Shown: positions 1 to 64,000, numbered from the stretch's first letter. The stretch is 64,000 nucleotides of DNA from Histomonas meleagridis 2922-C6/04-290x (GCA_020184695.1 JAANOX010000144.1:62001-126000), one strand, 5' to 3'. The notes: generated from the sequence alone by a model not told the origin. Program-made: numbers and translations.

Positions 1-2
1 TT

Positions 3-2273
3 GAACCTATTTCATGCACTAACATTAAAAAGTACAGTGCGACAATCTTCACATCAGATCCATTAGACAAATATACTTTTTTATCTGATAAACGCGTGTT
101 AGTTGCAGATTGTTCGAATAATATATATCTCTTTACGTATTTTAAAAGTGATAGTAGTACACTTGCAAGAATTGGAGAAGTGAATACACCAATTGCTTTA
201 TTATCAACAGAAAATGAACTTAACGCAATATCGATTTCACGTTCTGGCGAATCATCTTTAATATCAATAAGAGGAAAATATTGTAATTTTTACGCAGAAA
301 CAAAACCAATTTTGGCTAACTCTGGAATTGTTAGATCAATAACAGAAGTTAGTAACAATGAATGCGTTGGAGTTTGCGAAAAAAATTATTTACATATTTT
401 AAGGGAATCTTTACAATTTACGGAATTATTTAGAACAATAATTCCTGGAATTAAAAACGCTTGGGTTTTTAACAATGAAAATATAATTTTTACTTATGAT
501 AATCAAACTTCTTTAATGAAATTTTCAAATGAAGAAATTGTTTTACTTGAAAACGATTTCTTAGTTCAAAACGAGCCAACAATTAACTTTTTCTATGACG
601 ATTTGAATGATTTATTCATTCAAATAACCGAAACAAAAGTTGTGCATTCGAACAAACCCACTCAAAATTTTGAATGCATTATCTCATCGTCAATTTCAAA
701 ATCTAATTTTGCGATTGCTATTAAAGAAAATGAAAAATATTCGATTTTGATTTATGATATACAAGCGTTTGAAGAAACAAGTAATTTTGATTTGGATGAA
801 ATAGTTAATATTATTGCAGTTAATGATGAATATATTGCATTTTCAAATTGGTCATCAAATACTATATATATTTATTATATTGAAAGTGGAGACTTAGCCA
901 AAGAAATTAATGGTGTTACTGCAATATCAATGTTATTTACTAATGATTTTTTGGTTGTTATTGAACCATTTGATCATTGTTGCTTTTATCCTATCAATTC
1001 AGATAATAAACCTTTCAAATATTTTTGTAACGGAACCCATAATTCACTAGTTTATTTACAAGAAGACGATGTTTTAATAACCGGCGAAAAACCTGTTATC
1101 GTTAATCCAAATTCAATACGAGGCATTTCATTTGAGAACTTTACAAATGCCTCTTTTTATCAAGGCCAATTTTTATTTATCAAGGACGACACATTAGTAT
1201 TATGTCATTCGAATGAGTTCAAGAAAACTATTGAAGAAGAACATATTCAATTTGATATTTTAGAGTGTATTCATTTTTCAGATAGAATTAATTTTGTAAT
1301 TACAATCAAAGACAACAAAAACATTATCATAAGTATTGTTGAAAATCCATTTTCTAATCCGATTTCAACAATTGTCATCAATGATGTTCAAATGTATTCC
1401 GGCATATGTTCCATCGAACAAAAAGATAAACATTTTGTTGCGATTGCATATGACAAAACGTTAATTTTGTATGAAATATTATGGGACAAATTTATCTTTC
1501 GATATAAATTGCCATTAGAAAAACAACCGATTTGTATAATGTCATTTAAAGAAATGATATTAATTGGTTATGATGATGAAGTTCTATTATATGAAGCTGA
1601 TATAATATCATTTACAAACATCCAATTAAAAATAGTCACGAATTTACGTACACAAGGGTATACATCATCAATATCATGCGATGAATTATTTATAGCTATA
1701 GCAGATGAGCTGCAATCGATAATATTATATGAATATGATCAACATTCCAACAAATTTAATGAAATTGCTCGAAACCCTTTTAACATAGGCTTTTCCAAAA
1801 TAAAATTAATCGACGACGATATATTTTGCGTCGATTTATTTGGTAATTTATATCAAATGCAAATCGGAGATACCAAAAACGTCGAAAGTTCCGATTTGCA
1901 AATGATTTCAGCGTTTGCAATTGGTCAAAACGTTAGTTCAATTGTTGCGCTTAAAGATAAAAACGCAGTAATAATTGGCACTGAACAAAGTCAATATTTA
2001 GAAGTTGTTTCATTAAAGATTCCAAACAAATTTAAAGTGTTATATGAACAACTCGAAATGAAAATGATAACAATCGGAAACTTATCAACAAAATCAAATA
2101 GAACTGTTGTACATGATAACTTTGAAGTGAATTGCCAAGTAATGTTTAGTCTGGATTTAATTATTAGTTTCTTAAATTTGGATGAAAATATGCAGAAAAT
2201 AATTTGTGATGAAATCGAAATGAAACTCCAAAAGGCGAAAGAAATTTGTTATGATGTTTTAAAACAAACTTAA
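3..2273 (+). CDS. DDB1/SF3B3/CPSF160-family beta-propeller protein (5'-partial)
   Basis: The frame is open from position 3, so the GTG at 96 is not the true start. C-terminal IAIADELQSIILYEY...EIARNPF...IFCVDLFGNLY resembles the CPSF_A domain. Confidence 0.6.
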   Translation, partial: EPISCTNIKKYSATIFTSDPLDKYTFLSDKRVLVADCSNNIYLFTYFKSDSSTLARIGEVNTPIALLSTENELNAISISRSGESSLISIRGKYCNFYAETKPILANSGIVRSITEVSNNECVGVCEKNYLHILRESLQFTELFRTIIPGIKNAWVFNNENIIFTYDNQTSLMKFSNEEIVLLENDFLVQNEPTINFFYDDLNDLFIQITETKVVHSNKPTQNFECIISSSISKSNFAIAIKENEKYSILIYDIQAFEETSNFDLDEIVNIIAVNDEYIAFSNWSSNTIYIYYIESGDLAKEINGVTAISMLFTNDFLVVIEPFDHCCFYPINSDNKPFKYFCNGTHNSLVYLQEDDVLITGEKPVIVNPNSIRGISFENFTNASFYQGQFLFIKDDTLVLCHSNEFKKTIEEEHIQFDILECIHFSDRINFVITIKDNKNIIISIVENPFSNPISTIVINDVQMYSGICSIEQKDKHFVAIAYDKTLILYEILWDKFIFRYKLPLEKQPICIMSFKEMILIGYDDEVLLYEADIISFTNIQLKIVTNLRTQGYTSSISCDELFIAIADELQSIILYEYDQHSNKFNEIARNPFNIGFSKIKLIDDDIFCVDLFGNLYQMQIGDTKNVESSDLQMISAFAIGQNVSSIVALKDKNAVIIGTEQSQYLEVVSLKIPNKFKVLYEQLEMKMITIGNLSTKSNRTVVHDNFEVNCQVMFSLDLIISFLNLDENMQKIICDEIEMKLQKAKEICYDVLKQT

Positions 2274-2426
2274 AAATAAAAAGTTTTAATAAACTTATCC
2301 TATTCACAAAATATTCTATGAGATTAATCAATTGTTGTGAATCAGTGGCCGTTTAAATGAAGAATATTGAATTATTATCTGGCCAAACATTCCTTAGTTT
2401 TTTCACCTGAAAAAAAATTGATTTCC

Positions 2427-3647
2427 ATGGCTAAAAAGGTTACGTACATATATGATGATGAAGTTGGGAATTTTATTTATAACTCATATCATCCTATGAA
2501 GCCACATCGCGTTAGAATGACACATAACTTAATTCTTGCATACGAGTTATTCCCAAAAATGCGAGTGATAAAACCTGAACGTGCAACAGCTACGGATATG
2601 ACTCGATATCATACTGATGAATATATTCAATTTTTACAACTTGCAACACCAGAAAATGTTTCCCAAATGGTGGGATTCTGTGAAAAGTTCGATATAAGTG
2701 AGGACTCACCAGTTTTTTACGGTCTCTTTGAGTTTTGCCAGATATCTGCAGGTGGTTCCATTACAGGTGCTAAACTTCTTAATGAAGGTAAAACACAAAT
2801 TGCAATTAATTGGGCCGGAGGTCTTCATCATGCAAAGAAAGCCGCTGCAAGTGGCTTTTGTTATGTTGCTGATTGTGTTCTCGGGATTCTTCAACTACTT
2901 GAACATTATGAACGTGTAATGTATATTGACATTGACATTCATCATGGTGATGGTGTTGAAGAAGCATTTTATACCACAGATCGTGTTCTCACAGTTTCTT
3001 TTCACAAATATGGTAGTTTCTTTCCAGGAACAGGTGCTCTTGATGACATAGGAATTGGAAAAGGAAAATACTTTTCTTGTAATATTCCTCTCAAGGATGG
3101 CATGGATGACGAAAGTTATTCAGCAATATTCAAACCAGTTATAAAAGGTCTAATTGATTGGTATCGACCAGGCGCTATCCTGTTGCAGTGCGGTTCTGAC
3201 TCCTTAACGGGCGACAGATTGGGGTGCTTCAATTTGACCGTTAAGGGCCATGCAAATTGTGTGGCGTACGTTAAGAGTTTTGGAATTCCAATGCTTGTTA
3301 CTGGAGGTGGAGGATATACAGTTAGAAATGTATCACGATGTTGGGCATATGAAACAAGTGTATTGTTAGATGTTGAAATTGATAATAATATTCCTTATAA
3401 TGATTATTTTGGTTATTACGGACCAGATTATAAACTTAATATATCACCATCAAATATGGAAAATATGAATACAGTAGAATCACTACATAATATAGAAGTG
3501 GAAGTGATGGAAAATATAAGAAGAGCACCATACCCTCCATCAGGCGGATTTGAAAAATATGACGAAACATCATTTTTGTTTGATTCAGATTCTTCAGATA
3601 GCGATATTGAAATAAACCAAAGAGATACTTTCATAGGAAAGATTTAA
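2427..3647 (+). CDS. RPD3: Class I histone deacetylase (Rpd3/HDAC1-like)
   Basis: Motifs [36 protein letters not shown] and GGGGY are intact. First in-frame ATG is at 2427. Confidence 0.95.
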
Positions 3648-3972
3648 ATATGTAAAAAATAGATAAAATCAAATTAAATTAATTTAGTTTTGATTTAAAA
3701 AAAATGAAAATTAAAGAAAAATATAATGAATTAAAAAATCTTAATTTCAAAAAAACTGGTTATTACAGAATAATAATTGATATAAAATATTATTGTTGAA
3801 TAATGAAAAACATTATGGACAGTGTACAAAAAGTGTTATCGGATGATAAATTCTGATGTTTACTATTGTCACTTTTGATGTTCTGTTTCACAAAAAAGAC
3901 AATATGAAATTCGACTTTTTGTTTACTTTTTTCTTTGTCAGATGATTTCTGGGATTTTAATGTCTGAAAAAA

Positions 3973-4668
3973 ATGGCTCAAGAAAAATGGCCTTCCCAAA
4001 GATTATTTGCAAGAGTATTAGAAGAGATTATAAACTCATTTGAGGATAGTTCCCCAGAAAAATCAATAGCTATTTTTTCAATCTGGAATTCGCTCTTTCC
4101 AGATTGTCCTGTAAATTGTAATTCACGATTAGAAAATCATATATTAACAGTTCTCAATAGGTATATTATGTTTCACCGTACAGATCGTTTTTGTTTTGAA
4201 TTTTCTATTTTGTTTTTGGATGATCCTAATTTATTACAAAAAATTGTTAATTTATTACCGCCACCACTTTCTATAGCCATACGTATTGCTTACAGAGTAT
4301 TAATTGATCACTTTGAAAAAGTAACTCCAGAAAAAATATATTCATTTATGAATATGACAGTCGAAAATATTCAAAATCCCACAAGGTTTTCACAAGTTAT
4401 GAAAGAATTTCTAGCAGGACAATCTAATCTTAATGATATTGTCAAACAAATGCATGCTTTATTAAATACAGAATGTTTTCATTCTTTTTTAAGTATTCTT
4501 CCGCCTCATAAATATTTTCATTATTCCATACAATATAATACAATTCCACCAATACTAATGATCGACTTCAATCATTTTGGTCTTCCTTTTGAATTTTTAC
4601 AAGCAATTGCCGATATCAATGGCGAAGAATATGCACGAAATTTGATATCACCACAAAACAATGTTTAA
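3973..4668 (+). CDS. Hypothetical protein with a possible PAH (paired amphipathic helix) domain
   Basis: 231-aa ATG-started ORF. FSQVMKEF...LNDIVKQMHALL...FHSFLSILPP resembles the PAH pattern ending in F-x-x-F/I-L-P. Confidence 0.5.
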   Translation: MAQEKWPSQRLFARVLEEIINSFEDSSPEKSIAIFSIWNSLFPDCPVNCNSRLENHILTVLNRYIMFHRTDRFCFEFSILFLDDPNLLQKIVNLLPPPLSIAIRIAYRVLIDHFEKVTPEKIYSFMNMTVENIQNPTRFSQVMKEFLAGQSNLNDIVKQMHALLNTECFHSFLSILPPHKYFHYSIQYNTIPPILMIDFNHFGLPFEFLQAIADINGEEYARNLISPQNNV

Positions 4669-4800
4669 TTCATAAATAAAATCATTTTATGTTTTATTTT
4701 TGTGTTTTTCTAAAAATATATTTAATTTTTTGAAGACTTTTTTGTTCGGTTTTGGGGGAGGTAAATAAAATATTTTTGATGATTCAAATCACGAAGTCAA

Positions 4801-5112
4801 ATGTTTCTTTTAATTTTTGCTTCATTAAGATGTTGTAAAAATCATCCTGATAATTTTCATAAAGGAAAAAGAATACAAAACTCAGAAGAACTAGGAAATC
4901 TTAACCTTAAACCTTATTACATCACAGTTGGATGTGTTGTGCTTGGCGTTTTATTGTTGCTTTACCTTATCTATTTGTTTTCATGCTTATTCTTTAAAGA
5001 AACTTCATCAAGCAATCAAATGGAAGAAGCAGATGAAAATTATTTGTTGCCATTAGAGAGAGAGAATTCAAAGGAATTTGCTGATTCAAAGAATATAACA
5101 ATATTGTTATAA
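4801..5112 (+). CDS. Small single-pass membrane protein
   Basis: 103-aa ORF with one hydrophobic helix (YYITVGCVVLGVLLLLYLIYLFSCLFF) and an acidic tail. Confidence 0.55.
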   Translation: MFLLIFASLRCCKNHPDNFHKGKRIQNSEELGNLNLKPYYITVGCVVLGVLLLLYLIYLFSCLFFKETSSSNQMEEADENYLLPLERENSKEFADSKNITILL

Positions 5113-5133
5113 TAAAAAATATCAACTCATTGT

Positions 5134-5586
5134 TTATTTTGGATTAAGTTTATTTGCTAATTCTTTATAGTCAACAAGTCCATTACTGGTATCTAATGAA
5201 CCAAGAATTTCATCAATAAGCTCTTTAGAAAGAGGATTGTTTATGTTGGAAAGTACTTGGTTAACAAGATCAACTGACACTTTCCCGTCATGGTCAGTAT
5301 CAAAAGCAGCAAATGCCCGTGCTAATTCTTCTTGACTATCAGAATAACGAAGATAATAATATAATATCCTAATTAAATCAATAACATCGAATTTCTGTTC
5401 TCCTTGCCTAAATTCTCTGAAAACTATATTGTTTAAATCTTCAGATGATGTATTAATTTTAAGCAATTTAAAAACTTTTTTGATATCTTTCAAAGCTAAA
5501 TACCCATCTCCATCTTTGTCAGTTTTCTGGAAGGCCTTTTGGAATGTTTTTAGCTGCTTATCAGAGAAACAATCGCACACAGTCAT
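5134..5586 (-). CDS. Calmodulin-like EF-hand protein
   Basis: 150 aa with EF loops DKDGDGYLALKD and DTDHDGKVSVDL plus two degenerate loops. Confidence 0.85.
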   Translation of the reverse strand: MTVCDCFSDKQLKTFQKAFQKTDKDGDGYLALKDIKKVFKLLKINTSSEDLNNIVFREFRQGEQKFDVIDLIRILYYYLRYSDSQEELARAFAAFDTDHDGKVSVDLVNQVLSNINNPLSKELIDEILGSLDTSNGLVDYKELANKLNPK

Positions 5587-6211
5587 TGAGAATTAATTAT
5601 ATATAAACGTATGTCATTCAATTTAAATGAAGTGATTTAACGTGCTCCATAAAAAGCCAAATTTTAAACTGTTCATTAGTCTGCATGGAACACACTTTAA
5701 TTTCATTTAACAAAAATATATATTTTCCCATTCATTAATATTCAGTTGAAATTCAGTAAATGTGCTATGATTACCTTTGGCTTCTTTAAAGAAAAATATA
5801 TATCACAATTTTGTGATATTTATATATATTTTTATGTTTTGTTAAAATATATTTACCAAACCAAAGGATATCTTGAATGATATTATTGACATAAAGTTTT
5901 AAATTAATTGAGAATTTTTTTTTTTTGTAAAGCTATTCCAAGATTGTAAAAATTTAACAATAGATTTCAAGAAATTCTCAGCCTGTTTGAACTAAGTGAT
6001 GTCACCAGAATAAAAATGTTTAAAACTGTTGCGATAATTTTTTTTCAGAGCCAGAAAACACACAGCATGATATCGACCTACAGAAAATTTCAATGCAATT
6101 TCAATTAACCCGTATCCCTTAATCAAAAAGGTCAAAACCGATGTATCCAACAGAAAAGTGGATCGTTCTATTAAAAATGATTTTATAACGAATAATTGAT
6201 ACAAATTTACT

Positions 6212-6217
6212 TCACTT
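6212..6217 (+). promoter_or_regulatory. Initiator (Inr)-like element
   Basis: TCACTT ending 5 nt before the ADH ATG, matching the trichomonad Inr consensus TCA(T/C)T(T/A). Confidence 0.55.
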
Positions 6218-6221
6218 TATA

Positions 6222-7313
6222 ATGAACAAAGAACTTCCAAAGACAATGAAAGGTTTTGCCATGCTTAGCATTGGTAAGACAGGTTGGATCACCAAAGAGG
6301 TACCCAAATGCGGACCATTAGATGCAATTGTTCGCCCACTTGCATTAGCCCCATGCTCCTCAGATGTTCACACAGTTTGGGCAGGCGCACTTGGTGACCG
6401 TCATGATATGATTCTTGGTCACGAAGCAGTTGGCCAAATCGTTAAAGTTGGTGAACTTGTTAAAGATTTCAAACCAGGCGACAAAGTTATTGTCCCAGCA
6501 ATTACACCAGATTGGGGCAGCAGAGCAGCGCAAGAAGGATTCCCAATGCACTCAGGCTGCATGCTTGGCGGATGGAAGTTCTCGAACTTCAAAGACGGCG
6601 TTTTTGCCGAATATTTCCATGTTAACGAGGCCGATAACAACCTTGCATTAATTCCAGAAGGAATCACACCAGTGCAAGCAGTCATGCTTTGCGATATGGT
6701 TACAACCGGATTCCATGGAGCTGAACTTGCCAACATCAAATTTGGTGATACTGTATGTGTTATCGGTATTGGTCCAGTTGGCTTAATGTCAGTCGCAGGC
6801 GCTAATATGATGGGCGCATCACGTATTTTAGCCGTTGGATCACGTAAGCATTGTTGCGATATTGCAATTCAATATGGTGCAACTGATATTGTTAACTATA
6901 AGAACGGTCCAATTGTTGACCAAGTTCTTAAACTTACCAACGGTAAGGGTGTTGATAAGGTTATCATTGCTGGTGGTGATTGTGATCAATTCGCTGAAGC
7001 TGTTAAAATGGTTAAGGCCGGTGGTGTAATTGGATCAGTTAATTACCTTGGCGAAGGTGAAAATGTTAATATCCCACGTATTGAATGGGGTGTTGGAATG
7101 AGCCACAAGCACATCCATGGTGGTCTGACCCCTGGCGGTAGAGTTAGAATGGAGAAATTGGCTTCATTAATTAAGTTTGGAAAACTCGATCCAACAAAGC
7201 TTATCACTCACCGCTTCAAAGGACTTGAAAAGGTTGAAGATGCTTTGATGCTCATGAAGAACAAGCCAGCCGAATTGATCAAACCAGTCGTTGAAATTAC
7301 ATACGATGATTAG
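6222..7313 (+). CDS. adh1: NADP-dependent zinc secondary alcohol dehydrogenase (Entamoeba ADH1/clostridial Adh type)
   Basis: Motifs APCSSDVHT, LGHEAVG, DMVTTGFHGAE, GIGPVGL and AVGSR. The whole sequence closely resembles anaerobe NADP-ADHs as I recall them. Confidence 0.95.
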   Translation: MNKELPKTMKGFAMLSIGKTGWITKEVPKCGPLDAIVRPLALAPCSSDVHTVWAGALGDRHDMILGHEAVGQIVKVGELVKDFKPGDKVIVPAITPDWGSRAAQEGFPMHSGCMLGGWKFSNFKDGVFAEYFHVNEADNNLALIPEGITPVQAVMLCDMVTTGFHGAELANIKFGDTVCVIGIGPVGLMSVAGANMMGASRILAVGSRKHCCDIAIQYGATDIVNYKNGPIVDQVLKLTNGKGVDKVIIAGGDCDQFAEAVKMVKAGGVIGSVNYLGEGENVNIPRIEWGVGMSHKHIHGGLTPGGRVRMEKLASLIKFGKLDPTKLITHRFKGLEKVEDALMLMKNKPAELIKPVVEITYDD

Positions 7314-7814
7314 AAATAAAGAAGAAATAAGTTCGAAAATTCTTCTTTTTTGAAATTTATATAATCAAAGTAATAGTTAAAAGTTATATTTGACGATTCA
7401 TTAAACAATTATGTTTCACCTTGTAGTGGACATTAATAGAATGAATATATATTTTGTTGTGATTGTAATTAGTAGTTAAAATCTAGAATAATACCATTAA
7501 TAACAAGAGATAATTTTATTTTTATATTTATTAAAAAAAAAAATACAAAGTATCATAGCAATTCTCAATAATATTGATTCTCAAAAACATTCATGTAAAA
7601 GGAAATTCATTGGATTATCGATTGTTTTCTTTATAAACGAAATAATATTAACATTTATTTATTTCTTTTTCATTTTGCATCCAAACAACATTATGTAGTC
7701 CAGTTTGCACTTTGCGATAAAGTTCATATCGTCGAAAGTTGCAATTGACAAATGAAAACATTAAAATTATAACGTAAAACATCATTTTATTAACATCATA
7801 TAAATAATATCTAT

Positions 7815-10316
7815 TTAAAGCACATAATCGTTTGGTACCACTATAGTGAAAGGCGCGTGATCCATTTCCACAATTTCTTCGACATTTTCCATGTTTTCGC
7901 TTTCGATTGTTTCCACGCCCAATTTGATTTTGAATGTTTGTTGTTCTTTTTGCTTAATTTCTATTTCTGCGAACTTTGGCTTCTTCTCCAAGAAGAACAA
8001 CGCGTTTGTAACTGTGCGCGACAGTGCGCATGGAATACCCTCTGACTCGCACTGGATGCTGTCGTTTTCGTCGCTAAAGAATTCGATGTTTTCGATTGTG
8101 ATATTAATGTTAGAACTTTTCTTGACAAATGCTTTCAGTTGTGATATCATGGAACGCTCACTAAACAGAAGCTTTAGATCCAAAAAGTCAGCAACTATGA
8201 AGTCAATTGACTTCGAAACTGTTATGTGATGAACAGATCCTTTGACTAACATATTGCCAGAATGATATGGCTGAATAGGAACATTCATAATATATTGGCC
8301 GGACTCGATTTTCCCGAACTCAAAGGATTCGTTGGGCTTGATCATGTTGTTTTGGGAATCAATTAAAGATGCGGTTTCAAATGATACTCCACTAATAGAT
8401 AACCTTAAGGATTTAACTGTGCGTACAAAGTCGAATAAAATGGTAAATGGCTGCCATTGTTTGGGTAAAAAGAAGTTTGGCGTGATAAGTTTAAATGAAA
8501 ATGGTGGTGGAGATTCTTTAATAGTAATAAGTTGTTGAGGTGAAGGAAGTGGTGACTTAATGACAATATTGTTGGAACTCATTCGGATACAATGTGGAAG
8601 ATAATTACCAGATTTCTTAAATGAGCCTATAGCCTTAAATTTTTTCCCTTTAGAAATGATTTGACTTCCACACTCTAAGTATTCGTAATCTCCAGTTTCT
8701 AAAGATATGAAAACAATATCAAATTTAGGAACAGTTACTTTCGATTTAAAGTGACATTTCAGGTGAACGTTAATTTCTATTTTCTTACCCTTAACGTACT
8801 CATTTGAATCGATTTTGGTCGTTATATCTATCGGATAATTCAAATCTATTGAACTTTCGGTATAATCAGAAAACAATTGTGATAAAACATTAGCAGCAAA
8901 TTTATGATACGAATGTAAATTTTCATCTGATAAAATTTGTAGTGATAAATTAATTTTATTTTCAGCATTTAAATTTGAAATTATAGATTTTGATATTTTC
9001 TTAATTAAGTTACAATTTTTATATTTTATGAACAATTTAATGAATTCCAATTTATAATTATTTTTATCTTCGTGATCATAATTAATATAATTCTGCATTA
9101 TAATTGCTGCTTTTCTATTAAATCCATTATTTAAACATAAGTCAATTAGTTTTAATAAAATTGATTTCATTTCAAGTTCGAATTTTTTGTCAGAAGAAAT
9201 TTTCTTTATTATCGAATTGTAATTACTGTTCTCTTTTGCGGTATTTCCTATATCCAATTGTCTTTTAACTGATTCCAATTGTATACAATATATTTCGAGT
9301 AAATTTATTTCATTCTTAATGATTTCATAATCGTTTTTCTTATTATATTTCTTACATTCTTTTATCAATTGTTGTAATGCTGTTGTAAACCACAAATTGT
9401 ATTGGAATTCGGACATTATAATGTTTTGCTTGATGAGCATCGATATATTAAAGAGAAATCGAGTTGAATATTGTACAGCTTTAATAAAATCATTCGAATC
9501 GATATACGACTGAAGTTTCCACTTGTATAAAAAGTAACGAATGTTATATTCACATTTGGAATTAAGAATAAAGTCGTCCGTAAATTGATCAATCCCTTTG
9601 GAAAAACTAAAAGAATATGTAAGTGAATTATTGTCAACAAAGTCTTCAAAGACATTGCGGTGATTCTCTATAAGTTCTTCTGTGTATGATACAATTGTAA
9701 CATATTCAACTGTTAATGATAACCGATTATAGATCTTGATAAGACGTAATGAGTTTTGAAAAGTAGAAAGTGTAATTTCTGTTTGCAAATTTGGACTTAA
9801 GGCTTTGATGCGCTTATGGAAAATGCTGATTATTTGTGAAATTAAAACTGGCCATATCTTGCGCATATCAGCTTTCTTAGGATTGCCTTGGCCTTTTATG
9901 GAAAGAACTTGTAGATTGGGAATATGTGATTGGATATGTTGAACTAAAGAGCTGGATTGCACAAAAAGAGTCTTGCTTTTAAGCTTTTTGGGATCAAATA
10001 TAAAAATTGCTTGAATCTGTATATGAGGCCTTGAGTAATTTTGATTAAAGGTTTCGATTTCTTTCATGTGATTACGAGTAAAATCTCCTTTACTGGAACA
10101 TAAAAAAAAGTTTAATATAATATAGGGAGAAAATGCTGTGTCATCAAGATTTTGTGGTTGTTGAACAAGCTCAATTTTTGGATTAAATTGAAACGATTGT
10201 TTTGGGCTACTTTCAAGTAAACCTGAGATTTCTTTTGGCTTGGAAAAGTTCATTACTTTAGTTATGCCTGATGAATATTCGGATGGAGCAACAACATAAA
10301 TATGAGGTTCAAACAT
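7815..10316 (-). CDS. TRAPPC10/Trs130-like large TRAPP subunit
   Basis: Helical N-half with YNIRYFLYKWKLQ...NLWFTTALQQL resembles the TRAPPC10 FRxYLFxRQ...W pattern; C-half is beta-rich and Ig-like. First ATG is at 10316. Confidence 0.5.
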   Translation of the reverse strand: MFEPHIYVVAPSEYSSGITKVMNFSKPKEISGLLESSPKQSFQFNPKIELVQQPQNLDDTAFSPYIILNFFLCSSKGDFTRNHMKEIETFNQNYSRPHIQIQAIFIFDPKKLKSKTLFVQSSSLVQHIQSHIPNLQVLSIKGQGNPKKADMRKIWPVLISQIISIFHKRIKALSPNLQTEITLSTFQNSLRLIKIYNRLSLTVEYVTIVSYTEELIENHRNVFEDFVDNNSLTYSFSFSKGIDQFTDDFILNSKCEYNIRYFLYKWKLQSYIDSNDFIKAVQYSTRFLFNISMLIKQNIIMSEFQYNLWFTTALQQLIKECKKYNKKNDYEIIKNEINLLEIYCIQLESVKRQLDIGNTAKENSNYNSIIKKISSDKKFELEMKSILLKLIDLCLNNGFNRKAAIIMQNYINYDHEDKNNYKLEFIKLFIKYKNCNLIKKISKSIISNLNAENKINLSLQILSDENLHSYHKFAANVLSQLFSDYTESSIDLNYPIDITTKIDSNEYVKGKKIEINVHLKCHFKSKVTVPKFDIVFISLETGDYEYLECGSQIISKGKKFKAIGSFKKSGNYLPHCIRMSSNNIVIKSPLPSPQQLITIKESPPPFSFKLITPNFFLPKQWQPFTILFDFVRTVKSLRLSISGVSFETASLIDSQNNMIKPNESFEFGKIESGQYIMNVPIQPYHSGNMLVKGSVHHITVSKSIDFIVADFLDLKLLFSERSMISQLKAFVKKSSNINITIENIEFFSDENDSIQCESEGIPCALSRTVTNALFFLEKKPKFAEIEIKQKEQQTFKIKLGVETIESENMENVEEIVEMDHAPFTIVVPNDYVL

Positions 10317-11348
10317 TTGCCTGTTAAAAAACCGTTTACTTCTACAATTGAAAGAGCGCAAAAATGCAGTTTTTCCGGGTTAATGCGATTTTTATAACTT
10401 CCCTTTTAAGGAAATATTTTATGTTTTTTCAACCACATGAATAATGTTTCAGAACAAAATGTGATAATATGGAAAAATTAGATCTACATTGAAATCATTA
10501 TATAAGAAGGAATTCTAAAAATAAAAAAATCTACAGTACCTTAATTTTACATAACATCTGACAACAATTTGTATTCATGACATTATGATATGTATAATCG
10601 TTGATTAAATTTTTTTGGAAAATTCCAATTTTCTTCAAAACGTTAGCATGATATTATATTAAATTTAAAGTTATAATGTAATATATACTATAGTGTTATT
10701 TTACAATAAAACTAAATAAAAATTTCGTGTATTTTTAGAAATCTACCAAATTTTTCATTTACATAACCAAAATATTTTATTGAATTAAAAACAACCAAAA
10801 AAATAACGAAAGGCTCAATACTTTTTGGTAACGAAAATATTTCATATAGATCTCGACAACAAGAAATGAATTTTAAATTTTCAAATTTGTCGAGTCCAAA
10901 AAGACGTTAAGTCACTTGACTTTACTATCATTTTAATGGGCCATTTACACACAGAAAATTGAGAGCATATCAATAAAATTCTTAAGAGATTTTAAGTCGC
11001 ACGATTAATCGTAAAAGTGCTTTTTTTCACGGTGTTTTAATCGTTTTAAACTCAAAAAGTGAGATCCCGCCAAAATTTTCACTCAAATTGACACACGTCT
11101 TTATCATTTCCTGACAAATAAGCTCTCAAAGGAATAACACTGTTGTTCATTTATCTATAAGAAATCTTTCATTATTAAAAAAATGAGTACACGGTGAATT
11201 TTTATGGATAATATAGAACATTCACACGAAAACGAAGGAAAATTTCCATTGACAAGAAGTTGTTTACACTATTCAATATCATCAAAGTTGTTATCGTCAT
11301 TCAAATTTCAAAGCGTTCTATCGGCTTTCATCATTCTAAACTTACGAT

Positions 11349-12943
11349 ATGAACGAAAGAACACACGAAGTTGGCGGCTACATCCTCGGAAGGACACTTG
11401 GAAGTGGAACAACAGGAAAAGTGAAGCTTGCTATCAATAAGGAAACAAACAAACAAGTTGCAGTTAAGATTATCAGAAAAGCAAGTTTTGATATCAAGCC
11501 TGATCTAGAGCGAAAGATTCATCGTGAGGTAGCATTGATGCGCCTTTTAAACCATCCACATCTCCTCAAGCTTGTCGAAGTTTGTGAATCTCCACATCAT
11601 TTATACATATTTATTGAATATGCACCTCATGGAGAACTCTTTGACTATTTAGTTAAAAGGCGGTTCCTTAACCCACCAGAAGCAATGATGTTTTTCAGAG
11701 AAATCATTTATGGTTTAGATTATCTTCATAAGCATGGTATCTGCCACAGAGACCTAAAACCAGAAAACATTCTTCTTGACGAGTTTGATCACGTTAAGAT
11801 AGCAGATTTTGGATTTGCTCGATGGATGCGATCAAATATTGCCGAGACATCATGTGGTTCACCACATTATGCCGCACCAGAAGTCATCCGCGGAGAGCCG
11901 TATGATGGGCGTGGAGCTGATGTATGGAGTTGCGGTGTAATTTTATATGCTTTACTTGCAGTATGTTTTTAGCGTTTAAATAGCTTCAGCTTCGTTAAGC
12001 GAAGCTTGTGAACGCGTTTATTTTGACTAACACATAGGGAAGACTTCCTTTTGATGATGATTCAATTCGCAATTTACTTGCCAAAGTCAAACTCGGCCAC
12101 TACAAAATGCCCAATTTCTTACCAGAAATCCAAGATCTTATTTCTCAGATGCTTACTGTTGATGTAAATCATCGTATCAAAATTGATCAAATCAAAACTC
12201 ACCCAGCCTTTTTAATGGATCTTCCATCCACCTACACAGTACCCACACCATTACCTATCATTAGTATGTCCGAACCGATTGATTCCAGTTTAATCGATAA
12301 AACAATAATCAATATCCTTCGTTGCATCGGCTACAACTCTGATGAAGAAGCCATGAAGGAACTTCTCTGTTCCGGCCATACCAGTGCCAAAGTCTTCTAT
12401 CAAATGTACAAGCGAAATGAATCATTAGATTCCTTACCATGGTCAGACGATGAAGACGTACCCGCAGACTATGGCATCCAACCCGAGTCTGGCGTCTTTC
12501 TTATGTCACCACGACAATTTGGTCCATTACATGCAACTAGTGATCAATTCCATCGTCGCACACAAGTTGGCTCCATTGGAAGCTTCCAATCGCCGCAGTC
12601 ACTCGCGCAGCGTCCAAATTGGGCTGGCGACTTCTCTCCGTACACGGCCGTTAACTACGAGCAGCGGTTAACTGACATCGAACTTCGGCCCGAGGAGCTC
12701 ATGGACCTGTTCCAGAACCTCCTCAACAGGCTGCACTTTAGGTGGTTCCATCCCGACGACTTGTGCCTCATTGCAAGGCAATTGGTGCCCGATTTGCTGG
12801 TGACGATAACCGCTTCGTTTGAGGCAATGAACATGTTACAAGTCGTGGTGTCACTGGTACATGGAGAAATTGATACGTTCGATTTGCTGATTACTGAAAT
12901 GGGCAAAGCAATTGATGAGAGATTGCAAATTATTAGGCAATAA
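11349..12943 (+). CDS. CAMK/AMPK-related (BRSK/Gin4-like) Ser/Thr kinase; exons 11349-11960 and 12038-12943, about 505 aa
   Basis: Motifs GSGTTGKV, VAVK, HRDLKPEN, DFG and CGSPHYAAPE. Splicing restores LYALLA|GRLPFDDDSIRNLLAKVK in frame. Confidence 0.93.
11961..12037 (+). other. Spliceosomal intron, 77 nt, phase 0
   Basis: 5' GTATGT and 3' ACTAACACATAG match the parabasalid fused branch/3' splice motif. Removal joins the two kinase ORFs. Confidence 0.93.
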
Positions 12944-13246
12944 ATAAATGAAAATAATGTAATTGAATTGGGTGTTTTAGATATGCAAAATCATTTGTAG
13001 GTAATACATGAAAAATTAAGAAAAAATCGGCCGCGAAATGCATTTAGACTTCCTTCGTCTTTTTATTTATAATTTATGAACGTTACTTCAGTTCAGGTGA
13101 TTTTCTGGGTAAAAAGTGACAGTGTCATGAGTTCAAATTGAATAAATTCAATGAAAAGGGCAAAGTTAAATGTGACATACAAAGAAAATTTTTGAATGTA
13201 AATCTGTTGAAAAAGCTTTTGTTTTGAATGCAGCGTAAATTGTATT

Positions 13247-14062
13247 TTATTGAAAATGTAAACCGTTGTTGTGCATCGGTGTCCTCTGCCCTTGTGCCAT
13301 GAACGAGTTATTTACAGGTGTATTTCCATCATGCCATACCATCCAAATTCTTGTACCATATATTTTAAACAAAGACCGAACAAGGTTACGAAAATCGACA
13401 TAACAGTCGGCTTTGTAATAAAAAATGAGTTTTTTTCCATCAAATTGGAATACAGCTCCAGTGATTTTCATTGGGAGACCCATTTCACGAGCTTTGATTT
13501 GGCATAATTCCATTGCTTTGGCTTCTCTTTCTGCTTTTTGTGGTAATTGAGAAATTTCGCTTTGTACTGCTTTGCGAACAATAAACTTTGCAGACTTTAA
13601 ATCACGTGCAGGAGGCTTCGGAACTTCGTTGATAATCTTTCCGACATCAAATCCTCTATCAGCTTCAGTTAGAACGTAATCTCCAATTTGAAGTGACAAT
13701 GTATCTGATGCCTTAAAAACTACAGTACGAAATGGGTGAAACTGAATTTGGTAATATTTCAAATTTAAAGGTCCTCCTTCAGGCTCTATTTCTCCAGTAA
13801 ATGCCATATCTTCGTAAGATTGTTGAGGCATGTCCATATATTGCATTGGTGGTGCTGATTCTGAAAATGGTATAACTCTATTATTATGATAATTTTGTCC
13901 AATTGAAGAAGGGAATTCCATTTGAGATCTATTTCGAGATGTTTCAATTGGAGAGTCGATATCCCATATGTCTCTAAGAGAGGATGGCAAAAGTGAGATT
14001 TGTTGTTCTTGATTAACAGAATCAAAAGGCTCCTCGTTGTAGAAGCCCCAATTTTGTTTCAT
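13247..14062 (-). CDS. PSP1 C-terminal domain protein
   Basis: GDYVLTEADRGFDVG and MKITGAVFQFDGKKLIFYY...VDFRNLVRSLFKIYGTRIWM. Likely start is the ATG at 14062. Confidence 0.85.
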   Translation of the reverse strand: MKQNWGFYNEEPFDSVNQEQQISLLPSSLRDIWDIDSPIETSRNRSQMEFPSSIGQNYHNNRVIPFSESAPPMQYMDMPQQSYEDMAFTGEIEPEGGPLNLKYYQIQFHPFRTVVFKASDTLSLQIGDYVLTEADRGFDVGKIINEVPKPPARDLKSAKFIVRKAVQSEISQLPQKAEREAKAMELCQIKAREMGLPMKITGAVFQFDGKKLIFYYKADCYVDFRNLVRSLFKIYGTRIWMVWHDGNTPVNNSFMAQGQRTPMHNNGLHFQ

Positions 14063-14295
14063 GATCTGCTGGCAAAGTGTTGAAAAATAATTCAAAACAT
14101 TTAACCGCCAAACATCAGTAAACCATTGATATTTTGAGTGTATTTCGATCGTGCAAAAACGAGAAGAAAAAACATTCAAAAACATTGGCATAAATTTCCT
14201 TCATCCTCCAGAAACGATTTTAAAGCACATTGGAAATTATTTCACGAAAATGCTAAACAAAATTTTATGTATTATAATGAAATTTTATATATAAT

Positions 14296-15189
14296 TTATT
14301 CATTTTCTTTGTTCTCTCTTTGTTGCCTCCTTTTTTCCCTTTTAGCATCTTTGATTTTCTTAGTTTCGAGTTTGTTCTCAATTGCAATTTTCATCTTAGC
14401 ATCCGACTCAGGATCAATTACGGGCTTTTTAACAATGTTCCTTTTCATTCTTTCGATTTCAACAATTTTCTTAAGTTTGTGCGGTGGAATAAATTTAGCA
14501 TTTCTGTGTATTTGGCGACCACAGAATGATCCTGAAAGAGCAAGGACATGATACATGCAACATCGTGGACCAGCTTCAAATAAGGTAACATTATCGCCAT
14601 TCCATGAGATTTGGTAACGAGATAACCATATACGGTCATCTGCAATGTGGAAAGAGATAGCTGTATCAACAACAATTTTGGATGATGAATATGGAACCGA
14701 AAATATACGCGTGAAAAGTTGTTTGGTAACTCCATAGAAGGGATCACTATCAAACGCTGGATCAAAGAAAATTAAGGGACGAGTTTGATCTGAACAAATT
14801 CCAATAAGATGAAGTTCTTCAGTAGTATGAATGTTCTGTAAATAAAAACATACTGTGGGACCTCCTGGGGAAAGAGAAAACCAAATATAATTTTCGTTGG
14901 AATGCCGAGTTTCGAAAACAATTATGCTATTACAATTATGTGCGTCTGCAAGATCATTAAGAGTGACAAGATGATTACCTTTAAACTTTTTTTCGCGTTG
15001 AGCACCTGGAAGTAATTTAAGAAAGTCTTTCATAAAGATGCGGAGTTCTGAAGAAATACCGCGCTTTGCTACAACGAGTGGTTGATAATTTATGATCTGT
15101 TTCACTGGAGGAGCTTTTGGTGGAGGTATGTTTTGATGTGGTTTTGGTGGTTCTTCTTCAGAAGAAGAGTAATCAGAAGGTCCAAACAT
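14296..15189 (-). CDS. Brix-domain ribosome biogenesis protein (BRX1-like)
   Basis: FMKDFLKLLP, FETR, YIWFSLSPGGPTVCF, HIADDRIW and EAGPR; Lys-rich tail. Confidence 0.85.
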   Translation of the reverse strand: MFGPSDYSSSEEEPPKPHQNIPPPKAPPVKQIINYQPLVVAKRGISSELRIFMKDFLKLLPGAQREKKFKGNHLVTLNDLADAHNCNSIIVFETRHSNENYIWFSLSPGGPTVCFYLQNIHTTEELHLIGICSDQTRPLIFFDPAFDSDPFYGVTKQLFTRIFSVPYSSSKIVVDTAISFHIADDRIWLSRYQISWNGDNVTLFEAGPRCCMYHVLALSGSFCGRQIHRNAKFIPPHKLKKIVEIERMKRNIVKKPVIDPESDAKMKIAIENKLETKKIKDAKREKRRQQRENKENE

Positions 15190-15536
15190 TTGGGAATTGA
15201 ATAACTTTGTTTGCTTCCCAAAAAGGATTGCTTGATGCTTGCTCGATAAAGGATATAGATAAAATAGCAATAATTTATTGTTTGCATTTATTCGCCACAT
15301 GCTTACATATGAAAATTCTAAGTTGCAAGAAATATATTCTTTCTCATCTGAAAATTTATCCAGAAGTAAAGATATTTACCATCTTAAAACCGAATACAAA
15401 CCATGGTTGGCGCTGGTATCAACAGCGCACTCCACTCGGATAAAATTAAGAATTTTTTTTCATTAATGTATATATATATACATATATAAAATGAACCTTC
15501 ACCAAATTTAACAAAGCAAGAAAAACAAGTTTGCCT

Positions 15537-15965
15537 TTAGTTAATAGAAAAATATGCATCAATATCATTTTTTGGCATTGAATATATTTTGTAATATGAA
15601 AAGTCGCATGATTCATCAGGTCTGTATGTATTTTGCAAAAGCTTTTGTATTGCTTTTTTAACATTACCTGCAGATTGATGCAAAGCATTTAAAATTGTTG
15701 CTATAGAATATTTTTGACCAAGAAACACATAAATTGCAAGTATTGTTTGAAAGTAACTATCTTCATTGGGTGTCAAAGCACAAATCTGTTCGAAAATCTG
15801 GTTAATATTTTGAAAAGTAGAAAACTGATCTGGATTATTTTTCATATATTCCAAAACATTTGAAAGTGTAATCTTTTGAAGCATTTCCACGTCTTCTTTG
15901 CTTAGCTTTACATTTTGTGATTCATCGTTGTTTTGGTTTTGTGTGTTAATCAAATTCACCTCCAT
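15537..15965 (-). CDS. Hypothetical protein with a possible UBA/CUE-like helical bundle
   Basis: ATG at 15965; segment KYSIATILNALHQSAGNVKKAIQKLL. Confidence 0.5.
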   Translation of the reverse strand: MEVNLINTQNQNNDESQNVKLSKEDVEMLQKITLSNVLEYMKNNPDQFSTFQNINQIFEQICALTPNEDSYFQTILAIYVFLGQKYSIATILNALHQSAGNVKKAIQKLLQNTYRPDESCDFSYYKIYSMPKNDIDAYFSIN

Positions 15966-16183
15966 ATTTTTTAGGGTGGTCCGCCTTTTGGCGCCAAAAG
16001 CGTTCAATTTTCGCGGTTATTTGAAACAAATTCTGAATAAAAAACGGTTGAATTTAAATTAAACTTTAATTGGTTACACCAAATCCAACTTTTTGAATGG
16101 TATTTCTGTTAAAAACGATCAAAAGTAGTCCCCATTTTTGAACATCAGTTTAGTTTCAACTGAAGGATCTGTATCTATATATC

Positions 16184-16266
16184 ATTAAAATTTAAAAAAA
16201 AGTTTGCACTAACTATATTAGAAAAATTAAAATTTCTTGAAATTAAAAACATTCGGTTCGCACTGG
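16184..16266 (+). repeat. Non-coding repeat block A, copy 1
   Basis: 83 bp, near-identical to 24238-24320 and ending ...cattcggttcgcactgg. Confidence 0.9.
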
Positions 16267-16389
16267 ATTTAGTGAAGATTAATAAGATTCCGAAGGAAAA
16301 TATCAATCATTTAATAAAATTTCTTATTAAATTTAAAATTATTTCTTTCTAAAAAGTGACACTTCAAGGAAACTTGAAGAGTAGTATCT

Positions 16390-16940
16390 ATTAATACTAT
16401 ATATTAAACTCGACTTGCGATTTCCACCCATCGTATATAGCGATCATCCTACGATCTTGATATCATAAATATATAATATATATACAAAGTTGCATCTATG
16501 ATTAATATAAATCTGAAAATTATATTTTGATTGGCACGAGATAAATTTATTCTTTCATTCCAAAAAGTGCCAAAAATCGACTTTTGCATGGTTTACATCG
16601 AACGATAGAAGCAACGATAAGTAACGATAGGAGCAAATTTGAATGATGGTAAATATTATCAAAATTTTACCCTTTCCTCGAAAAGATACGTTATTTATTT
16701 ACACCATCGTAATTTGTCAACAGCCAAATTAAATGATTCTTGGTTTGTTAGAAACTAAATGTATTGATATTTTATCATAGAATCGTGATTTGTTATTCAT
16801 CCCAAATAATTTTATGAAATCTTGATTTTCTTGAATTTATGAATTTATAAAAAAAAATGAATGATGTGATAATTTTCGTAATACCTTAATGATGTACTTG
16901 TTTAACCTGATTAATGGTTTATAATCGATAAAATAGTTGT
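16390..16940 (+). repeat. Non-coding repeat block B, copy 1
   Basis: Colinear with about 21875-22460; partial copies at about 17411-17510 and 24618-24737 (core gtatatagcgatcatcctacgatcttgatat). Confidence 0.85.
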
Positions 16941-17136
16941 ATAAGTCCATATTCTTGAAATATCTTAAAACAAACGATATTTTTTTTTCTGAACAAAACG
17001 ATTCTTGATCATTGAATTTATTTGATGATTTTTTTTTATTTATTTATTTTTATTTTCCAATTTTAGCAAAATATTCAATTCTATTGAATAAATATCGATA
17101 CAAATACAATTTGCAAATTATCTATGAAATACAGAC

Positions 17137-17385
17137 CTGAGATACATTTATCATTCCTTTTATCTCATATTACTAATATGCTTTCAAATTTTGAATATAT
17201 TACATTTTTCGAATTATCCGACAATATATGTAATGATGTTGATTTCTCTATTTTTCCGAATATGATTCAATACCACCATCATTCTAAAATTGTTTTTGAG
17301 AACGATACGAGCTGATTGAGTGATTTTTATACGTCCACTCATCCAAATTTGACTTCGAACCGCTTGAACATGTAAAATGATATCA
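17137..17385 (+). repeat. Non-coding repeat block C, copy 1
   Basis: Colinear with about 23624-23885. Confidence 0.85.
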
Positions 17386-19090
17386 ATAACTTATAATCGG
17401 ATTATAATTGTATATAGCGATCATCCTACGATCTTGATATTATGAATATATAATATATAAATACATAGTTGCATCTATGATTAATAATAAACTAAGAATA
17501 ATATCTTGATATATTAAGAAATTGAAAATTCAGAAATTATTTGGGAAATGATGAAATATTACTTATTTTATTTGATTATATATAATTTTGATATTAAATT
17601 CTTTTCAAATCTATCGAAAATATTGATAAACTCAAAAAATTTCAAATATATTGATGGCATATTCATGTAATTGTCGTATATAAGTTATTTTCGATATGTG
17701 AAAGCACATTCGGCCATATATTGGTACAAACGATACAAAACTATCTAACGATAACTTTTTTAAATATAATAACAGTTTTTTTATTATTGAATTATTTCAA
17801 CGGTACTTTTTTCCTTTTCGCATGATAATTTAAAATCAATTGAAAAATTATCAGTCATCTTGTGTATTCATCTTTTCCCGATATGTATTCTTATGTCACA
17901 TAACAAAATCCTCATCTTATCGTATTTTTTTTTTCAACTGATTGAATGTTTTTTGTTCGTTCTTCTATTCAAATTTGACTACGAATAGATCGTTAACCAA
18001 TAACGATGTAATTCATGAACGATAAATTTACTATTATTCTTTTTTGACCTACAAATTTGTATTTCGCCGATAGCAAAATAACCATAATTAAAATCTTATT
18101 TTATGCTATTCATTTCAAATTTTGTAAAATTAATTTATTTTGATTCAGATTTCAAATATATTATAATCGGTAATTTATATATGGCAACAGAAATTATTTG
18201 TAGTTCATAATATATAATGAGTAATTTTACATATTCTAGAATAGAATATTTCCTCATTGACGATTTCGTTATCGGAAACGATATAAGATAATTGTGTGAT
18301 TTTTATTCGTCCTACTATTCAAATTTGGCTGTGAACCCCTTTGTTCTCGAACTGTATGAATTAATTGAAGATTAACTTTCTTTTTTTAACCTGGGATTTG
18401 ATTTTTGCTTTCGGCAAAAATCAAATCCAAAATAAGACAAATTATTAACTAGAGAATGTATAATTAAAATATCAAGTAGATGAGAATTTACTATTCAAAT
18501 CGATTTTTTTATTCGATCTAATTTAATATATCATATTTTTTCTAATAATAATTTTAGCAGATATGTTTTTTATTAGACTCGAATGGATATGATCTAAAAT
18601 GGAAAATGAATATAATAAATGGTAAAAATTTATTTTTTCTTACATATCCTGAAATCGGACAAGTTTCATTTAGCAATTGTTCCAATCTCATCATTTGTAG
18701 CGGTTTTCAACCGTCATTTTTATTTGAAAAAAAATTGGATTTTCAACTTTTTGAACTAGGTTTTGCTTCCTTCGGAAAGGGATAAGAGAAGATTCAGAAG
18801 ATTTTCATAAAAAGATTTGGGCAAGATAGATGCGTTTTGGTTGAATAATGAAATATTTTTTAATGAAAAACTTCAAGTATATGAGATAAATGATGAGCTG
18901 CCTTTGGGATGGCAGAAAGATAATAAAGTTTTAATGAATAATGAAAATTTAAGTATTCCAAATAAAATTAAATATATGAATGGATTTCATCATGAAGTTC
19001 ATTCTATGTTTTTATTTATTATAATTTTATATATAAATTCATATCACATGTCCATTAAAATTTTTTTCAGTGTTATTTAATAGCATTGGA

Positions 19091-21432
19091 ATGAGTACAT
19101 CAAAGATAAATTCCTTTCCAGACTTAATTGCACTTACAGAAATAATTTATAACATAAATACAAACAATCTTGATACATCTGTTTCTTCATTACGCAAATT
19201 TTATGATAATTCACGAACGTATTCATTCAACTTGATCATCTGCCGTTTCATTTACACTTTGTTTGTAACAAGACTGAAAAATATAGATATAATTATTGAG
19301 TTTTTGAATTTAATTGAACGAGATGAAAATAAAAATCAAGTTTCAATAATTGACATTTTTTCTCAATTCCTTCGGAAAAATAACTCACAAGAATCTAATT
19401 ATCTTATCGGAAAGTTGATTGAAAAAGGTTTAATTAACTCATCGATTACTATAAATATGAAAAATTTATTTTTTTCACATTTTAAAGCACATTTCGTTTT
19501 AAACCATCGTTATCAATTTTCTGAATATTTCTCCGAAAACCTTGAAAAACTTAAAGCGAATAATTGGGAACTTCATCAGAAATATGTTAAAGAAGGAATA
19601 AATCAGAATGAAATTGCTAAAATAATTCGGAATGATGAAATAGAAAAACTTCAAGAAATATCATCAGAAACAAACTTCGATTTTAATCAAACAATTCCAA
19701 AATCACTTTATGAAAGATATTCATTTATTAATCATAAAAATGTTACATTAATTGATTATACAGCATTTTTTTCTTCAGTTAAATGTTTTAAATATTTACT
19801 TATGAATGGAGCAAAATTAGATAAAACAGGTAAATATGCTGTTGCAGGTGGAAATGAAGAAATTATTCATTTATGTGAACAAAATCATTCAACATTTGAA
19901 GATGCATATGAAACAGCAATAGAATTTCATAGAAATGATATCTTTAAATATTTTTATGATAATAAGTTAAAAGAAATTAAGAATTTAGAAGAATTAGGAG
20001 CAAAATGTGTTTTACATGATAATTATGAACTTTTATCATTTTTACTTAAAGAAGGAATGAAAATAAATGAAAATATTCTCATTGCTTCAATTATAACAGG
20101 GAATTTATATATTACTCAATATTTTCTCCAAAGTAATCATATTCCTATTGATTTTTTGAAAATTTCGGGTTTTTCTGGAAATGTGGAACTTTATAACTAT
20201 TTAATTAACAATAGATACATTGATTTTAGCAAGATTGTTTGCTTATTTCATTAGATTTTTATTAAAATATTTCATCGTTTCATAAAAATTTTTAAATTTT
20301 TTTTTAAATAAATTTTTTTTTAAATATTTTTAGCACTAACAAAAGCTTCAAAAAATGGTTATACAGAAATCGTTAAATTACTTCTTGAAAAAGAAGGAAT
20401 TGATATTAATGCTAAAAATGAAATTTATTTTAATAATTTTATATTTCAAAATAATAATTGGAAATTATTTTAATTATTTAAAACAGCACTTATGTTAGCT
20501 TCTTCAAATGGTCATACAGAAATAGTTAAATTACTTCTTGAACAAGAAGGAATTGATATTAATGCTAAAGATATTTATTTGTTTTATTTGAAATTTATTT
20601 TAATAATTTTATATTTCAAAATAATATTTGGAAATTATTTAATATATTTTATACAGCACTTATTTTAGCATCTTGGAATGGTCATACAGAAATAGTTAAA
20701 TTACTTCTTGAACAAGAAGGAATTGATATTAATGCTAAAGATATTTATTTGTTTTATTTGAAATTTATTTTAATAATTTTATATTTCAAAATAATATTTG
20801 GAAATTATTTAAATTATTTAATACAGCACTTATTTGGGCATCTGAAGGAGGTCGTACAGAAATAGTCAAATTACTTCTTGAACAAGAAGGAATTGATATT
20901 AATGCTAAAAATGAAATTTATTTTAATAATTTAATATTTCAAAATAATATTCTGGAATTATTTAAATTATTTCAAACAGCACTTATTTTAGCATCTTGGA
21001 ATGGTGATACAGAAATAGTTAAATTACTTCTTAAACAAGAAGGAATTGATATTAATGCTAAAAGTATTTATTTGTTTTATTTGATATTTATTTTAATAAT
21101 TTAATATTTCAAAATAATATTCTGGAATTATTTAAATTATTTAAAACAGCACTTATTAGAGCATCTGAAAATGGTCACACTGAAATAGTTAAATTGCTTC
21201 TTGAACAAGAGAATATTGATATCGATGCTAAAAATATTTTTTTGTTTTATTTAAAATATTTTTAAAAAATATGAAATTTCATATAAACATTTGGAATTAC
21301 TTATAAACATATAAAACAGCGCTTATGATAGCATCAGAAAAGAAAAATGCAGAAATTATTCGATTATTTGCAGACAAAATTCAACATCATAAATGTGACG
21401 ACATAATAAAATTAAAAGATTCTCAAGGATAA
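19091..21432 (+). CDS. DUF3447-type ankyrin protein: intact N-terminal domain plus 7 ankyrin modules interrupted by AT-rich spacers
   Basis: The ORF to 20254 has TLIDYTAFFSSVKCFKYLLMNG and YAVAGGNEEIIHL. Modules TALxxASxxGHTEIVKLLLEQEGIDINAKD recur at 20330, 20483, 20653, 20823, 20976 and 21146, with a cap at 21316 ending TAA at 21430-21432. Whether it is expressed as one protein is unproven. Confidence 0.7.
20330..21432 (+). repeat. Tandem array of ankyrin module plus spacer; periods 153,170,170,153,170,170 bp
   Basis: Counted between successive ACA-GCA-CTT starts. Confidence 0.95.
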
Positions 21433-21874
21433 AAGAGGTAATATTTAAATATTGAAATAAAAATTTCCTAAATTCAGTTTGTCTTCATACATTATCATTA
21501 ACACATGAAATTTGATCAATATTATTATAAGAATCAAAATCTGATGAATAGAATATTTTATATCATATTTCATTGTATGATTTTCATATAATTTGATGAT
21601 AATTTTTGTGAAAAAAATGATGAAAAATACATAACAACAAAAAATTCTTTACTATTCATAGTATTATTTACTCTTAAAGTTTAATGGAAATCTATTGAGT
21701 ACACCTTATTATTTTAAGTCTGTTTTGGAAAGAAAACATTAGAAATTATTCAATTTCGGTATAAAGTATTGAATCTTTTTTAAGAAGTATTATTGATTAC
21801 TCAAGTGTAGCTTCACTTTTTCAATGCATGACGATCAAAACCGTTCGTGCATTCGGCACTTGCAAAAATTCTGT

Positions 21875-22460
21875 TAATATTATATATTAAACTCGACTTG
21901 CGATTTTCACCCACCGTATATAGCGATCATCCTACAATCTTGATATTATGGATATATAATATATATACATAATTGCATCTATGATTAATAAAAACTAAGA
22001 ATTATATCTTGATTAGCACAAGATAAATCTATTCTTTAATTCCAAAAAGTGCCAAAAATCGACTTTTGCATAGTTTACATTGAACGATATCAACAACGAT
22101 AAATGACGATAGGAGCGAATTTGAATGATGGTAAATATTATCAAATTTTTACCCTTTTCTCAAAAAATACGTTATATATATCCAAAAAGTGTCTTGGATT
22201 TCCATGCTTTGTTTTTTTCTATCATTTCGATGATAATAGCAGCCAAATTAAGTGATTCTTGGTTTGCTAAGAAATAAAATTGTTGAAATTTATTCATAAA
22301 AGCGTGATTTGTTATTTATTCCGTATAAGCAGATCAAATCTTGATTTTATTTAAATTAATTTATTTATTAATTCAATTGAATAAATGATATAATAAATTT
22401 CAAAATACTTTAATGATATACTCATACAACCTAATTAATAATCGATAGTAGAGTAGTGTA
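21875..22460 (+). repeat. Repeat block B, copy 2
   Basis: Colinear with 16390-16940. Confidence 0.85.
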
Positions 22461-23623
22461 AGCGAAAAATTACACAATGGAATTTTTATATAACTCGAAA
22501 ATATTTTCATATATTCATTAATGAACATATTGATTAAACCCTATATCACATGTCTATAAGTGAATTCATTCGTATATTTTTTGGATATTTTGATTTTTTG
22601 ATTTTAAATATTTGAACATGCTTACAAAAAGTTAACATTGCACACAAAAACTGCATTATCACGAAGAAACATGTTGCCACAAACTTTTGTTCATTTTTGT
22701 TGATATAATATAATTGTTTTTTGTAAAAATTATTTAATATATGTTTCTAAATTGAATAAATTCAATTAATTTTTTATTTTTATCAAAATTTACAAAAATT
22801 GCATTTCTTTATTGAAATGAATTATTTTAATGAATAAATTTATTCAATAATCAAAATTCTTCTGATTTTTATTATACAGAGTGTACATTAATTTCATTTA
22901 AATCATTTTTTCATGTTTTTGTGATGTTCAAAAATATTTTTCAATTCACATGTCACATCATTATATTGAAATTTGTTGTTGCTTAAATGGGAAATTTCTC
23001 TAAAATGTACAAAAGAATTTTGATAAAACTGTTATAAATACGAAATATCGATTATATTCTATTTAATGGTACTTCAAATTTTAAAATACCATTGTGGAGG
23101 TTTTCGTAACAAATCGAAATAATATAATATGAACAAAAAATTAAACATGGTGTAAAATTTTATATTTTAAATTCCATTTCAACTTTACTATTATTTGATA
23201 ATACATGAACCAAAATATTCAATAATAATAAAAATATTTCAATATTTCGAGAATTTCGAAAAAATCATTAAATTAAACTAATTTACAAATTTTTTTAAAA
23301 TAAATTACAAAATTATATTTATTATGATACCTCTGTGAAATAGATAAAGTTTGGTTTGATTTCATTAAGGATGATGTTCATTTTTCATAAGTTTTTTTTC
23401 GCTTACACTACTCTTCAATAGTTAATAAAATATTTTCTGAATATACATATTCTTGAAAAATCTTGTAACAAACGATCCATTTTTTTATATAATTTTTTTT
23501 TGAAAAACGATTGAATTTATCAATTGCATTTTTTTTTATTTTTTGTATTTTCGAAAAATGTCCAATCTGATTTAATAATTTTATGAACAAATTTAATTAG
23601 CAAATGATTTTTAAATAACGGGC

Positions 23624-23885
23624 TTGAGATACATTTATCAATTCCTTTTATCTCATATTACTCATGTGCTTTCAAATTCTAAATATATTACATTTTTCGA
23701 CTTATTTAACATTTAATGTAATGATGTTGATTTCTCTATTTCTCCGAATATTTATCAATACCACAGTTTCTAGATAGCTCTATTCTGAAATTGTTTTTGA
23801 GAACGATATGAGCTGATTGGATAATATTTATTCGTCCATTAATTCAAATTTAATTTCGAGCCGCTCGAGCAAGTAAAATGATATA
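23624..23885 (+). repeat. Repeat block C, copy 2
   Basis: Colinear with 17137-17385. Confidence 0.85.
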
Positions 23886-24237
23886 AACTAATTGGAGAAA
23901 AAATAAATCCAAACTTTTATAATTTATTAGTTTTGCTTTTATATCTTTATTAATTTTTGAATTCTTCATCATTATTTTGGATTTTGTTAAATTTTGTATC
24001 TTCTCATTATTCTATAAAACAATATCATTTAATTTAGAGATTTAAGATCGAAGAAATATAAAATAAATTGTATAAACTATCATAAAATTTAATATCATAA
24101 TTATTCAAATTTTTTTATGAATAGCTTTTAGATAAGATTTCATATGGAAATTATTTATTATTATATTATTTTGCATCAACTTGAAATATTTAAAAATTAA
24201 TTCAAGTACTATTGTACTTCGGGGATACTTGTATATT

Positions 24238-24320
24238 ATTAAAATTTAAAAAAAAGTTTGCACTAATCATATTAGAAAAATTAAAATTTCTTGAAATTAA
24301 AAACATTCGGTTCGCACTGG
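24238..24320 (+). repeat. Repeat block A, copy 2
   Basis: Near-identical to 16184-16266. Confidence 0.9.
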
Positions 24321-24342
24321 GTTGTTAAGATTTATTTATAAA

Positions 24343-24447
24343 ATTTCCGGCCGCAAGCGGCAGGGACGTTGGCTCTCAGATTGCTACCAAAGATATACTT
24401 CTGTCAGCATGATCGAAGCAGCTGAAGAAATCACAGTTAAAATCTAA
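24343..24447 (+). mobile_element. Tyrosine recombinase C-terminal fragment (Crypton/DIRS-like)
   Basis: GC-rich island translating ISGRKRQGRWLSDCYQRYTSVSMIEAAEEITVKI*, matching the GRWxSxxxxRY catalytic-Tyr motif. Only 34 codons survive. Confidence 0.5.
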
Positions 24448-24779
24448 GCAGTAAAACAAAAAAATTTTATTTTTGTAATATTTATATTATTCGTAAGCAA
24501 AAGTGGTATAATTTTTTTTTCTGACCAGTAATCGAGTAAAGTACTGAAAAAGTTGGTCAAGAATTTGTTTTTATTCTTCAACAATTATTAGACCTGGTAC
24601 AATTGTCACTTTTCTCGTTAATACTATATATTAAACGCGATTTTGCATATACGTATATAGCGGCCATCCTACGATCTTTATATTATAAATATATCATATA
24701 TATACATACATAGTTACATATATGATTAATAAAAACCTGATTTTAATATAATGAATAAATTTATTCATGATGATAAAGT

Positions 24780-25130
24780 GTGGATCCACTTTTGTATGGT
24801 TAACGTCGAATAGTAACTTTTTGATAGCTGAATTCATTCATGATGTAATGTTCCGACCTGATTTGATAAAGCCTTTGGTAAATCTTCTAATAATCCTGTT
24901 GTAAATTTCAAAAGCAAAATATATTGCATGTTTTATATAATCTGGTAGTCTGTGAAATAATTCTTTATTCCCCATATAAATTAATTGTAGCAATGTAAAG
25001 TCGAAATATTTTCTGACCTCATTATATAATCTGCATAGTTTATTCGAAAAGTTTTATCAAATTTGTTTTTGTCCAGTCAGAGTCTTTTCTTTCTCTATTA
25101 ATAATTGTTCGAACAATTATTTTCTTTTTG
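24780..25130 (-). pseudogene. Degraded ORF fragments, unknown family
   Basis: Protein-like stretches (NKELFHRLPDYIKHAIYFAFEIYNRIIRRF) broken by stops and frameshifts. Confidence 0.25.
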
Positions 25131-25674
25131 ATAAAAAAGTAAGACTGCTATATAAAATTCAATTATGTGAGTAATTTCCTTAATAAATTTTCCCCTTTTT
25201 AAAAATTTAATCAAGGTCAATTTAATCAAAAATTAAAATCTAATAAATTTGAAAAAAACGTAAAGTTATATTTTACACATTACTTTCTTTGTTTGAATAA
25301 AAATTTTAATTTAAATCTAAATATATAGTTATTCAAATGTAAAATTTGAATGGATGGGACTTTTTCCGCGTCCACTATATTAAGTTCCAATATCTTAAAT
25401 GCCTAAGGGTGTCCCAAAATACAAAATTGATAGATATTCGATTTGAGAGAATTCAAAAAGTCGATAACTTTGTGACGAATTCAATTTCCACAAATTTAGG
25501 AGCTTTTCTCTATCCTGCTATTGTTGGTGTCCATTATTCCCATAAATATAATAAACATTATCATAAGTAACAAGACTAAAACATTATAGATCGCCATCAC
25601 AAGCATAAAAAAGTTAACACCTTCATTATATAATGGAAGTTTAGTGATCTGAATCATTCATTTAATATTCATAT

Positions 25675-27573
25675 TTATTCAATAAAAGGAATTTTAACTT
25701 TTGGCTTAGCATTAACTTTCATTTTAGATTCTATGATTACGCCTACAGCCTCATCAAAGTGACTTTGATTTACTGGAATCCATTCATGTTCCTTTGAATT
25801 TCTAATTGCGATTTCTATTGCTTCTGATTTCAACGATTCCAAGTCAGCGCCACTAAATCCTTCGCATTTCGCAGCTATTTCTTCTGTATTTATTGATTCG
25901 CACAAAGGGATTTTCTTGATGATTTTATCCAAGATATCTTTTCGAGCTTCCATATCTGGCATTGGGATTTGTATCTTCTTATCAAGTCGACCCGGCCTTA
26001 GCATCGCCTCATCGATTAATTCCAATCGATTCGTAGCTCCGATTACGAAAACTCGTCCTCGATCTTCAACGCCATCCATTTCAGTCAACAATTGATTTAC
26101 AACTCGAGAAGCAGCTTGGTTATTCGAATCCTCACTTCTTCGTGGACAAATAGCGTCGAACTCATCGAAAAATATTATACATGGAGCGCTATCACGTGCA
26201 CGTTGGAATACGCCTCTAATTGCAGATTCACTTTCTCCTAAATACTTATTAAGTAATTCGGGACCTTTAACACTGATAAAAGCTGCGCGATTAGCTTCTA
26301 ATGAAAGCGCTCGTGCTAAAAGTGTTTTGCCACAGCCTGGTGGCCCATATAAGACAACTCCGGATGATGGGCGATGTCCATATTGCGCAAAGACATCGGG
26401 GTTATTAATTGCATCGATAATTGACGATCGTAATATTTGTTTCACTTGATCTAATCCTCCGATTTCGTCAAATGAAACTGGCGGTAATGTTGCAAAGCCT
26501 TCACGTCGTAAAGTGGGTTGTACTCTTGGTATAGAACTGACTAAATCTTCCATTGTAATTGATTGTACTTCTTCTTCATTGTGAATAAGACGTTTGACGG
26601 CGGTTACGCCGGCTTCTTTGACTAACGAAATGATGTCAGCAGGAACAAAGCCATCAGTGTAACGTGAAATAAGATCAAGATTGACTTCAGGATGAATGTT
26701 AACCTTGGCTGCAAGAGTTTGAAAGATGCTAAGACGTTGAGCTTGATCTGGTAATCCGATCGAAATTTCTTTCCCAAAGCGCCCGCAACGACGAAGACTT
26801 GGATCAATGTCATCAATATGATTCGTGGTGGCAATAATAAAGACATCTTTGGTCATATCAGAAAATACTTCATCCATAAAGTAACAAAGTTGAGAAACTA
26901 TTCGAGCAGAAGATGATCCTTTCTTGTTGGTGACTATTTCGATGTTGTCAATAAGAAGAAGTGCAGGAGATGAATTCTGTAAAACTTTAAATAATGCTTT
27001 AATGCGTCCTTCTGTTTGACCAGCATACGCTTTGGTTGGTGAAATAAGTTCTGTTGCTGCGATTTTGAAGAATTTAAGGCCATATTGTGAAAATTCACCA
27101 GCTGCTGCTTCGGCTAATAATGATTTTCCACATCCAGAAGGACCATGAAGAATGACTCCCTTTTCTGGTGTAACACCAATTAGTTCAAAAAGATTTTTAT
27201 GTTGAACTGGAGTATTAATTAGTTCCCATAAACATGCTTTTTGAAATTCAAGACCACCAACATCTTTATATGAATACCTTGGGATAATGGGTTCTTGCTC
27301 AGGCGGTGATGATTGAATTTTTTGTAATTCTTGTGATGGAGATCTTGGTAACAAAGGTGGAGGTCTTGGAACAGTCTTTGGATTAAAAATCTTGTATCCA
27401 TTTGCTTGTATAACTTGCCTAGCAACCATTTCGAATTTATTTTTTCCAATTTTGAATTTTGGATTTTCTCTTCGAAGCATTTCAAAGGCAGCGCCAAATT
27501 CAACTCTTCCGTCATTTTCTTGTGCATACTTATTGATAATTGATTCAACAACTGCTTTTTGTGTATTTTCCAT
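25675..27573 (-). CDS. Double-AAA+ ATPase, NVL/Rix7-like
   Basis: D1 GPSGCGKS; D2 GPPGCGKT and IIFFDEFD; ELLNKYLGESESAIRGVFQRAR and RVVNQLLTEMDG. Likely start is MENTQK at 27573. Confidence 0.85.
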   Translation of the reverse strand: MENTQKAVVESIINKYAQENDGRVEFGAAFEMLRRENPKFKIGKNKFEMVARQVIQANGYKIFNPKTVPRPPPLLPRSPSQELQKIQSSPPEQEPIIPRYSYKDVGGLEFQKACLWELINTPVQHKNLFELIGVTPEKGVILHGPSGCGKSLLAEAAAGEFSQYGLKFFKIAATELISPTKAYAGQTEGRIKALFKVLQNSSPALLLIDNIEIVTNKKGSSSARIVSQLCYFMDEVFSDMTKDVFIIATTNHIDDIDPSLRRCGRFGKEISIGLPDQAQRLSIFQTLAAKVNIHPEVNLDLISRYTDGFVPADIISLVKEAGVTAVKRLIHNEEEVQSITMEDLVSSIPRVQPTLRREGFATLPPVSFDEIGGLDQVKQILRSSIIDAINNPDVFAQYGHRPSSGVVLYGPPGCGKTLLARALSLEANRAAFISVKGPELLNKYLGESESAIRGVFQRARDSAPCIIFFDEFDAICPRRSEDSNNQAASRVVNQLLTEMDGVEDRGRVFVIGATNRLELIDEAMLRPGRLDKKIQIPMPDMEARKDILDKIIKKIPLCESINTEEIAAKCEGFSGADLESLKSEAIEIAIRNSKEHEWIPVNQSHFDEAVGVIIESKMKVNAKPKVKIPFIE

Positions 27574-27742
27574 TTTTCTCGACCTCGAAAAAAAACGTTT
27601 TAGGGCACCTCGAAAATTGATCGTCATTATCATCAAAATGGAACTTAAATTCGTAAAACATTTTAATAGCATTAGAAATGAAATATAATCATGGTTAGCA
27701 TAGCTTTTTCAAAATAATGTTTTATTAAATTGAAAGATGCAA

Positions 27743-28360
27743 TCATTTTCCGCAGCAACCTTTGTTCTTGTTTTGCTCTGCGTTTGCAATGTCAACACCA
27801 ACAGCTTCTTCTGATGTCTTTGATTTGTTGTGTGATTGATTTGATTCAACAAATACTTGTGCAACCATTTGAATAAGTTCATTGACTCCACTCCCTGTCT
27901 TTGCGCTGACTTCATAAAAGCCGGCGTGGATTTCTTCTGCTTTGTCCATTCCTTCTTGGAGAGTGACACATTTTTCTTCTGGTGTTGTTTCACGAAGATC
28001 ACTCTTATTGCCAATCAAAAACAAAAGTACGTTGCTGCCACTATTTTCAATTAAGCTAGATACCCAAAAGTCGATGATTTCGAATGTCTTTTTATCATCT
28101 ATTGAATATAAAATAAGTCCAATTTGAGCATCACGACAATAAATTGGAGAGAGACACCTATACCTTTCTTGTCCAGCAGTATCCCATATTTGGAACTTTA
28201 CTTCTTTATCATCAACTTCAATTGTTTTATATGAATAACTAGCACCAACAGTTGGTGTAATGGATTCATCAAATGTATCAGTAACAATACGAGTAAGAAG
28301 TGCTGTTTTTCCAACTGATGTATCCCCAAGAAGCACAACTTTTGCACTTAAGCTTTTCAT
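27743..28360 (-). CDS. Rab GTPase (Rab5/21-like)
   Basis: GDTSVGKT, PTVGASY, WDTAGQE, GNKSD, SAK and C-terminal CC. Confidence 0.92.
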   Translation of the reverse strand: MKSLSAKVVLLGDTSVGKTALLTRIVTDTFDESITPTVGASYSYKTIEVDDKEVKFQIWDTAGQERYRCLSPIYCRDAQIGLILYSIDDKKTFEIIDFWVSSLIENSGSNVLLFLIGNKSDLRETTPEEKCVTLQEGMDKAEEIHAGFYEVSAKTGSGVNELIQMVAQVFVESNQSHNKSKTSEEAVGVDIANAEQNKNKGCCGK

Positions 28361-28833
28361 AATTATTTTTTGAAGGCGGTTTGTTCGTGTATAGAAAAAT
28401 GAAAAATCGATTGACTAGTTTACGTCAGCACTTTTCGGGTAATGAAAATTTTCGGTGGGCTTTTTTTAAGTTTTATAATTCATAAAGCAAATTAATAATA
28501 CAAAAAATTCAAACATGCTTCTAATTAATAATCAGCCTTAATATGATTCATAGTAAAAGAACAATTTTTCATGAAGATGTTTAATAAGTGTTAATTTACA
28601 AGCTTTTGCTTAACTAAAAATTAAACAAAATCTTTTTAAGGGTTGAATGTCATTCCTGGAAAAGCTTTTAGATCTAAATCTATAAAGATCTTTGAGTTTT
28701 TTCTATATTTAGGTGATATTTTACAGCGGTTTGCCCTGAGACCGTTTTTTTCTAGCCCAAAAAATTGAGGCCGTTTACTTTGCTTCATCATAAACAATAG
28801 AAAAAATAGTAAACGAAACCTTGGATTCTAACC

Positions 28834-30693
28834 ATGGATCCTTCTGTAGCAAAGCAACTTAAAATTATAAAAGAACGACTTAGGGCATTTAGAGAAATCC
28901 TTGATAGATCTAAATCACCTTTCCATTGTGTTCCAAAATCAAATTATAAACACAACAAGGTAAAGTCAAATTATGCAAAAAGAAAAGCATCACACCATAT
29001 AAACATATCAGACTCAGATAGTTCTAGCGATGTTCACAATGACAGATATCAAAATAAATATTATTCGGATTATTCATCAGATTCATCATACAAACCAAAA
29101 AAAAGAAGCACAAAGAAATGGGATACATACAAGCCAAAGAGAAAAAATCCATTTTTAAAACATAAAAGCACAAATAAATATTCATTTAAATCTGATTCTT
29201 CAGATGATTTTCGCACATACAAAAAACAACATTATCACTACGAGTCAGATTCATCAAGTTCTACAATAGAATGTCCGAATTGTGGTTTTCACTTCAAAAA
29301 GTATGATTCAAATTCATATTCTTCTCTTTCGAATTCGAGCTCCTCTGATTTTTCTATCACAAGTCATAGCAAGCATTTTTTGTCTTCATTTTCTGATGAA
29401 GATTTTTCCACATCAGAAGCATTATCATCAGAATCTTCCACATCTTCAGACGAAACATCAAAAATCTATGGTTTTACTAAGAGGATGCTTGATTATATAG
29501 ACATCAATTCGTCATCTGATATTTTTTATGAGTCAAATTCTCTTCCTACAAATGAGAAAAGTGACAAATATTTACTAAAAGAAAACAAAAAGCAAAAACA
29601 TTCAACAAAGGAAAGTAAATCATCTAAACATTCAATTGTTGAAAGTAAAAAATCAAAGCACTCGGCACCACAAAGTAAAGTATCGAAGCATTCAACACCA
29701 GAAAGTAAAAAATCAAAATATTCATCAAAAGAAAATCATAATACAAATCGAATAATATTAGAAAATAAAAAACCAAAATATTTGGAATCAGAAAGTTTAA
29801 CATCACAACATTCGACATCAGCAAATAAGAAATCAAAACATTCAACACCACAAAGTAAAGCATCATCAAAATATTCGATACATGAAAGCAAGAAATCAAA
29901 ACTTTCAACGCCACAAAGTAAAACATCTGAACTTTCCAAAGCTGAGTCCATATCATTTAAGAGTTCAACGTTCCAAAATTCGAAACAATTTGATTCTTCT
30001 TCATCATCATTTGATGATTCAAATCAATTCGAAAAGATTCAAAATAAAAGTTCAGATTCATCAAAAAAGAAAGAAAAACCTCAAAAACAAAAACTTATGA
30101 TTGGTTATCAAGCTGAAAATTGTTTAGAAGAATTTGGAAACGAATTTATTGAAGAAGAAGAAGAACTTAATGATATGTTTAATGGTGAAGAAGATATAAA
30201 TGAAATATTTAATATTGAAGAAGATATAAATGAAACATTTAATATTGAAGAAGATATAAATGAAAAATTTGATTTTGAAAACATTAATGGAATGTTTAAT
30301 ATTGAAGAAGATGTAAACGAAAGATTTAACAACGAAAACATTAATGGAGGTGAAGAAGATGTAAATGAAATGGAAAATATTATTAATATTGAAGAAGAAA
30401 TCCATGAAATTAATTCAGTTGATTCTAAAGTTAGGAATATGCTTAACGAAAAGAATTCATTAAATTCCTCTGAAGAAATAAAACAAAATGAAAATCAAGA
30501 AGAAAATATTTCGAACTTAAATTTCGATACTGATGTAATATCATTTGATGTTTCGGATTTGTCTAAGCTTTCGAAATTAATTGAGGAAGAAGAAGATAAT
30601 GAAATACAACATAGAAAACTTGATAATGATTTAATCAAAGATTTACTTCCTGAACTTGAATTATCATCAGATGTAAATCTTAAATTTGAATAA
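28834..30693 (+). CDS. Low-complexity Ser/Lys-rich and acidic-repeat hypothetical protein
   Basis: 619-aa ORF with KKSKHSTPxSK repeats and FNIEEDINE repeats. Confidence 0.75.
   Translation: MDPSVAKQLKIIKERLRAFREILDRSKSPFHCVPKSNYKHNKVKSNYAKRKASHHINISDSDSSSDVHNDRYQNKYYSDYSSDSSYKPKKRSTKKWDTYKPKRKNPFLKHKSTNKYSFKSDSSDDFRTYKKQHYHYESDSSSSTIECPNCGFHFKKYDSNSYSSLSNSSSSDFSITSHSKHFLSSFSDEDFSTSEALSSESSTSSDETSKIYGFTKRMLDYIDINSSSDIFYESNSLPTNEKSDKYLLKENKKQKHSTKESKSSKHSIVESKKSKHSAPQSKVSKHSTPESKKSKYSSKENHNTNRIILENKKPKYLESESLTSQHSTSANKKSKHSTPQSKASSKYSIHESKKSKLSTPQSKTSELSKAESISFKSSTFQNSKQFDSSSSSFDDSNQFEKIQNKSSDSSKKKEKPQKQKLMIGYQAENCLEEFGNEFIEEEEELNDMFNGEEDINEIFNIEEDINETFNIEEDINEKFDFENINGMFNIEEDVNERFNNENINGGEEDVNEMENIINIEEEIHEINSVDSKVRNMLNEKNSLNSSEEIKQNENQEENISNLNFDTDVISFDVSDLSKLSKLIEEEEDNEIQHRKLDNDLIKDLLPELELSSDVNLKFE
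30178..30327 (+). repeat. Coding 30-bp minisatellite (FNIEEDINEx)
   Basis: Three tandem 30-bp units plus further degenerate copies. Confidence 0.8.
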
Positions 30694-30761
30694 ATAATTG
30701 ATTTTATCATAAAAATAATTTATCTAAATAAAAAACAAATAAATTTTTTTTATATTATAAT

Positions 30762-31076
30762 ATGACTGCTAATGTGGAACAAATACATAATGAAAATAAA
30801 ATAATCGATGCACAAATTGATCAAGGAATTGACAAATTAGTTGATTCAACAGCAATTATAAAAGAAAATGCAAAAGATATTGGAAATGAAGTTAAAGATC
30901 AAGTTGAAATGATAGAAGATATGAATGATGAGATTGATAAAACAAATAGTAAAATAAATAAAGCAACATCAAAGGTGAAAGAATATGAAGAAATCACAGC
31001 GGGAAACTATATTTCTTGGATTGTCATGATAATTTTAATTATTGCAATAATTGTTGTGCTTATAGTATTTAAATAA
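30762..31076 (+). CDS. Qc-type SNARE
   Basis: Heptad SNARE helix (IGNEVKDQVEMIEDMNDEID) plus a C-terminal TM anchor. Confidence 0.85.
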   Translation: MTANVEQIHNENKIIDAQIDQGIDKLVDSTAIIKENAKDIGNEVKDQVEMIEDMNDEIDKTNSKINKATSKVKEYEEITAGNYISWIVMIILIIAIIVVLIVFK

Positions 31077-31369
31077 TTCACAATAAAAAATATTATATAT
31101 AAAAATAGAATTAAGTGAAACATATAAATAATAAATAAAGAAATTTTGTAGAGCGAGAAACAGTATATTTATTTTTGTTAATTTTATTACCCAACAGAAA
31201 ACTATTCACATGTGACGAAATTTTTGGGACTTGAAATATTTAGATTAGAAAAAAATTTAAAATGATTAAAGTATATTATGTTTTTCTGATTAATCAAATT
31301 AAGAACATTATTTTTTTGAAAAAGTTGAAATAATAAACGAACAGATTGCAGACGTTTATAATTAAAAAA

Positions 31370-33700
31370 ATGTCTGCTCCTTTGGTTCCTCTTTCTCCGC
31401 TTTCCGAAGAATTTGGGCTTATCGAATATGAATTACAAATACAACTTAACGCGCCTCGAATGGTATTAAGTGAAGCATATGATATTTCAAATCCTCATAT
31501 TGCTGTTCAATTTATGTCATTTTGCCAAGGTATGAAGCCAGAAAATCTTGTAAATGTTTTTGTTCCAACAAGCGAACTTTCTCAACCTGTTTCTGAAATC
31601 TCTTCTAAAGGCATAAAAGTTGATCCAAAGAAAGGTCTCAAGTTTCTTGTTGGTGGTCTCGACATTGATCGAAATGCGCCTACAATTGAAGTTCTTAAGC
31701 TTACAATTGCTTTAGGTAATACATTAAATTATCAATTTACAAAAGCTGCTGATGAAGAACCCACATTTTGTCAAGATCCTCCCAGCTCCTCTAATCTCAA
31801 ACCAGGCTATCATTCACTTTGTATTTCAGATCGTGGTGATTATGTAATTTTTAATTCATCTCAAATCAAAACATGTAACCTTATAAGATTTGAGGGTGGC
31901 AAGAATCTTGAAGAAGCTCATCCAGATGATGACACTTGTGATCTTTGCGGAAAGAATCAAGCAACAATCTGGTGTGTCAATGATTCAGCCAAACTATGTC
32001 CAAAATGTGACACTGAATCCCATAAAGAGAACAAAATCCTTCAACGTCACCAACGTATTCCTCTTTCCGAAGCACGTTCAGTAATTGAATTTTGTCCATT
32101 ACATGGCGACACACGTGTTTCATATTATTGTCCACAATGTCAAGCTCCTGTTTGCTTCAAGTGTAAAATGACTGGAACGCATTCTAAAGGTGATGCTGCA
32201 TCTCATCCATTAATTCCAATTCAAACCGCTTATTCCGAAGCACTTGAAGCATCGAAACAAGACGACCCAATCTTTACCCGTCGCAAGCAAATCATTGAGG
32301 AGAAGCTTCATCTTGCCGAGGATAAACTGCAATCAATCTTAGACAATCAGCAAAGTGTCGAAGATGAAATTATGCGCATAGCACAAGCAGCAATAGCGCA
32401 AACGCGTGAACTTGCAGGTGGTAAAGCGTTAATCGTTCGCTCAACAGTCACTGAATTGATCCGTAAAAAAGAAGAACTCGACAACATCAAAAAGTTCATT
32501 GAGTTGCATCGAGTTGTTTCGGGTCCACTTGCGTTCCTTCGTGCTTTCGATCGCCAAGAAATGGTTGTCGGCGCGATGCAAGAAGTGACTGATCTGCCAC
32601 TCGACTTACGCGTCGAAGGCGACTTGTGCGTGTTCGGAAGCCTCGAAGTAGCGCCAACCGAACAGCCGCGTAACTCGCCAATCAAACCTAAGACGCCGCT
32701 CAAAGTGGCGCAAGCAACGCCAAAGAAAACGCCACCTCCGCCGCCTCCACCTAAAGAAGAAAGCTCCGGATCTTTCTCATCTTCATCGCCACCGCCGCCA
32801 CCACCAAAAGTTGAAAGTACACCAAAGAAGAGCAAAACGAAAACAAAGAAAACGCATAACAATGAAGAAAAATCGAAAGGAACAAAGCAGCGGACGAAGA
32901 AAGCCGATGGAACACCGAAGCGAACGCCGCATAAGAAGAACTCTGATTCTGAATCTAAGAAAGAAGAAACGCAAAGTGAAAACATTGTTAGTAATGCGAA
33001 TGTTTCCGAAGCTAAAGAGGAACAACAAATGAACATTTCAAGTGGCATCTCCGGAATGAAACGTAAAAGTGATTTCGGTCCCGAGTATACATCGTTAATA
33101 GCATTAGCGCAACGCCGCGAAAAGAAGAATAAGCAAAAGGGGCAACAACTTAACTTCGTGCCATTCCAAGAAAGCGCAATATTGACATCGCCAGCGCAAT
33201 GTAAGGCATTATACTTATGTTTCCCATTCAGAGCATTACCGCAAACGCATTTGTTGTTCTCCACTGAAAGAGATGGAAGGTCGATAATGAAAATGCATCA
33301 GATGATTGACGGCATTGGTATCACTGCTGTTTTGATTAAGAAAGGAGAATTCATATTCGGCGGATTCGCTGCTGCTAAATGGAACTGCGACGGAATTCCT
33401 TTCGGTCACGGAGGAAACTCGTTTTTGTTTAGCGTGTCACAAGACGCTTTCATTCCGTATAAGCCGAGAGTTAAGGACTCGTGCAACTTATACGCAACAA
33501 AGGATACATTGACATTCGGTAAATACGACCTGATATTGGCTGATGACTTCGACCAATGCAGCGCAACTATCGAAAATTCATACGGAATTGGATTCAACCC
33601 CGGAAGTACAGAGGCACAGACATTCTTGGCGGGAGAGCCGGTGTTTGCTGCAGATATTGTTGAGGTTTGGGGATTCTTTACAATTGAACAACAAAAATAA
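31370..33700 (+). CDS. B-box zinc finger / coiled-coil / Pro-rich / TLDc protein with a possible PARP-like N-terminus
   Basis: B-boxes CDLC...WCVND...CPKCDTESH and CPLH...CPQC...CFKC; TLDc motifs LFSTERDG, FGGF, SFLFS and VEVW. ATG at 31370. Confidence 0.85.
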   Translation: MSAPLVPLSPLSEEFGLIEYELQIQLNAPRMVLSEAYDISNPHIAVQFMSFCQGMKPENLVNVFVPTSELSQPVSEISSKGIKVDPKKGLKFLVGGLDIDRNAPTIEVLKLTIALGNTLNYQFTKAADEEPTFCQDPPSSSNLKPGYHSLCISDRGDYVIFNSSQIKTCNLIRFEGGKNLEEAHPDDDTCDLCGKNQATIWCVNDSAKLCPKCDTESHKENKILQRHQRIPLSEARSVIEFCPLHGDTRVSYYCPQCQAPVCFKCKMTGTHSKGDAASHPLIPIQTAYSEALEASKQDDPIFTRRKQIIEEKLHLAEDKLQSILDNQQSVEDEIMRIAQAAIAQTRELAGGKALIVRSTVTELIRKKEELDNIKKFIELHRVVSGPLAFLRAFDRQEMVVGAMQEVTDLPLDLRVEGDLCVFGSLEVAPTEQPRNSPIKPKTPLKVAQATPKKTPPPPPPPKEESSGSFSSSSPPPPPPKVESTPKKSKTKTKKTHNNEEKSKGTKQRTKKADGTPKRTPHKKNSDSESKKEETQSENIVSNANVSEAKEEQQMNISSGISGMKRKSDFGPEYTSLIALAQRREKKNKQKGQQLNFVPFQESAILTSPAQCKALYLCFPFRALPQTHLLFSTERDGRSIMKMHQMIDGIGITAVLIKKGEFIFGGFAAAKWNCDGIPFGHGGNSFLFSVSQDAFIPYKPRVKDSCNLYATKDTLTFGKYDLILADDFDQCSATIENSYGIGFNPGSTEAQTFLAGEPVFAADIVEVWGFFTIEQQK

Positions 33701-34305
33701 ATAATTTTTCATTTTTTTACTTAAAGAATATTCATTCACAACGTTCTATTTTTTTCACAATCAAAAATACAAATTTATTCTTTAATTCATTGATCAAATT
33801 ATAGTACACAAATTGACTTCATTTGAACAATATAAAGGATTCAACAAATTATGTCTGTATTTGACAAATGCCATTTTTGAAGTAATTCAAAGAATGTTCG
33901 GAGTAAAGATAAAATAACTTAAATAGGTGATTAAGTATCATATAGAGTACTTATATAAATAAGAGCGAAAAGGAAATAAATATTTATTTATTCATCAAAA
34001 AAAAAGATAGAACTTCATACCATCATATTATATTGAAATGTCAATATAACATTATATTATTACACAATTGTGTATATAATATAGACAGAAACATATTTAA
34101 AAAAAAAATCAAAAAAGTATCTTTATCTAGTAAATTATATGAAAATATACACGGCATGAATTTTGACATTATTAGATCATCAATTAATTATTCATATAAT
34201 TTTTAATATTCCTATATATGAAATAGTAAACCAAACAAAACTATATTTCAACAAACGAAATTATAAAAACACATTTCCAAATCCGTACATATTATATTTA
34301 TTTAT

Positions 34306-36042
34306 TTAAGAAGCAGTTGAATAACTTACGAATAACGACGGCGACGAATTCCAGAAACACTTCTTTAAGTTATTTGCTGCAGTCAATGATATTGTTGGGA
34401 AAGCCAAATTTCCGTGTGTCAAAGGGAAGAACCTTATGCTCACTTTCAAAGGCTGCTGCGGTATCAAACAAATTTGTGTATTCATTATACCGAATATTGC
34501 GAAGTGTTGGCTATTGCATATCTCGAACACAGCCTCGATTGGGAACTTGCTCACATTTGTTAACTCCAAAAACATTTCGCACATTTCGAACTGTGAACCT
34601 GACGAAGGGAAATCGAGTTTCACAATTATTTCTTGCTCAACAACTGGGACATTTGGTAATGATATTATATATTTATGTGTGCCTAAATAATTGTCGGAGT
34701 CGATGTTATATGTTATGATTATATTACCAAGATCAATATTATTAAGTTTTGTTCCATTAATATGAAATTTGTTCATAACAGAAAACTCATCATTCGACTC
34801 AAGCTCAAATGGTAACTCAATAAATGTATCAATGTAATTGACAACGTCATTTTTCGATTGGATTTCAAACGAAAGAATGTTGACTTTCCAGCCAATGTTC
34901 ATCTTGAATTCATTAAAGAGATAATAATCTGATGACGTGTGTAATGAATGGATTTCTTTGTAGCTTTCATTATAGACAATTGAATGGTACATGTCATAGA
35001 TAGAATTACGCAATACAAATGGACAAACAAATTCAAGAGGTAAATCTTGTCGAGTGAAATATAAATCTTTGGAGTCACGGCGAATAAACCATTCAACGTT
35101 TATTGTGTTTTGGCCAGGTATATAACAATGAACAAAAAAATCATATTCATATATGGTATGCGCTTCCGAAATATGTAATATATGTGTTTGGAGTACATCG
35201 GACTTGTCTTTACTGAAGGTAATAATCCCTTTAGAACAGTGAAATGTAATAATTATATCATAATCTTTTTCATCGCCTGTGTTAAAAATAAGTTTGATGG
35301 GCGTGGCAATATATACAATCCCTACAGGTGGAAGATTGGTCGTTAAAATACAGTCATTGCGTTTTGTCTTGAGTGCAAGTTTGGAGAACGTTAAGTTGGG
35401 GAAGAAAAGTGTAAAATTGTTAAGAACGAGACCAATAGAATCAACACAGTAGTCTTGACAATCAGAAAGACGAAATGAATGGTGAATGCGAAGGCGTTGG
35501 TATGAACAAATATCATATTCATTATCAATTAATATTATGTTTTTATCATTTGTATCTTTTTTAGTATTAAGACTCGTGAGACGAACACAAAATTTGCAGT
35601 GTGGTATAAACTTGGGAATTAAATTTGTAATATCAACGATAATATTGATATCTTCATTTTCAAAAACATTATCAGTAACAAACGAACATGATGTTTCAAG
35701 AAAACTATGTTCTGTAACATTAAAAAAACCTCCTGATGGAATAAAATTATTTTCATCCATTTTAAAAAAAACATCAAGAAAATTTTGGAAAAATTCTTCT
35801 GGAATATATTGAAAATAATTTGGTGAAAGGCACCGTAAAGATTCATCAATCCACCTCATGGAAAGTTGTGGTAATCTTGGAATCAATTGGCAACTTAGAT
35901 ATGAATAGCGTGCAGTTAGAGAATAAAAAGAAAGTGGTGGATTAAGAATGTTACCATGTATGCGGTTAGCTTCTTGTAGATCTCCTTCTTTATAAAATTT
36001 TTCTGCTTCGCTTAGCTTCTGTACAAATTCGCTTCTATTCAT
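34306..36042 (-). CDS. TRAPPC11 (Gryzun)-like protein
   Basis: Serial Ig-like domains; C-terminal FAIFG...FFPLTHGNLAFPTI resembles the Gryzun C-terminus. Confidence 0.55.
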   Translation of the reverse strand: MNRSEFVQKLSEAEKFYKEGDLQEANRIHGNILNPPLSFYSLTARYSYLSCQLIPRLPQLSMRWIDESLRCLSPNYFQYIPEEFFQNFLDVFFKMDENNFIPSGGFFNVTEHSFLETSCSFVTDNVFENEDINIIVDITNLIPKFIPHCKFCVRLTSLNTKKDTNDKNIILIDNEYDICSYQRLRIHHSFRLSDCQDYCVDSIGLVLNNFTLFFPNLTFSKLALKTKRNDCILTTNLPPVGIVYIATPIKLIFNTGDEKDYDIIITFHCSKGIITFSKDKSDVLQTHILHISEAHTIYEYDFFVHCYIPGQNTINVEWFIRRDSKDLYFTRQDLPLEFVCPFVLRNSIYDMYHSIVYNESYKEIHSLHTSSDYYLFNEFKMNIGWKVNILSFEIQSKNDVVNYIDTFIELPFELESNDEFSVMNKFHINGTKLNNIDLGNIIITYNIDSDNYLGTHKYIISLPNVPVVEQEIIVKLDFPSSGSQFEMCEMFLELTNVSKFPIEAVFEICNSQHFAIFGIMNTQICLIPQQPLKVSIRFFPLTHGNLAFPTISLTAANNLKKCFWNSSPSLFVSYSTAS

Positions 36043-36215
36043 CTGGTAGAACGTTTATTAACGAAGTAATTAAATACTTTACACAGAAAAGTACAATGAT
36101 AAAAATTTTTTTGGGAATATAGAAAGAAGGAAATAATCAGAAAAAAATATTAAAAGGTTTTGTAAAAAAGTTTTTGTTTAATTGTAATAGCGCAATAATG
36201 AAAGAAATTTTGTTT

Positions 36216-36833
36216 TTAGCAACATGATTTGTTTTTTTTAGTTGGCTCGGTTACAAAAAGAGTGGGCTGTGTAGCTTTGTTTGGCATCTGACTAATTATA
36301 ATTTGTCCATTGTTTACACGTGCTGTTACTTCAAAAGCTAATCTTGTGAATGCTTCTTGAATGTTTTTTCCTCGAAGCGCAGACGTTTCGAGTACTTCTA
36401 AATGATGCCTGTCTGCAAAGTCTTTAATTTGTTGGGCTCCAACCTGTCTGCTTTCTTCCAGATCTACCTTATTCCCAACAAGAAGAACATAAGCATTTGG
36501 TGAGGCTAAACTTTGGAAATCACTTAGCCAAGAAGTAAGGTCATCAAAAGACGAGAGATTTGTTATGTCAAAAACCAGAATTGCTCCAACTGCGTTTCTA
36601 AAATAGCTTTTAGAAATTGCTCTGAAACGTTCCTGTCCTGCTGTATCCCAAATCATAAGTTTTACGTTTTCTCCATGAACAGGACAAGTAAATGTATAAA
36701 AATCAGCACCACAAGTTGTTGTTCCGTCTGCTGAAAAATCGCCTTGAACGAGCCTTTGTACGATAGAAGATTTTCCGACTGTAGATGATCCAACCATCAC
36801 GATTTTATATGATGGGACTGTTTGGCTTTGCAT
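36216..36833 (-). CDS. Rab GTPase
   Basis: GSSTVGKS, WDTAGQERFRAI, GNKVD, ETSA and terminal SCC. Confidence 0.92.
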   Translation of the reverse strand: MQSQTVPSYKIVMVGSSTVGKSSIVQRLVQGDFSADGTTTCGADFYTFTCPVHGENVKLMIWDTAGQERFRAISKSYFRNAVGAILVFDITNLSSFDDLTSWLSDFQSLASPNAYVLLVGNKVDLEESRQVGAQQIKDFADRHHLEVLETSALRGKNIQEAFTRLAFEVTARVNNGQIIISQMPNKATQPTLFVTEPTKKNKSCC

Positions 36834-37230
36834 TCTCCAATTTTTTGCTGTTAAAATAAACCATTCAAAAAAGGGGCAAATTTAAATGAGTGATTTACTC
36901 CAATTGAAGTCATTTTCTCTAAAAACCAATTGAATGGTTGACAAGAATTTAAGAGTCAAATAACCGTCAAATTCTTGGTAAAAACGATTGTTTCTGCACT
37001 TTTCACAATAAATAACCGCAAATTATCGTTTGGAAAACAACAAATTTTATTTATGAATGATGATCATCCTAATTTCATTTCTCTTTCAATCCACGAATTG
37101 CTATTAGAAGCAGTAGAAATAATATTTTTATATTTTGTGATCGTATTGCATTGTTTCACATTAAAAACAAAAGAAAATTTATACCAAAATCGATGTTTAT
37201 TATAAATGAAACAAAAAAACATATCAAAAA

Positions 37231-38964
37231 TTATTTTGTGCATAATGCCTCGAAGAAGTCGAATTTCTCAATTTCCTCATCTCCGTCATCAATCTCTTCG
37301 TCGTCAGGCAGCGGTACCTTTTCGCATAGCCACAACGCGATGCTTCCCACAGTTTCCACGTCCATTTCGCTCACTCTTTTTGGGAATGCGTCCATCATTG
37401 CCGTTAGCGACGTATCCTTTTCCAACGTCAACTTCTCGAAGCACGCGATTATCATTGCGCACGTGAAGTAGCACAGCCACTTGTCCGGCTTTAGTGAGCA
37501 GCTAAACTTAAGCCAAACGCTCCACACGTCAGCGTACGTTCTCTTGAACATCAGCAAGAAATCGGAATAGCACCATAGCAGGTCTTGCATACCTCTATTC
37601 CTCATCCAAATCGCGGCGACTGGCGATACAGATGATAACAAATGTATAACAGTTGCGGCCCTTTTCTTGCAGCATTCAGTGACGTCCGCAAGTAATTCCA
37701 ATTGTTTAGTCTTTGTTAACATTCGTTGGAAACACCAAAAAATGATATATAGAACATTACTACAATCAATGATTTCCCCACTTTCGTTTATGGGCTCACT
37801 ATCATCATTCCATAATGGAATATATGATAACATTATCGGAACAAAAAGATCATTCATCCCTTGCAAATAACCAAGTTCTGGATCATATTGTGTTGAAACA
37901 TGTAAAAGTTCAGCTAAGATCTTCGGACCTGTTCCTTTAAGGTTCTTAAAGGATGAAAGTCCTCGATCTGTACGCGCAACATCGTGTGAGATGACCCGAT
38001 AATCGTCAGTTGTCTTTTTGCTGTTTTGGATTTGTATCGGAAGTTTCGATTCGACTTGTGACTTCAAAATAGAAAATTCGTTTTGAAGGTCTGCGCGTAT
38101 TTTTTCACGTTCTTCGGAAGTGGAATCATATGAATAGACCCCAAAGACAAATGGTAACAGATCAGGAAGCGCAGAGGGCTCTATTCCGGAATGATATGCG
38201 CGATGTAAAAAAAGCTCGGGATCAATAAGACGGCCATTGGAATCAAATAAAGTTGGAATTTCGGATTTGGTGATTTGGGTATACTGCGGAACTTTTGATA
38301 AGTAATCATTGATTTCATTCATAACTAATTCATGGCAGGCTCGTGCAGCGGATGCTAATGGAAAGTCGGTATCAAGAGGTACGGTACCACTGGAATCTAA
38401 ATATATCATGAGCTCGGTGAAAAAGTGATGAACATCTAACCAGAAATTAGAAAGTGTGGTATATGGTTTGTAATTAAGTTTAAGTGGAGGTGGAGTATAT
38501 GAATAAACACCTTCGCGACATCGCTTATAAAATTCAAGGGAATATGAAGGTTCTTTACATGGAACTGCAATACCATTAAGAATAAGTTGTTCAACTAGCT
38601 GAACTACCGATATAAACTCTGATTCTGGTATGAGGTAAGTATGGTTTCCTTCATTATTTCGGAATATTGTGAGAGTTAATGGATTTTCACTGAACTGAAT
38701 GAAAAAAACTTCCTTACAATCAAATATGAAGGGACCATTTTTAGCCCATTGATCAGTGGTGGGAATTTTTATTGGTTGAAAAATTGATTCTCCTGTAGAT
38801 GGATCAAATGGTGACCAAATTAATTGAAAGTTATTGCTTTGACGTATTAGACACAAGAAACCAGAAACCCTTTTGTTCATAATAGTCGTGTCAACAGCCA
38901 TTTCAATTGTGCTTAGGAAAAAAGTTCTTTTTGTTGACATTTCAAAAATAATTAACGGTCGCAT
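37231..38964 (-). CDS. TBC-domain RabGAP (Gyp7/TBC1D15-17-like)
   Basis: ISHDVART (Arg finger), GYLQGMNDL (Gln finger) and FLLMFKR. Confidence 0.9.
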   Translation of the reverse strand: MRPLIIFEMSTKRTFFLSTIEMAVDTTIMNKRVSGFLCLIRQSNNFQLIWSPFDPSTGESIFQPIKIPTTDQWAKNGPFIFDCKEVFFIQFSENPLTLTIFRNNEGNHTYLIPESEFISVVQLVEQLILNGIAVPCKEPSYSLEFYKRCREGVYSYTPPPLKLNYKPYTTLSNFWLDVHHFFTELMIYLDSSGTVPLDTDFPLASAARACHELVMNEINDYLSKVPQYTQITKSEIPTLFDSNGRLIDPELFLHRAYHSGIEPSALPDLLPFVFGVYSYDSTSEEREKIRADLQNEFSILKSQVESKLPIQIQNSKKTTDDYRVISHDVARTDRGLSSFKNLKGTGPKILAELLHVSTQYDPELGYLQGMNDLFVPIMLSYIPLWNDDSEPINESGEIIDCSNVLYIIFWCFQRMLTKTKQLELLADVTECCKKRAATVIHLLSSVSPVAAIWMRNRGMQDLLWCYSDFLLMFKRTYADVWSVWLKFSCSLKPDKWLCYFTCAMIIACFEKLTLEKDTSLTAMMDAFPKRVSEMDVETVGSIALWLCEKVPLPDDEEIDDGDEEIEKFDFFEALCTK

Positions 38965-39100
38965 TCAGTTCATGGTTTACAAAAAAGTGCAATTTTTTTT
39001 ACACAAAAAAAATTAATTTTTCATCAAAGTAAATTGGTTTGACGAATAAATAAAAAAGATTTTAATAATTCTTTACAAACACACAATCATCTGTTAGTAT

Positions 39101-39721
39101 CTAGTGATCGAGTTTTTTCCATCTTTCTTTCCAAAAACATGGAAGTGCATCTTTTGAGGGTTCGCTAGGTGTGTCTGCTGTATAATTGCTTTTGATTCCA
39201 AGCGTTTGTGTTTCGTTTGTATCATCGTAATTCAGAAATCGGTTGATTAATTTCCGATGACAAGGAGCATTACCTTCGATCTTGTCAAAGTGTTGATCAT
39301 GGATTTTGGCGGCTTCATTGATGTAGTCTGGGTTTGTCATATTTTCAACGATTCTTTGGATAGACTCAAAATCTGGCTTTTGACCAAAGAGATGAAATGA
39401 TTGTTTGCTACACTCACGTAGTTGACTCAGTGTTGGGTAGTTGACAACTTTCATTTGGTACTTATCAGGAATTTTCTTTTTGGGACCAGGTATTGTGAAA
39501 ACTTCAATTTCAGAATTATCCTTAATGCCATGGTACCCGAACGAGAAAGCAGGCGAAACAAGATTTTGATTGTAAAGATAAAAATGCTTCTTTTCTGGGT
39601 TATCTAAATAATTTGATAATGTTGATATAGGATCCGTATTTTTAACGTTAACAATTTTGCTCTGTGATGAGTCCGGTTTTATTATCACAGATATCATATT
39701 GCCAATGTTCCCGTTTTCCAT
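39101..39721 (-). CDS. Hypothetical protein with an N-terminal ubiquitin-like domain
   Basis: YLYNQNLVSPAFSFGYHGIKDNSEIEV resembles a Ubl core; 206 aa. Confidence 0.55.
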   Translation of the reverse strand: MENGNIGNMISVIIKPDSSQSKIVNVKNTDPISTLSNYLDNPEKKHFYLYNQNLVSPAFSFGYHGIKDNSEIEVFTIPGPKKKIPDKYQMKVVNYPTLSQLRECSKQSFHLFGQKPDFESIQRIVENMTNPDYINEAAKIHDQHFDKIEGNAPCHRKLINRFLNYDDTNETQTLGIKSNYTADTPSEPSKDALPCFWKERWKKLDH

Positions 39722-40320
39722 CTGGGTGAGCTCTTGAATGGGAGATTTTAATTGAGATAAAAGTGGTTCCTATCGCTGTATTTAATTCAAAAAGCGGGCT
39801 CAAATGAGGCGGCTTGTTGGTTGTAAATTTCAACTTTTTGATATCAAAACGAAAGATAATCTGTTTTCAATTAAACTGTGAAAAATTTCACCTTTTCATA
39901 CAATTAGACCAAAGACAATATCATTTTGCCTCAATTTTATATATGCTTTCCCTTCGTCTTTAGAAAGAAATACAAAACTCAATAAATAATTAAGATATTC
40001 TAATGTATCAAAATATATTTGAAATTAAAAATTGTTCCAATGTTAAATTTATTTTTTTATTTGAACATGATAAAATTTGTTCAAGAAATTTCTTGAAGTC
40101 GCACTTTTTGCCTTTGATTTGTAACTATTTTAGCAACAGTTATCCAATAAAAAATTATTGGTAATGCTTGGATGAATTTCCATTTAATTCATCTATGAAG
40201 TGTTAAAAAATAACATGTTCACTTAAAAAGGCAAAATAATCAGCCAATAAAAAAGTGAATTAAAACAGTTTGTATGCAAAGTTATAAATGTTTTTAGTAA
40301 AGTTTTAAATCTTAAATACG

Positions 40321-41548
40321 TCAATCAATTTTTTTTAAAAGAACATCCGTTTTCAACCCTTCCTTTTCTAAGAAGGCTAAAATTTCGAAAATGCTATGTT
40401 TTATACATTTTTTACCAAGAAAAAAAATGCTATCCTCAACTGAATTGCTAGTAAAATTATTTAGATCAGGAGTAATATAAAATTGATTGAAGTGAAGATA
40501 TGTTAGAGAAATTAAAACCAGATGCATTAGAATTAGATGTGTTAGGCAAATGAAAATCATTGGTATTTCTAGAATTAGAAATATATGGAACATAAGATTG
40601 AAGGTGATAAGAATAATCTGGACCACAGCCACTTGAGGATAAATGAATTTTTTTAACTCCTTCAAATTTTCCGATTTTATTATCATAAAAATAATGAAAG
40701 ATCTCATTTCGATGGAATTTAATTGCTGTTTCATATGCTTTTGAAAATGACGAATGATTTTGTTCACATAAATGAATGATTTCTTCATTTCCGCCTGCAA
40801 TTGCATATTTACCTGTGTCTTCTACATTAGCACCATTCAGAAGTAAATATTTAAAACATTTAACTGCTGAAAAAAATGCTGCATAATCAATTAATGTAAC
40901 TTTCCAATTGTTAATAAATGAACATCTTTCATAAAGTGATGGTTCAATTATTTGATTAAAATCAAAATAATTTCGTGATGATATTTCTTGAAGTTTTTCT
41001 ATTTCATCATTCCGAATTATTTTTGATATTTCATTTGGATTATGTCCTTCTCTAATTAATTTCTAATGAAGTGCTCAATCATTTTTTGAAAGTTCTTTTA
41101 TATTTCTAGTAAATTCAGAATAAAAAGGGACTTTAATACCAAATCCATTTCTCATTTTGAAATGATGATCAAAATAAAACGTCCCTGTATTTTCAACAAA
41201 GCTTACGTCAATTAATCCACTACTAACTTCTCAAGAAGGTAGTATGATTCTTGTTGATGCAACATTAGTAAATATTTGGAAAAAGTATTTATAAGATTGG
41301 GAACATTCTTCTTAATTTCATCTTCCTTTAATTGCAAATTGTATAAATATTTAACACAAATATGAATCAATGTTTATATGAGAAATAAACGAAGAATAAA
41401 CTAATCGAGAAATAATTAGATTAAATGTATTTAAAAAATTGTTTTCTTTAAGTATGTTTAAGGTCGATTGAATTGATAATTTAATATTATCATAATTTAA
41501 TTTAAAAACAATTTGCTCCAACATTCGAAGAGTTTCGAGTCTATTCAT
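40321..41548 (-). pseudogene. DUF3447-type ankyrin-family pseudogene, paralog of 19091-20254
   Basis: Colinear with the paralog (TLIDYAAFFSAVKCFKYLLLNG, YAIAGGNEEIIHL). TGA at 41075-41077 and TAG at 41063-41065 replace the paralog's W and Q; frameshifts near 41355, 41220 and about 40620. Confidence 0.8.
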
Positions 41549-41834
41549 TTTTATAATTCCGATAGAAAAGTGACTTATTCAGGCAAACGACAGCAAATTT
41601 TTTTCATTTTAAAAAATATTTAAACATATTTCTTAATTAGTAATGTATATTTAGTGTCCGCTCATATCAATTAGAATATCTAAATTAAAAAAATTTTGAA
41701 AAAACATTTCAATAAAAGTTAAAATTTGGAAATTCAATTTCAATAAAGATTTTGAAAAAACAATTATTACAGCTAAAGATTTATTACATGAAAATGATAT
41801 CATTTTCATACAAATTACAAAACTTTTTCCAACT

Positions 41835-44800
41835 TTATTTTCCTATCTTCGTAAAAATCTGAGGGAATAATTCCTTTTGTTTTCTTGTGTAATTAATTAG
41901 TATTTCCTTCCATTGCTGATTATACTTACCCTCATTTATTAATATTTTCCTCAAGTCGAATACATCAGCAGCTAATTCAGACCTATTTGGTAAATTCGAA
42001 GCTATTTTATTTCTTCCTCCAAAAGTTCTAGTTTTTCTATGTAATTCTTTTGGTACATTTATAGCATAAGCATCGTTTGGATTTATTCCTAATTTTTGCA
42101 TATGTTTTTTAGATGTCATATGATGTGCTTCCATTCCAACAATTCCATTTTCTTTGTTCCATTTTTTTAACTTTGCGTAAGTATCAAATTTTCCTTCACC
42201 TTTTAGTAATGTATTATTAACAGGTTTTACATTTTTAGTTATTTGAGTAAATTTCATATTTTTAATAGTCGGCTTTAAAAAATTACATTTAGTAATTCCT
42301 ATAATTTCAATTATAGATAATAATGTTTCAGCACTTTCGATTAAGTTATTATTTCGATCTGATATTTCTCTATTAATTATTGATTCTTTGATTTCATTTC
42401 GATTAAACTCATCAATTAATGGATCATCTAAATACATATAAAGATAACCAATTTCATATGCTTTTTGTATATGGTCATTAATATGATGACAAAAATCTCC
42501 AATTGTATTCATAATTTCAGTGAAGTAATTCTTTAATTTTGGTTTTAATGTTTGACTGAACTTTTTATATTCTTCAATTACCTTATTTTGTTCATAATGT
42601 GTATTTTTTAGCATTTGTTCGAATTCTTTTATATGACAACATTTTAAGATTTCTGTTTGTATATGTGTTTCATTCATATTATCTGAAACTTTTACTTCTT
42701 TTGTATTTTCAACAATTTCTTTAACTTCATTTGATACTTTTTTCTCTGTTTCTTGAAGGCGTTTAATGAAAGTCGAAACTTTATCAACAATTTCTTTGGT
42801 GATTTCATTAGCTTCTTCAATAGCATTTTCACTATTAACACCTTCTAATACTCTTTGAGTTATATATTTTTGTTGAACTTCTTTAAATTCATTAACTTGT
42901 CCAATCATTGTTACAAGTTCACCAATACATGGATTAATAACTTTTTGATGTTTTTCTGTTTTTTCATCAACTTTTTCATCGATACGTTTTCCAGATATTA
43001 CACCATCACTAATAATTGCTCCTTTATTATATAGAAGTTCACCGACTTTCAAATAGAATTTTTCGATTCCTATAAGTTGTGATACTTTATTAATTCTTTC
43101 TTGTAAACATTCTTCATCAGCTATACGAATTGTTGGGACAACTCCTAACTTTGGATTTAATATAGAATTATCTACTTTAACTCCTTGAATTAAACTATTT
43201 ATAGATGATAAACTACTTGAAATTTGTGTATTATTACTTTCGCTTTTGAACAAATCTTTAATAGTTTCAATAGTCAAATTTCCTGAAACTAACATTTCAA
43301 TTACATTAGCACGTATTGTTGACCCTCTAAATATGGCATCATTACATCGAATAAATAAATCTCCTGCTTCAATAATCATATTAGAATGATTAGTTTGATC
43401 AAAACTAACTTCTGATTCAAATACTGATATATTTGGTAATGTTCCAATAGTCGGAGAGATACAAGCTTCTATAAAAGCTATTGGTGATAAACTTATATTA
43501 AATCCTTTTGTTTTAGAACTTTGTTCAATAGTATGTTTTGGAGAATCTGAAGTTATTTTTCCTGTTTCAATACTTGCCTTATTTACTTTCCATATTCCTT
43601 CAAGATGTGTACGATCATTGTTAATTTTTAGAATTCCAACTTCGACTTGACTTTGTATTGGTTGACTTTCTTTTCGTTGAATAGTTGTCGTAGAATTATT
43701 ATATACAAAACCAGTAACAAATCTATTTAAAAAGATTTGTGATATTGCTATTATCGGATTTGGATTTTTCGCAATGTTTGCTAATGTTAAAGCATGTGTT
43801 AATGTTTGTGCTCCAGTACCAATAATGTTCATAGCTGTTGGAATTGCATCTCCAAAACTTATAATGTTTTCAACACCTTTTAATGCTTCAATAAATGGAT
43901 CACCTTTAATTTTAGGTGCAAAAAATCCTGAAGAATGTTGAACAATATTACTCTTACTATGTAAATATGCTGCTTTTTCAATCAAATTTTTCGTAATAGA
44001 CATATCAAGAGCTTTAATAATTGTGCCTTCAAAAACACATGTCCCTTTACCTATAGATTCAAAATGATCAGTAATTATTTGTGCCCTTTCAATCAAATCT
44101 CGAGTTTCATAAATGTTTCTAGAAGATTTTCCAAGACCAAATAGTCCACCATTTTTATATGTCATACTGAAGTTATTTTGTGAACCATATGCAGGAATGA
44201 TTGAAAAATCGCCATCATTTGGGTTACTAATAGTATTTGCAATTATTTCAGCACCAACTAAAGAAGTATCAGCTGATTTAAATATAATTGTTCCTGATGT
44301 TTTAATATTAGCTCCTTTAGGTGTGTTAAAGTTCATGCAAGTAAATGTCCTTTTAGCCCAATGTGCAATTTCACTTTTTTCATATGCAGGATTAATAATA
44401 TGTTTTTGTGCTTCAAAAGTTATTCCTCCATTTCCAGCTTCTAAATTAGTACCATGTTGATCTATAATTCCTTTAGGTGCATTTAATTGTATATTATCTT
44501 TTGCTTTTAGAGATGATGTTATTGTTTTTTGTTCTCTAACCCAATTTTGTTTACCAAAAGTAAGAGTTGGATCTAACTCCATTTCTAAATCAATAATATT
44601 ACCATTAGAACTTGTTATTTGTATATTTTTAGCTTTAATATTTGCACCTTCAAGTGTTACTCCTTTTTTACCTGATGCAATAAAAGTACCAGGAACTTCA
44701 ATATCGACAGGATCAACTCCTGTTTTATAATGAGAATCAGAATATGTGAATTCAGATGCAATTCGAATTTCTTTTTCTGATTCTAATGTAAAATCTATAC

Positions 44801-47800
44801 TTTCTAAATTGATTTTTCCAGGTGCTAAATGTATATTTTCTAGATTATGAATAGAAATTAATTGTTGAGCTTTAATAATATTTTTCAACTTAGAAATAGT
44901 GTTACATATTAAATAAGGATCAAATAATGGAACTAACATTTTCTCTCCTTCTGCTTCTATTTCGACATCTGGATTTGAACTTTTATCAAACAAAATTGCT
45001 GGATTTCCATCAGGTAATACAATGTTTTTCATACCTCTAAATAAATTAGATATTTTCGATCCTTGTTTTTTTAATTTTCCTGTTAAATCAATTGTTAATA
45101 ATATATTTCTACCTTCAAGAGGTGTTAATATTAAAGTAGTCAAATGACTTAATATACCTGATTGAAGAGTTGGAATGAAATATTTTGTTTCAGGTTTATA
45201 ACTAATGAAACCAGATTCAGAAGTTTTATATATTGAAAATCCTTCATTATATTGTTTTGAAGAAATTGGTACTAATCCAGTTGGAGAAGTAAATCTCATT
45301 CCTTGTTCGGAAAACGTTTTTTCATCTATAAGAAAACCAATTTGATTTCCTAACTTTCGAAGATTAATAAGTTGTATTACTTGACCACTTGGCATTAAAA
45401 CCGGTTCAATAATTCCTTTAATTATCATTTCTTCGATTAATTTAATATATATATTTTCGGATTGTATTGCTAATTGTTCTAATGCAGCTTTCCGTAATTC
45501 AATATTTACATTTCCTTTAGCTATTAATAATCCTCGATCAGCATGATTAATTGACTTTTGTAAAACTCCTTGAATATAAATATTTTCATTCGAAACTATA
45601 GTTCCTAAATATGTATCACTTTTCATACATATTTTTAAATCACCATAAGAAAATATATATCCAGGATATTTCGATTCTGTAGAATATTGAACTTGAGATT
45701 GATATCCAGTGATAGTTTTATAAGTTTTTTTATGTTCTCCACCAAGATATAAACCTCCATGTTTGGCCTCACCTGCTTTATAAATACCTGCCGGTGGACA
45801 AAAGCTAGCTCTACTACAAGGAACATATATTCGATTATGTCCAGAACGACTAAGTCCCATAAATTCTTGAAGTTTTGTTGGATAATTATTCATAAAATCA
45901 TCGATAGTCATTCTTCTTCCATTATAACATACATCTCCAAAACAAACACCTTTTCTATTATATCTAACTAAACCTAAAATGGATAATGACTCAGTTGTTA
46001 TATGTTCAATTGGGGCATTAGGATTAACACCACTAATTAATTGCCTTCCTTTTCTATATCCATTTTTTAATATTGTCCCATTTATTGTTGTTGATCCTCT
46101 ACTATAAATTAAGCCACATTCATTCCGTACTTCTCCTGATGATTTAATATTTAAATCATCTGAAGAATTTATTATTCCAAAACTATTATTAAATGAACCT
46201 GAAATAATATTCATAAAAGTACCACATGTTATTACTCCAGCTAAGGATAAATTTGGATAATATACATCTCTATATATTGTTTGAGATTGTCTATTTAATC
46301 TCGAATTGGTCCATGTTGAATAATATATTATCTCTGGTTTATTATGTTCAATTCTTCCTCCACCTGTATTTATAAATCTTCCTTTTGCTTCTATATTAAT
46401 ATCTCCATATGTTTGAAGGCGGCCACTTGTATTTGTAAATTCATTTGTTTCAATATTAATAAAATGTTTTGCTGATATAGTTTTTGTATTATTGAATTTT
46501 TGGGTTTTTATTGTTAATGATATTACTGTTAAATCTGAATTTATTTCTAATGATGGCGCTTCAATATATAAATTAACATTCCAATTGATTGAATTTATTA
46601 ATTTAACTCCATTTTTTGCAATAATTTCCAAATTCTTCCCTCCACTAAGTATTGGCTTAAAATTATCAAAATTTAATGAAGTTTCAGATATTTCAAATGA
46701 TATTTCTTCACAAACAAATTTTCCAAGTTTTGGTGGGATGTAAAGGAAGTCCATTTTTTGAAGAGAATATATAATTCCATTATTTATAAAATCACATGAA
46801 ATATTACATTTGTTTTCAAATTTCAAAATAGATTTCTCACCTCCAATATAGTGTTTTCCTATAAACAAATCACGTTCATTATAATTTTTATAATCATCTT
46901 TATGTCTAAATAAAATTTTCCCATTATTTATCAAATCTGTTCTTATATGAACTCGATCTAACAAATGTAAGTCAGCATTTATTTCATTATTAATAACTTC
47001 TAAATTCATTAATGGCGTTTTAAAAGTTGTTATTCCAGAATTTTTTAATATTTTAAGTCCGTTGAATTTTGTATTTTCATCAGCTAAAAATTTTGCACCA
47101 TAATAAACATTTAATTCTTTTAAATTCGAAAAATCTGCATTTGCACATACTGAAAAAATTGCACCAGAATATAAATTTAATTTCGTAAGATTAGGTAAAG
47201 AAGCAGAAATATCAATTTTTCCTTTTAATCCAAAAAGATCATTAATTTTAGTTAAAATGGAATTTGTTTTAATTTGTAAATGACCTGTTATACTATTTTT
47301 AATTATAAATAATTTGGGAATCTTTGATAATATACATGTAATACCTTCATTTTCTATTTGTGTTAATTCAGGTACTTCAGATGTTTGATTTATTAATAAT
47401 TTTGCTTCTGAAAATATTTTTATTTTTGTTAATTGTGGTAATTTACTATTGATTTGTAAATGTTTTTTAATATTAATTGTTTTAGAATTAAAAGTTCCGT
47501 TTTCTATACATCCTATAATTGCATTACTTATAATTTCAGATGTTTTAATTATACCATTTGATGAATTTTGTATCATTGTTTGAGGCCCAATTAATTCTAA
47601 TTCGTGTTCAAATGTTGTTAATTGAGAAATATTAAGAAATATTCCATTGATAATTCCTTTTTGAAAGTTTATATTTGCTTTATTTGTTATTTTATTACCT
47701 TTACCATAAAACACTTGTCCTGCAACGATTCCATTTATTAAATTAATTTCTTTAGAATGGAATTTGACATTTGAAGCAATAATTTCACCTTCATTTTGTA

Positions 47801-48821
47801 CATAATCATCAGAAATTATATTTATTTCTCCAGTTTTGCCATTTATTTTACCATGATTTATTATATCATATCCAACAATATCTAAATTATTTTCTAATTC
47901 TAACGTTCCTTGATTATTAAATAATTCTGATGTTATTAATTTTAAAATTGATCCTTTGATAATACCTTCGTTAGAAATTGTGGATGTTCCTATGATTAAC
48001 TTTTTTGAGATTTCTATTATACCTTTGTTATAAAAGTATAATATATCTTTAAAAATGGTATTATCCGAAGTTTTAATTGTTCCAATATTAAATAAATATC
48101 CATTATTTAAATCAATATTATTAATATTAAGTTTCCCAAAGTTAAACAAAAACACATTATCTAACATTATTTTTTCGATTGTTAGTTCAGCTTCTTGTTC
48201 AATAAATAAAGTATTAATTAATTCTGGAGATTTTATATTTCCTTTAAAAACTAATGATTTAATTGTCGACTTCGTCTTTCCAATAAGAAGTACAGATGAT
48301 GCTTCAATTTCAATATGTGTTAAATTTGTATTATATAAAATTACTTGTTTTGGAGCATTAATTTGAATGGATTTTTTTAATTGCGTGTCCAAAACAATAT
48401 TTCCATCGTGTGAAATTAACAATTCTCCAAATTCTGGAATAAATAAACTCCATCCTCTTGATAATTCGGTTTCAATATTTTGTTCACTTAATTTCTTATT
48501 TTCATTGCTTTCTGGTGTTTGACTAGAATCAGTTTTTAATTGGGTTAATTGGTATGCTATTTGTGCTTGAACTTTTTGCAAAATTTCATATAAATGAATA
48601 TTATTTGCTTTTTGTTCACTAATAGTATAAATAAATGGAGTTACAACTTGTTCAAATACAGTTTTATACATGTGAGTAAGTTGTCCATCTTGAGAAATAT
48701 CAATTATTTTCAATACTTCTATTATATATCCTTCCATTATTTCCTGTGTTTCCTCATTTAAAACATTTGATGGTTTAATATTAATGCGATATTCAGGAAT
48801 GTGTTCATCCAGTTCCACCAT
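41835..48821 (-). CDS. Filamentous haemagglutinin/CdiA-like polymorphic toxin with a C-terminal His-rich (HNH/EndoVII-like) nuclease domain
   Basis: 2328-aa uninterrupted ORF with many N-x-G-x-I beta-helix repeats and FHA-2-like segments (SSLKAKDNIQLNAPKGIIDQHGTNLEAG, VSGNLTIETIKD). C-terminus has EAHHMTS...AINVPKELHRKTRTFGG. Confidence 0.75.
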   Translation of the reverse strand: MVELDEHIPEYRINIKPSNVLNEETQEIMEGYIIEVLKIIDISQDGQLTHMYKTVFEQVVTPFIYTISEQKANNIHLYEILQKVQAQIAYQLTQLKTDSSQTPESNENKKLSEQNIETELSRGWSLFIPEFGELLISHDGNIVLDTQLKKSIQINAPKQVILYNTNLTHIEIEASSVLLIGKTKSTIKSLVFKGNIKSPELINTLFIEQEAELTIEKIMLDNVFLFNFGKLNINNIDLNNGYLFNIGTIKTSDNTIFKDILYFYNKGIIEISKKLIIGTSTISNEGIIKGSILKLITSELFNNQGTLELENNLDIVGYDIINHGKINGKTGEINIISDDYVQNEGEIIASNVKFHSKEINLINGIVAGQVFYGKGNKITNKANINFQKGIINGIFLNISQLTTFEHELELIGPQTMIQNSSNGIIKTSEIISNAIIGCIENGTFNSKTINIKKHLQINSKLPQLTKIKIFSEAKLLINQTSEVPELTQIENEGITCILSKIPKLFIIKNSITGHLQIKTNSILTKINDLFGLKGKIDISASLPNLTKLNLYSGAIFSVCANADFSNLKELNVYYGAKFLADENTKFNGLKILKNSGITTFKTPLMNLEVINNEINADLHLLDRVHIRTDLINNGKILFRHKDDYKNYNERDLFIGKHYIGGEKSILKFENKCNISCDFINNGIIYSLQKMDFLYIPPKLGKFVCEEISFEISETSLNFDNFKPILSGGKNLEIIAKNGVKLINSINWNVNLYIEAPSLEINSDLTVISLTIKTQKFNNTKTISAKHFINIETNEFTNTSGRLQTYGDINIEAKGRFINTGGGRIEHNKPEIIYYSTWTNSRLNRQSQTIYRDVYYPNLSLAGVITCGTFMNIISGSFNNSFGIINSSDDLNIKSSGEVRNECGLIYSRGSTTINGTILKNGYRKGRQLISGVNPNAPIEHITTESLSILGLVRYNRKGVCFGDVCYNGRRMTIDDFMNNYPTKLQEFMGLSRSGHNRIYVPCSRASFCPPAGIYKAGEAKHGGLYLGGEHKKTYKTITGYQSQVQYSTESKYPGYIFSYGDLKICMKSDTYLGTIVSNENIYIQGVLQKSINHADRGLLIAKGNVNIELRKAALEQLAIQSENIYIKLIEEMIIKGIIEPVLMPSGQVIQLINLRKLGNQIGFLIDEKTFSEQGMRFTSPTGLVPISSKQYNEGFSIYKTSESGFISYKPETKYFIPTLQSGILSHLTTLILTPLEGRNILLTIDLTGKLKKQGSKISNLFRGMKNIVLPDGNPAILFDKSSNPDVEIEAEGEKMLVPLFDPYLICNTISKLKNIIKAQQLISIHNLENIHLAPGKINLESIDFTLESEKEIRIASEFTYSDSHYKTGVDPVDIEVPGTFIASGKKGVTLEGANIKAKNIQITSSNGNIIDLEMELDPTLTFGKQNWVREQKTITSSLKAKDNIQLNAPKGIIDQHGTNLEAGNGGITFEAQKHIINPAYEKSEIAHWAKRTFTCMNFNTPKGANIKTSGTIIFKSADTSLVGAEIIANTISNPNDGDFSIIPAYGSQNNFSMTYKNGGLFGLGKSSRNIYETRDLIERAQIITDHFESIGKGTCVFEGTIIKALDMSITKNLIEKAAYLHSKSNIVQHSSGFFAPKIKGDPFIEALKGVENIISFGDAIPTAMNIIGTGAQTLTHALTLANIAKNPNPIIAISQIFLNRFVTGFVYNNSTTTIQRKESQPIQSQVEVGILKINNDRTHLEGIWKVNKASIETGKITSDSPKHTIEQSSKTKGFNISLSPIAFIEACISPTIGTLPNISVFESEVSFDQTNHSNMIIEAGDLFIRCNDAIFRGSTIRANVIEMLVSGNLTIETIKDLFKSESNNTQISSSLSSINSLIQGVKVDNSILNPKLGVVPTIRIADEECLQERINKVSQLIGIEKFYLKVGELLYNKGAIISDGVISGKRIDEKVDEKTEKHQKVINPCIGELVTMIGQVNEFKEVQQKYITQRVLEGVNSENAIEEANEITKEIVDKVSTFIKRLQETEKKVSNEVKEIVENTKEVKVSDNMNETHIQTEILKCCHIKEFEQMLKNTHYEQNKVIEEYKKFSQTLKPKLKNYFTEIMNTIGDFCHHINDHIQKAYEIGYLYMYLDDPLIDEFNRNEIKESIINREISDRNNNLIESAETLLSIIEIIGITKCNFLKPTIKNMKFTQITKNVKPVNNTLLKGEGKFDTYAKLKKWNKENGIVGMEAHHMTSKKHMQKLGINPNDAYAINVPKELHRKTRTFGGRNKIASNLPNRSELAADVFDLRKILINEGKYNQQWKEILINYTRKQKELFPQIFTKIGK

Positions 48822-49011
48822 TTTAGATTTTTGCTTAAAAACCGTGATTACGGTTTTGTATTCAAAAAGTAGAATCGATGCGATTGAATTCTAATTGAAA
48901 AAATTCTGTTTTGTTCATTTGTCATTTGTATATAATATAGAATTTCGAATTCAATTTTTTAGCAAAAAATTGCAAAAGAAAATTAGAAGATTTATAAATT
49001 CTATTCATAGG

Positions 49012-49512
49012 TTGCAGAAAAAAAGGGTAACACCTAAATTAGATCAAAGATGATCACCACTTTTAGATGGATGTATATGTCATCATTCTAACAATTTAGC
49101 CGAAGGTTTTACGTTCACAGATAAAAGAATTAAAATAACAGATGGATTATTTGGTCACTTTCTTAGAACAGCACTTGATGACTTATGTAGATTTGAAATA
49201 GAAAGTGAAGAAGAACTAAGTAATCACGAATATAATGATTATAGGAACCCAACGTTCAAACATTATGAATCACATTCATCACGCAAAAGCCCTGAATTTG
49301 TTCATGCATTTTATGAGAATGAATTTCCAAGTGGTAAGAAAAAGGAAAGACAAGAAAAAAAAAATATTCAAGAAAACAAAGAAAATGCAAATTTCAAGAA
49401 CGCTGGTTGGTTTTCTCACAACCAAATTTATCCATTTCAAGATAAACAACATAATTTCAATATATTCCAACCATTTAATAATGTTGTTCGAATGTTTAAC
49501 TTTAATAAATAA
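49012..49512 (+). pseudogene. Start-less ORF remnant, possibly transposase-derived
   Basis: Frame open 49054-49512 with one upstream TGA at 49051; contains LLDGCICHHSNNL, a CxxH motif reminiscent of hAT/MULE transposases. Confidence 0.3.
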
Positions 49513-50707
49513 AAATATAATTTTATTTTGTATTTTTATTTTGTTTTCTGTTTAAAATGTTGAGAAAAATTAATTGTATAAGGACTTTGAAAGATTTTAA
49601 GATCGGAATTGATTTTCTGCTCCCTGTTGTTTTGGTGCATTCTCAATTTCATTTTTATTGAATTATATGTTAAATATGCATTGAAAATAAATATATGAAT
49701 CAAAGTTGATGTAAGGAAATAACCAAGTGTGAATCTATTTAAAAAAATTTTTTTTGTACAGATTTAAGTTGCTTGAAGTGATGATTTAGTATTACCATGA
49801 TTTGCATTTATGACAATTTGTCCAAACATTACATGATTTCGAGTTACAGGAAACAGTAGCAACGATGTGCTTCGACTCAAGAACAAATATTTTGTATTTT
49901 TGGAATGAAAATAATAAGGTGTACTCAATAGACCTTCATTCAACTTTAAGAGTTAAAAAATATTATGAATAGTAAATAATTTTTTTGCTGCTATTAAATT
50001 AATAATACTCTGTAATGCATTTTTCATAATTTTTTTACAAAAATTATTTGCAAATCATATAATGAAATAATTCACCCTTTTTGTACGTTAAGCCTAAATA
50101 ACGTGTTTTTTTGATATTTGTTTCTTCTTTATCTCCATGCCATGAATGTATTGATACAATTCAATCATAGTAATAATAAAACTCATGATTTTGAAGTTAT
50201 ATTTTTGATACATCCTAGTTTTGAATGATATTTTTTTTTAATTTTAAATGATTTTTAGTTTCACTATAATAGAATCAAAATACTCATTAACAATATTTAG
50301 AAAAAGTTTTTTATATCAATTAAGCAAGCCAAAAACAAAATTTCATGGAAAATTAAAATTATCATAATTGTACAAAATTTCAAAGTCTCAAATGTCAATA
50401 ATTTTTCAAAATTGGTTTTCGAAATTTTGGTGCTTTGTTTTTTACCTACTATACTACATTTTATTTATATTAGATTTTTAAAAATCATGTAAAAAAAATT
50501 TTCCCCTAAATGTACAATATTTGTTGTGAAAATTATTAGAACTATGGAACAAAGGTGAATTGTGAGAGCAAAGGGGTATGATAAAAATATTCAATGAATC
50601 AAGTTTTGGTTCACATTATATCAATCAAATTACATGAGTCTATAATAATGTATTAAAACAAAGTGAATTTAGAAAATGTTTATTGCAATAATTAAATATT
50701 TCCTCTT

Positions 50708-52159
50708 TTATCCTTTAGAATCGTTTAATTTTATTATGTGGTTACATTTCTGTTGTCGAATTTTGTTTACAAACAACTGAATAATATCTGCATCTTTGTT
50801 TTCGGATGCTATTATAAGCGCTGTTTTATATATTTATAAGTAATTCCAAATGTTTATGTGAAATATCATATTTTTTGAATATACTTTATATAAAACAAAG
50901 AAATATCTTTAGCATCCATATCAATATTATCTTGTTCAAGAAGTAATTCAACTATTTCTATATCATTATTTTTTGATGCTAAAATAAGTGCTGTTTCAAA
51001 TAATTTAAATAATTTCCAAATATTATATTGAAATAATAAATTATTCAAGTAAATATCAAACAAAACAAAGAAATATCTTTAGCATTAATATCAATTCCTT
51101 CTTTTTCAAGAAGTAATTTAACTATTTCTGTATAACCTTTTTTAGATGCTCTAATAAGTGCTGTTTTAAATATTTTAAATAATTTCCAAATATTATTTTG
51201 AAATATTAAATTATTCAAATAAATATTAAATAAAACAAAGAAATATCTTTAGCATTAATATCAATTCCTTCTTGTTCAAGAAGTAATTTAACTATTTCTG
51301 TATAACCTTTTTTAGATGCCCACATAAGTGATGTCCATAATATTTTAAATAATTTCCAAATATTATTTTGAAATATAAAATTATTAAAATAAATATTAAA
51401 TAAAATAAATAAATATCTTTAGCGTTAATATCAATTCCTTCTTGTTCAAGAAGTAATTTAACTATTTCTGTATAACCATCTCTAGATGCATACATAAGTG
51501 CTGTAGCAAATAATTTAAATAATTTCCAAATATTATATCGAAATAATAAATTATTAAAATAAATATCAAACAAAACAAATAAATATCTTTAGAATTAATA
51601 TCAATTCCTTCTTGATCAAGAAGTAATTTAACAATTTCTGTATGATTATTATAAGATGCTCCCATAAGAGCTGTATTAAATATTTTAAATAATTTCCAAA
51701 AATTATTTTGAAATAATAATTATTTAAAATAAATAATAAATAAAACAAATAAATATCTTTAGAATTAATATCAATTCCTTCTTGTTCAAGAAGTAATTTA
51801 ACAATTTCTGTATGACCATTTCTAGATGCAGATATAAGTGATGTAAAAAATAATTTAAATAATTTTTGAAATATTATTTTGAAACACTAAATTATTCAAA
51901 TAAATTTTAAATAAAACAAATAAATATCTTTAGCATTAATATCAATTCCTTCTTGTTCAAGAAGAACTTTTGTGACTTCAGAATGACCTTGGCGTGTTGC
52001 CCAATGAAGTGCTGTTTCATTAATTTTAGATGAATTCCAAAAATAAATATTAAACATTCAATCTTCATGAGAAACATATTTACCATTAATATCAAATATT
52101 TTTTGTTCGATTTGCCATTTAATAAATGATACAAATTCTTTTTGGTATTGAGAAAGCAT
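50708..52159 (-). CDS. Second interrupted ankyrin locus: 8 modules with AT-rich spacers and the same C-terminal cap
   Basis: Modules start at 52015, 51844, 51674, 51504, 51334, 51164, 50994 and 50824 (periods 171, then 170 six times). Cap ...IIKLNDSKG* matches locus 1 ...IIKLKDSQG*. Confidence 0.65.
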
Positions 52160-53193
52160 CAGGTTGAGAATAAATTTGACAATTTTAAATTTGGCATTTT
52201 TTATTATCTTTGTTTTCTTTTTCAATATATGATCTCCAGACTAATAAGAGTTTATATAAAAATATTAATATTTTTATAAAGTACATATATGTGATAAAAA
52301 GTTAATTTGAACATATCTTGATACATCCTATTTATAATGAGATAAACATTAATTTATAACCAACATCGGCTCTGAGCGCGTTTTGCGGTTTTGAACGATA
52401 GTAAATTTGAGGAAAAACAGAGGAAATGCCACACTAGGGCACCCCACCCACCATCCTGACGGCCGGTTGCGATCGTTATTCATTGAAAAATGCTTTCACC
52501 AATAATTGGTGAAATTTCTTGATAAACTAATCATAATTTAAAATATTTTATTGGGTTTTGCATCGTAACCCCAACAACAAATTCCTTAATCTTAAGGTCT
52601 GAAATGAAAAAGTGTGATACTATTGTTTTTTATATATTTATATCTATGATCTGGAATATTATTTATTTATATAATTTATGAAAAAAATATGATTTAGATA
52701 AAATAATATATTAATTTTTATATATGGCGATGTGATTTTTTTTTACAACAGAGTCAAGTAAAAAAATAATTGCTAAATTCGAATTGGAGGTTGAAAATGG
52801 ACGCAAAAGTGACACTCTTCATAGACACTTTTCTTAACTCATAAAAAAAACATAAACACCTTGCGTAGATCATTAGCCCTTTTGGATCGATTGAATGGTA
52901 TGGATATAAATTATTTCTATACTAAATTAGATCATTATCTATTTTGGGTTGGTAAATTTGACCCTCAAAAAATTGACCAATTTATATAAAGAAAATTATT
53001 CCGAAAGAACAAAAACCATTTTTGCCAATAATCGAAAACCGTTTGCTTTTGGGGCGGTGTCATGATGAAGCTTATACAATACGATAGATATTTTTCAGTC
53101 AAAACGATTATTATTCATTGAATTAAAAACGATAGATATAATATAACATTTATTATAATTCGTGTCAAAATACAAAGAGCGAACAAAAAATTA

Positions 53194-54408
53194 TTACGAT
53201 ATTGGTAAGTTGTAATCACAAGTTGAAATGTTTGGCATGTTCATGACTGATTTTAGAACCGTTTGATAATTTGGAAAATTATCATTAGGGAACACCTTCT
53301 TGAAACCATTGCCGATTTCGTTTTTAGCTCTAAGCTCATTTATTTGTTGTATTGTATCCTTGTGATTTTCCATGAATTTTTTGAATTCTTTTGCATCTGT
53401 TGGAAATTCCGTTGTTTCCTTAAGCCTTTGCAATGGCATCAATGGCGCTGCGATCTTTAGTGCATCCATTAACATGTTCTGTTTTAATGTATGTGAATTC
53501 ATAGTATTACATTTTAACGATGGTCGGAAATTAATCTCTAAAACATATGGCTTAAGTTGCTTGTCAAGCAATACATCAAAGCCAACAATTTGGAAACATC
53601 GTGAATACCCAAGATTAGGACATTCTTCATCTTCGAATTTTGACAGGAAACCGTAGGCCGATATGACCGATAGAACGATAGCCCTGTCAATCCTTTCCCA
53701 AAGAGCATCAATGTCATAACCCATTTGTTTAAGCTTTTCAAAAACATCAGACAACATTTGGGTCATTTTGTCGGGAATGGCATCTGGGTTTTTGATGTTA
53801 ACTGCGGTATTTGTAAGTAAAGAGAATTTAGAATTGGTATCAACAGTTTCACTACAAAAGCGTGCTACACCGCCACGATACACGTAGATTGTAAGTGGCT
53901 TAACTGATAAAATAAGAACATATATTCGAAGATCAAACTTTTTGTTATCAATTGTAAAAGAATCTATGTACTCCTGAATTACAGCTAAATGCCGTGATTT
54001 TGGAGTTTCCTTTTCGGAATTTATTACCTTTATTCCATGACCAAGTGCACCTTTATCTGGTTTATAAATGTATTTTTTTGGTGATTCTTTGTATGCCTTA
54101 TGAAATTCATTTCTTTCTAGAGGTAAAATAAATGATTTTGGGATAAAATCATATAAATTCGGAAAATATTTTGCTGTCCTACAGATAAGTCTTACATATG
54201 GTGCCTTGCGACACATTGTTCGAGCCCATGGGATTCTATTTATAACTTGCCATGGCATCATTTGCTGAAAATAATCAACCTTCATTGTATCTGTCCAAAC
54301 CAACATTGCATTTGGATTAGCTTTTGTGTACTCAATTCCGGAAAGACGTAATGCCTGTTTCACAACAGCAAACAAAACTTTTCCGTTTGTTGCTTGGAGT
54401 TTTTCCAT
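53194..54408 (-). CDS. Tubulin-tyrosine-ligase-like (TTLL) protein
   Basis: KPDKGALGHGI, IQEYI, KKFDLRIY, FQIVGFDVLLD and LEINFRPSL. Confidence 0.92.
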   Translation of the reverse strand: MEKLQATNGKVLFAVVKQALRLSGIEYTKANPNAMLVWTDTMKVDYFQQMMPWQVINRIPWARTMCRKAPYVRLICRTAKYFPNLYDFIPKSFILPLERNEFHKAYKESPKKYIYKPDKGALGHGIKVINSEKETPKSRHLAVIQEYIDSFTIDNKKFDLRIYVLILSVKPLTIYVYRGGVARFCSETVDTNSKFSLLTNTAVNIKNPDAIPDKMTQMLSDVFEKLKQMGYDIDALWERIDRAIVLSVISAYGFLSKFEDEECPNLGYSRCFQIVGFDVLLDKQLKPYVLEINFRPSLKCNTMNSHTLKQNMLMDALKIAAPLMPLQRLKETTEFPTDAKEFKKFMENHKDTIQQINELRAKNEIGNGFKKVFPNDNFPNYQTVLKSVMNMPNISTCDYNLPIS

Positions 54409-54952
54409 GGCTTTTGTCTGATGTAATTTGAAGGTGTAATTTTGAATGATGTAAAGTTATCAAAAGTTCAAATTAAACTTCAGAAAATTGAATAAATTAC
54501 TCCTGGAAAAATTGACCACTTTTACAGTTGGAAGAAATTTTGAGGCAAATATTCATAATTTTTTTAAAAACGCATAATAACATCTTTATAAATATAGAAT
54601 GGGTATTCTATCAAAAACATGAAAAAACGGAATGAAAATTTTCAAATTTCGATAAATTACGGCAAATCAATAAAAATTTATTATTCAATGTACATTCCAA
54701 CTAACACTTTTCGTATGTTTGTACATATTTTTGCAAATAAAATATTATTCGAATTAGATATTTCTATTTGGAAAGTATTAAGAATATTATCAAATTGAGT
54801 TAATTGATTGATTTCAAAATCTAATTTTGATGTTAACTAAATTAATATGATTAGATAGAATATATTTCATTCTAAGATTTAAACAGCTTGAGAATTTCTC
54901 AATGAGAAACAACTTTTTCTATAAAAACTGTTAATTGTACGTTTAACCGTTA

Positions 54953-56188
54953 ATGTCAAACCTTATGGATCCAACTCCTCAACAAGCAGACCCTTCTGCT
55001 GAAGCTTCAGTTCCAAATATCCCAATTCCAGAACCAGAGCCTGTTCAAGAACGTAAACCAGACTCTAATCAACAAGATTCAGCATCTCAACAATTATCTA
55101 CTCCTGGCACAATGACGCATTGTACTAGAACTATCATTGAATATTTTTCCCCTACTAATGCCCAGCGCCCCTCTGTAGACCAAGTTTCTACTAGTCTCAA
55201 ACAACTTATTCAACACATGAACCATTATTATTATTTTCATAATTTTCAATTAAAGCTACGCAAAATCCTCTTTATTTTCACTGAACATCCCAACGAACCC
55301 AAGTTTGAAAAATATTGTTCACGAACCTTTCTTAACATATCTGATATTCTTCTTGATATGCCACGTAATGTTGACAAAGGTAATATGATCAAAGAGCTTA
55401 TTGCTTCCACACCGTATGATCGTGACTCTCAAACCATGGATTTTCAATGGCGTCTCCAATATGCATTTGAAGAAGCCATATTCAATTGTGATCCTGAACT
55501 TGAAACCTTTTTACAACAATTCTACTCGACCATAGATCTCAGTCAACGCTGGGCTCAATTTGTTGCCTTTACTGATCAATGTGTCAAATATTTTCGAAAC
55601 AAATATAGTATCCCTGAAGATCTTCCACAAATATCAGCATTTTGTTCTCGCGCATTATACCAACGCTACATGTTAACTCACCCATTATTCCCAACGCCGA
55701 CGGTTAACAGTCAATTTTTAACACAAGTGTCAAAATTACGCAAGTTAACGGGCTCCGGATTTGGGTCAAAAGAGAAATTCATGCCTCCAGGGTCGTTTAA
55801 TACACCTGTGACGTTATGCCCCGGATTATATCGTCGTTCTGTTTCCGAATGTAACATGTTACCATTTGCATGTATTCCAGATGAACTTTTTAGGATAATA
55901 TGTAATATACACGATTTTTTGTTTGAGGAATTGGTTAGAATTATGTACGTGAGAGCTCATGTGAAAACTTCTTTGGCTGATTTTAGACCTACTGTACAAG
56001 TTGGACAAGAAGATATTTTACCTATAATGATTCTGGTTTTGGTCTTGGCTGATATTCCAAATTTGCCTGAAATTGTAGAATTCTTTAATGAGTATAGTAC
56101 TCATAATCAGGTTAACTCAAAAACAGGTTTATATATGGCGAATATTGCAATGGCTTTTGGAGCAATCATGAATTGGGAATTTGAATGA
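54953..56188 (+). CDS. VPS9-domain (Rab5-family GEF) protein
   Basis: C-terminal GQEDILPIMILVLV...KTGLYMANIAMAF resembles the VPS9 ADDxLP...GYxxT motifs. Confidence 0.7.
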   Translation: MSNLMDPTPQQADPSAEASVPNIPIPEPEPVQERKPDSNQQDSASQQLSTPGTMTHCTRTIIEYFSPTNAQRPSVDQVSTSLKQLIQHMNHYYYFHNFQLKLRKILFIFTEHPNEPKFEKYCSRTFLNISDILLDMPRNVDKGNMIKELIASTPYDRDSQTMDFQWRLQYAFEEAIFNCDPELETFLQQFYSTIDLSQRWAQFVAFTDQCVKYFRNKYSIPEDLPQISAFCSRALYQRYMLTHPLFPTPTVNSQFLTQVSKLRKLTGSGFGSKEKFMPPGSFNTPVTLCPGLYRRSVSECNMLPFACIPDELFRIICNIHDFLFEELVRIMYVRAHVKTSLADFRPTVQVGQEDILPIMILVLVLADIPNLPEIVEFFNEYSTHNQVNSKTGLYMANIAMAFGAIMNWEFE

Positions 56189-56542
56189 TTTGCGTCAAAT
56201 GGTTTTAGGTGTGAGTAAAGAACTGTTTTATGGATTTTAACTCTGAATAAATTTGTCCAAATAAAGCTGAAGAACCAAAATGAGCAGCGACCAGATAACT
56301 TATAAAAAAGTCATTAACTGCATTTGATCAAATTTTAGGGGCACGTTTGTGTTTTTGAAAGTATATATATATGGTCGTGTTCCACTTCACGCTCAAATAA
56401 AACGGTTCCCCAATTCTATTTTGAAAAAGTAAAGTGGTGAAAATTTAATTCAAAACGATTATCCGACCAATCGTAAACATTTGAAAAAATTGATTGTTTT
56501 TTGGTTGATGGTGAAGATTTGAAGTTTCATATCATTTTGAGC

Positions 56543-56989
56543 ATGTCTCTTCAAGTAATTTCTGAAGGAAGTAATTACACTGCTGTCAATGTAGGTCCAG
56601 CATCAAAAATTGAACAATATGTTTTCACAGGTTTTGGTCAACCAATTCCAGGAAAAGTTTTCTTGCAACAAGCTCTTCATTTAACAGGATCTGAAATTTC
56701 ATATACATCCATTCCTGCAGGTGTTCAACTTTCATTTTTCCATTCTCATAAAGAAAATGAAGAAGTATATATTGTTATTCAAGGCAAAGGAGAATATCAA
56801 GTTGATAACACTGTTTTCCCAATCGAAGAAGGATCTGTTATCCGTGTTGGTACAGGAGCTAGTCGATGCTACAAGAATACTGGAACTGAACCTTTGGTAA
56901 TAATTTGCATTCAAACTAAAGAAAATAAGGAACCACTTAAAACTGGGCATGATGCAGAGTTTCTTCAAACTGAACCAAGATTTACCTAA
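56543..56989 (+). CDS. Cupin-domain protein, bacterial type
   Basis: FFHSHKENEEVYIVIQGKG...EGSVIRV...N cupin motifs. ATG at 56543. Confidence 0.85.
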   Translation: MSLQVISEGSNYTAVNVGPASKIEQYVFTGFGQPIPGKVFLQQALHLTGSEISYTSIPAGVQLSFFHSHKENEEVYIVIQGKGEYQVDNTVFPIEEGSVIRVGTGASRCYKNTGTEPLVIICIQTKENKEPLKTGHDAEFLQTEPRFT

Positions 56990-57565
56990 TAAAAATAATT
57001 TAGGCAGTAATTTATTATGTTTTTGAGTGCATCGAACATAATTCTTAAATTTCATATATTTTAGACTCGTAGAATTAAATGTCAGCAAATAGTATATAAA
57101 TTTCATCAAAGAAGATTCTTTACTCTGATTCATTATTTATATAGTTTGAATTGACACGTTATCATGCATCTGATAATTTAAATTAATGTTTTTGTAAAAT
57201 AAGATTATTTCTTTTTTATACACCTATTTACAATTAAATTAATATTATTTAATGTAAACTTATATATAATATAACTTCTTTAAGTTCGAATTATCTTTAT
57301 AGTGTTTGTCTCTAAAGTATATACTAAAAATCAAAAAAATCATATTTTGATATCAAACATTATGACATTGGCAAGGGCATTCTTTATTTACGTAAAACTT
57401 TTGTAATGTCAATTAAATTGATTTTTTTTATAATTCTATGATTTAATAATCTAATTTTATTACTTTTCTTTAAAAAGTTATATAAATTGAGTTTGCTAGT
57501 AAATCAAGATATGCTAGGACTTTCGTAGAAATTGAGTGTACTAAGATTTTATATTATATTTAAAT

Positions 57566-58900
57566 ATGAATGTTCATGCTTTCTTTATTATACTCTATGT
57601 TTTAATGAAGCATGCTCTTTCATATGATCTTGTTATTTCAAATGTCCCAAAAATCACACATGGACTATATAAGAACTATTTTTATAAAAATTTATTTATT
57701 GGAGAAGGTGTATTTGTTATAGGGACAAATGCGTTTAATTTATGGAGATCTTTAGAAAGTGTAACAATATGGGATTCTACTGAAATAATTGAGGAAAGTG
57801 CATTCCAAAACTGCCAAGGTTTAAAAAGAGTCAATTTTGGAATCAATATTTTTACAATAAAAAATAAGGCTTTTGCTAATTGTATAGAATTAGTTGAAAT
57901 TATACTTCCAAATTCGTTATTAAGTATTGGAGATTTTGCCTTTGATTCATGTTTTTCAGCAGGAAAAATTATTTTTGGATTAAATTTAATGACAATTGGA
58001 GAAGCGGCATTTGCTGGTTGTATCGCTGTATCAAATATTATTATACCGAATTCAGTAGAATATATTGGTGATTCAGCTTTTAAGAATTGTATAAGTTTAA
58101 CTTCATTCATTATTGGAACAAGTGTTAAAAATATTCAACCACAGACATTTTATGACTGCACAGAAATTAAAACAATAGAAATCCCTAGGTCAGTAGAACA
58201 ACTTGATAAGTTATGTTTTGAACAATGTATTAAGTTGGAAAAAATTATTATAAAAAGTATTCATATATTTATTCATCCACTTGCATTTTTAAAATGTTAT
58301 TCTTTATTGTTTATTCAAGTAAGTGAAAATAATGTAATTTATACAAACATGAATAATAATGATGGTATTCTTTATTCTAAAGATAGAACAACATTAGTAC
58401 GTTTTCCTCAAGGAAAAAATCTAGATTATTTTGTTATTCCTCTAAGTATAAAAGAAATCTATATTTATGCATTTCTTGATTGTATTTATATAAAAACTAT
58501 ATATTTTAAAAGAAATATTGTTAAAATAGGATCATCAGCTTTTCAAGGATGCACATCATTAAATGAAATTGCATTGCCAAAATCTTTAAAAATCATTAGT
58601 GAGTATGCATTTTCATATTGTACACAGTTATATTCAGTATATATTTGGGGAAAAATAAAAGAAATAAAAGATTATGCATTTTCATATTGTTATTCTTTGG
58701 AATGTTTCTATTTCAATGGAAGAAAGGAACCTACAATAGGAGTAAATGTTTTTTATCAATCCACAATATCATACATTATCACAAGAAGTAAATACAATAA
58801 GGGAACCTTTTGTGGAGTTATGGCTGGCAGAGGAAGAGGTGATGGAAAATGTTTTTCACTGGGTTACATTGTTCAGGTTTATCGTGGAATTTGGGATTGA
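57566..58900 (+). CDS. BspA-like TpLRR (LRR_5) protein
   Basis: Repeated IGxxAFxxCxxL units, a hydrophobic N-terminus and a GTFCG terminal motif; no C-terminal TM helix. Confidence 0.9.
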   Translation: MNVHAFFIILYVLMKHALSYDLVISNVPKITHGLYKNYFYKNLFIGEGVFVIGTNAFNLWRSLESVTIWDSTEIIEESAFQNCQGLKRVNFGINIFTIKNKAFANCIELVEIILPNSLLSIGDFAFDSCFSAGKIIFGLNLMTIGEAAFAGCIAVSNIIIPNSVEYIGDSAFKNCISLTSFIIGTSVKNIQPQTFYDCTEIKTIEIPRSVEQLDKLCFEQCIKLEKIIIKSIHIFIHPLAFLKCYSLLFIQVSENNVIYTNMNNNDGILYSKDRTTLVRFPQGKNLDYFVIPLSIKEIYIYAFLDCIYIKTIYFKRNIVKIGSSAFQGCTSLNEIALPKSLKIISEYAFSYCTQLYSVYIWGKIKEIKDYAFSYCYSLECFYFNGRKEPTIGVNVFYQSTISYIITRSKYNKGTFCGVMAGRGRGDGKCFSLGYIVQVYRGIWD

Positions 58901-59045
58901 AACAAAATGTTTCTAATTTACCAATTAGCTAAAGAAACAAAATAAGTTCATTTTGCTGATACTTTTTTGATCCAAAAAAGTAAAATATTTTTTTTTTAAT
59001 TATTGAAAAAATTTAATAGAAAATAAGAATCTGTGAAGTTTTTAT

Positions 59046-59516
59046 TTAAGCTTTAAATTTTGGAATGAAACTAGGTATCTTTGAATGGAAAATCATATAA
59101 GAAAATAAACACCAAATTGGAGAAGTTAATGCAAATTTTGAAATAAATGATTCAAAATCGGTTTCTTTCCTATCATTAGGTCGGGATAAGGAATAAATTG
59201 CAGCAATCAAAGATGCGGCTGTAAGTGAGAACATAAGAGAAGCAATAATACCTTCTGCTAAAAATTGGTTATTTAAAGAGTTTAGATCGATCCATGATGG
59301 AACTGGCTTTCCATAGCGATCACGTACATAACCCACCATTGGCATTCCACGGACATGACAAAAAATAAATCCACCACAAATAATAATGAATGAGGTAAAA
59401 AGTATTAACATTGTAATAAGAGTGTTTGGTAAACGAATTGTACTGAATGGAGTGTGAATTGGCGTGGGCTTAAACCATTTTTGAAATGGATACAATAGAG
59501 CATCTGAGAACCCCAT
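59046..59516 (-). CDS. Oligosaccharyltransferase subunit OSTC/DC2-like
   Basis: Three TM segments; GGFIF...P.VG...G...NQFLAEGIIAS. Confidence 0.75.
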   Translation of the reverse strand: MGFSDALLYPFQKWFKPTPIHTPFSTIRLPNTLITMLILFTSFIIICGGFIFCHVRGMPMVGYVRDRYGKPVPSWIDLNSLNNQFLAEGIIASLMFSLTAASLIAAIYSLSRPNDRKETDFESFISKFALTSPIWCLFSYMIFHSKIPSFIPKFKA

Positions 59517-59849
59517 TTGTTTGGTGTGTTCCGACCAATTACGTATTCAAAATCAGTGAGTAAAAATTGAAAGTTTTTATTTCAAGGATTCTATCTTCTT
59601 TTCTAATTATAGTTGATTTTAATCTACTTATGTTTCAATAACCAAGAAGTGAAGTATTTATTCTATTCAACTTTTTGTTTTTATATATTATTTTATTATC
59701 TTCAAATATTTGCATTAAGAAAAGATTTCTTAAATAATTAAAATATTATCATTTAAAATAGTTAAATATTTTTAGCAAAGCTTCAATGGTCTATAGAAAA
59801 ACAATGTTTTGTTTTTGTTTTGCACTTCGCCAAAAAACGTTTATTTAGG

Positions 59850-60431
59850 ATGCACTCTCAAGAAGTTGCAAACCAAAACAAAAGAAAAATAATGGAATCA
59901 AACCTATTTAGTGATGGCAACCAACCTACAGCAACTTCGTTCAACGAACAATCTCCAAACTCCAAAAATAATCGTTCGCAAATTCAAGAGCAAAGACAAA
60001 TAACACACATAAAACCACAACCAGAACAACAGTTTGAATCCCCACCAGCAATTCATAAAATTTCATTTGATTTCAATGTCAAAAAACCTAAATCATTTCA
60101 TTTGGAACACAATGAAGAATCACATCAGAACCAGATCCGAAAATTAAATTTTTCTGTTAGTAATCAGATGAAGTCATTAAGAGATAATATTTCGAAAGAT
60201 TTTAATGATTTCTCCCAGAGAATGCAAAACTTAAACAAAGAGGACGAAATCAAAATGGAAGTTATAAGCGTAGATGATTTTCCTATCCTAAAATTTCCTG
60301 ATAACATTAGAAATGAAATAAATCTGAATAATACAAACAAAGAAATAAACGAAGAACCTTCAAAAGAAGAACCAGATATAGTGACAGAATCTCAATTTAT
60401 ATTTCCTGATGAAACAAATTTCGAAGATTGA
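59850..60431 (+). CDS. Hydrophilic hypothetical protein
   Basis: ATG-started Q/N/E-rich ORF. Confidence 0.55.
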   Translation: MHSQEVANQNKRKIMESNLFSDGNQPTATSFNEQSPNSKNNRSQIQEQRQITHIKPQPEQQFESPPAIHKISFDFNVKKPKSFHLEHNEESHQNQIRKLNFSVSNQMKSLRDNISKDFNDFSQRMQNLNKEDEIKMEVISVDDFPILKFPDNIRNEINLNNTNKEINEEPSKEEPDIVTESQFIFPDETNFED

Positions 60432-60494
60432 ACAAGTTGCGATACGTAATATTGAATACTTTACAACGGTTTTTATGGGGATTCACCCAACTTA

Positions 60495-61271
60495 ATGACT
60501 CTACGCTTTACTGTTACACAATCAGTAAGAGCCACCGCTAATTTTCCATTCCACCCAAATAGTGGTCCGAAGCGTGGCGTTGGAAGTTACGCAACAACAA
60601 AAATTGGAAATGGAAAAGGACCAATTCGAGGACATGGAAAACCACCAGAACATAAAGACCCTGTATATCCTCCTCTCAAACCATCAATAACTGTTTCTAG
60701 GCCAAAACCTCATACGCACAATGTTGTACCTATACAAAAAAATGCAGATGGATCAATCAGTTTTATTGGTCATGAGGGTCCAAAACGCGGGTTTGGACTT
60801 GGCCCTGGTGTCATATACCACAGAGCAATTTATAAACCTCATGAAGGTCCTAAAAGAGGGATAGGTCCACCACCAATAATTATTTCGAAAGAGGTTGGAA
60901 GCAAAGAAGACCAACTTTGTCTTGACCTTGTTAACAAGTTTAGGAGAGAAAATGGACTATGGTCTCTTCAATTTTCCAAAAGATTATCCGAAATTGCAAA
61001 ACCACATACTGATGACATGTTGAACGGCCGAAAGCCTCTTGGACATGATGGTTTCAATGAGAGGTCTTCACAAGTACCCTCGGCTCTCTCCACTGGCGAA
61101 AATGTTGGATATGAGCAAGGATATCCAAATCCAATCCAAACCCTCGTCGACGGGTGGATTAAATCCCCGCCGCATAGGAAGAACCTTCTCGGCAATTTTA
61201 ACCAGATGGGATGTGCTTTCTCACATCGTGGAGATCTTTGGTATGGAACTCAATTCTTTGCACTAATTTAA
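60495..61271 (+). CDS. CAP/SCP (allergen V5/Tpx-1) domain protein with Pro/Gly-rich N-terminal repeats
   Basis: LVNKFRRENGL, GHDGF, GENV, GWIKSPPHRKNLL and GTQFF. Confidence 0.9.
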   Translation: MTLRFTVTQSVRATANFPFHPNSGPKRGVGSYATTKIGNGKGPIRGHGKPPEHKDPVYPPLKPSITVSRPKPHTHNVVPIQKNADGSISFIGHEGPKRGFGLGPGVIYHRAIYKPHEGPKRGIGPPPIIISKEVGSKEDQLCLDLVNKFRRENGLWSLQFSKRLSEIAKPHTDDMLNGRKPLGHDGFNERSSQVPSALSTGENVGYEQGYPNPIQTLVDGWIKSPPHRKNLLGNFNQMGCAFSHRGDLWYGTQFFALI

Positions 61272-61600
61272 CCAGATTCTTTGTAAATAATTTTATAATA
61301 CTTTCGGATTTTTGTAATTGTTTTGTATTTAAATATATTTATAAAAAAAATTTGGAATTTCCATTTCATAATAATTTTAACATTTTTATTTTAAAAAAAA
61401 TTATACCTATTTTTATTTACATTTATGAATATATATAGGTATCAATGATTAAACATAAATATGCATCATATTTCACAAGATATTTTTATTTTTTTTGATG
61501 AAAATATGAATACTATCGTACAATACGATACAATAAATTTGAATGCTTGCTTATCACTTTTTTATTATGATAATCTTTGGTATCGATACCATCCTGAATT

Positions 61601-64000
61601 TCAATCACCTAAATTAATATCACTTCTACTACTTCTTTTCTTCATGTAAATCCATACACCTACACCAACGCCAATTCCACAAACAAGCAAGCAACCAAGT
61701 ACAATAAGCACAATGCATAAAACGCTTAGTTGTTTTTCCATACTGTATGATGCACCTAATATATGTCCTTCTGGCAAATCAAAAACTTCATTCAGTCTAT
61801 TCAACAAAATTTTTGATTTATCTAGTGTAAAATCTTTTAACAGTATAATGTTACCTTTTGTATTTACGTAACATATTAAGAAAAATGGTAATTTTCCAGT
61901 TCTCCTAAACCCCAATATTTCGAATGATTTTTCTATATTCAAATTAAATTTCTTCAAACTAAATGGAATCATTAAATCTCCAAATTTTGCGGAGACTTTT
62001 ATCGAATAATTTCTAAATAAATAGTAACTTAAACTAACATTATTTGGTTTAATATTTCTGGCTACTCTAACTATTTTGCCTTCCCAATTTTTAGATAAAG
62101 TTGCATCAACTTTGTTATGAATAAGTTGATATTTAATCCCATTATCAAAATCTTTAGGATCTTCATTTTTTCTTTTATCTTCATGTACTCCATCGATTGT
62201 TTTATATTTGAGAAGTGCTACCCCATCTTTTTTAAATGATTGATTAAATATACATAATTTTTTTATTTCATTATGACACATTGCAAAAACTACAACGGCA
62301 CCATTTATTTTAGGAGTAAAACTAAACTTTTTATCACGTCCTCTATCAATCATTTCTTCTTTATTACCTTCATATTGTACTTTAATTCTATCACAACGTG
62401 CACATATAATGCCTAATTGACTTTGTTTATATTTTGCATAATAATTTATAATATCTGCTTCTATAAAAGCTTCGGTTGATGTATCTTTAAAGTCAATTAA
62501 AGATGGAGCAATTGTAAATTCTTTCATTGGATATTTAGATACATCAAATAATCTAAATATCCATTTTACTTTTGCACCATATAAAATTTGTACTGGGTAT
62601 AATGTGTTTGAAAGATCAAGAATTTTATATTCAAATATCTTTTTGGTTCCAACTTCTATACCTTCAAAACAACCAATAAATTTAGCATTTGTACTAGCTA
62701 CAAAACCAAAATTACATTTGGTATCTTTACTTGTAGTAAAAATCGTTAATAAAGTTGCATCGAATTTTTTGGATTCATCATCTTTTCTTCTAAATGGAAT
62801 ATGAATTGAATTATAATTAAAAAGAGTATAATCTGGTTTTAATACAATAAGAAATTGATCTTCATTGATAATTGTTGAAGAACAAAGTGGTACAAAACTT
62901 TCTGCTTGAATAATACAAGCAATTGTTTGTCCTTGAGGTAAAGTAATTGTATCATATAATAAAATTCCATATTGTTCTGAATCTTGCATTTCAACCAATA
63001 CTTTAACGGAAACATTTTTCCATTTGTCTTGACAATGATAAACACGTGATACAATTCCTCTGTCATTTTCTGTAAAATTTTGATGGAGTGTAAAAACAAC
63101 ATTTGGAATACGTCTTTCAATATGTAATGTTATCAGAAAATCATTATCACCAAAATCATAATCAAATTTTTCATCTTGTTCTAATTGTTCTTGTCTAATG
63201 AAATATGTATTTTTACATGATGCAAAACTAATTTCTAATTGGATAGTTGCATTTTTTCCCGTGAATTCAATAATATCATGTATTTCAATCCCTAAATCTT
63301 CTGCACTATATTCATTATTTACTTTAGATAATATTAAATGAAAAGTATTAAGAGTTTTTTCTACTCCTTTATCAATAAGTTTAAAATTCATATCAACAGC
63401 AAGATTTGGAGATATATTTTGTATTAGTGAAACTATTTCAATTGTCATTTCATTTCTTGCAGCAAATGTTCCTTTCCCTATTTCACTTGTTTCATCATAA
63501 AAATCATAATCAAGTAAAGAAGCTGAATATTTTTTATCTACAATATCATGAGTGATAAGTCCAAGATGAGCAGATTGAGGAACAAATGGCTTAAATGCAA
63601 TTTGAGATTGTTGATTCCCTGAGAATTCCTTGAATATTTCAACACTATTTGCTGTTTCAATCTTAAAATCTACTTTCAACATTCCAGAACCAAGAGGAAC
63701 AACTTCAAATGAAACATCATCAGTAGAAACTTCTAAAATAAAAGGATTAGATGTGAACTGAAAACTTTCTGAATTTGCACTTGTTTTATATGTACCTTTA
63801 AATTGTAAACTTGGCATTTTATCAAGATTACGTATAATTAACTTTCTGGTTGTTTTTATTATATCATTTCCTTTCCCTATTAATGTGCCAAAATCAGCTT
63901 CTGCATATTTTTCTTTTTCATCAAATGCAATTAAAGAAAATGTTACGATATATCCATTTGAAATTACTATGCTATATGGATGTATAATATATGCTAAACT
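61601..64000 (-). CDS. Large type I membrane protein, unknown family (5'-partial)
   Basis: The frame stays open from 63817 to the window edge; C-terminal TM helix followed by KKRSS. Confidence 0.7.
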   Translation of the reverse strand, partial: SLAYIIHPYSIVISNGYIVTFSLIAFDEKEKYAEADFGTLIGKGNDIIKTTRKLIIRNLDKMPSLQFKGTYKTSANSESFQFTSNPFILEVSTDDVSFEVVPLGSGMLKVDFKIETANSVEIFKEFSGNQQSQIAFKPFVPQSAHLGLITHDIVDKKYSASLLDYDFYDETSEIGKGTFAARNEMTIEIVSLIQNISPNLAVDMNFKLIDKGVEKTLNTFHLILSKVNNEYSAEDLGIEIHDIIEFTGKNATIQLEISFASCKNTYFIRQEQLEQDEKFDYDFGDNDFLITLHIERRIPNVVFTLHQNFTENDRGIVSRVYHCQDKWKNVSVKVLVEMQDSEQYGILLYDTITLPQGQTIACIIQAESFVPLCSSTIINEDQFLIVLKPDYTLFNYNSIHIPFRRKDDESKKFDATLLTIFTTSKDTKCNFGFVASTNAKFIGCFEGIEVGTKKIFEYKILDLSNTLYPVQILYGAKVKWIFRLFDVSKYPMKEFTIAPSLIDFKDTSTEAFIEADIINYYAKYKQSQLGIICARCDRIKVQYEGNKEEMIDRGRDKKFSFTPKINGAVVVFAMCHNEIKKLCIFNQSFKKDGVALLKYKTIDGVHEDKRKNEDPKDFDNGIKYQLIHNKVDATLSKNWEGKIVRVARNIKPNNVSLSYYLFRNYSIKVSAKFGDLMIPFSLKKFNLNIEKSFEILGFRRTGKLPFFLICYVNTKGNIILLKDFTLDKSKILLNRLNEVFDLPEGHILGASYSMEKQLSVLCIVLIVLGCLLVCGIGVGVGVWIYMKKRSSRSDINLGD

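Follow-up and report, generated by a model that had tools for sequence, protein, structure and literature searches.

A CdiA/TpsA-type polymorphic toxin gene, probably acquired laterally, in the Histomonas meleagridis nuclear genome

The CdiA proteins of bacteria, such as CdiA of E. coli EC869 and BcpA of Burkholderia, consist of a giant beta-helix with FHA-2 (PF13332) repeats and a junction followed by a swappable toxin; they are thought to require surface presentation by CdiB for function. CdiA-type toxins are adapted to attach to bacteria closely related to the producing cell and to get inside them. Adhesins are common among TpsA proteins, with FHA, HMW1, and EtpA as examples. Bacterial warfare genes have also become fixed, and are expressed, in eukaryotic genomes: The dae amidases of ticks are laterally acquired antibacterial effectors, and the teneurins of animals derive from YD/RHS polymorphic toxins of which they keep the whole architecture and a nuclease-like tip. 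The NlpC/P60 and GH19 toolkit of Trichomonas likewise comprises laterally acquired antibacterial effectors (PMC3482391, PMC10461829, PMC12612818). Among bacterial toxin nucleases, Tox-AHH and Tox-SHH were described as clades of the HNH/EndoVII group (Zhang et al. [quoted passage not shown]

Here, we describe a gene from the attenuated-strain assembly of Histomonas meleagridis (281 contigs; 43,133,364 bp; ONT and Illumina) that is probably a long-resident, transcribed CdiA/TpsA-type toxin gene of the parasite's nuclear genome, acquired laterally from a donor that was most likely Holosporales-like. Its product shares the overall layout of the CdiA proteins, including an N-terminus that is TPS-like by predicted fold and a tip family that is also found on a CdiA with DUF637 and PT-VENN domains. 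Unlike CdiA, the Histomonas protein is the product of a nuclear gene of a eukaryote, lacks a signal peptide, an immunity gene, and any Pfam match to TPS, DUF637, or PT-VENN, and carries the junction V(I/F)NP instead of VENN; searches for CdiB/TpsB came up empty, including those around the genes of its bacterial relatives. The Trichomonas toolkit, dae, and teneurins are either membrane proteins or small enzymes that have signal peptides and are secreted, whereas the Histomonas protein is a complete TpsA-type fibre plus toxin without an export signal.

Gene structure and delivery scaffold

The gene occupies positions 41835..48821 on the minus strand of the 64-kb stretch of DNA that we analyzed (the window) as a single intact ORF of 2,328 codons plus stop with an ATG start, encoding a protein with a predicted mass of 265 kDa. 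The initial annotation had proposed an intact 7-kb ORF, and this is borne out by a probability of ~1e-101 for 2,328 stop-free codons given the ORF's own base composition and by 82 to 330 stops in the remaining five frames. It had also correctly described the ORF as AT-rich like its neighbors (26% GC in the ORF and in adjacent sequence) and the stop codon as part of TAAA, which overlaps it because the stop lies in a TAAAG context. The proposed position between ankyrin loci holds only in part: Ankyrin-repeat fragments are present at 50866-52057, but the nearest intact neighbors, both of eukaryotic type, are a RabGAP-TBC gene (37231-38964) and a tubulin-tyrosine-ligase gene (53194-54408). No bacterial genes lie beside the ORF in the window. 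The public gene model spans only 1,263 aa and hides both ends of the ORF, concealing the TPS-like N-terminus as well as the toxin tip. The features of the locus are as follows:

41835..48821, minus strand: whole ORF, CdiA/TpsA-like polymorphic toxin gene (2,328 aa plus stop; single-copy in the genome)
47589..48809, minus strand: residues 5-411, N-terminal cap and beta-helix with predicted TPS-secretion-domain-like fold, without bacterial Sec signal peptide (AF2 pLDDT 87)
46212..47588, minus strand: residues 412-870, FHA-1-like shaft, a beta-helix with many N-x-G turns (weak Fil_haemagg match; conserved with relatives; N 11.6%, I 15.3%)
44682..46211, minus strand: residues 871-1380, most conserved middle region (27-57% identity per 100 residues to relatives P0001 and P0002; many invariant columns)
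42972..44681, minus strand: residues 1381-1950, FHA-2 (Fil_haemagg_2) repeat region (PF13332, 29.8 bits vs cut-off 22)
42918..42953, minus strand: residues 1957-1968 (KHQKVINPCIGE), pre-toxin junction V(I/F)NP...E (V1961, N1963, P1964, and E1968 invariant in alignment A1)
42231..42911, minus strand: residues 1971-2197, Lys/Glu-rich linker, helical by composition and variable between relatives (composition, alignment)
41838..42230, minus strand: residues 2198-2328, C-terminal toxin domain, predicted TseN-like/HNH-type DNase (AF2 pLDDT 89.8)
42120-42125, minus strand: His2233-His2234, within the C-terminal domain
42039-42041, minus strand: His2261, within the C-terminal domain
41764..41837, minus strand: stop codon within TAAA and 71-nt 3' end, to where RNA-like contigs stop (stop context; X3 and X7 contigs)

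At the level of predicted fold only, the N-terminus resembles a TPS domain. The best PDB matches of its AF2 model are the secretion domains of HMW1 (Z 22.2, residues 5-411) and EtpA (Z 21.7, residues 5-407), compared to Z 13-18 for generic beta-helices; Foldseek alone returned nothing significant with this model. The earlier statement that no TPS domain is present therefore holds for Pfam, whose TPS model does not match the ORF protein, but not for the predicted structure. That there is no obvious signal peptide proved accurate: Neither a signal peptide nor a transmembrane segment was found in the ORF protein, the maximum hydropathy of its first 60 residues is 0.66, and the ORF begins 8 residues ahead of the conserved domain, with an in-frame stop 5' of its ATG and no earlier ATG between. 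In bacterial relatives, the signal peptide directly precedes the TPS-like domain.

In profile searches for haemagglutinin families, Fil_haemagg_2 matched above its cut-off at residues ~1429-1477 and 1806-1865 (PF13332 matches nowhere else in the genome), which confirms the FHA-2-like segments, whereas Fil_haemagg (PF05594) stayed below it (17.3 bits vs cut-off 21.5, E 0.0076) and DUF637 did not match. The middle region contains a Cys-containing insert at ~residues 985-1020 that is absent from the aligned bacterial relatives and where identity is lowest. The delivery scaffold is kept whole, from the TPS-like N-domain over shaft, middle region, and FHA-2 repeats to the V(I/F)NP junction, and the Sec signal peptide is lost.

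The C-terminal tip

The Histomonas junction is marked by V(I/F)NP...E and not by VENN, and neither PF04829 nor PF04830 (VENN/DUF637) matched the ORF protein. Identity to relatives amounts to 40-55% up to ~residue 2000 and then collapses to <=20%, so that the C-terminus constitutes a discrete module, as had been claimed. The predicted structure of this domain has a sole strong match, chain B of TseN (9j9w_B; Z 11.2, rmsd 2.9 Å, 115 of 131 residues aligned; next match Z 4.3), with which it appears to share three strands plus helices and a conserved His. This likeness is one of overall fold at an aligned identity of only 18%, with no match detectable at the sequence level, and TseN is a T6SS cargo whereas the Histomonas domain sits on a TpsA-like fibre.

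The tip belongs to a family found in 165 representative proteins; among the best 150 listed, the domain sits at the C-terminal end or close to it. The same family occurs on the unrelated scaffolds of RHS, DUF6443, Fil_haemagg_2, and DUF637+PT-VENN proteins. His2234, His2261, and Thr2264 do not vary within the family, and His2233 hardly does; all 4 are kept in the Histomonas tip, which retains 21 of 25 family-conserved residues. Similar to Tox-AHH and Tox-SHH, these tips show an [AG]HH-type motif (EAHHM in Histomonas, HHMPS in the tip family) and a downstream His on the C-termini of polymorphic toxins. Shape matches in a structure atlas (TM 0.67-0.73) and a language-model search both lead to tips of the AHH, SHH, and Pyocin_S types. 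However, the Pfam models AHH, SHH, and LHH failed to match any of 36 tip-family members, so the family is a sister of these clades at best, and an uncurated one. We therefore view the tip as a member of an uncurated bacterial toxin-tip family that, by its predicted fold, resembles TseN-like/HNH-type DNases and may be one.

Bacterial relatives, donor lineage, and transcription

The bacterial relatives are 38-46% identical to the Histomonas protein and carry Sec signal peptides; their genes overlap with those for immunity proteins. Their arrangement of toxin followed by immunity gene is that of CdiA systems, including EC869-type tips with CdiI, which lies directly 3' of the toxin gene in G028 and P0004; an overlapping 163-aa immunity ORF directly follows P0008 and P0009. 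Within the scaffold family, tips are EC869-like, WHH/colicin-DNase, or AHH-like. G028 and L010 share upstream genes (98% identical) and core (93% identical), yet their tips and immunity genes differ. Such differences between close relatives, together with the occurrence of the same tip on unrelated scaffolds, confirm that the toxin tip is swappable. In Histomonas, the immunity gene is missing, as a homologue was found neither in the window nor elsewhere in the genome. Paralogues with swapped C-termini, for which the initial annotation had suggested looking, did not turn up either. TpsB/CdiB (PF03865) gave no match in the Histomonas genome or in 5 donor-order genomes in a search that barely matched the control genomes, and the flanks of bacterial relatives contain no POTRA or ShlB gene.

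Phylogenetically, the Histomonas gene falls inside a clade with 98/98 support, and all deeper branches are bacterial; this nesting indicates transfer from a bacterium to a eukaryote. In the order of a Holosporaceae metagenome-assembled genome, 16 of 58 genomes match at E <= 1e-5 and ~11 of 58 at E <= 1e-20, compared to 2 of 351 genomes class-wide at this stricter threshold. The nearest relatives map to small genomes of this order, with identities of 93% between P0008 and G028 and of 96% between P0001 and G025. As donor, a Holosporales-like bacterium is most likely, from a group that lives inside protists, in their cytoplasm. Endosymbiont to host is a natural transfer route, and the donor lineage can be named. 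As a by-product, the CdiA-like polymorphic toxin family appears to be common in genomes of the Holosporales order, a recent review of which makes no mention of it. A comparable full-length copy, likewise without signal peptide, is present in an unrelated AT-rich eukaryote; the tree favors separate capture by the two eukaryotes but does not prove it.

The gene is apparently transcribed. Contigs of the runs X3 and X7 from a 2023 study, which were classified as RNA by automatic guess only, cover the ORF with 3' bias and end at 41764, i.e., 71 nt past the stop, and the intergenic stretch at 41200-41760 is nearly empty in X3 and X7 but continuous in the DNA run X1. It is this combination that indicates transcription.

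Alternative explanations and biological role

The bacterial architecture and the exclusively bacterial close relatives might suggest a contaminant or chimeric assembly in which the ORF of a culture bacterium was wrongly joined to protist DNA, but we consider this highly improbable. The source cultures were clonal with E. coli as the only bacterium, contigs wholly matching bacteria had been removed, and no bacterial genes adjoin the ORF. Instead, contigs from the DNA run extend from it into protist intergenic DNA, the gene model has two GenBank accessions as well as a RefSeq accession and occurs on two contigs (1.14 Mb for the longer one), and the independent 2023 study contains the sequence as well. 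Codon use is fully host-like, with a GC3 of 0.106 compared to 0.33-0.35 in bacterial relatives and an RSCU correlation of r = 0.90 with other genes of the window. The lateral origin of the gene is well supported, and the initial view of a bacterial toxin gene in a protist chromosome stands. We also regard it as improbable, if less so, that the ORF is a functionless relic of transfer that remained open and transcribed by chance or inertia without contributing to fitness. This would fit a single-copy gene without paralogues for which no export signal, partner, or immunity gene was found and whose product left no trace in two proteomic supplements. However, GC3 fell from ~0.34 to 0.11, implying very many substitutions, and yet the 2,328 codons contain none of the ~220 stops that base composition would predict; moreover, conserved residues were kept in all domains, and the second eukaryote holds its own full-length copy. 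From ORF integrity and codon amelioration, in one Histomonas lineage only, we infer purifying selection.

What was selected could in principle be an adhesin or structural protein whose beta-helix binds bacteria or host tissue and whose nuclease tip is a non-toxic passenger. HMW1 and EtpA as the best fold matches of the N-terminus, a scaffold conserved over its whole length, and the dispensability of an immunity gene, none of which was found, would all agree with this. Still, we think it unlikely, because an unused tip would have decayed during the complete codon amelioration while this one keeps its conserved residues including the histidines and Thr2264, and because an adhesin would need export too, yet has no signal peptide.

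We favor a toxin gene kept for use, and only infer an antibacterial role; the domestication against gut bacteria, competitors, or host cells that had been proposed initially likewise stays a hypothesis. Against bacteria that it encounters, be they food, competitors, or intracellular invaders, the parasite may employ the protein as an adhesin or toxin with a nuclease tip: Its shaft and FHA-2 parts would attach to the bacterial envelope and break through it, and the tip, once freed at the junction, would attack DNA. Histomonas might be spared because a cytosolic 265-kDa protein could not reach nuclear DNA. Simple secretion is argued against by the lack of a recognizable export signal; as neither a signal peptide nor a transmembrane segment nor TpsB was detected (the last with a weak control), classical export or two-partner secretion is unsupported. 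Since both eukaryotic copies lost the signal peptide and kept all else, the protein might act inside the cytosol as cell-autonomous immunity, with the host turning an endosymbiont weapon on bacteria of the donor lineage that invade the cell or already live in it, though we give this idea only a small chance of being correct. If the two eukaryotes acquired the gene separately, this would be a case of convergent capture.

Transfer of bacterial warfare genes to eukaryotes has so far been known for small enzymes and isolated toxin domains, and in the searched literature we found no description of a protist that expresses a complete TpsA/CdiA-type fibre, nuclease tip included, from its nuclear genome. 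The Histomonas gene raises the question of what such a delivery machine is capable of without its bacterial secretion partner. Given that Histomonas, the cause of blackhead disease in poultry, needs bacteria for growth, the gene is a candidate factor in the interplay between this parasite and bacteria.

The toxin gene in the nuclear genome

The gene studied here is a single uninterrupted ORF with an ATG start and a stop codon that sits within TAAAG. Its neighbours are ordinary eukaryotic genes, and the initial description of an intact ORF of about 7 kb holds at closer range.

41835-48821 (-): toxin ORF, 2,328 codons, CdiA/TpsA-type
42735-45860 (-): public gene model GPJ56_005798, beginning at internal Met988 and departing from the ORF after residue 2028
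Flanking genes in the window: RabGAP-TBC, AAA ATPase, TLDc+B-box, tubulin-tyrosine ligase, VPS9 and BspA-type LRR

From the ORF's own base composition, stop codons would be expected about once per 10 codons and the probability that all 2,328 codons stay open is about 1e-101; the remaining five reading frames contain 82 to 330 stops each. The public protein (1,263 aa; KAH0790225.1, KAH0798666.1, XP_067771297.1) is identical to the ORF across residues 988-2028 and then diverges, and the deposited model therefore lacks the N-terminal 987 residues with the TPS-like N-terminus as well as the C-terminal toxin tip. This model has two GenBank accessions and is present on two contigs, the longer of which measures 1.14 Mb.

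A contaminant or a chimeric assembly had been named as the outcome that would undo this reading, and the evidence speaks against both. The assembly of the attenuated H. meleagridis strain combines Nanopore with Illumina reads, obtained from clonal cultures with E. coli as the sole bacterium (Palmieri et al. 2021). The toxin gene has a GC content of 26% and a GC3 of 0.106 (compared to 0.33-0.35 in its bacterial relatives), and its codon usage correlates with that of other window genes at r = 0.90, while those genes correlate among themselves at 0.70-0.90. Contigs from a DNA sequencing run extend from the toxin ORF through intergenic DNA, and no remnants of bacterial neighbour genes were found in the window. 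Across the genome (43,133,364 bp in 281 contigs), the gene is single-copy and provides the sole Fil_haemagg_2 match and the sole copy of the tip, with no paralogs carrying swapped C-termini. The toxin gene is thus a long-term resident of this genome and no contaminant.

Four runs of a 2023 study that is independent of the genome project contain 67-78% of the queried stretch according to one run search. Three of them, together with the DNA run, were aligned to window positions 41001-47000. Contigs of the three RNA-like runs cover the toxin ORF within this stretch, and two of the three terminate exactly at 41764, 71 nt beyond the stop codon, with positions 41200-41760 almost empty. Near the 3' end these runs reach a depth of 28-51, and farther 5' one of 5-10, compared to a flat and continuous depth of about 600 in the DNA run. 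This is the coverage shape of poly(A)-selected RNA, though the runs' RNA status is a tool's guess, and we therefore consider transcription of the toxin gene likely rather than proven. Proteomic supplements and accession searches did not contain the gene. At position 42957, all four aligned read sets have A against the T of the assembly, which leaves Thr1955 unchanged; the DNA run among them may be the assembly's own source.

Two further features of the surroundings were recorded. In the DNA run, summed depth at 41001-41068 climbs to about 126,000, versus about 600 alongside, and it is 1,600-8,300 in the RNA-like runs, so that this segment evidently belongs to a very high-copy family; when translated, it is similar to the N-terminal portion of genes of the trichomonad ankyrin family. 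Ankyrin repeats (TAL..AS..G.TEIVKLLLEQEGIDINAKDI) occur in series at 50866-52057 (-), immediately upstream of the toxin gene, where spacers that break the frame divide them into short ORFs. Since trichomonads have many ankyrin genes, a relation of these repeats to immunity is a lead only. For some Tox-AHH tips, ankyrin repeats are listed as immunity proteins in a survey of polymorphic toxins (PMC3482391).

A haemagglutinin-type scaffold with a nuclease-like tip

Profile searches recovered the haemagglutinin-family similarity that the initial annotation had proposed: Fil_haemagg_2 scores 29.8 bits against a Pfam cut-off of 22, at residues ~1429-1477 and 1806-1865, and Fil_haemagg gives a below-threshold Pfam match in the first third of the protein. 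No signal peptide (as already noted from the sequence) and no transmembrane segment were found in the protein. An AlphaFold model of residues 1-430 is all-beta (pLDDT 87). Foldseek returned nothing significant for this model or for that of the tip, and the structural matches for both were obtained by exhaustive comparison with VIA-align. The top N-terminal matches are the TPS secretion domains of HMW1 (Z 22.2, rmsd 2.6, 250 residues) and EtpA (Z 21.7), with alignments spanning residue 5 to ~410, followed by an autotransporter passenger (Z 20.9); generic beta-helices reach Z 13-18 and mostly align only from residue 120-175 on. On these grounds the N-terminus resembles a divergent TPS domain, recognizable at the level of fold only, which qualifies the earlier impression that no such domain is present.

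Identity to relatives runs at 30-57% per 100 residues until about residue 2000 and then drops to 20% or less, in line with the discrete C-terminal domain proposed earlier. Close to this boundary, a V(I/F)NP...E motif at residues 1961-1968 is invariant among the aligned relatives. The last 179 residues, used as query in an exhaustive HMMER search, recovered a tip family of 165 representative proteins at E <= 1e-3; in the best 150 of these 165, which are 72 to 2,063 aa long, the match lies at or near the C-terminus. Carriers that we checked were RHS-repeat proteins, a DUF6443 protein, a Fil_haemagg_2 protein and a classical DUF637+PT-VENN CdiA fragment. The family shares the motifs HHMPS ... (GG)RH..TRTYG ... 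PR.ELA.D, and the Histomonas tip (residues 2198-2328) retains 21 of the 25 positions conserved in at least 80% of members, including His2233, His2234, His2261 and Thr2264.

Pfam holds no family for this tip or for any of 36 members of the tip family, and sequence searches of the PDB with the C-terminal 250 aa and with the tip profile returned nothing. The tip model (pLDDT 89.8) matches chain B of 9J9W with Z 11.2 and an rmsd of 2.9 A over 115 residues, far ahead of the runner-up at Z 4.3. Chain B consists of three strands plus helices, a topology that agrees with the published account of the C-terminal DNase of the Acidovorax citrulli type VI effector TseN, and on that ground we identify it with the DNase and not with the immunity protein. 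The DNase TseN depends on His254 and is blocked by the immunity protein TsiN (PMC12574953). Shape and language-model searches of the ESM Atlas pointed to Tox-SHH, AHH and S-pyocin tips. Given the TseN fold match, the conserved histidine motifs and these pointers, the tip is probably a His-dependent DNase.

Bacterial relatives and the direction of transfer

Word-based searching across 5.8 billion proteins yielded only about 10 relatives, and those with genomic context are bacterial, apart from a second eukaryotic copy (P0003) that we treat separately. The bacterial proteins have a Sec signal peptide directly before the conserved N-domain; the Histomonas copy has lost this peptide. Their tips vary between EC869-like, WHH/colicin DNase and AHH-like types, and small ORFs, CdiI among them, overlap the toxin stop downstream. 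The Histomonas-type AHH-like tip is shared by P0008 and P0009 (31% identity, E 1e-12). A DNA glycosylase gene adjoining P0008 shares 61% identity with one from a MAG that bears the title Holosporaceae bacterium. We scanned 58 species-representative genomes (0.5-2.2 Mb each) of the order given by this one MAG title, using the core alignment as query, and obtained matches in 16 of the 58 at E <= 1e-5 and in about 11 at E <= 1e-20, compared to two of 351 genomes in an even sample of the class at E <= 1e-20. A fragment in G025, one of the order's genomes, matches P0001 at 96% identity. A metagenome scan contributed just one further fragment, and a pattern-based scan of the genome contig collection with the core alignment came back blank, which reflects the method's limit because another scan found the family there. 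The donor was most likely a Holosporales-like bacterium. According to one review, which does not mention this toxin family, Holosporales live in obligate association with eukaryotes, for the most part protists (PMC11909080).

Another genome of this order, G028, encodes a full-length homologue with 38% identity to Histomonas residues 11-2041. Its locus and that of P0008 are 98% identical in their upstream genes and 93% identical in the core, but G028 carries an EC869-like tip with CdiI; this is textbook tip swapping at a single locus. Several bacterial copies are interrupted (G028 locus, 7218-7220; P0009 locus, ~7015-7031; P0008 locus, 4868-5030), by one in-frame TAA in G028 and by an N-terminal separation of 223-258 residues as their own ORF at the other two, which may reflect assembly error or decay in endosymbiont genomes. 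Beside the P0009 toxin gene lies a gene for a 1,289-aa ankyrin-repeat protein (1089-4958 of that locus), which fits a bacterium living in eukaryotic cells.

In a tree of 16 sequences (1,847 columns, LG+G4), the Histomonas protein falls within a clade with 98/98 support that contains G028/P0008/P0009, G025/P0001 and other metagenomic bacterial sequences, and the deeper branches (G027, G051, G058 and P0004) are all bacterial. This nesting among bacterial branches, which answers the earlier call for a phylogeny, indicates a transfer from bacterium to protist. A smaller tree places Histomonas adjacent to P0008/P0009, the relatives that also have its tip type, with support of 84/99; an AU test of Histomonas as sister to the G028 clade does not reject that placement (p = 0.18).

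P0003 (2,976 aa; 1140-10070 of its locus L004) is 33-34% identical to the Histomonas protein and lies beside a kinesin-3 gene on very AT-rich contigs, which were recovered from no fewer than four metagenomes. Its coding is AT-rich too (GC3 0.155); it contains inserts rich in asparagine, and a low-complexity extension of 200 residues stands at the N-terminus where a signal peptide would be. A parabasalid was considered as its host and rejected, since the adjacent kinesin-3 is nearer to those of early-diverging fungi and animals (52-55% identity) than to the best Histomonas kinesin (44%). In the trees, P0003 pairs weakly with bacterial P0007 and joins Histomonas in 0-1% of bootstrap trees, and constraining the two eukaryotic copies together costs 17 log-likelihood units at a p-AU of 0.052. 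Two independent captures by eukaryotes are favoured by these trees but not proven.

Export, immunity and possible role

The initial annotation had seen no TpsB/CdiB transporter, and none was detected in the Histomonas genome or the donor-order genomes searched, in a search whose control barely responded; TpsB is likewise absent from the donor loci. A 573-aa protein encoded upstream in bacteria was rejected as TpsB, being not barrel-like and without a Pfam match. In Holosporales-order bacteria, a conserved gene pair (573-605 aa and 159 aa) precedes the toxin gene (G028 locus, 870-11578; P0008 locus, 1301-11709); the larger gene begins with a hydrophobic stretch, neither has a Pfam match, and the two loci share the pair at 98% identity while differing in tips and immunity genes. 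This pair is a candidate for an export or accessory module replacing TpsB. Apparent tandem gene pairs of 578/205 aa and 577/206 aa proved unrelated, and P0160 on a 131-kb contig entered its cluster through a clustering artefact and is unrelated to the family as well.

Searches of the genome and the window for homologues of the 163-aa immunity protein and of the genes that adjoin the toxin in bacteria gave nothing, and a 161-aa ORF downstream of the toxin gene at 40321-40806 was rejected as immunity gene, being unlike the bacterial one and looking like a chance ORF. Self-tolerance might instead stem from size and location: a cytosolic protein of ~265 kDa would stay away from nuclear DNA and could be tolerated without an immunity gene.

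The Histomonas protein belongs to a bacterial CdiA-like polymorphic toxin family and is predicted to work in a similar way to CdiA. It differs from canonical CdiA in having no signal peptide, no Pfam TPS match, no VENN/DUF637 and no adjacent immunity gene, and we therefore keep it outside that group. Lateral transfer and toxins both go unmentioned in the genome paper (Palmieri et al. 2021), the gene is absent from the paper on the Trichomonas toolkit and from the survey of polymorphic toxins (PMC3482391), and we found no publication describing it. As a weapon deployed within the cytosol against intracellular bacteria from the donor lineage, the protein would require no export signal, but we regard this as an unlikely use. 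After complete amelioration, the gene still has its full scaffold, the conserved tip residues and an intact ORF, and its product would most plausibly serve Histomonas as a nuclease-tipped toxin or adhesin against bacteria.
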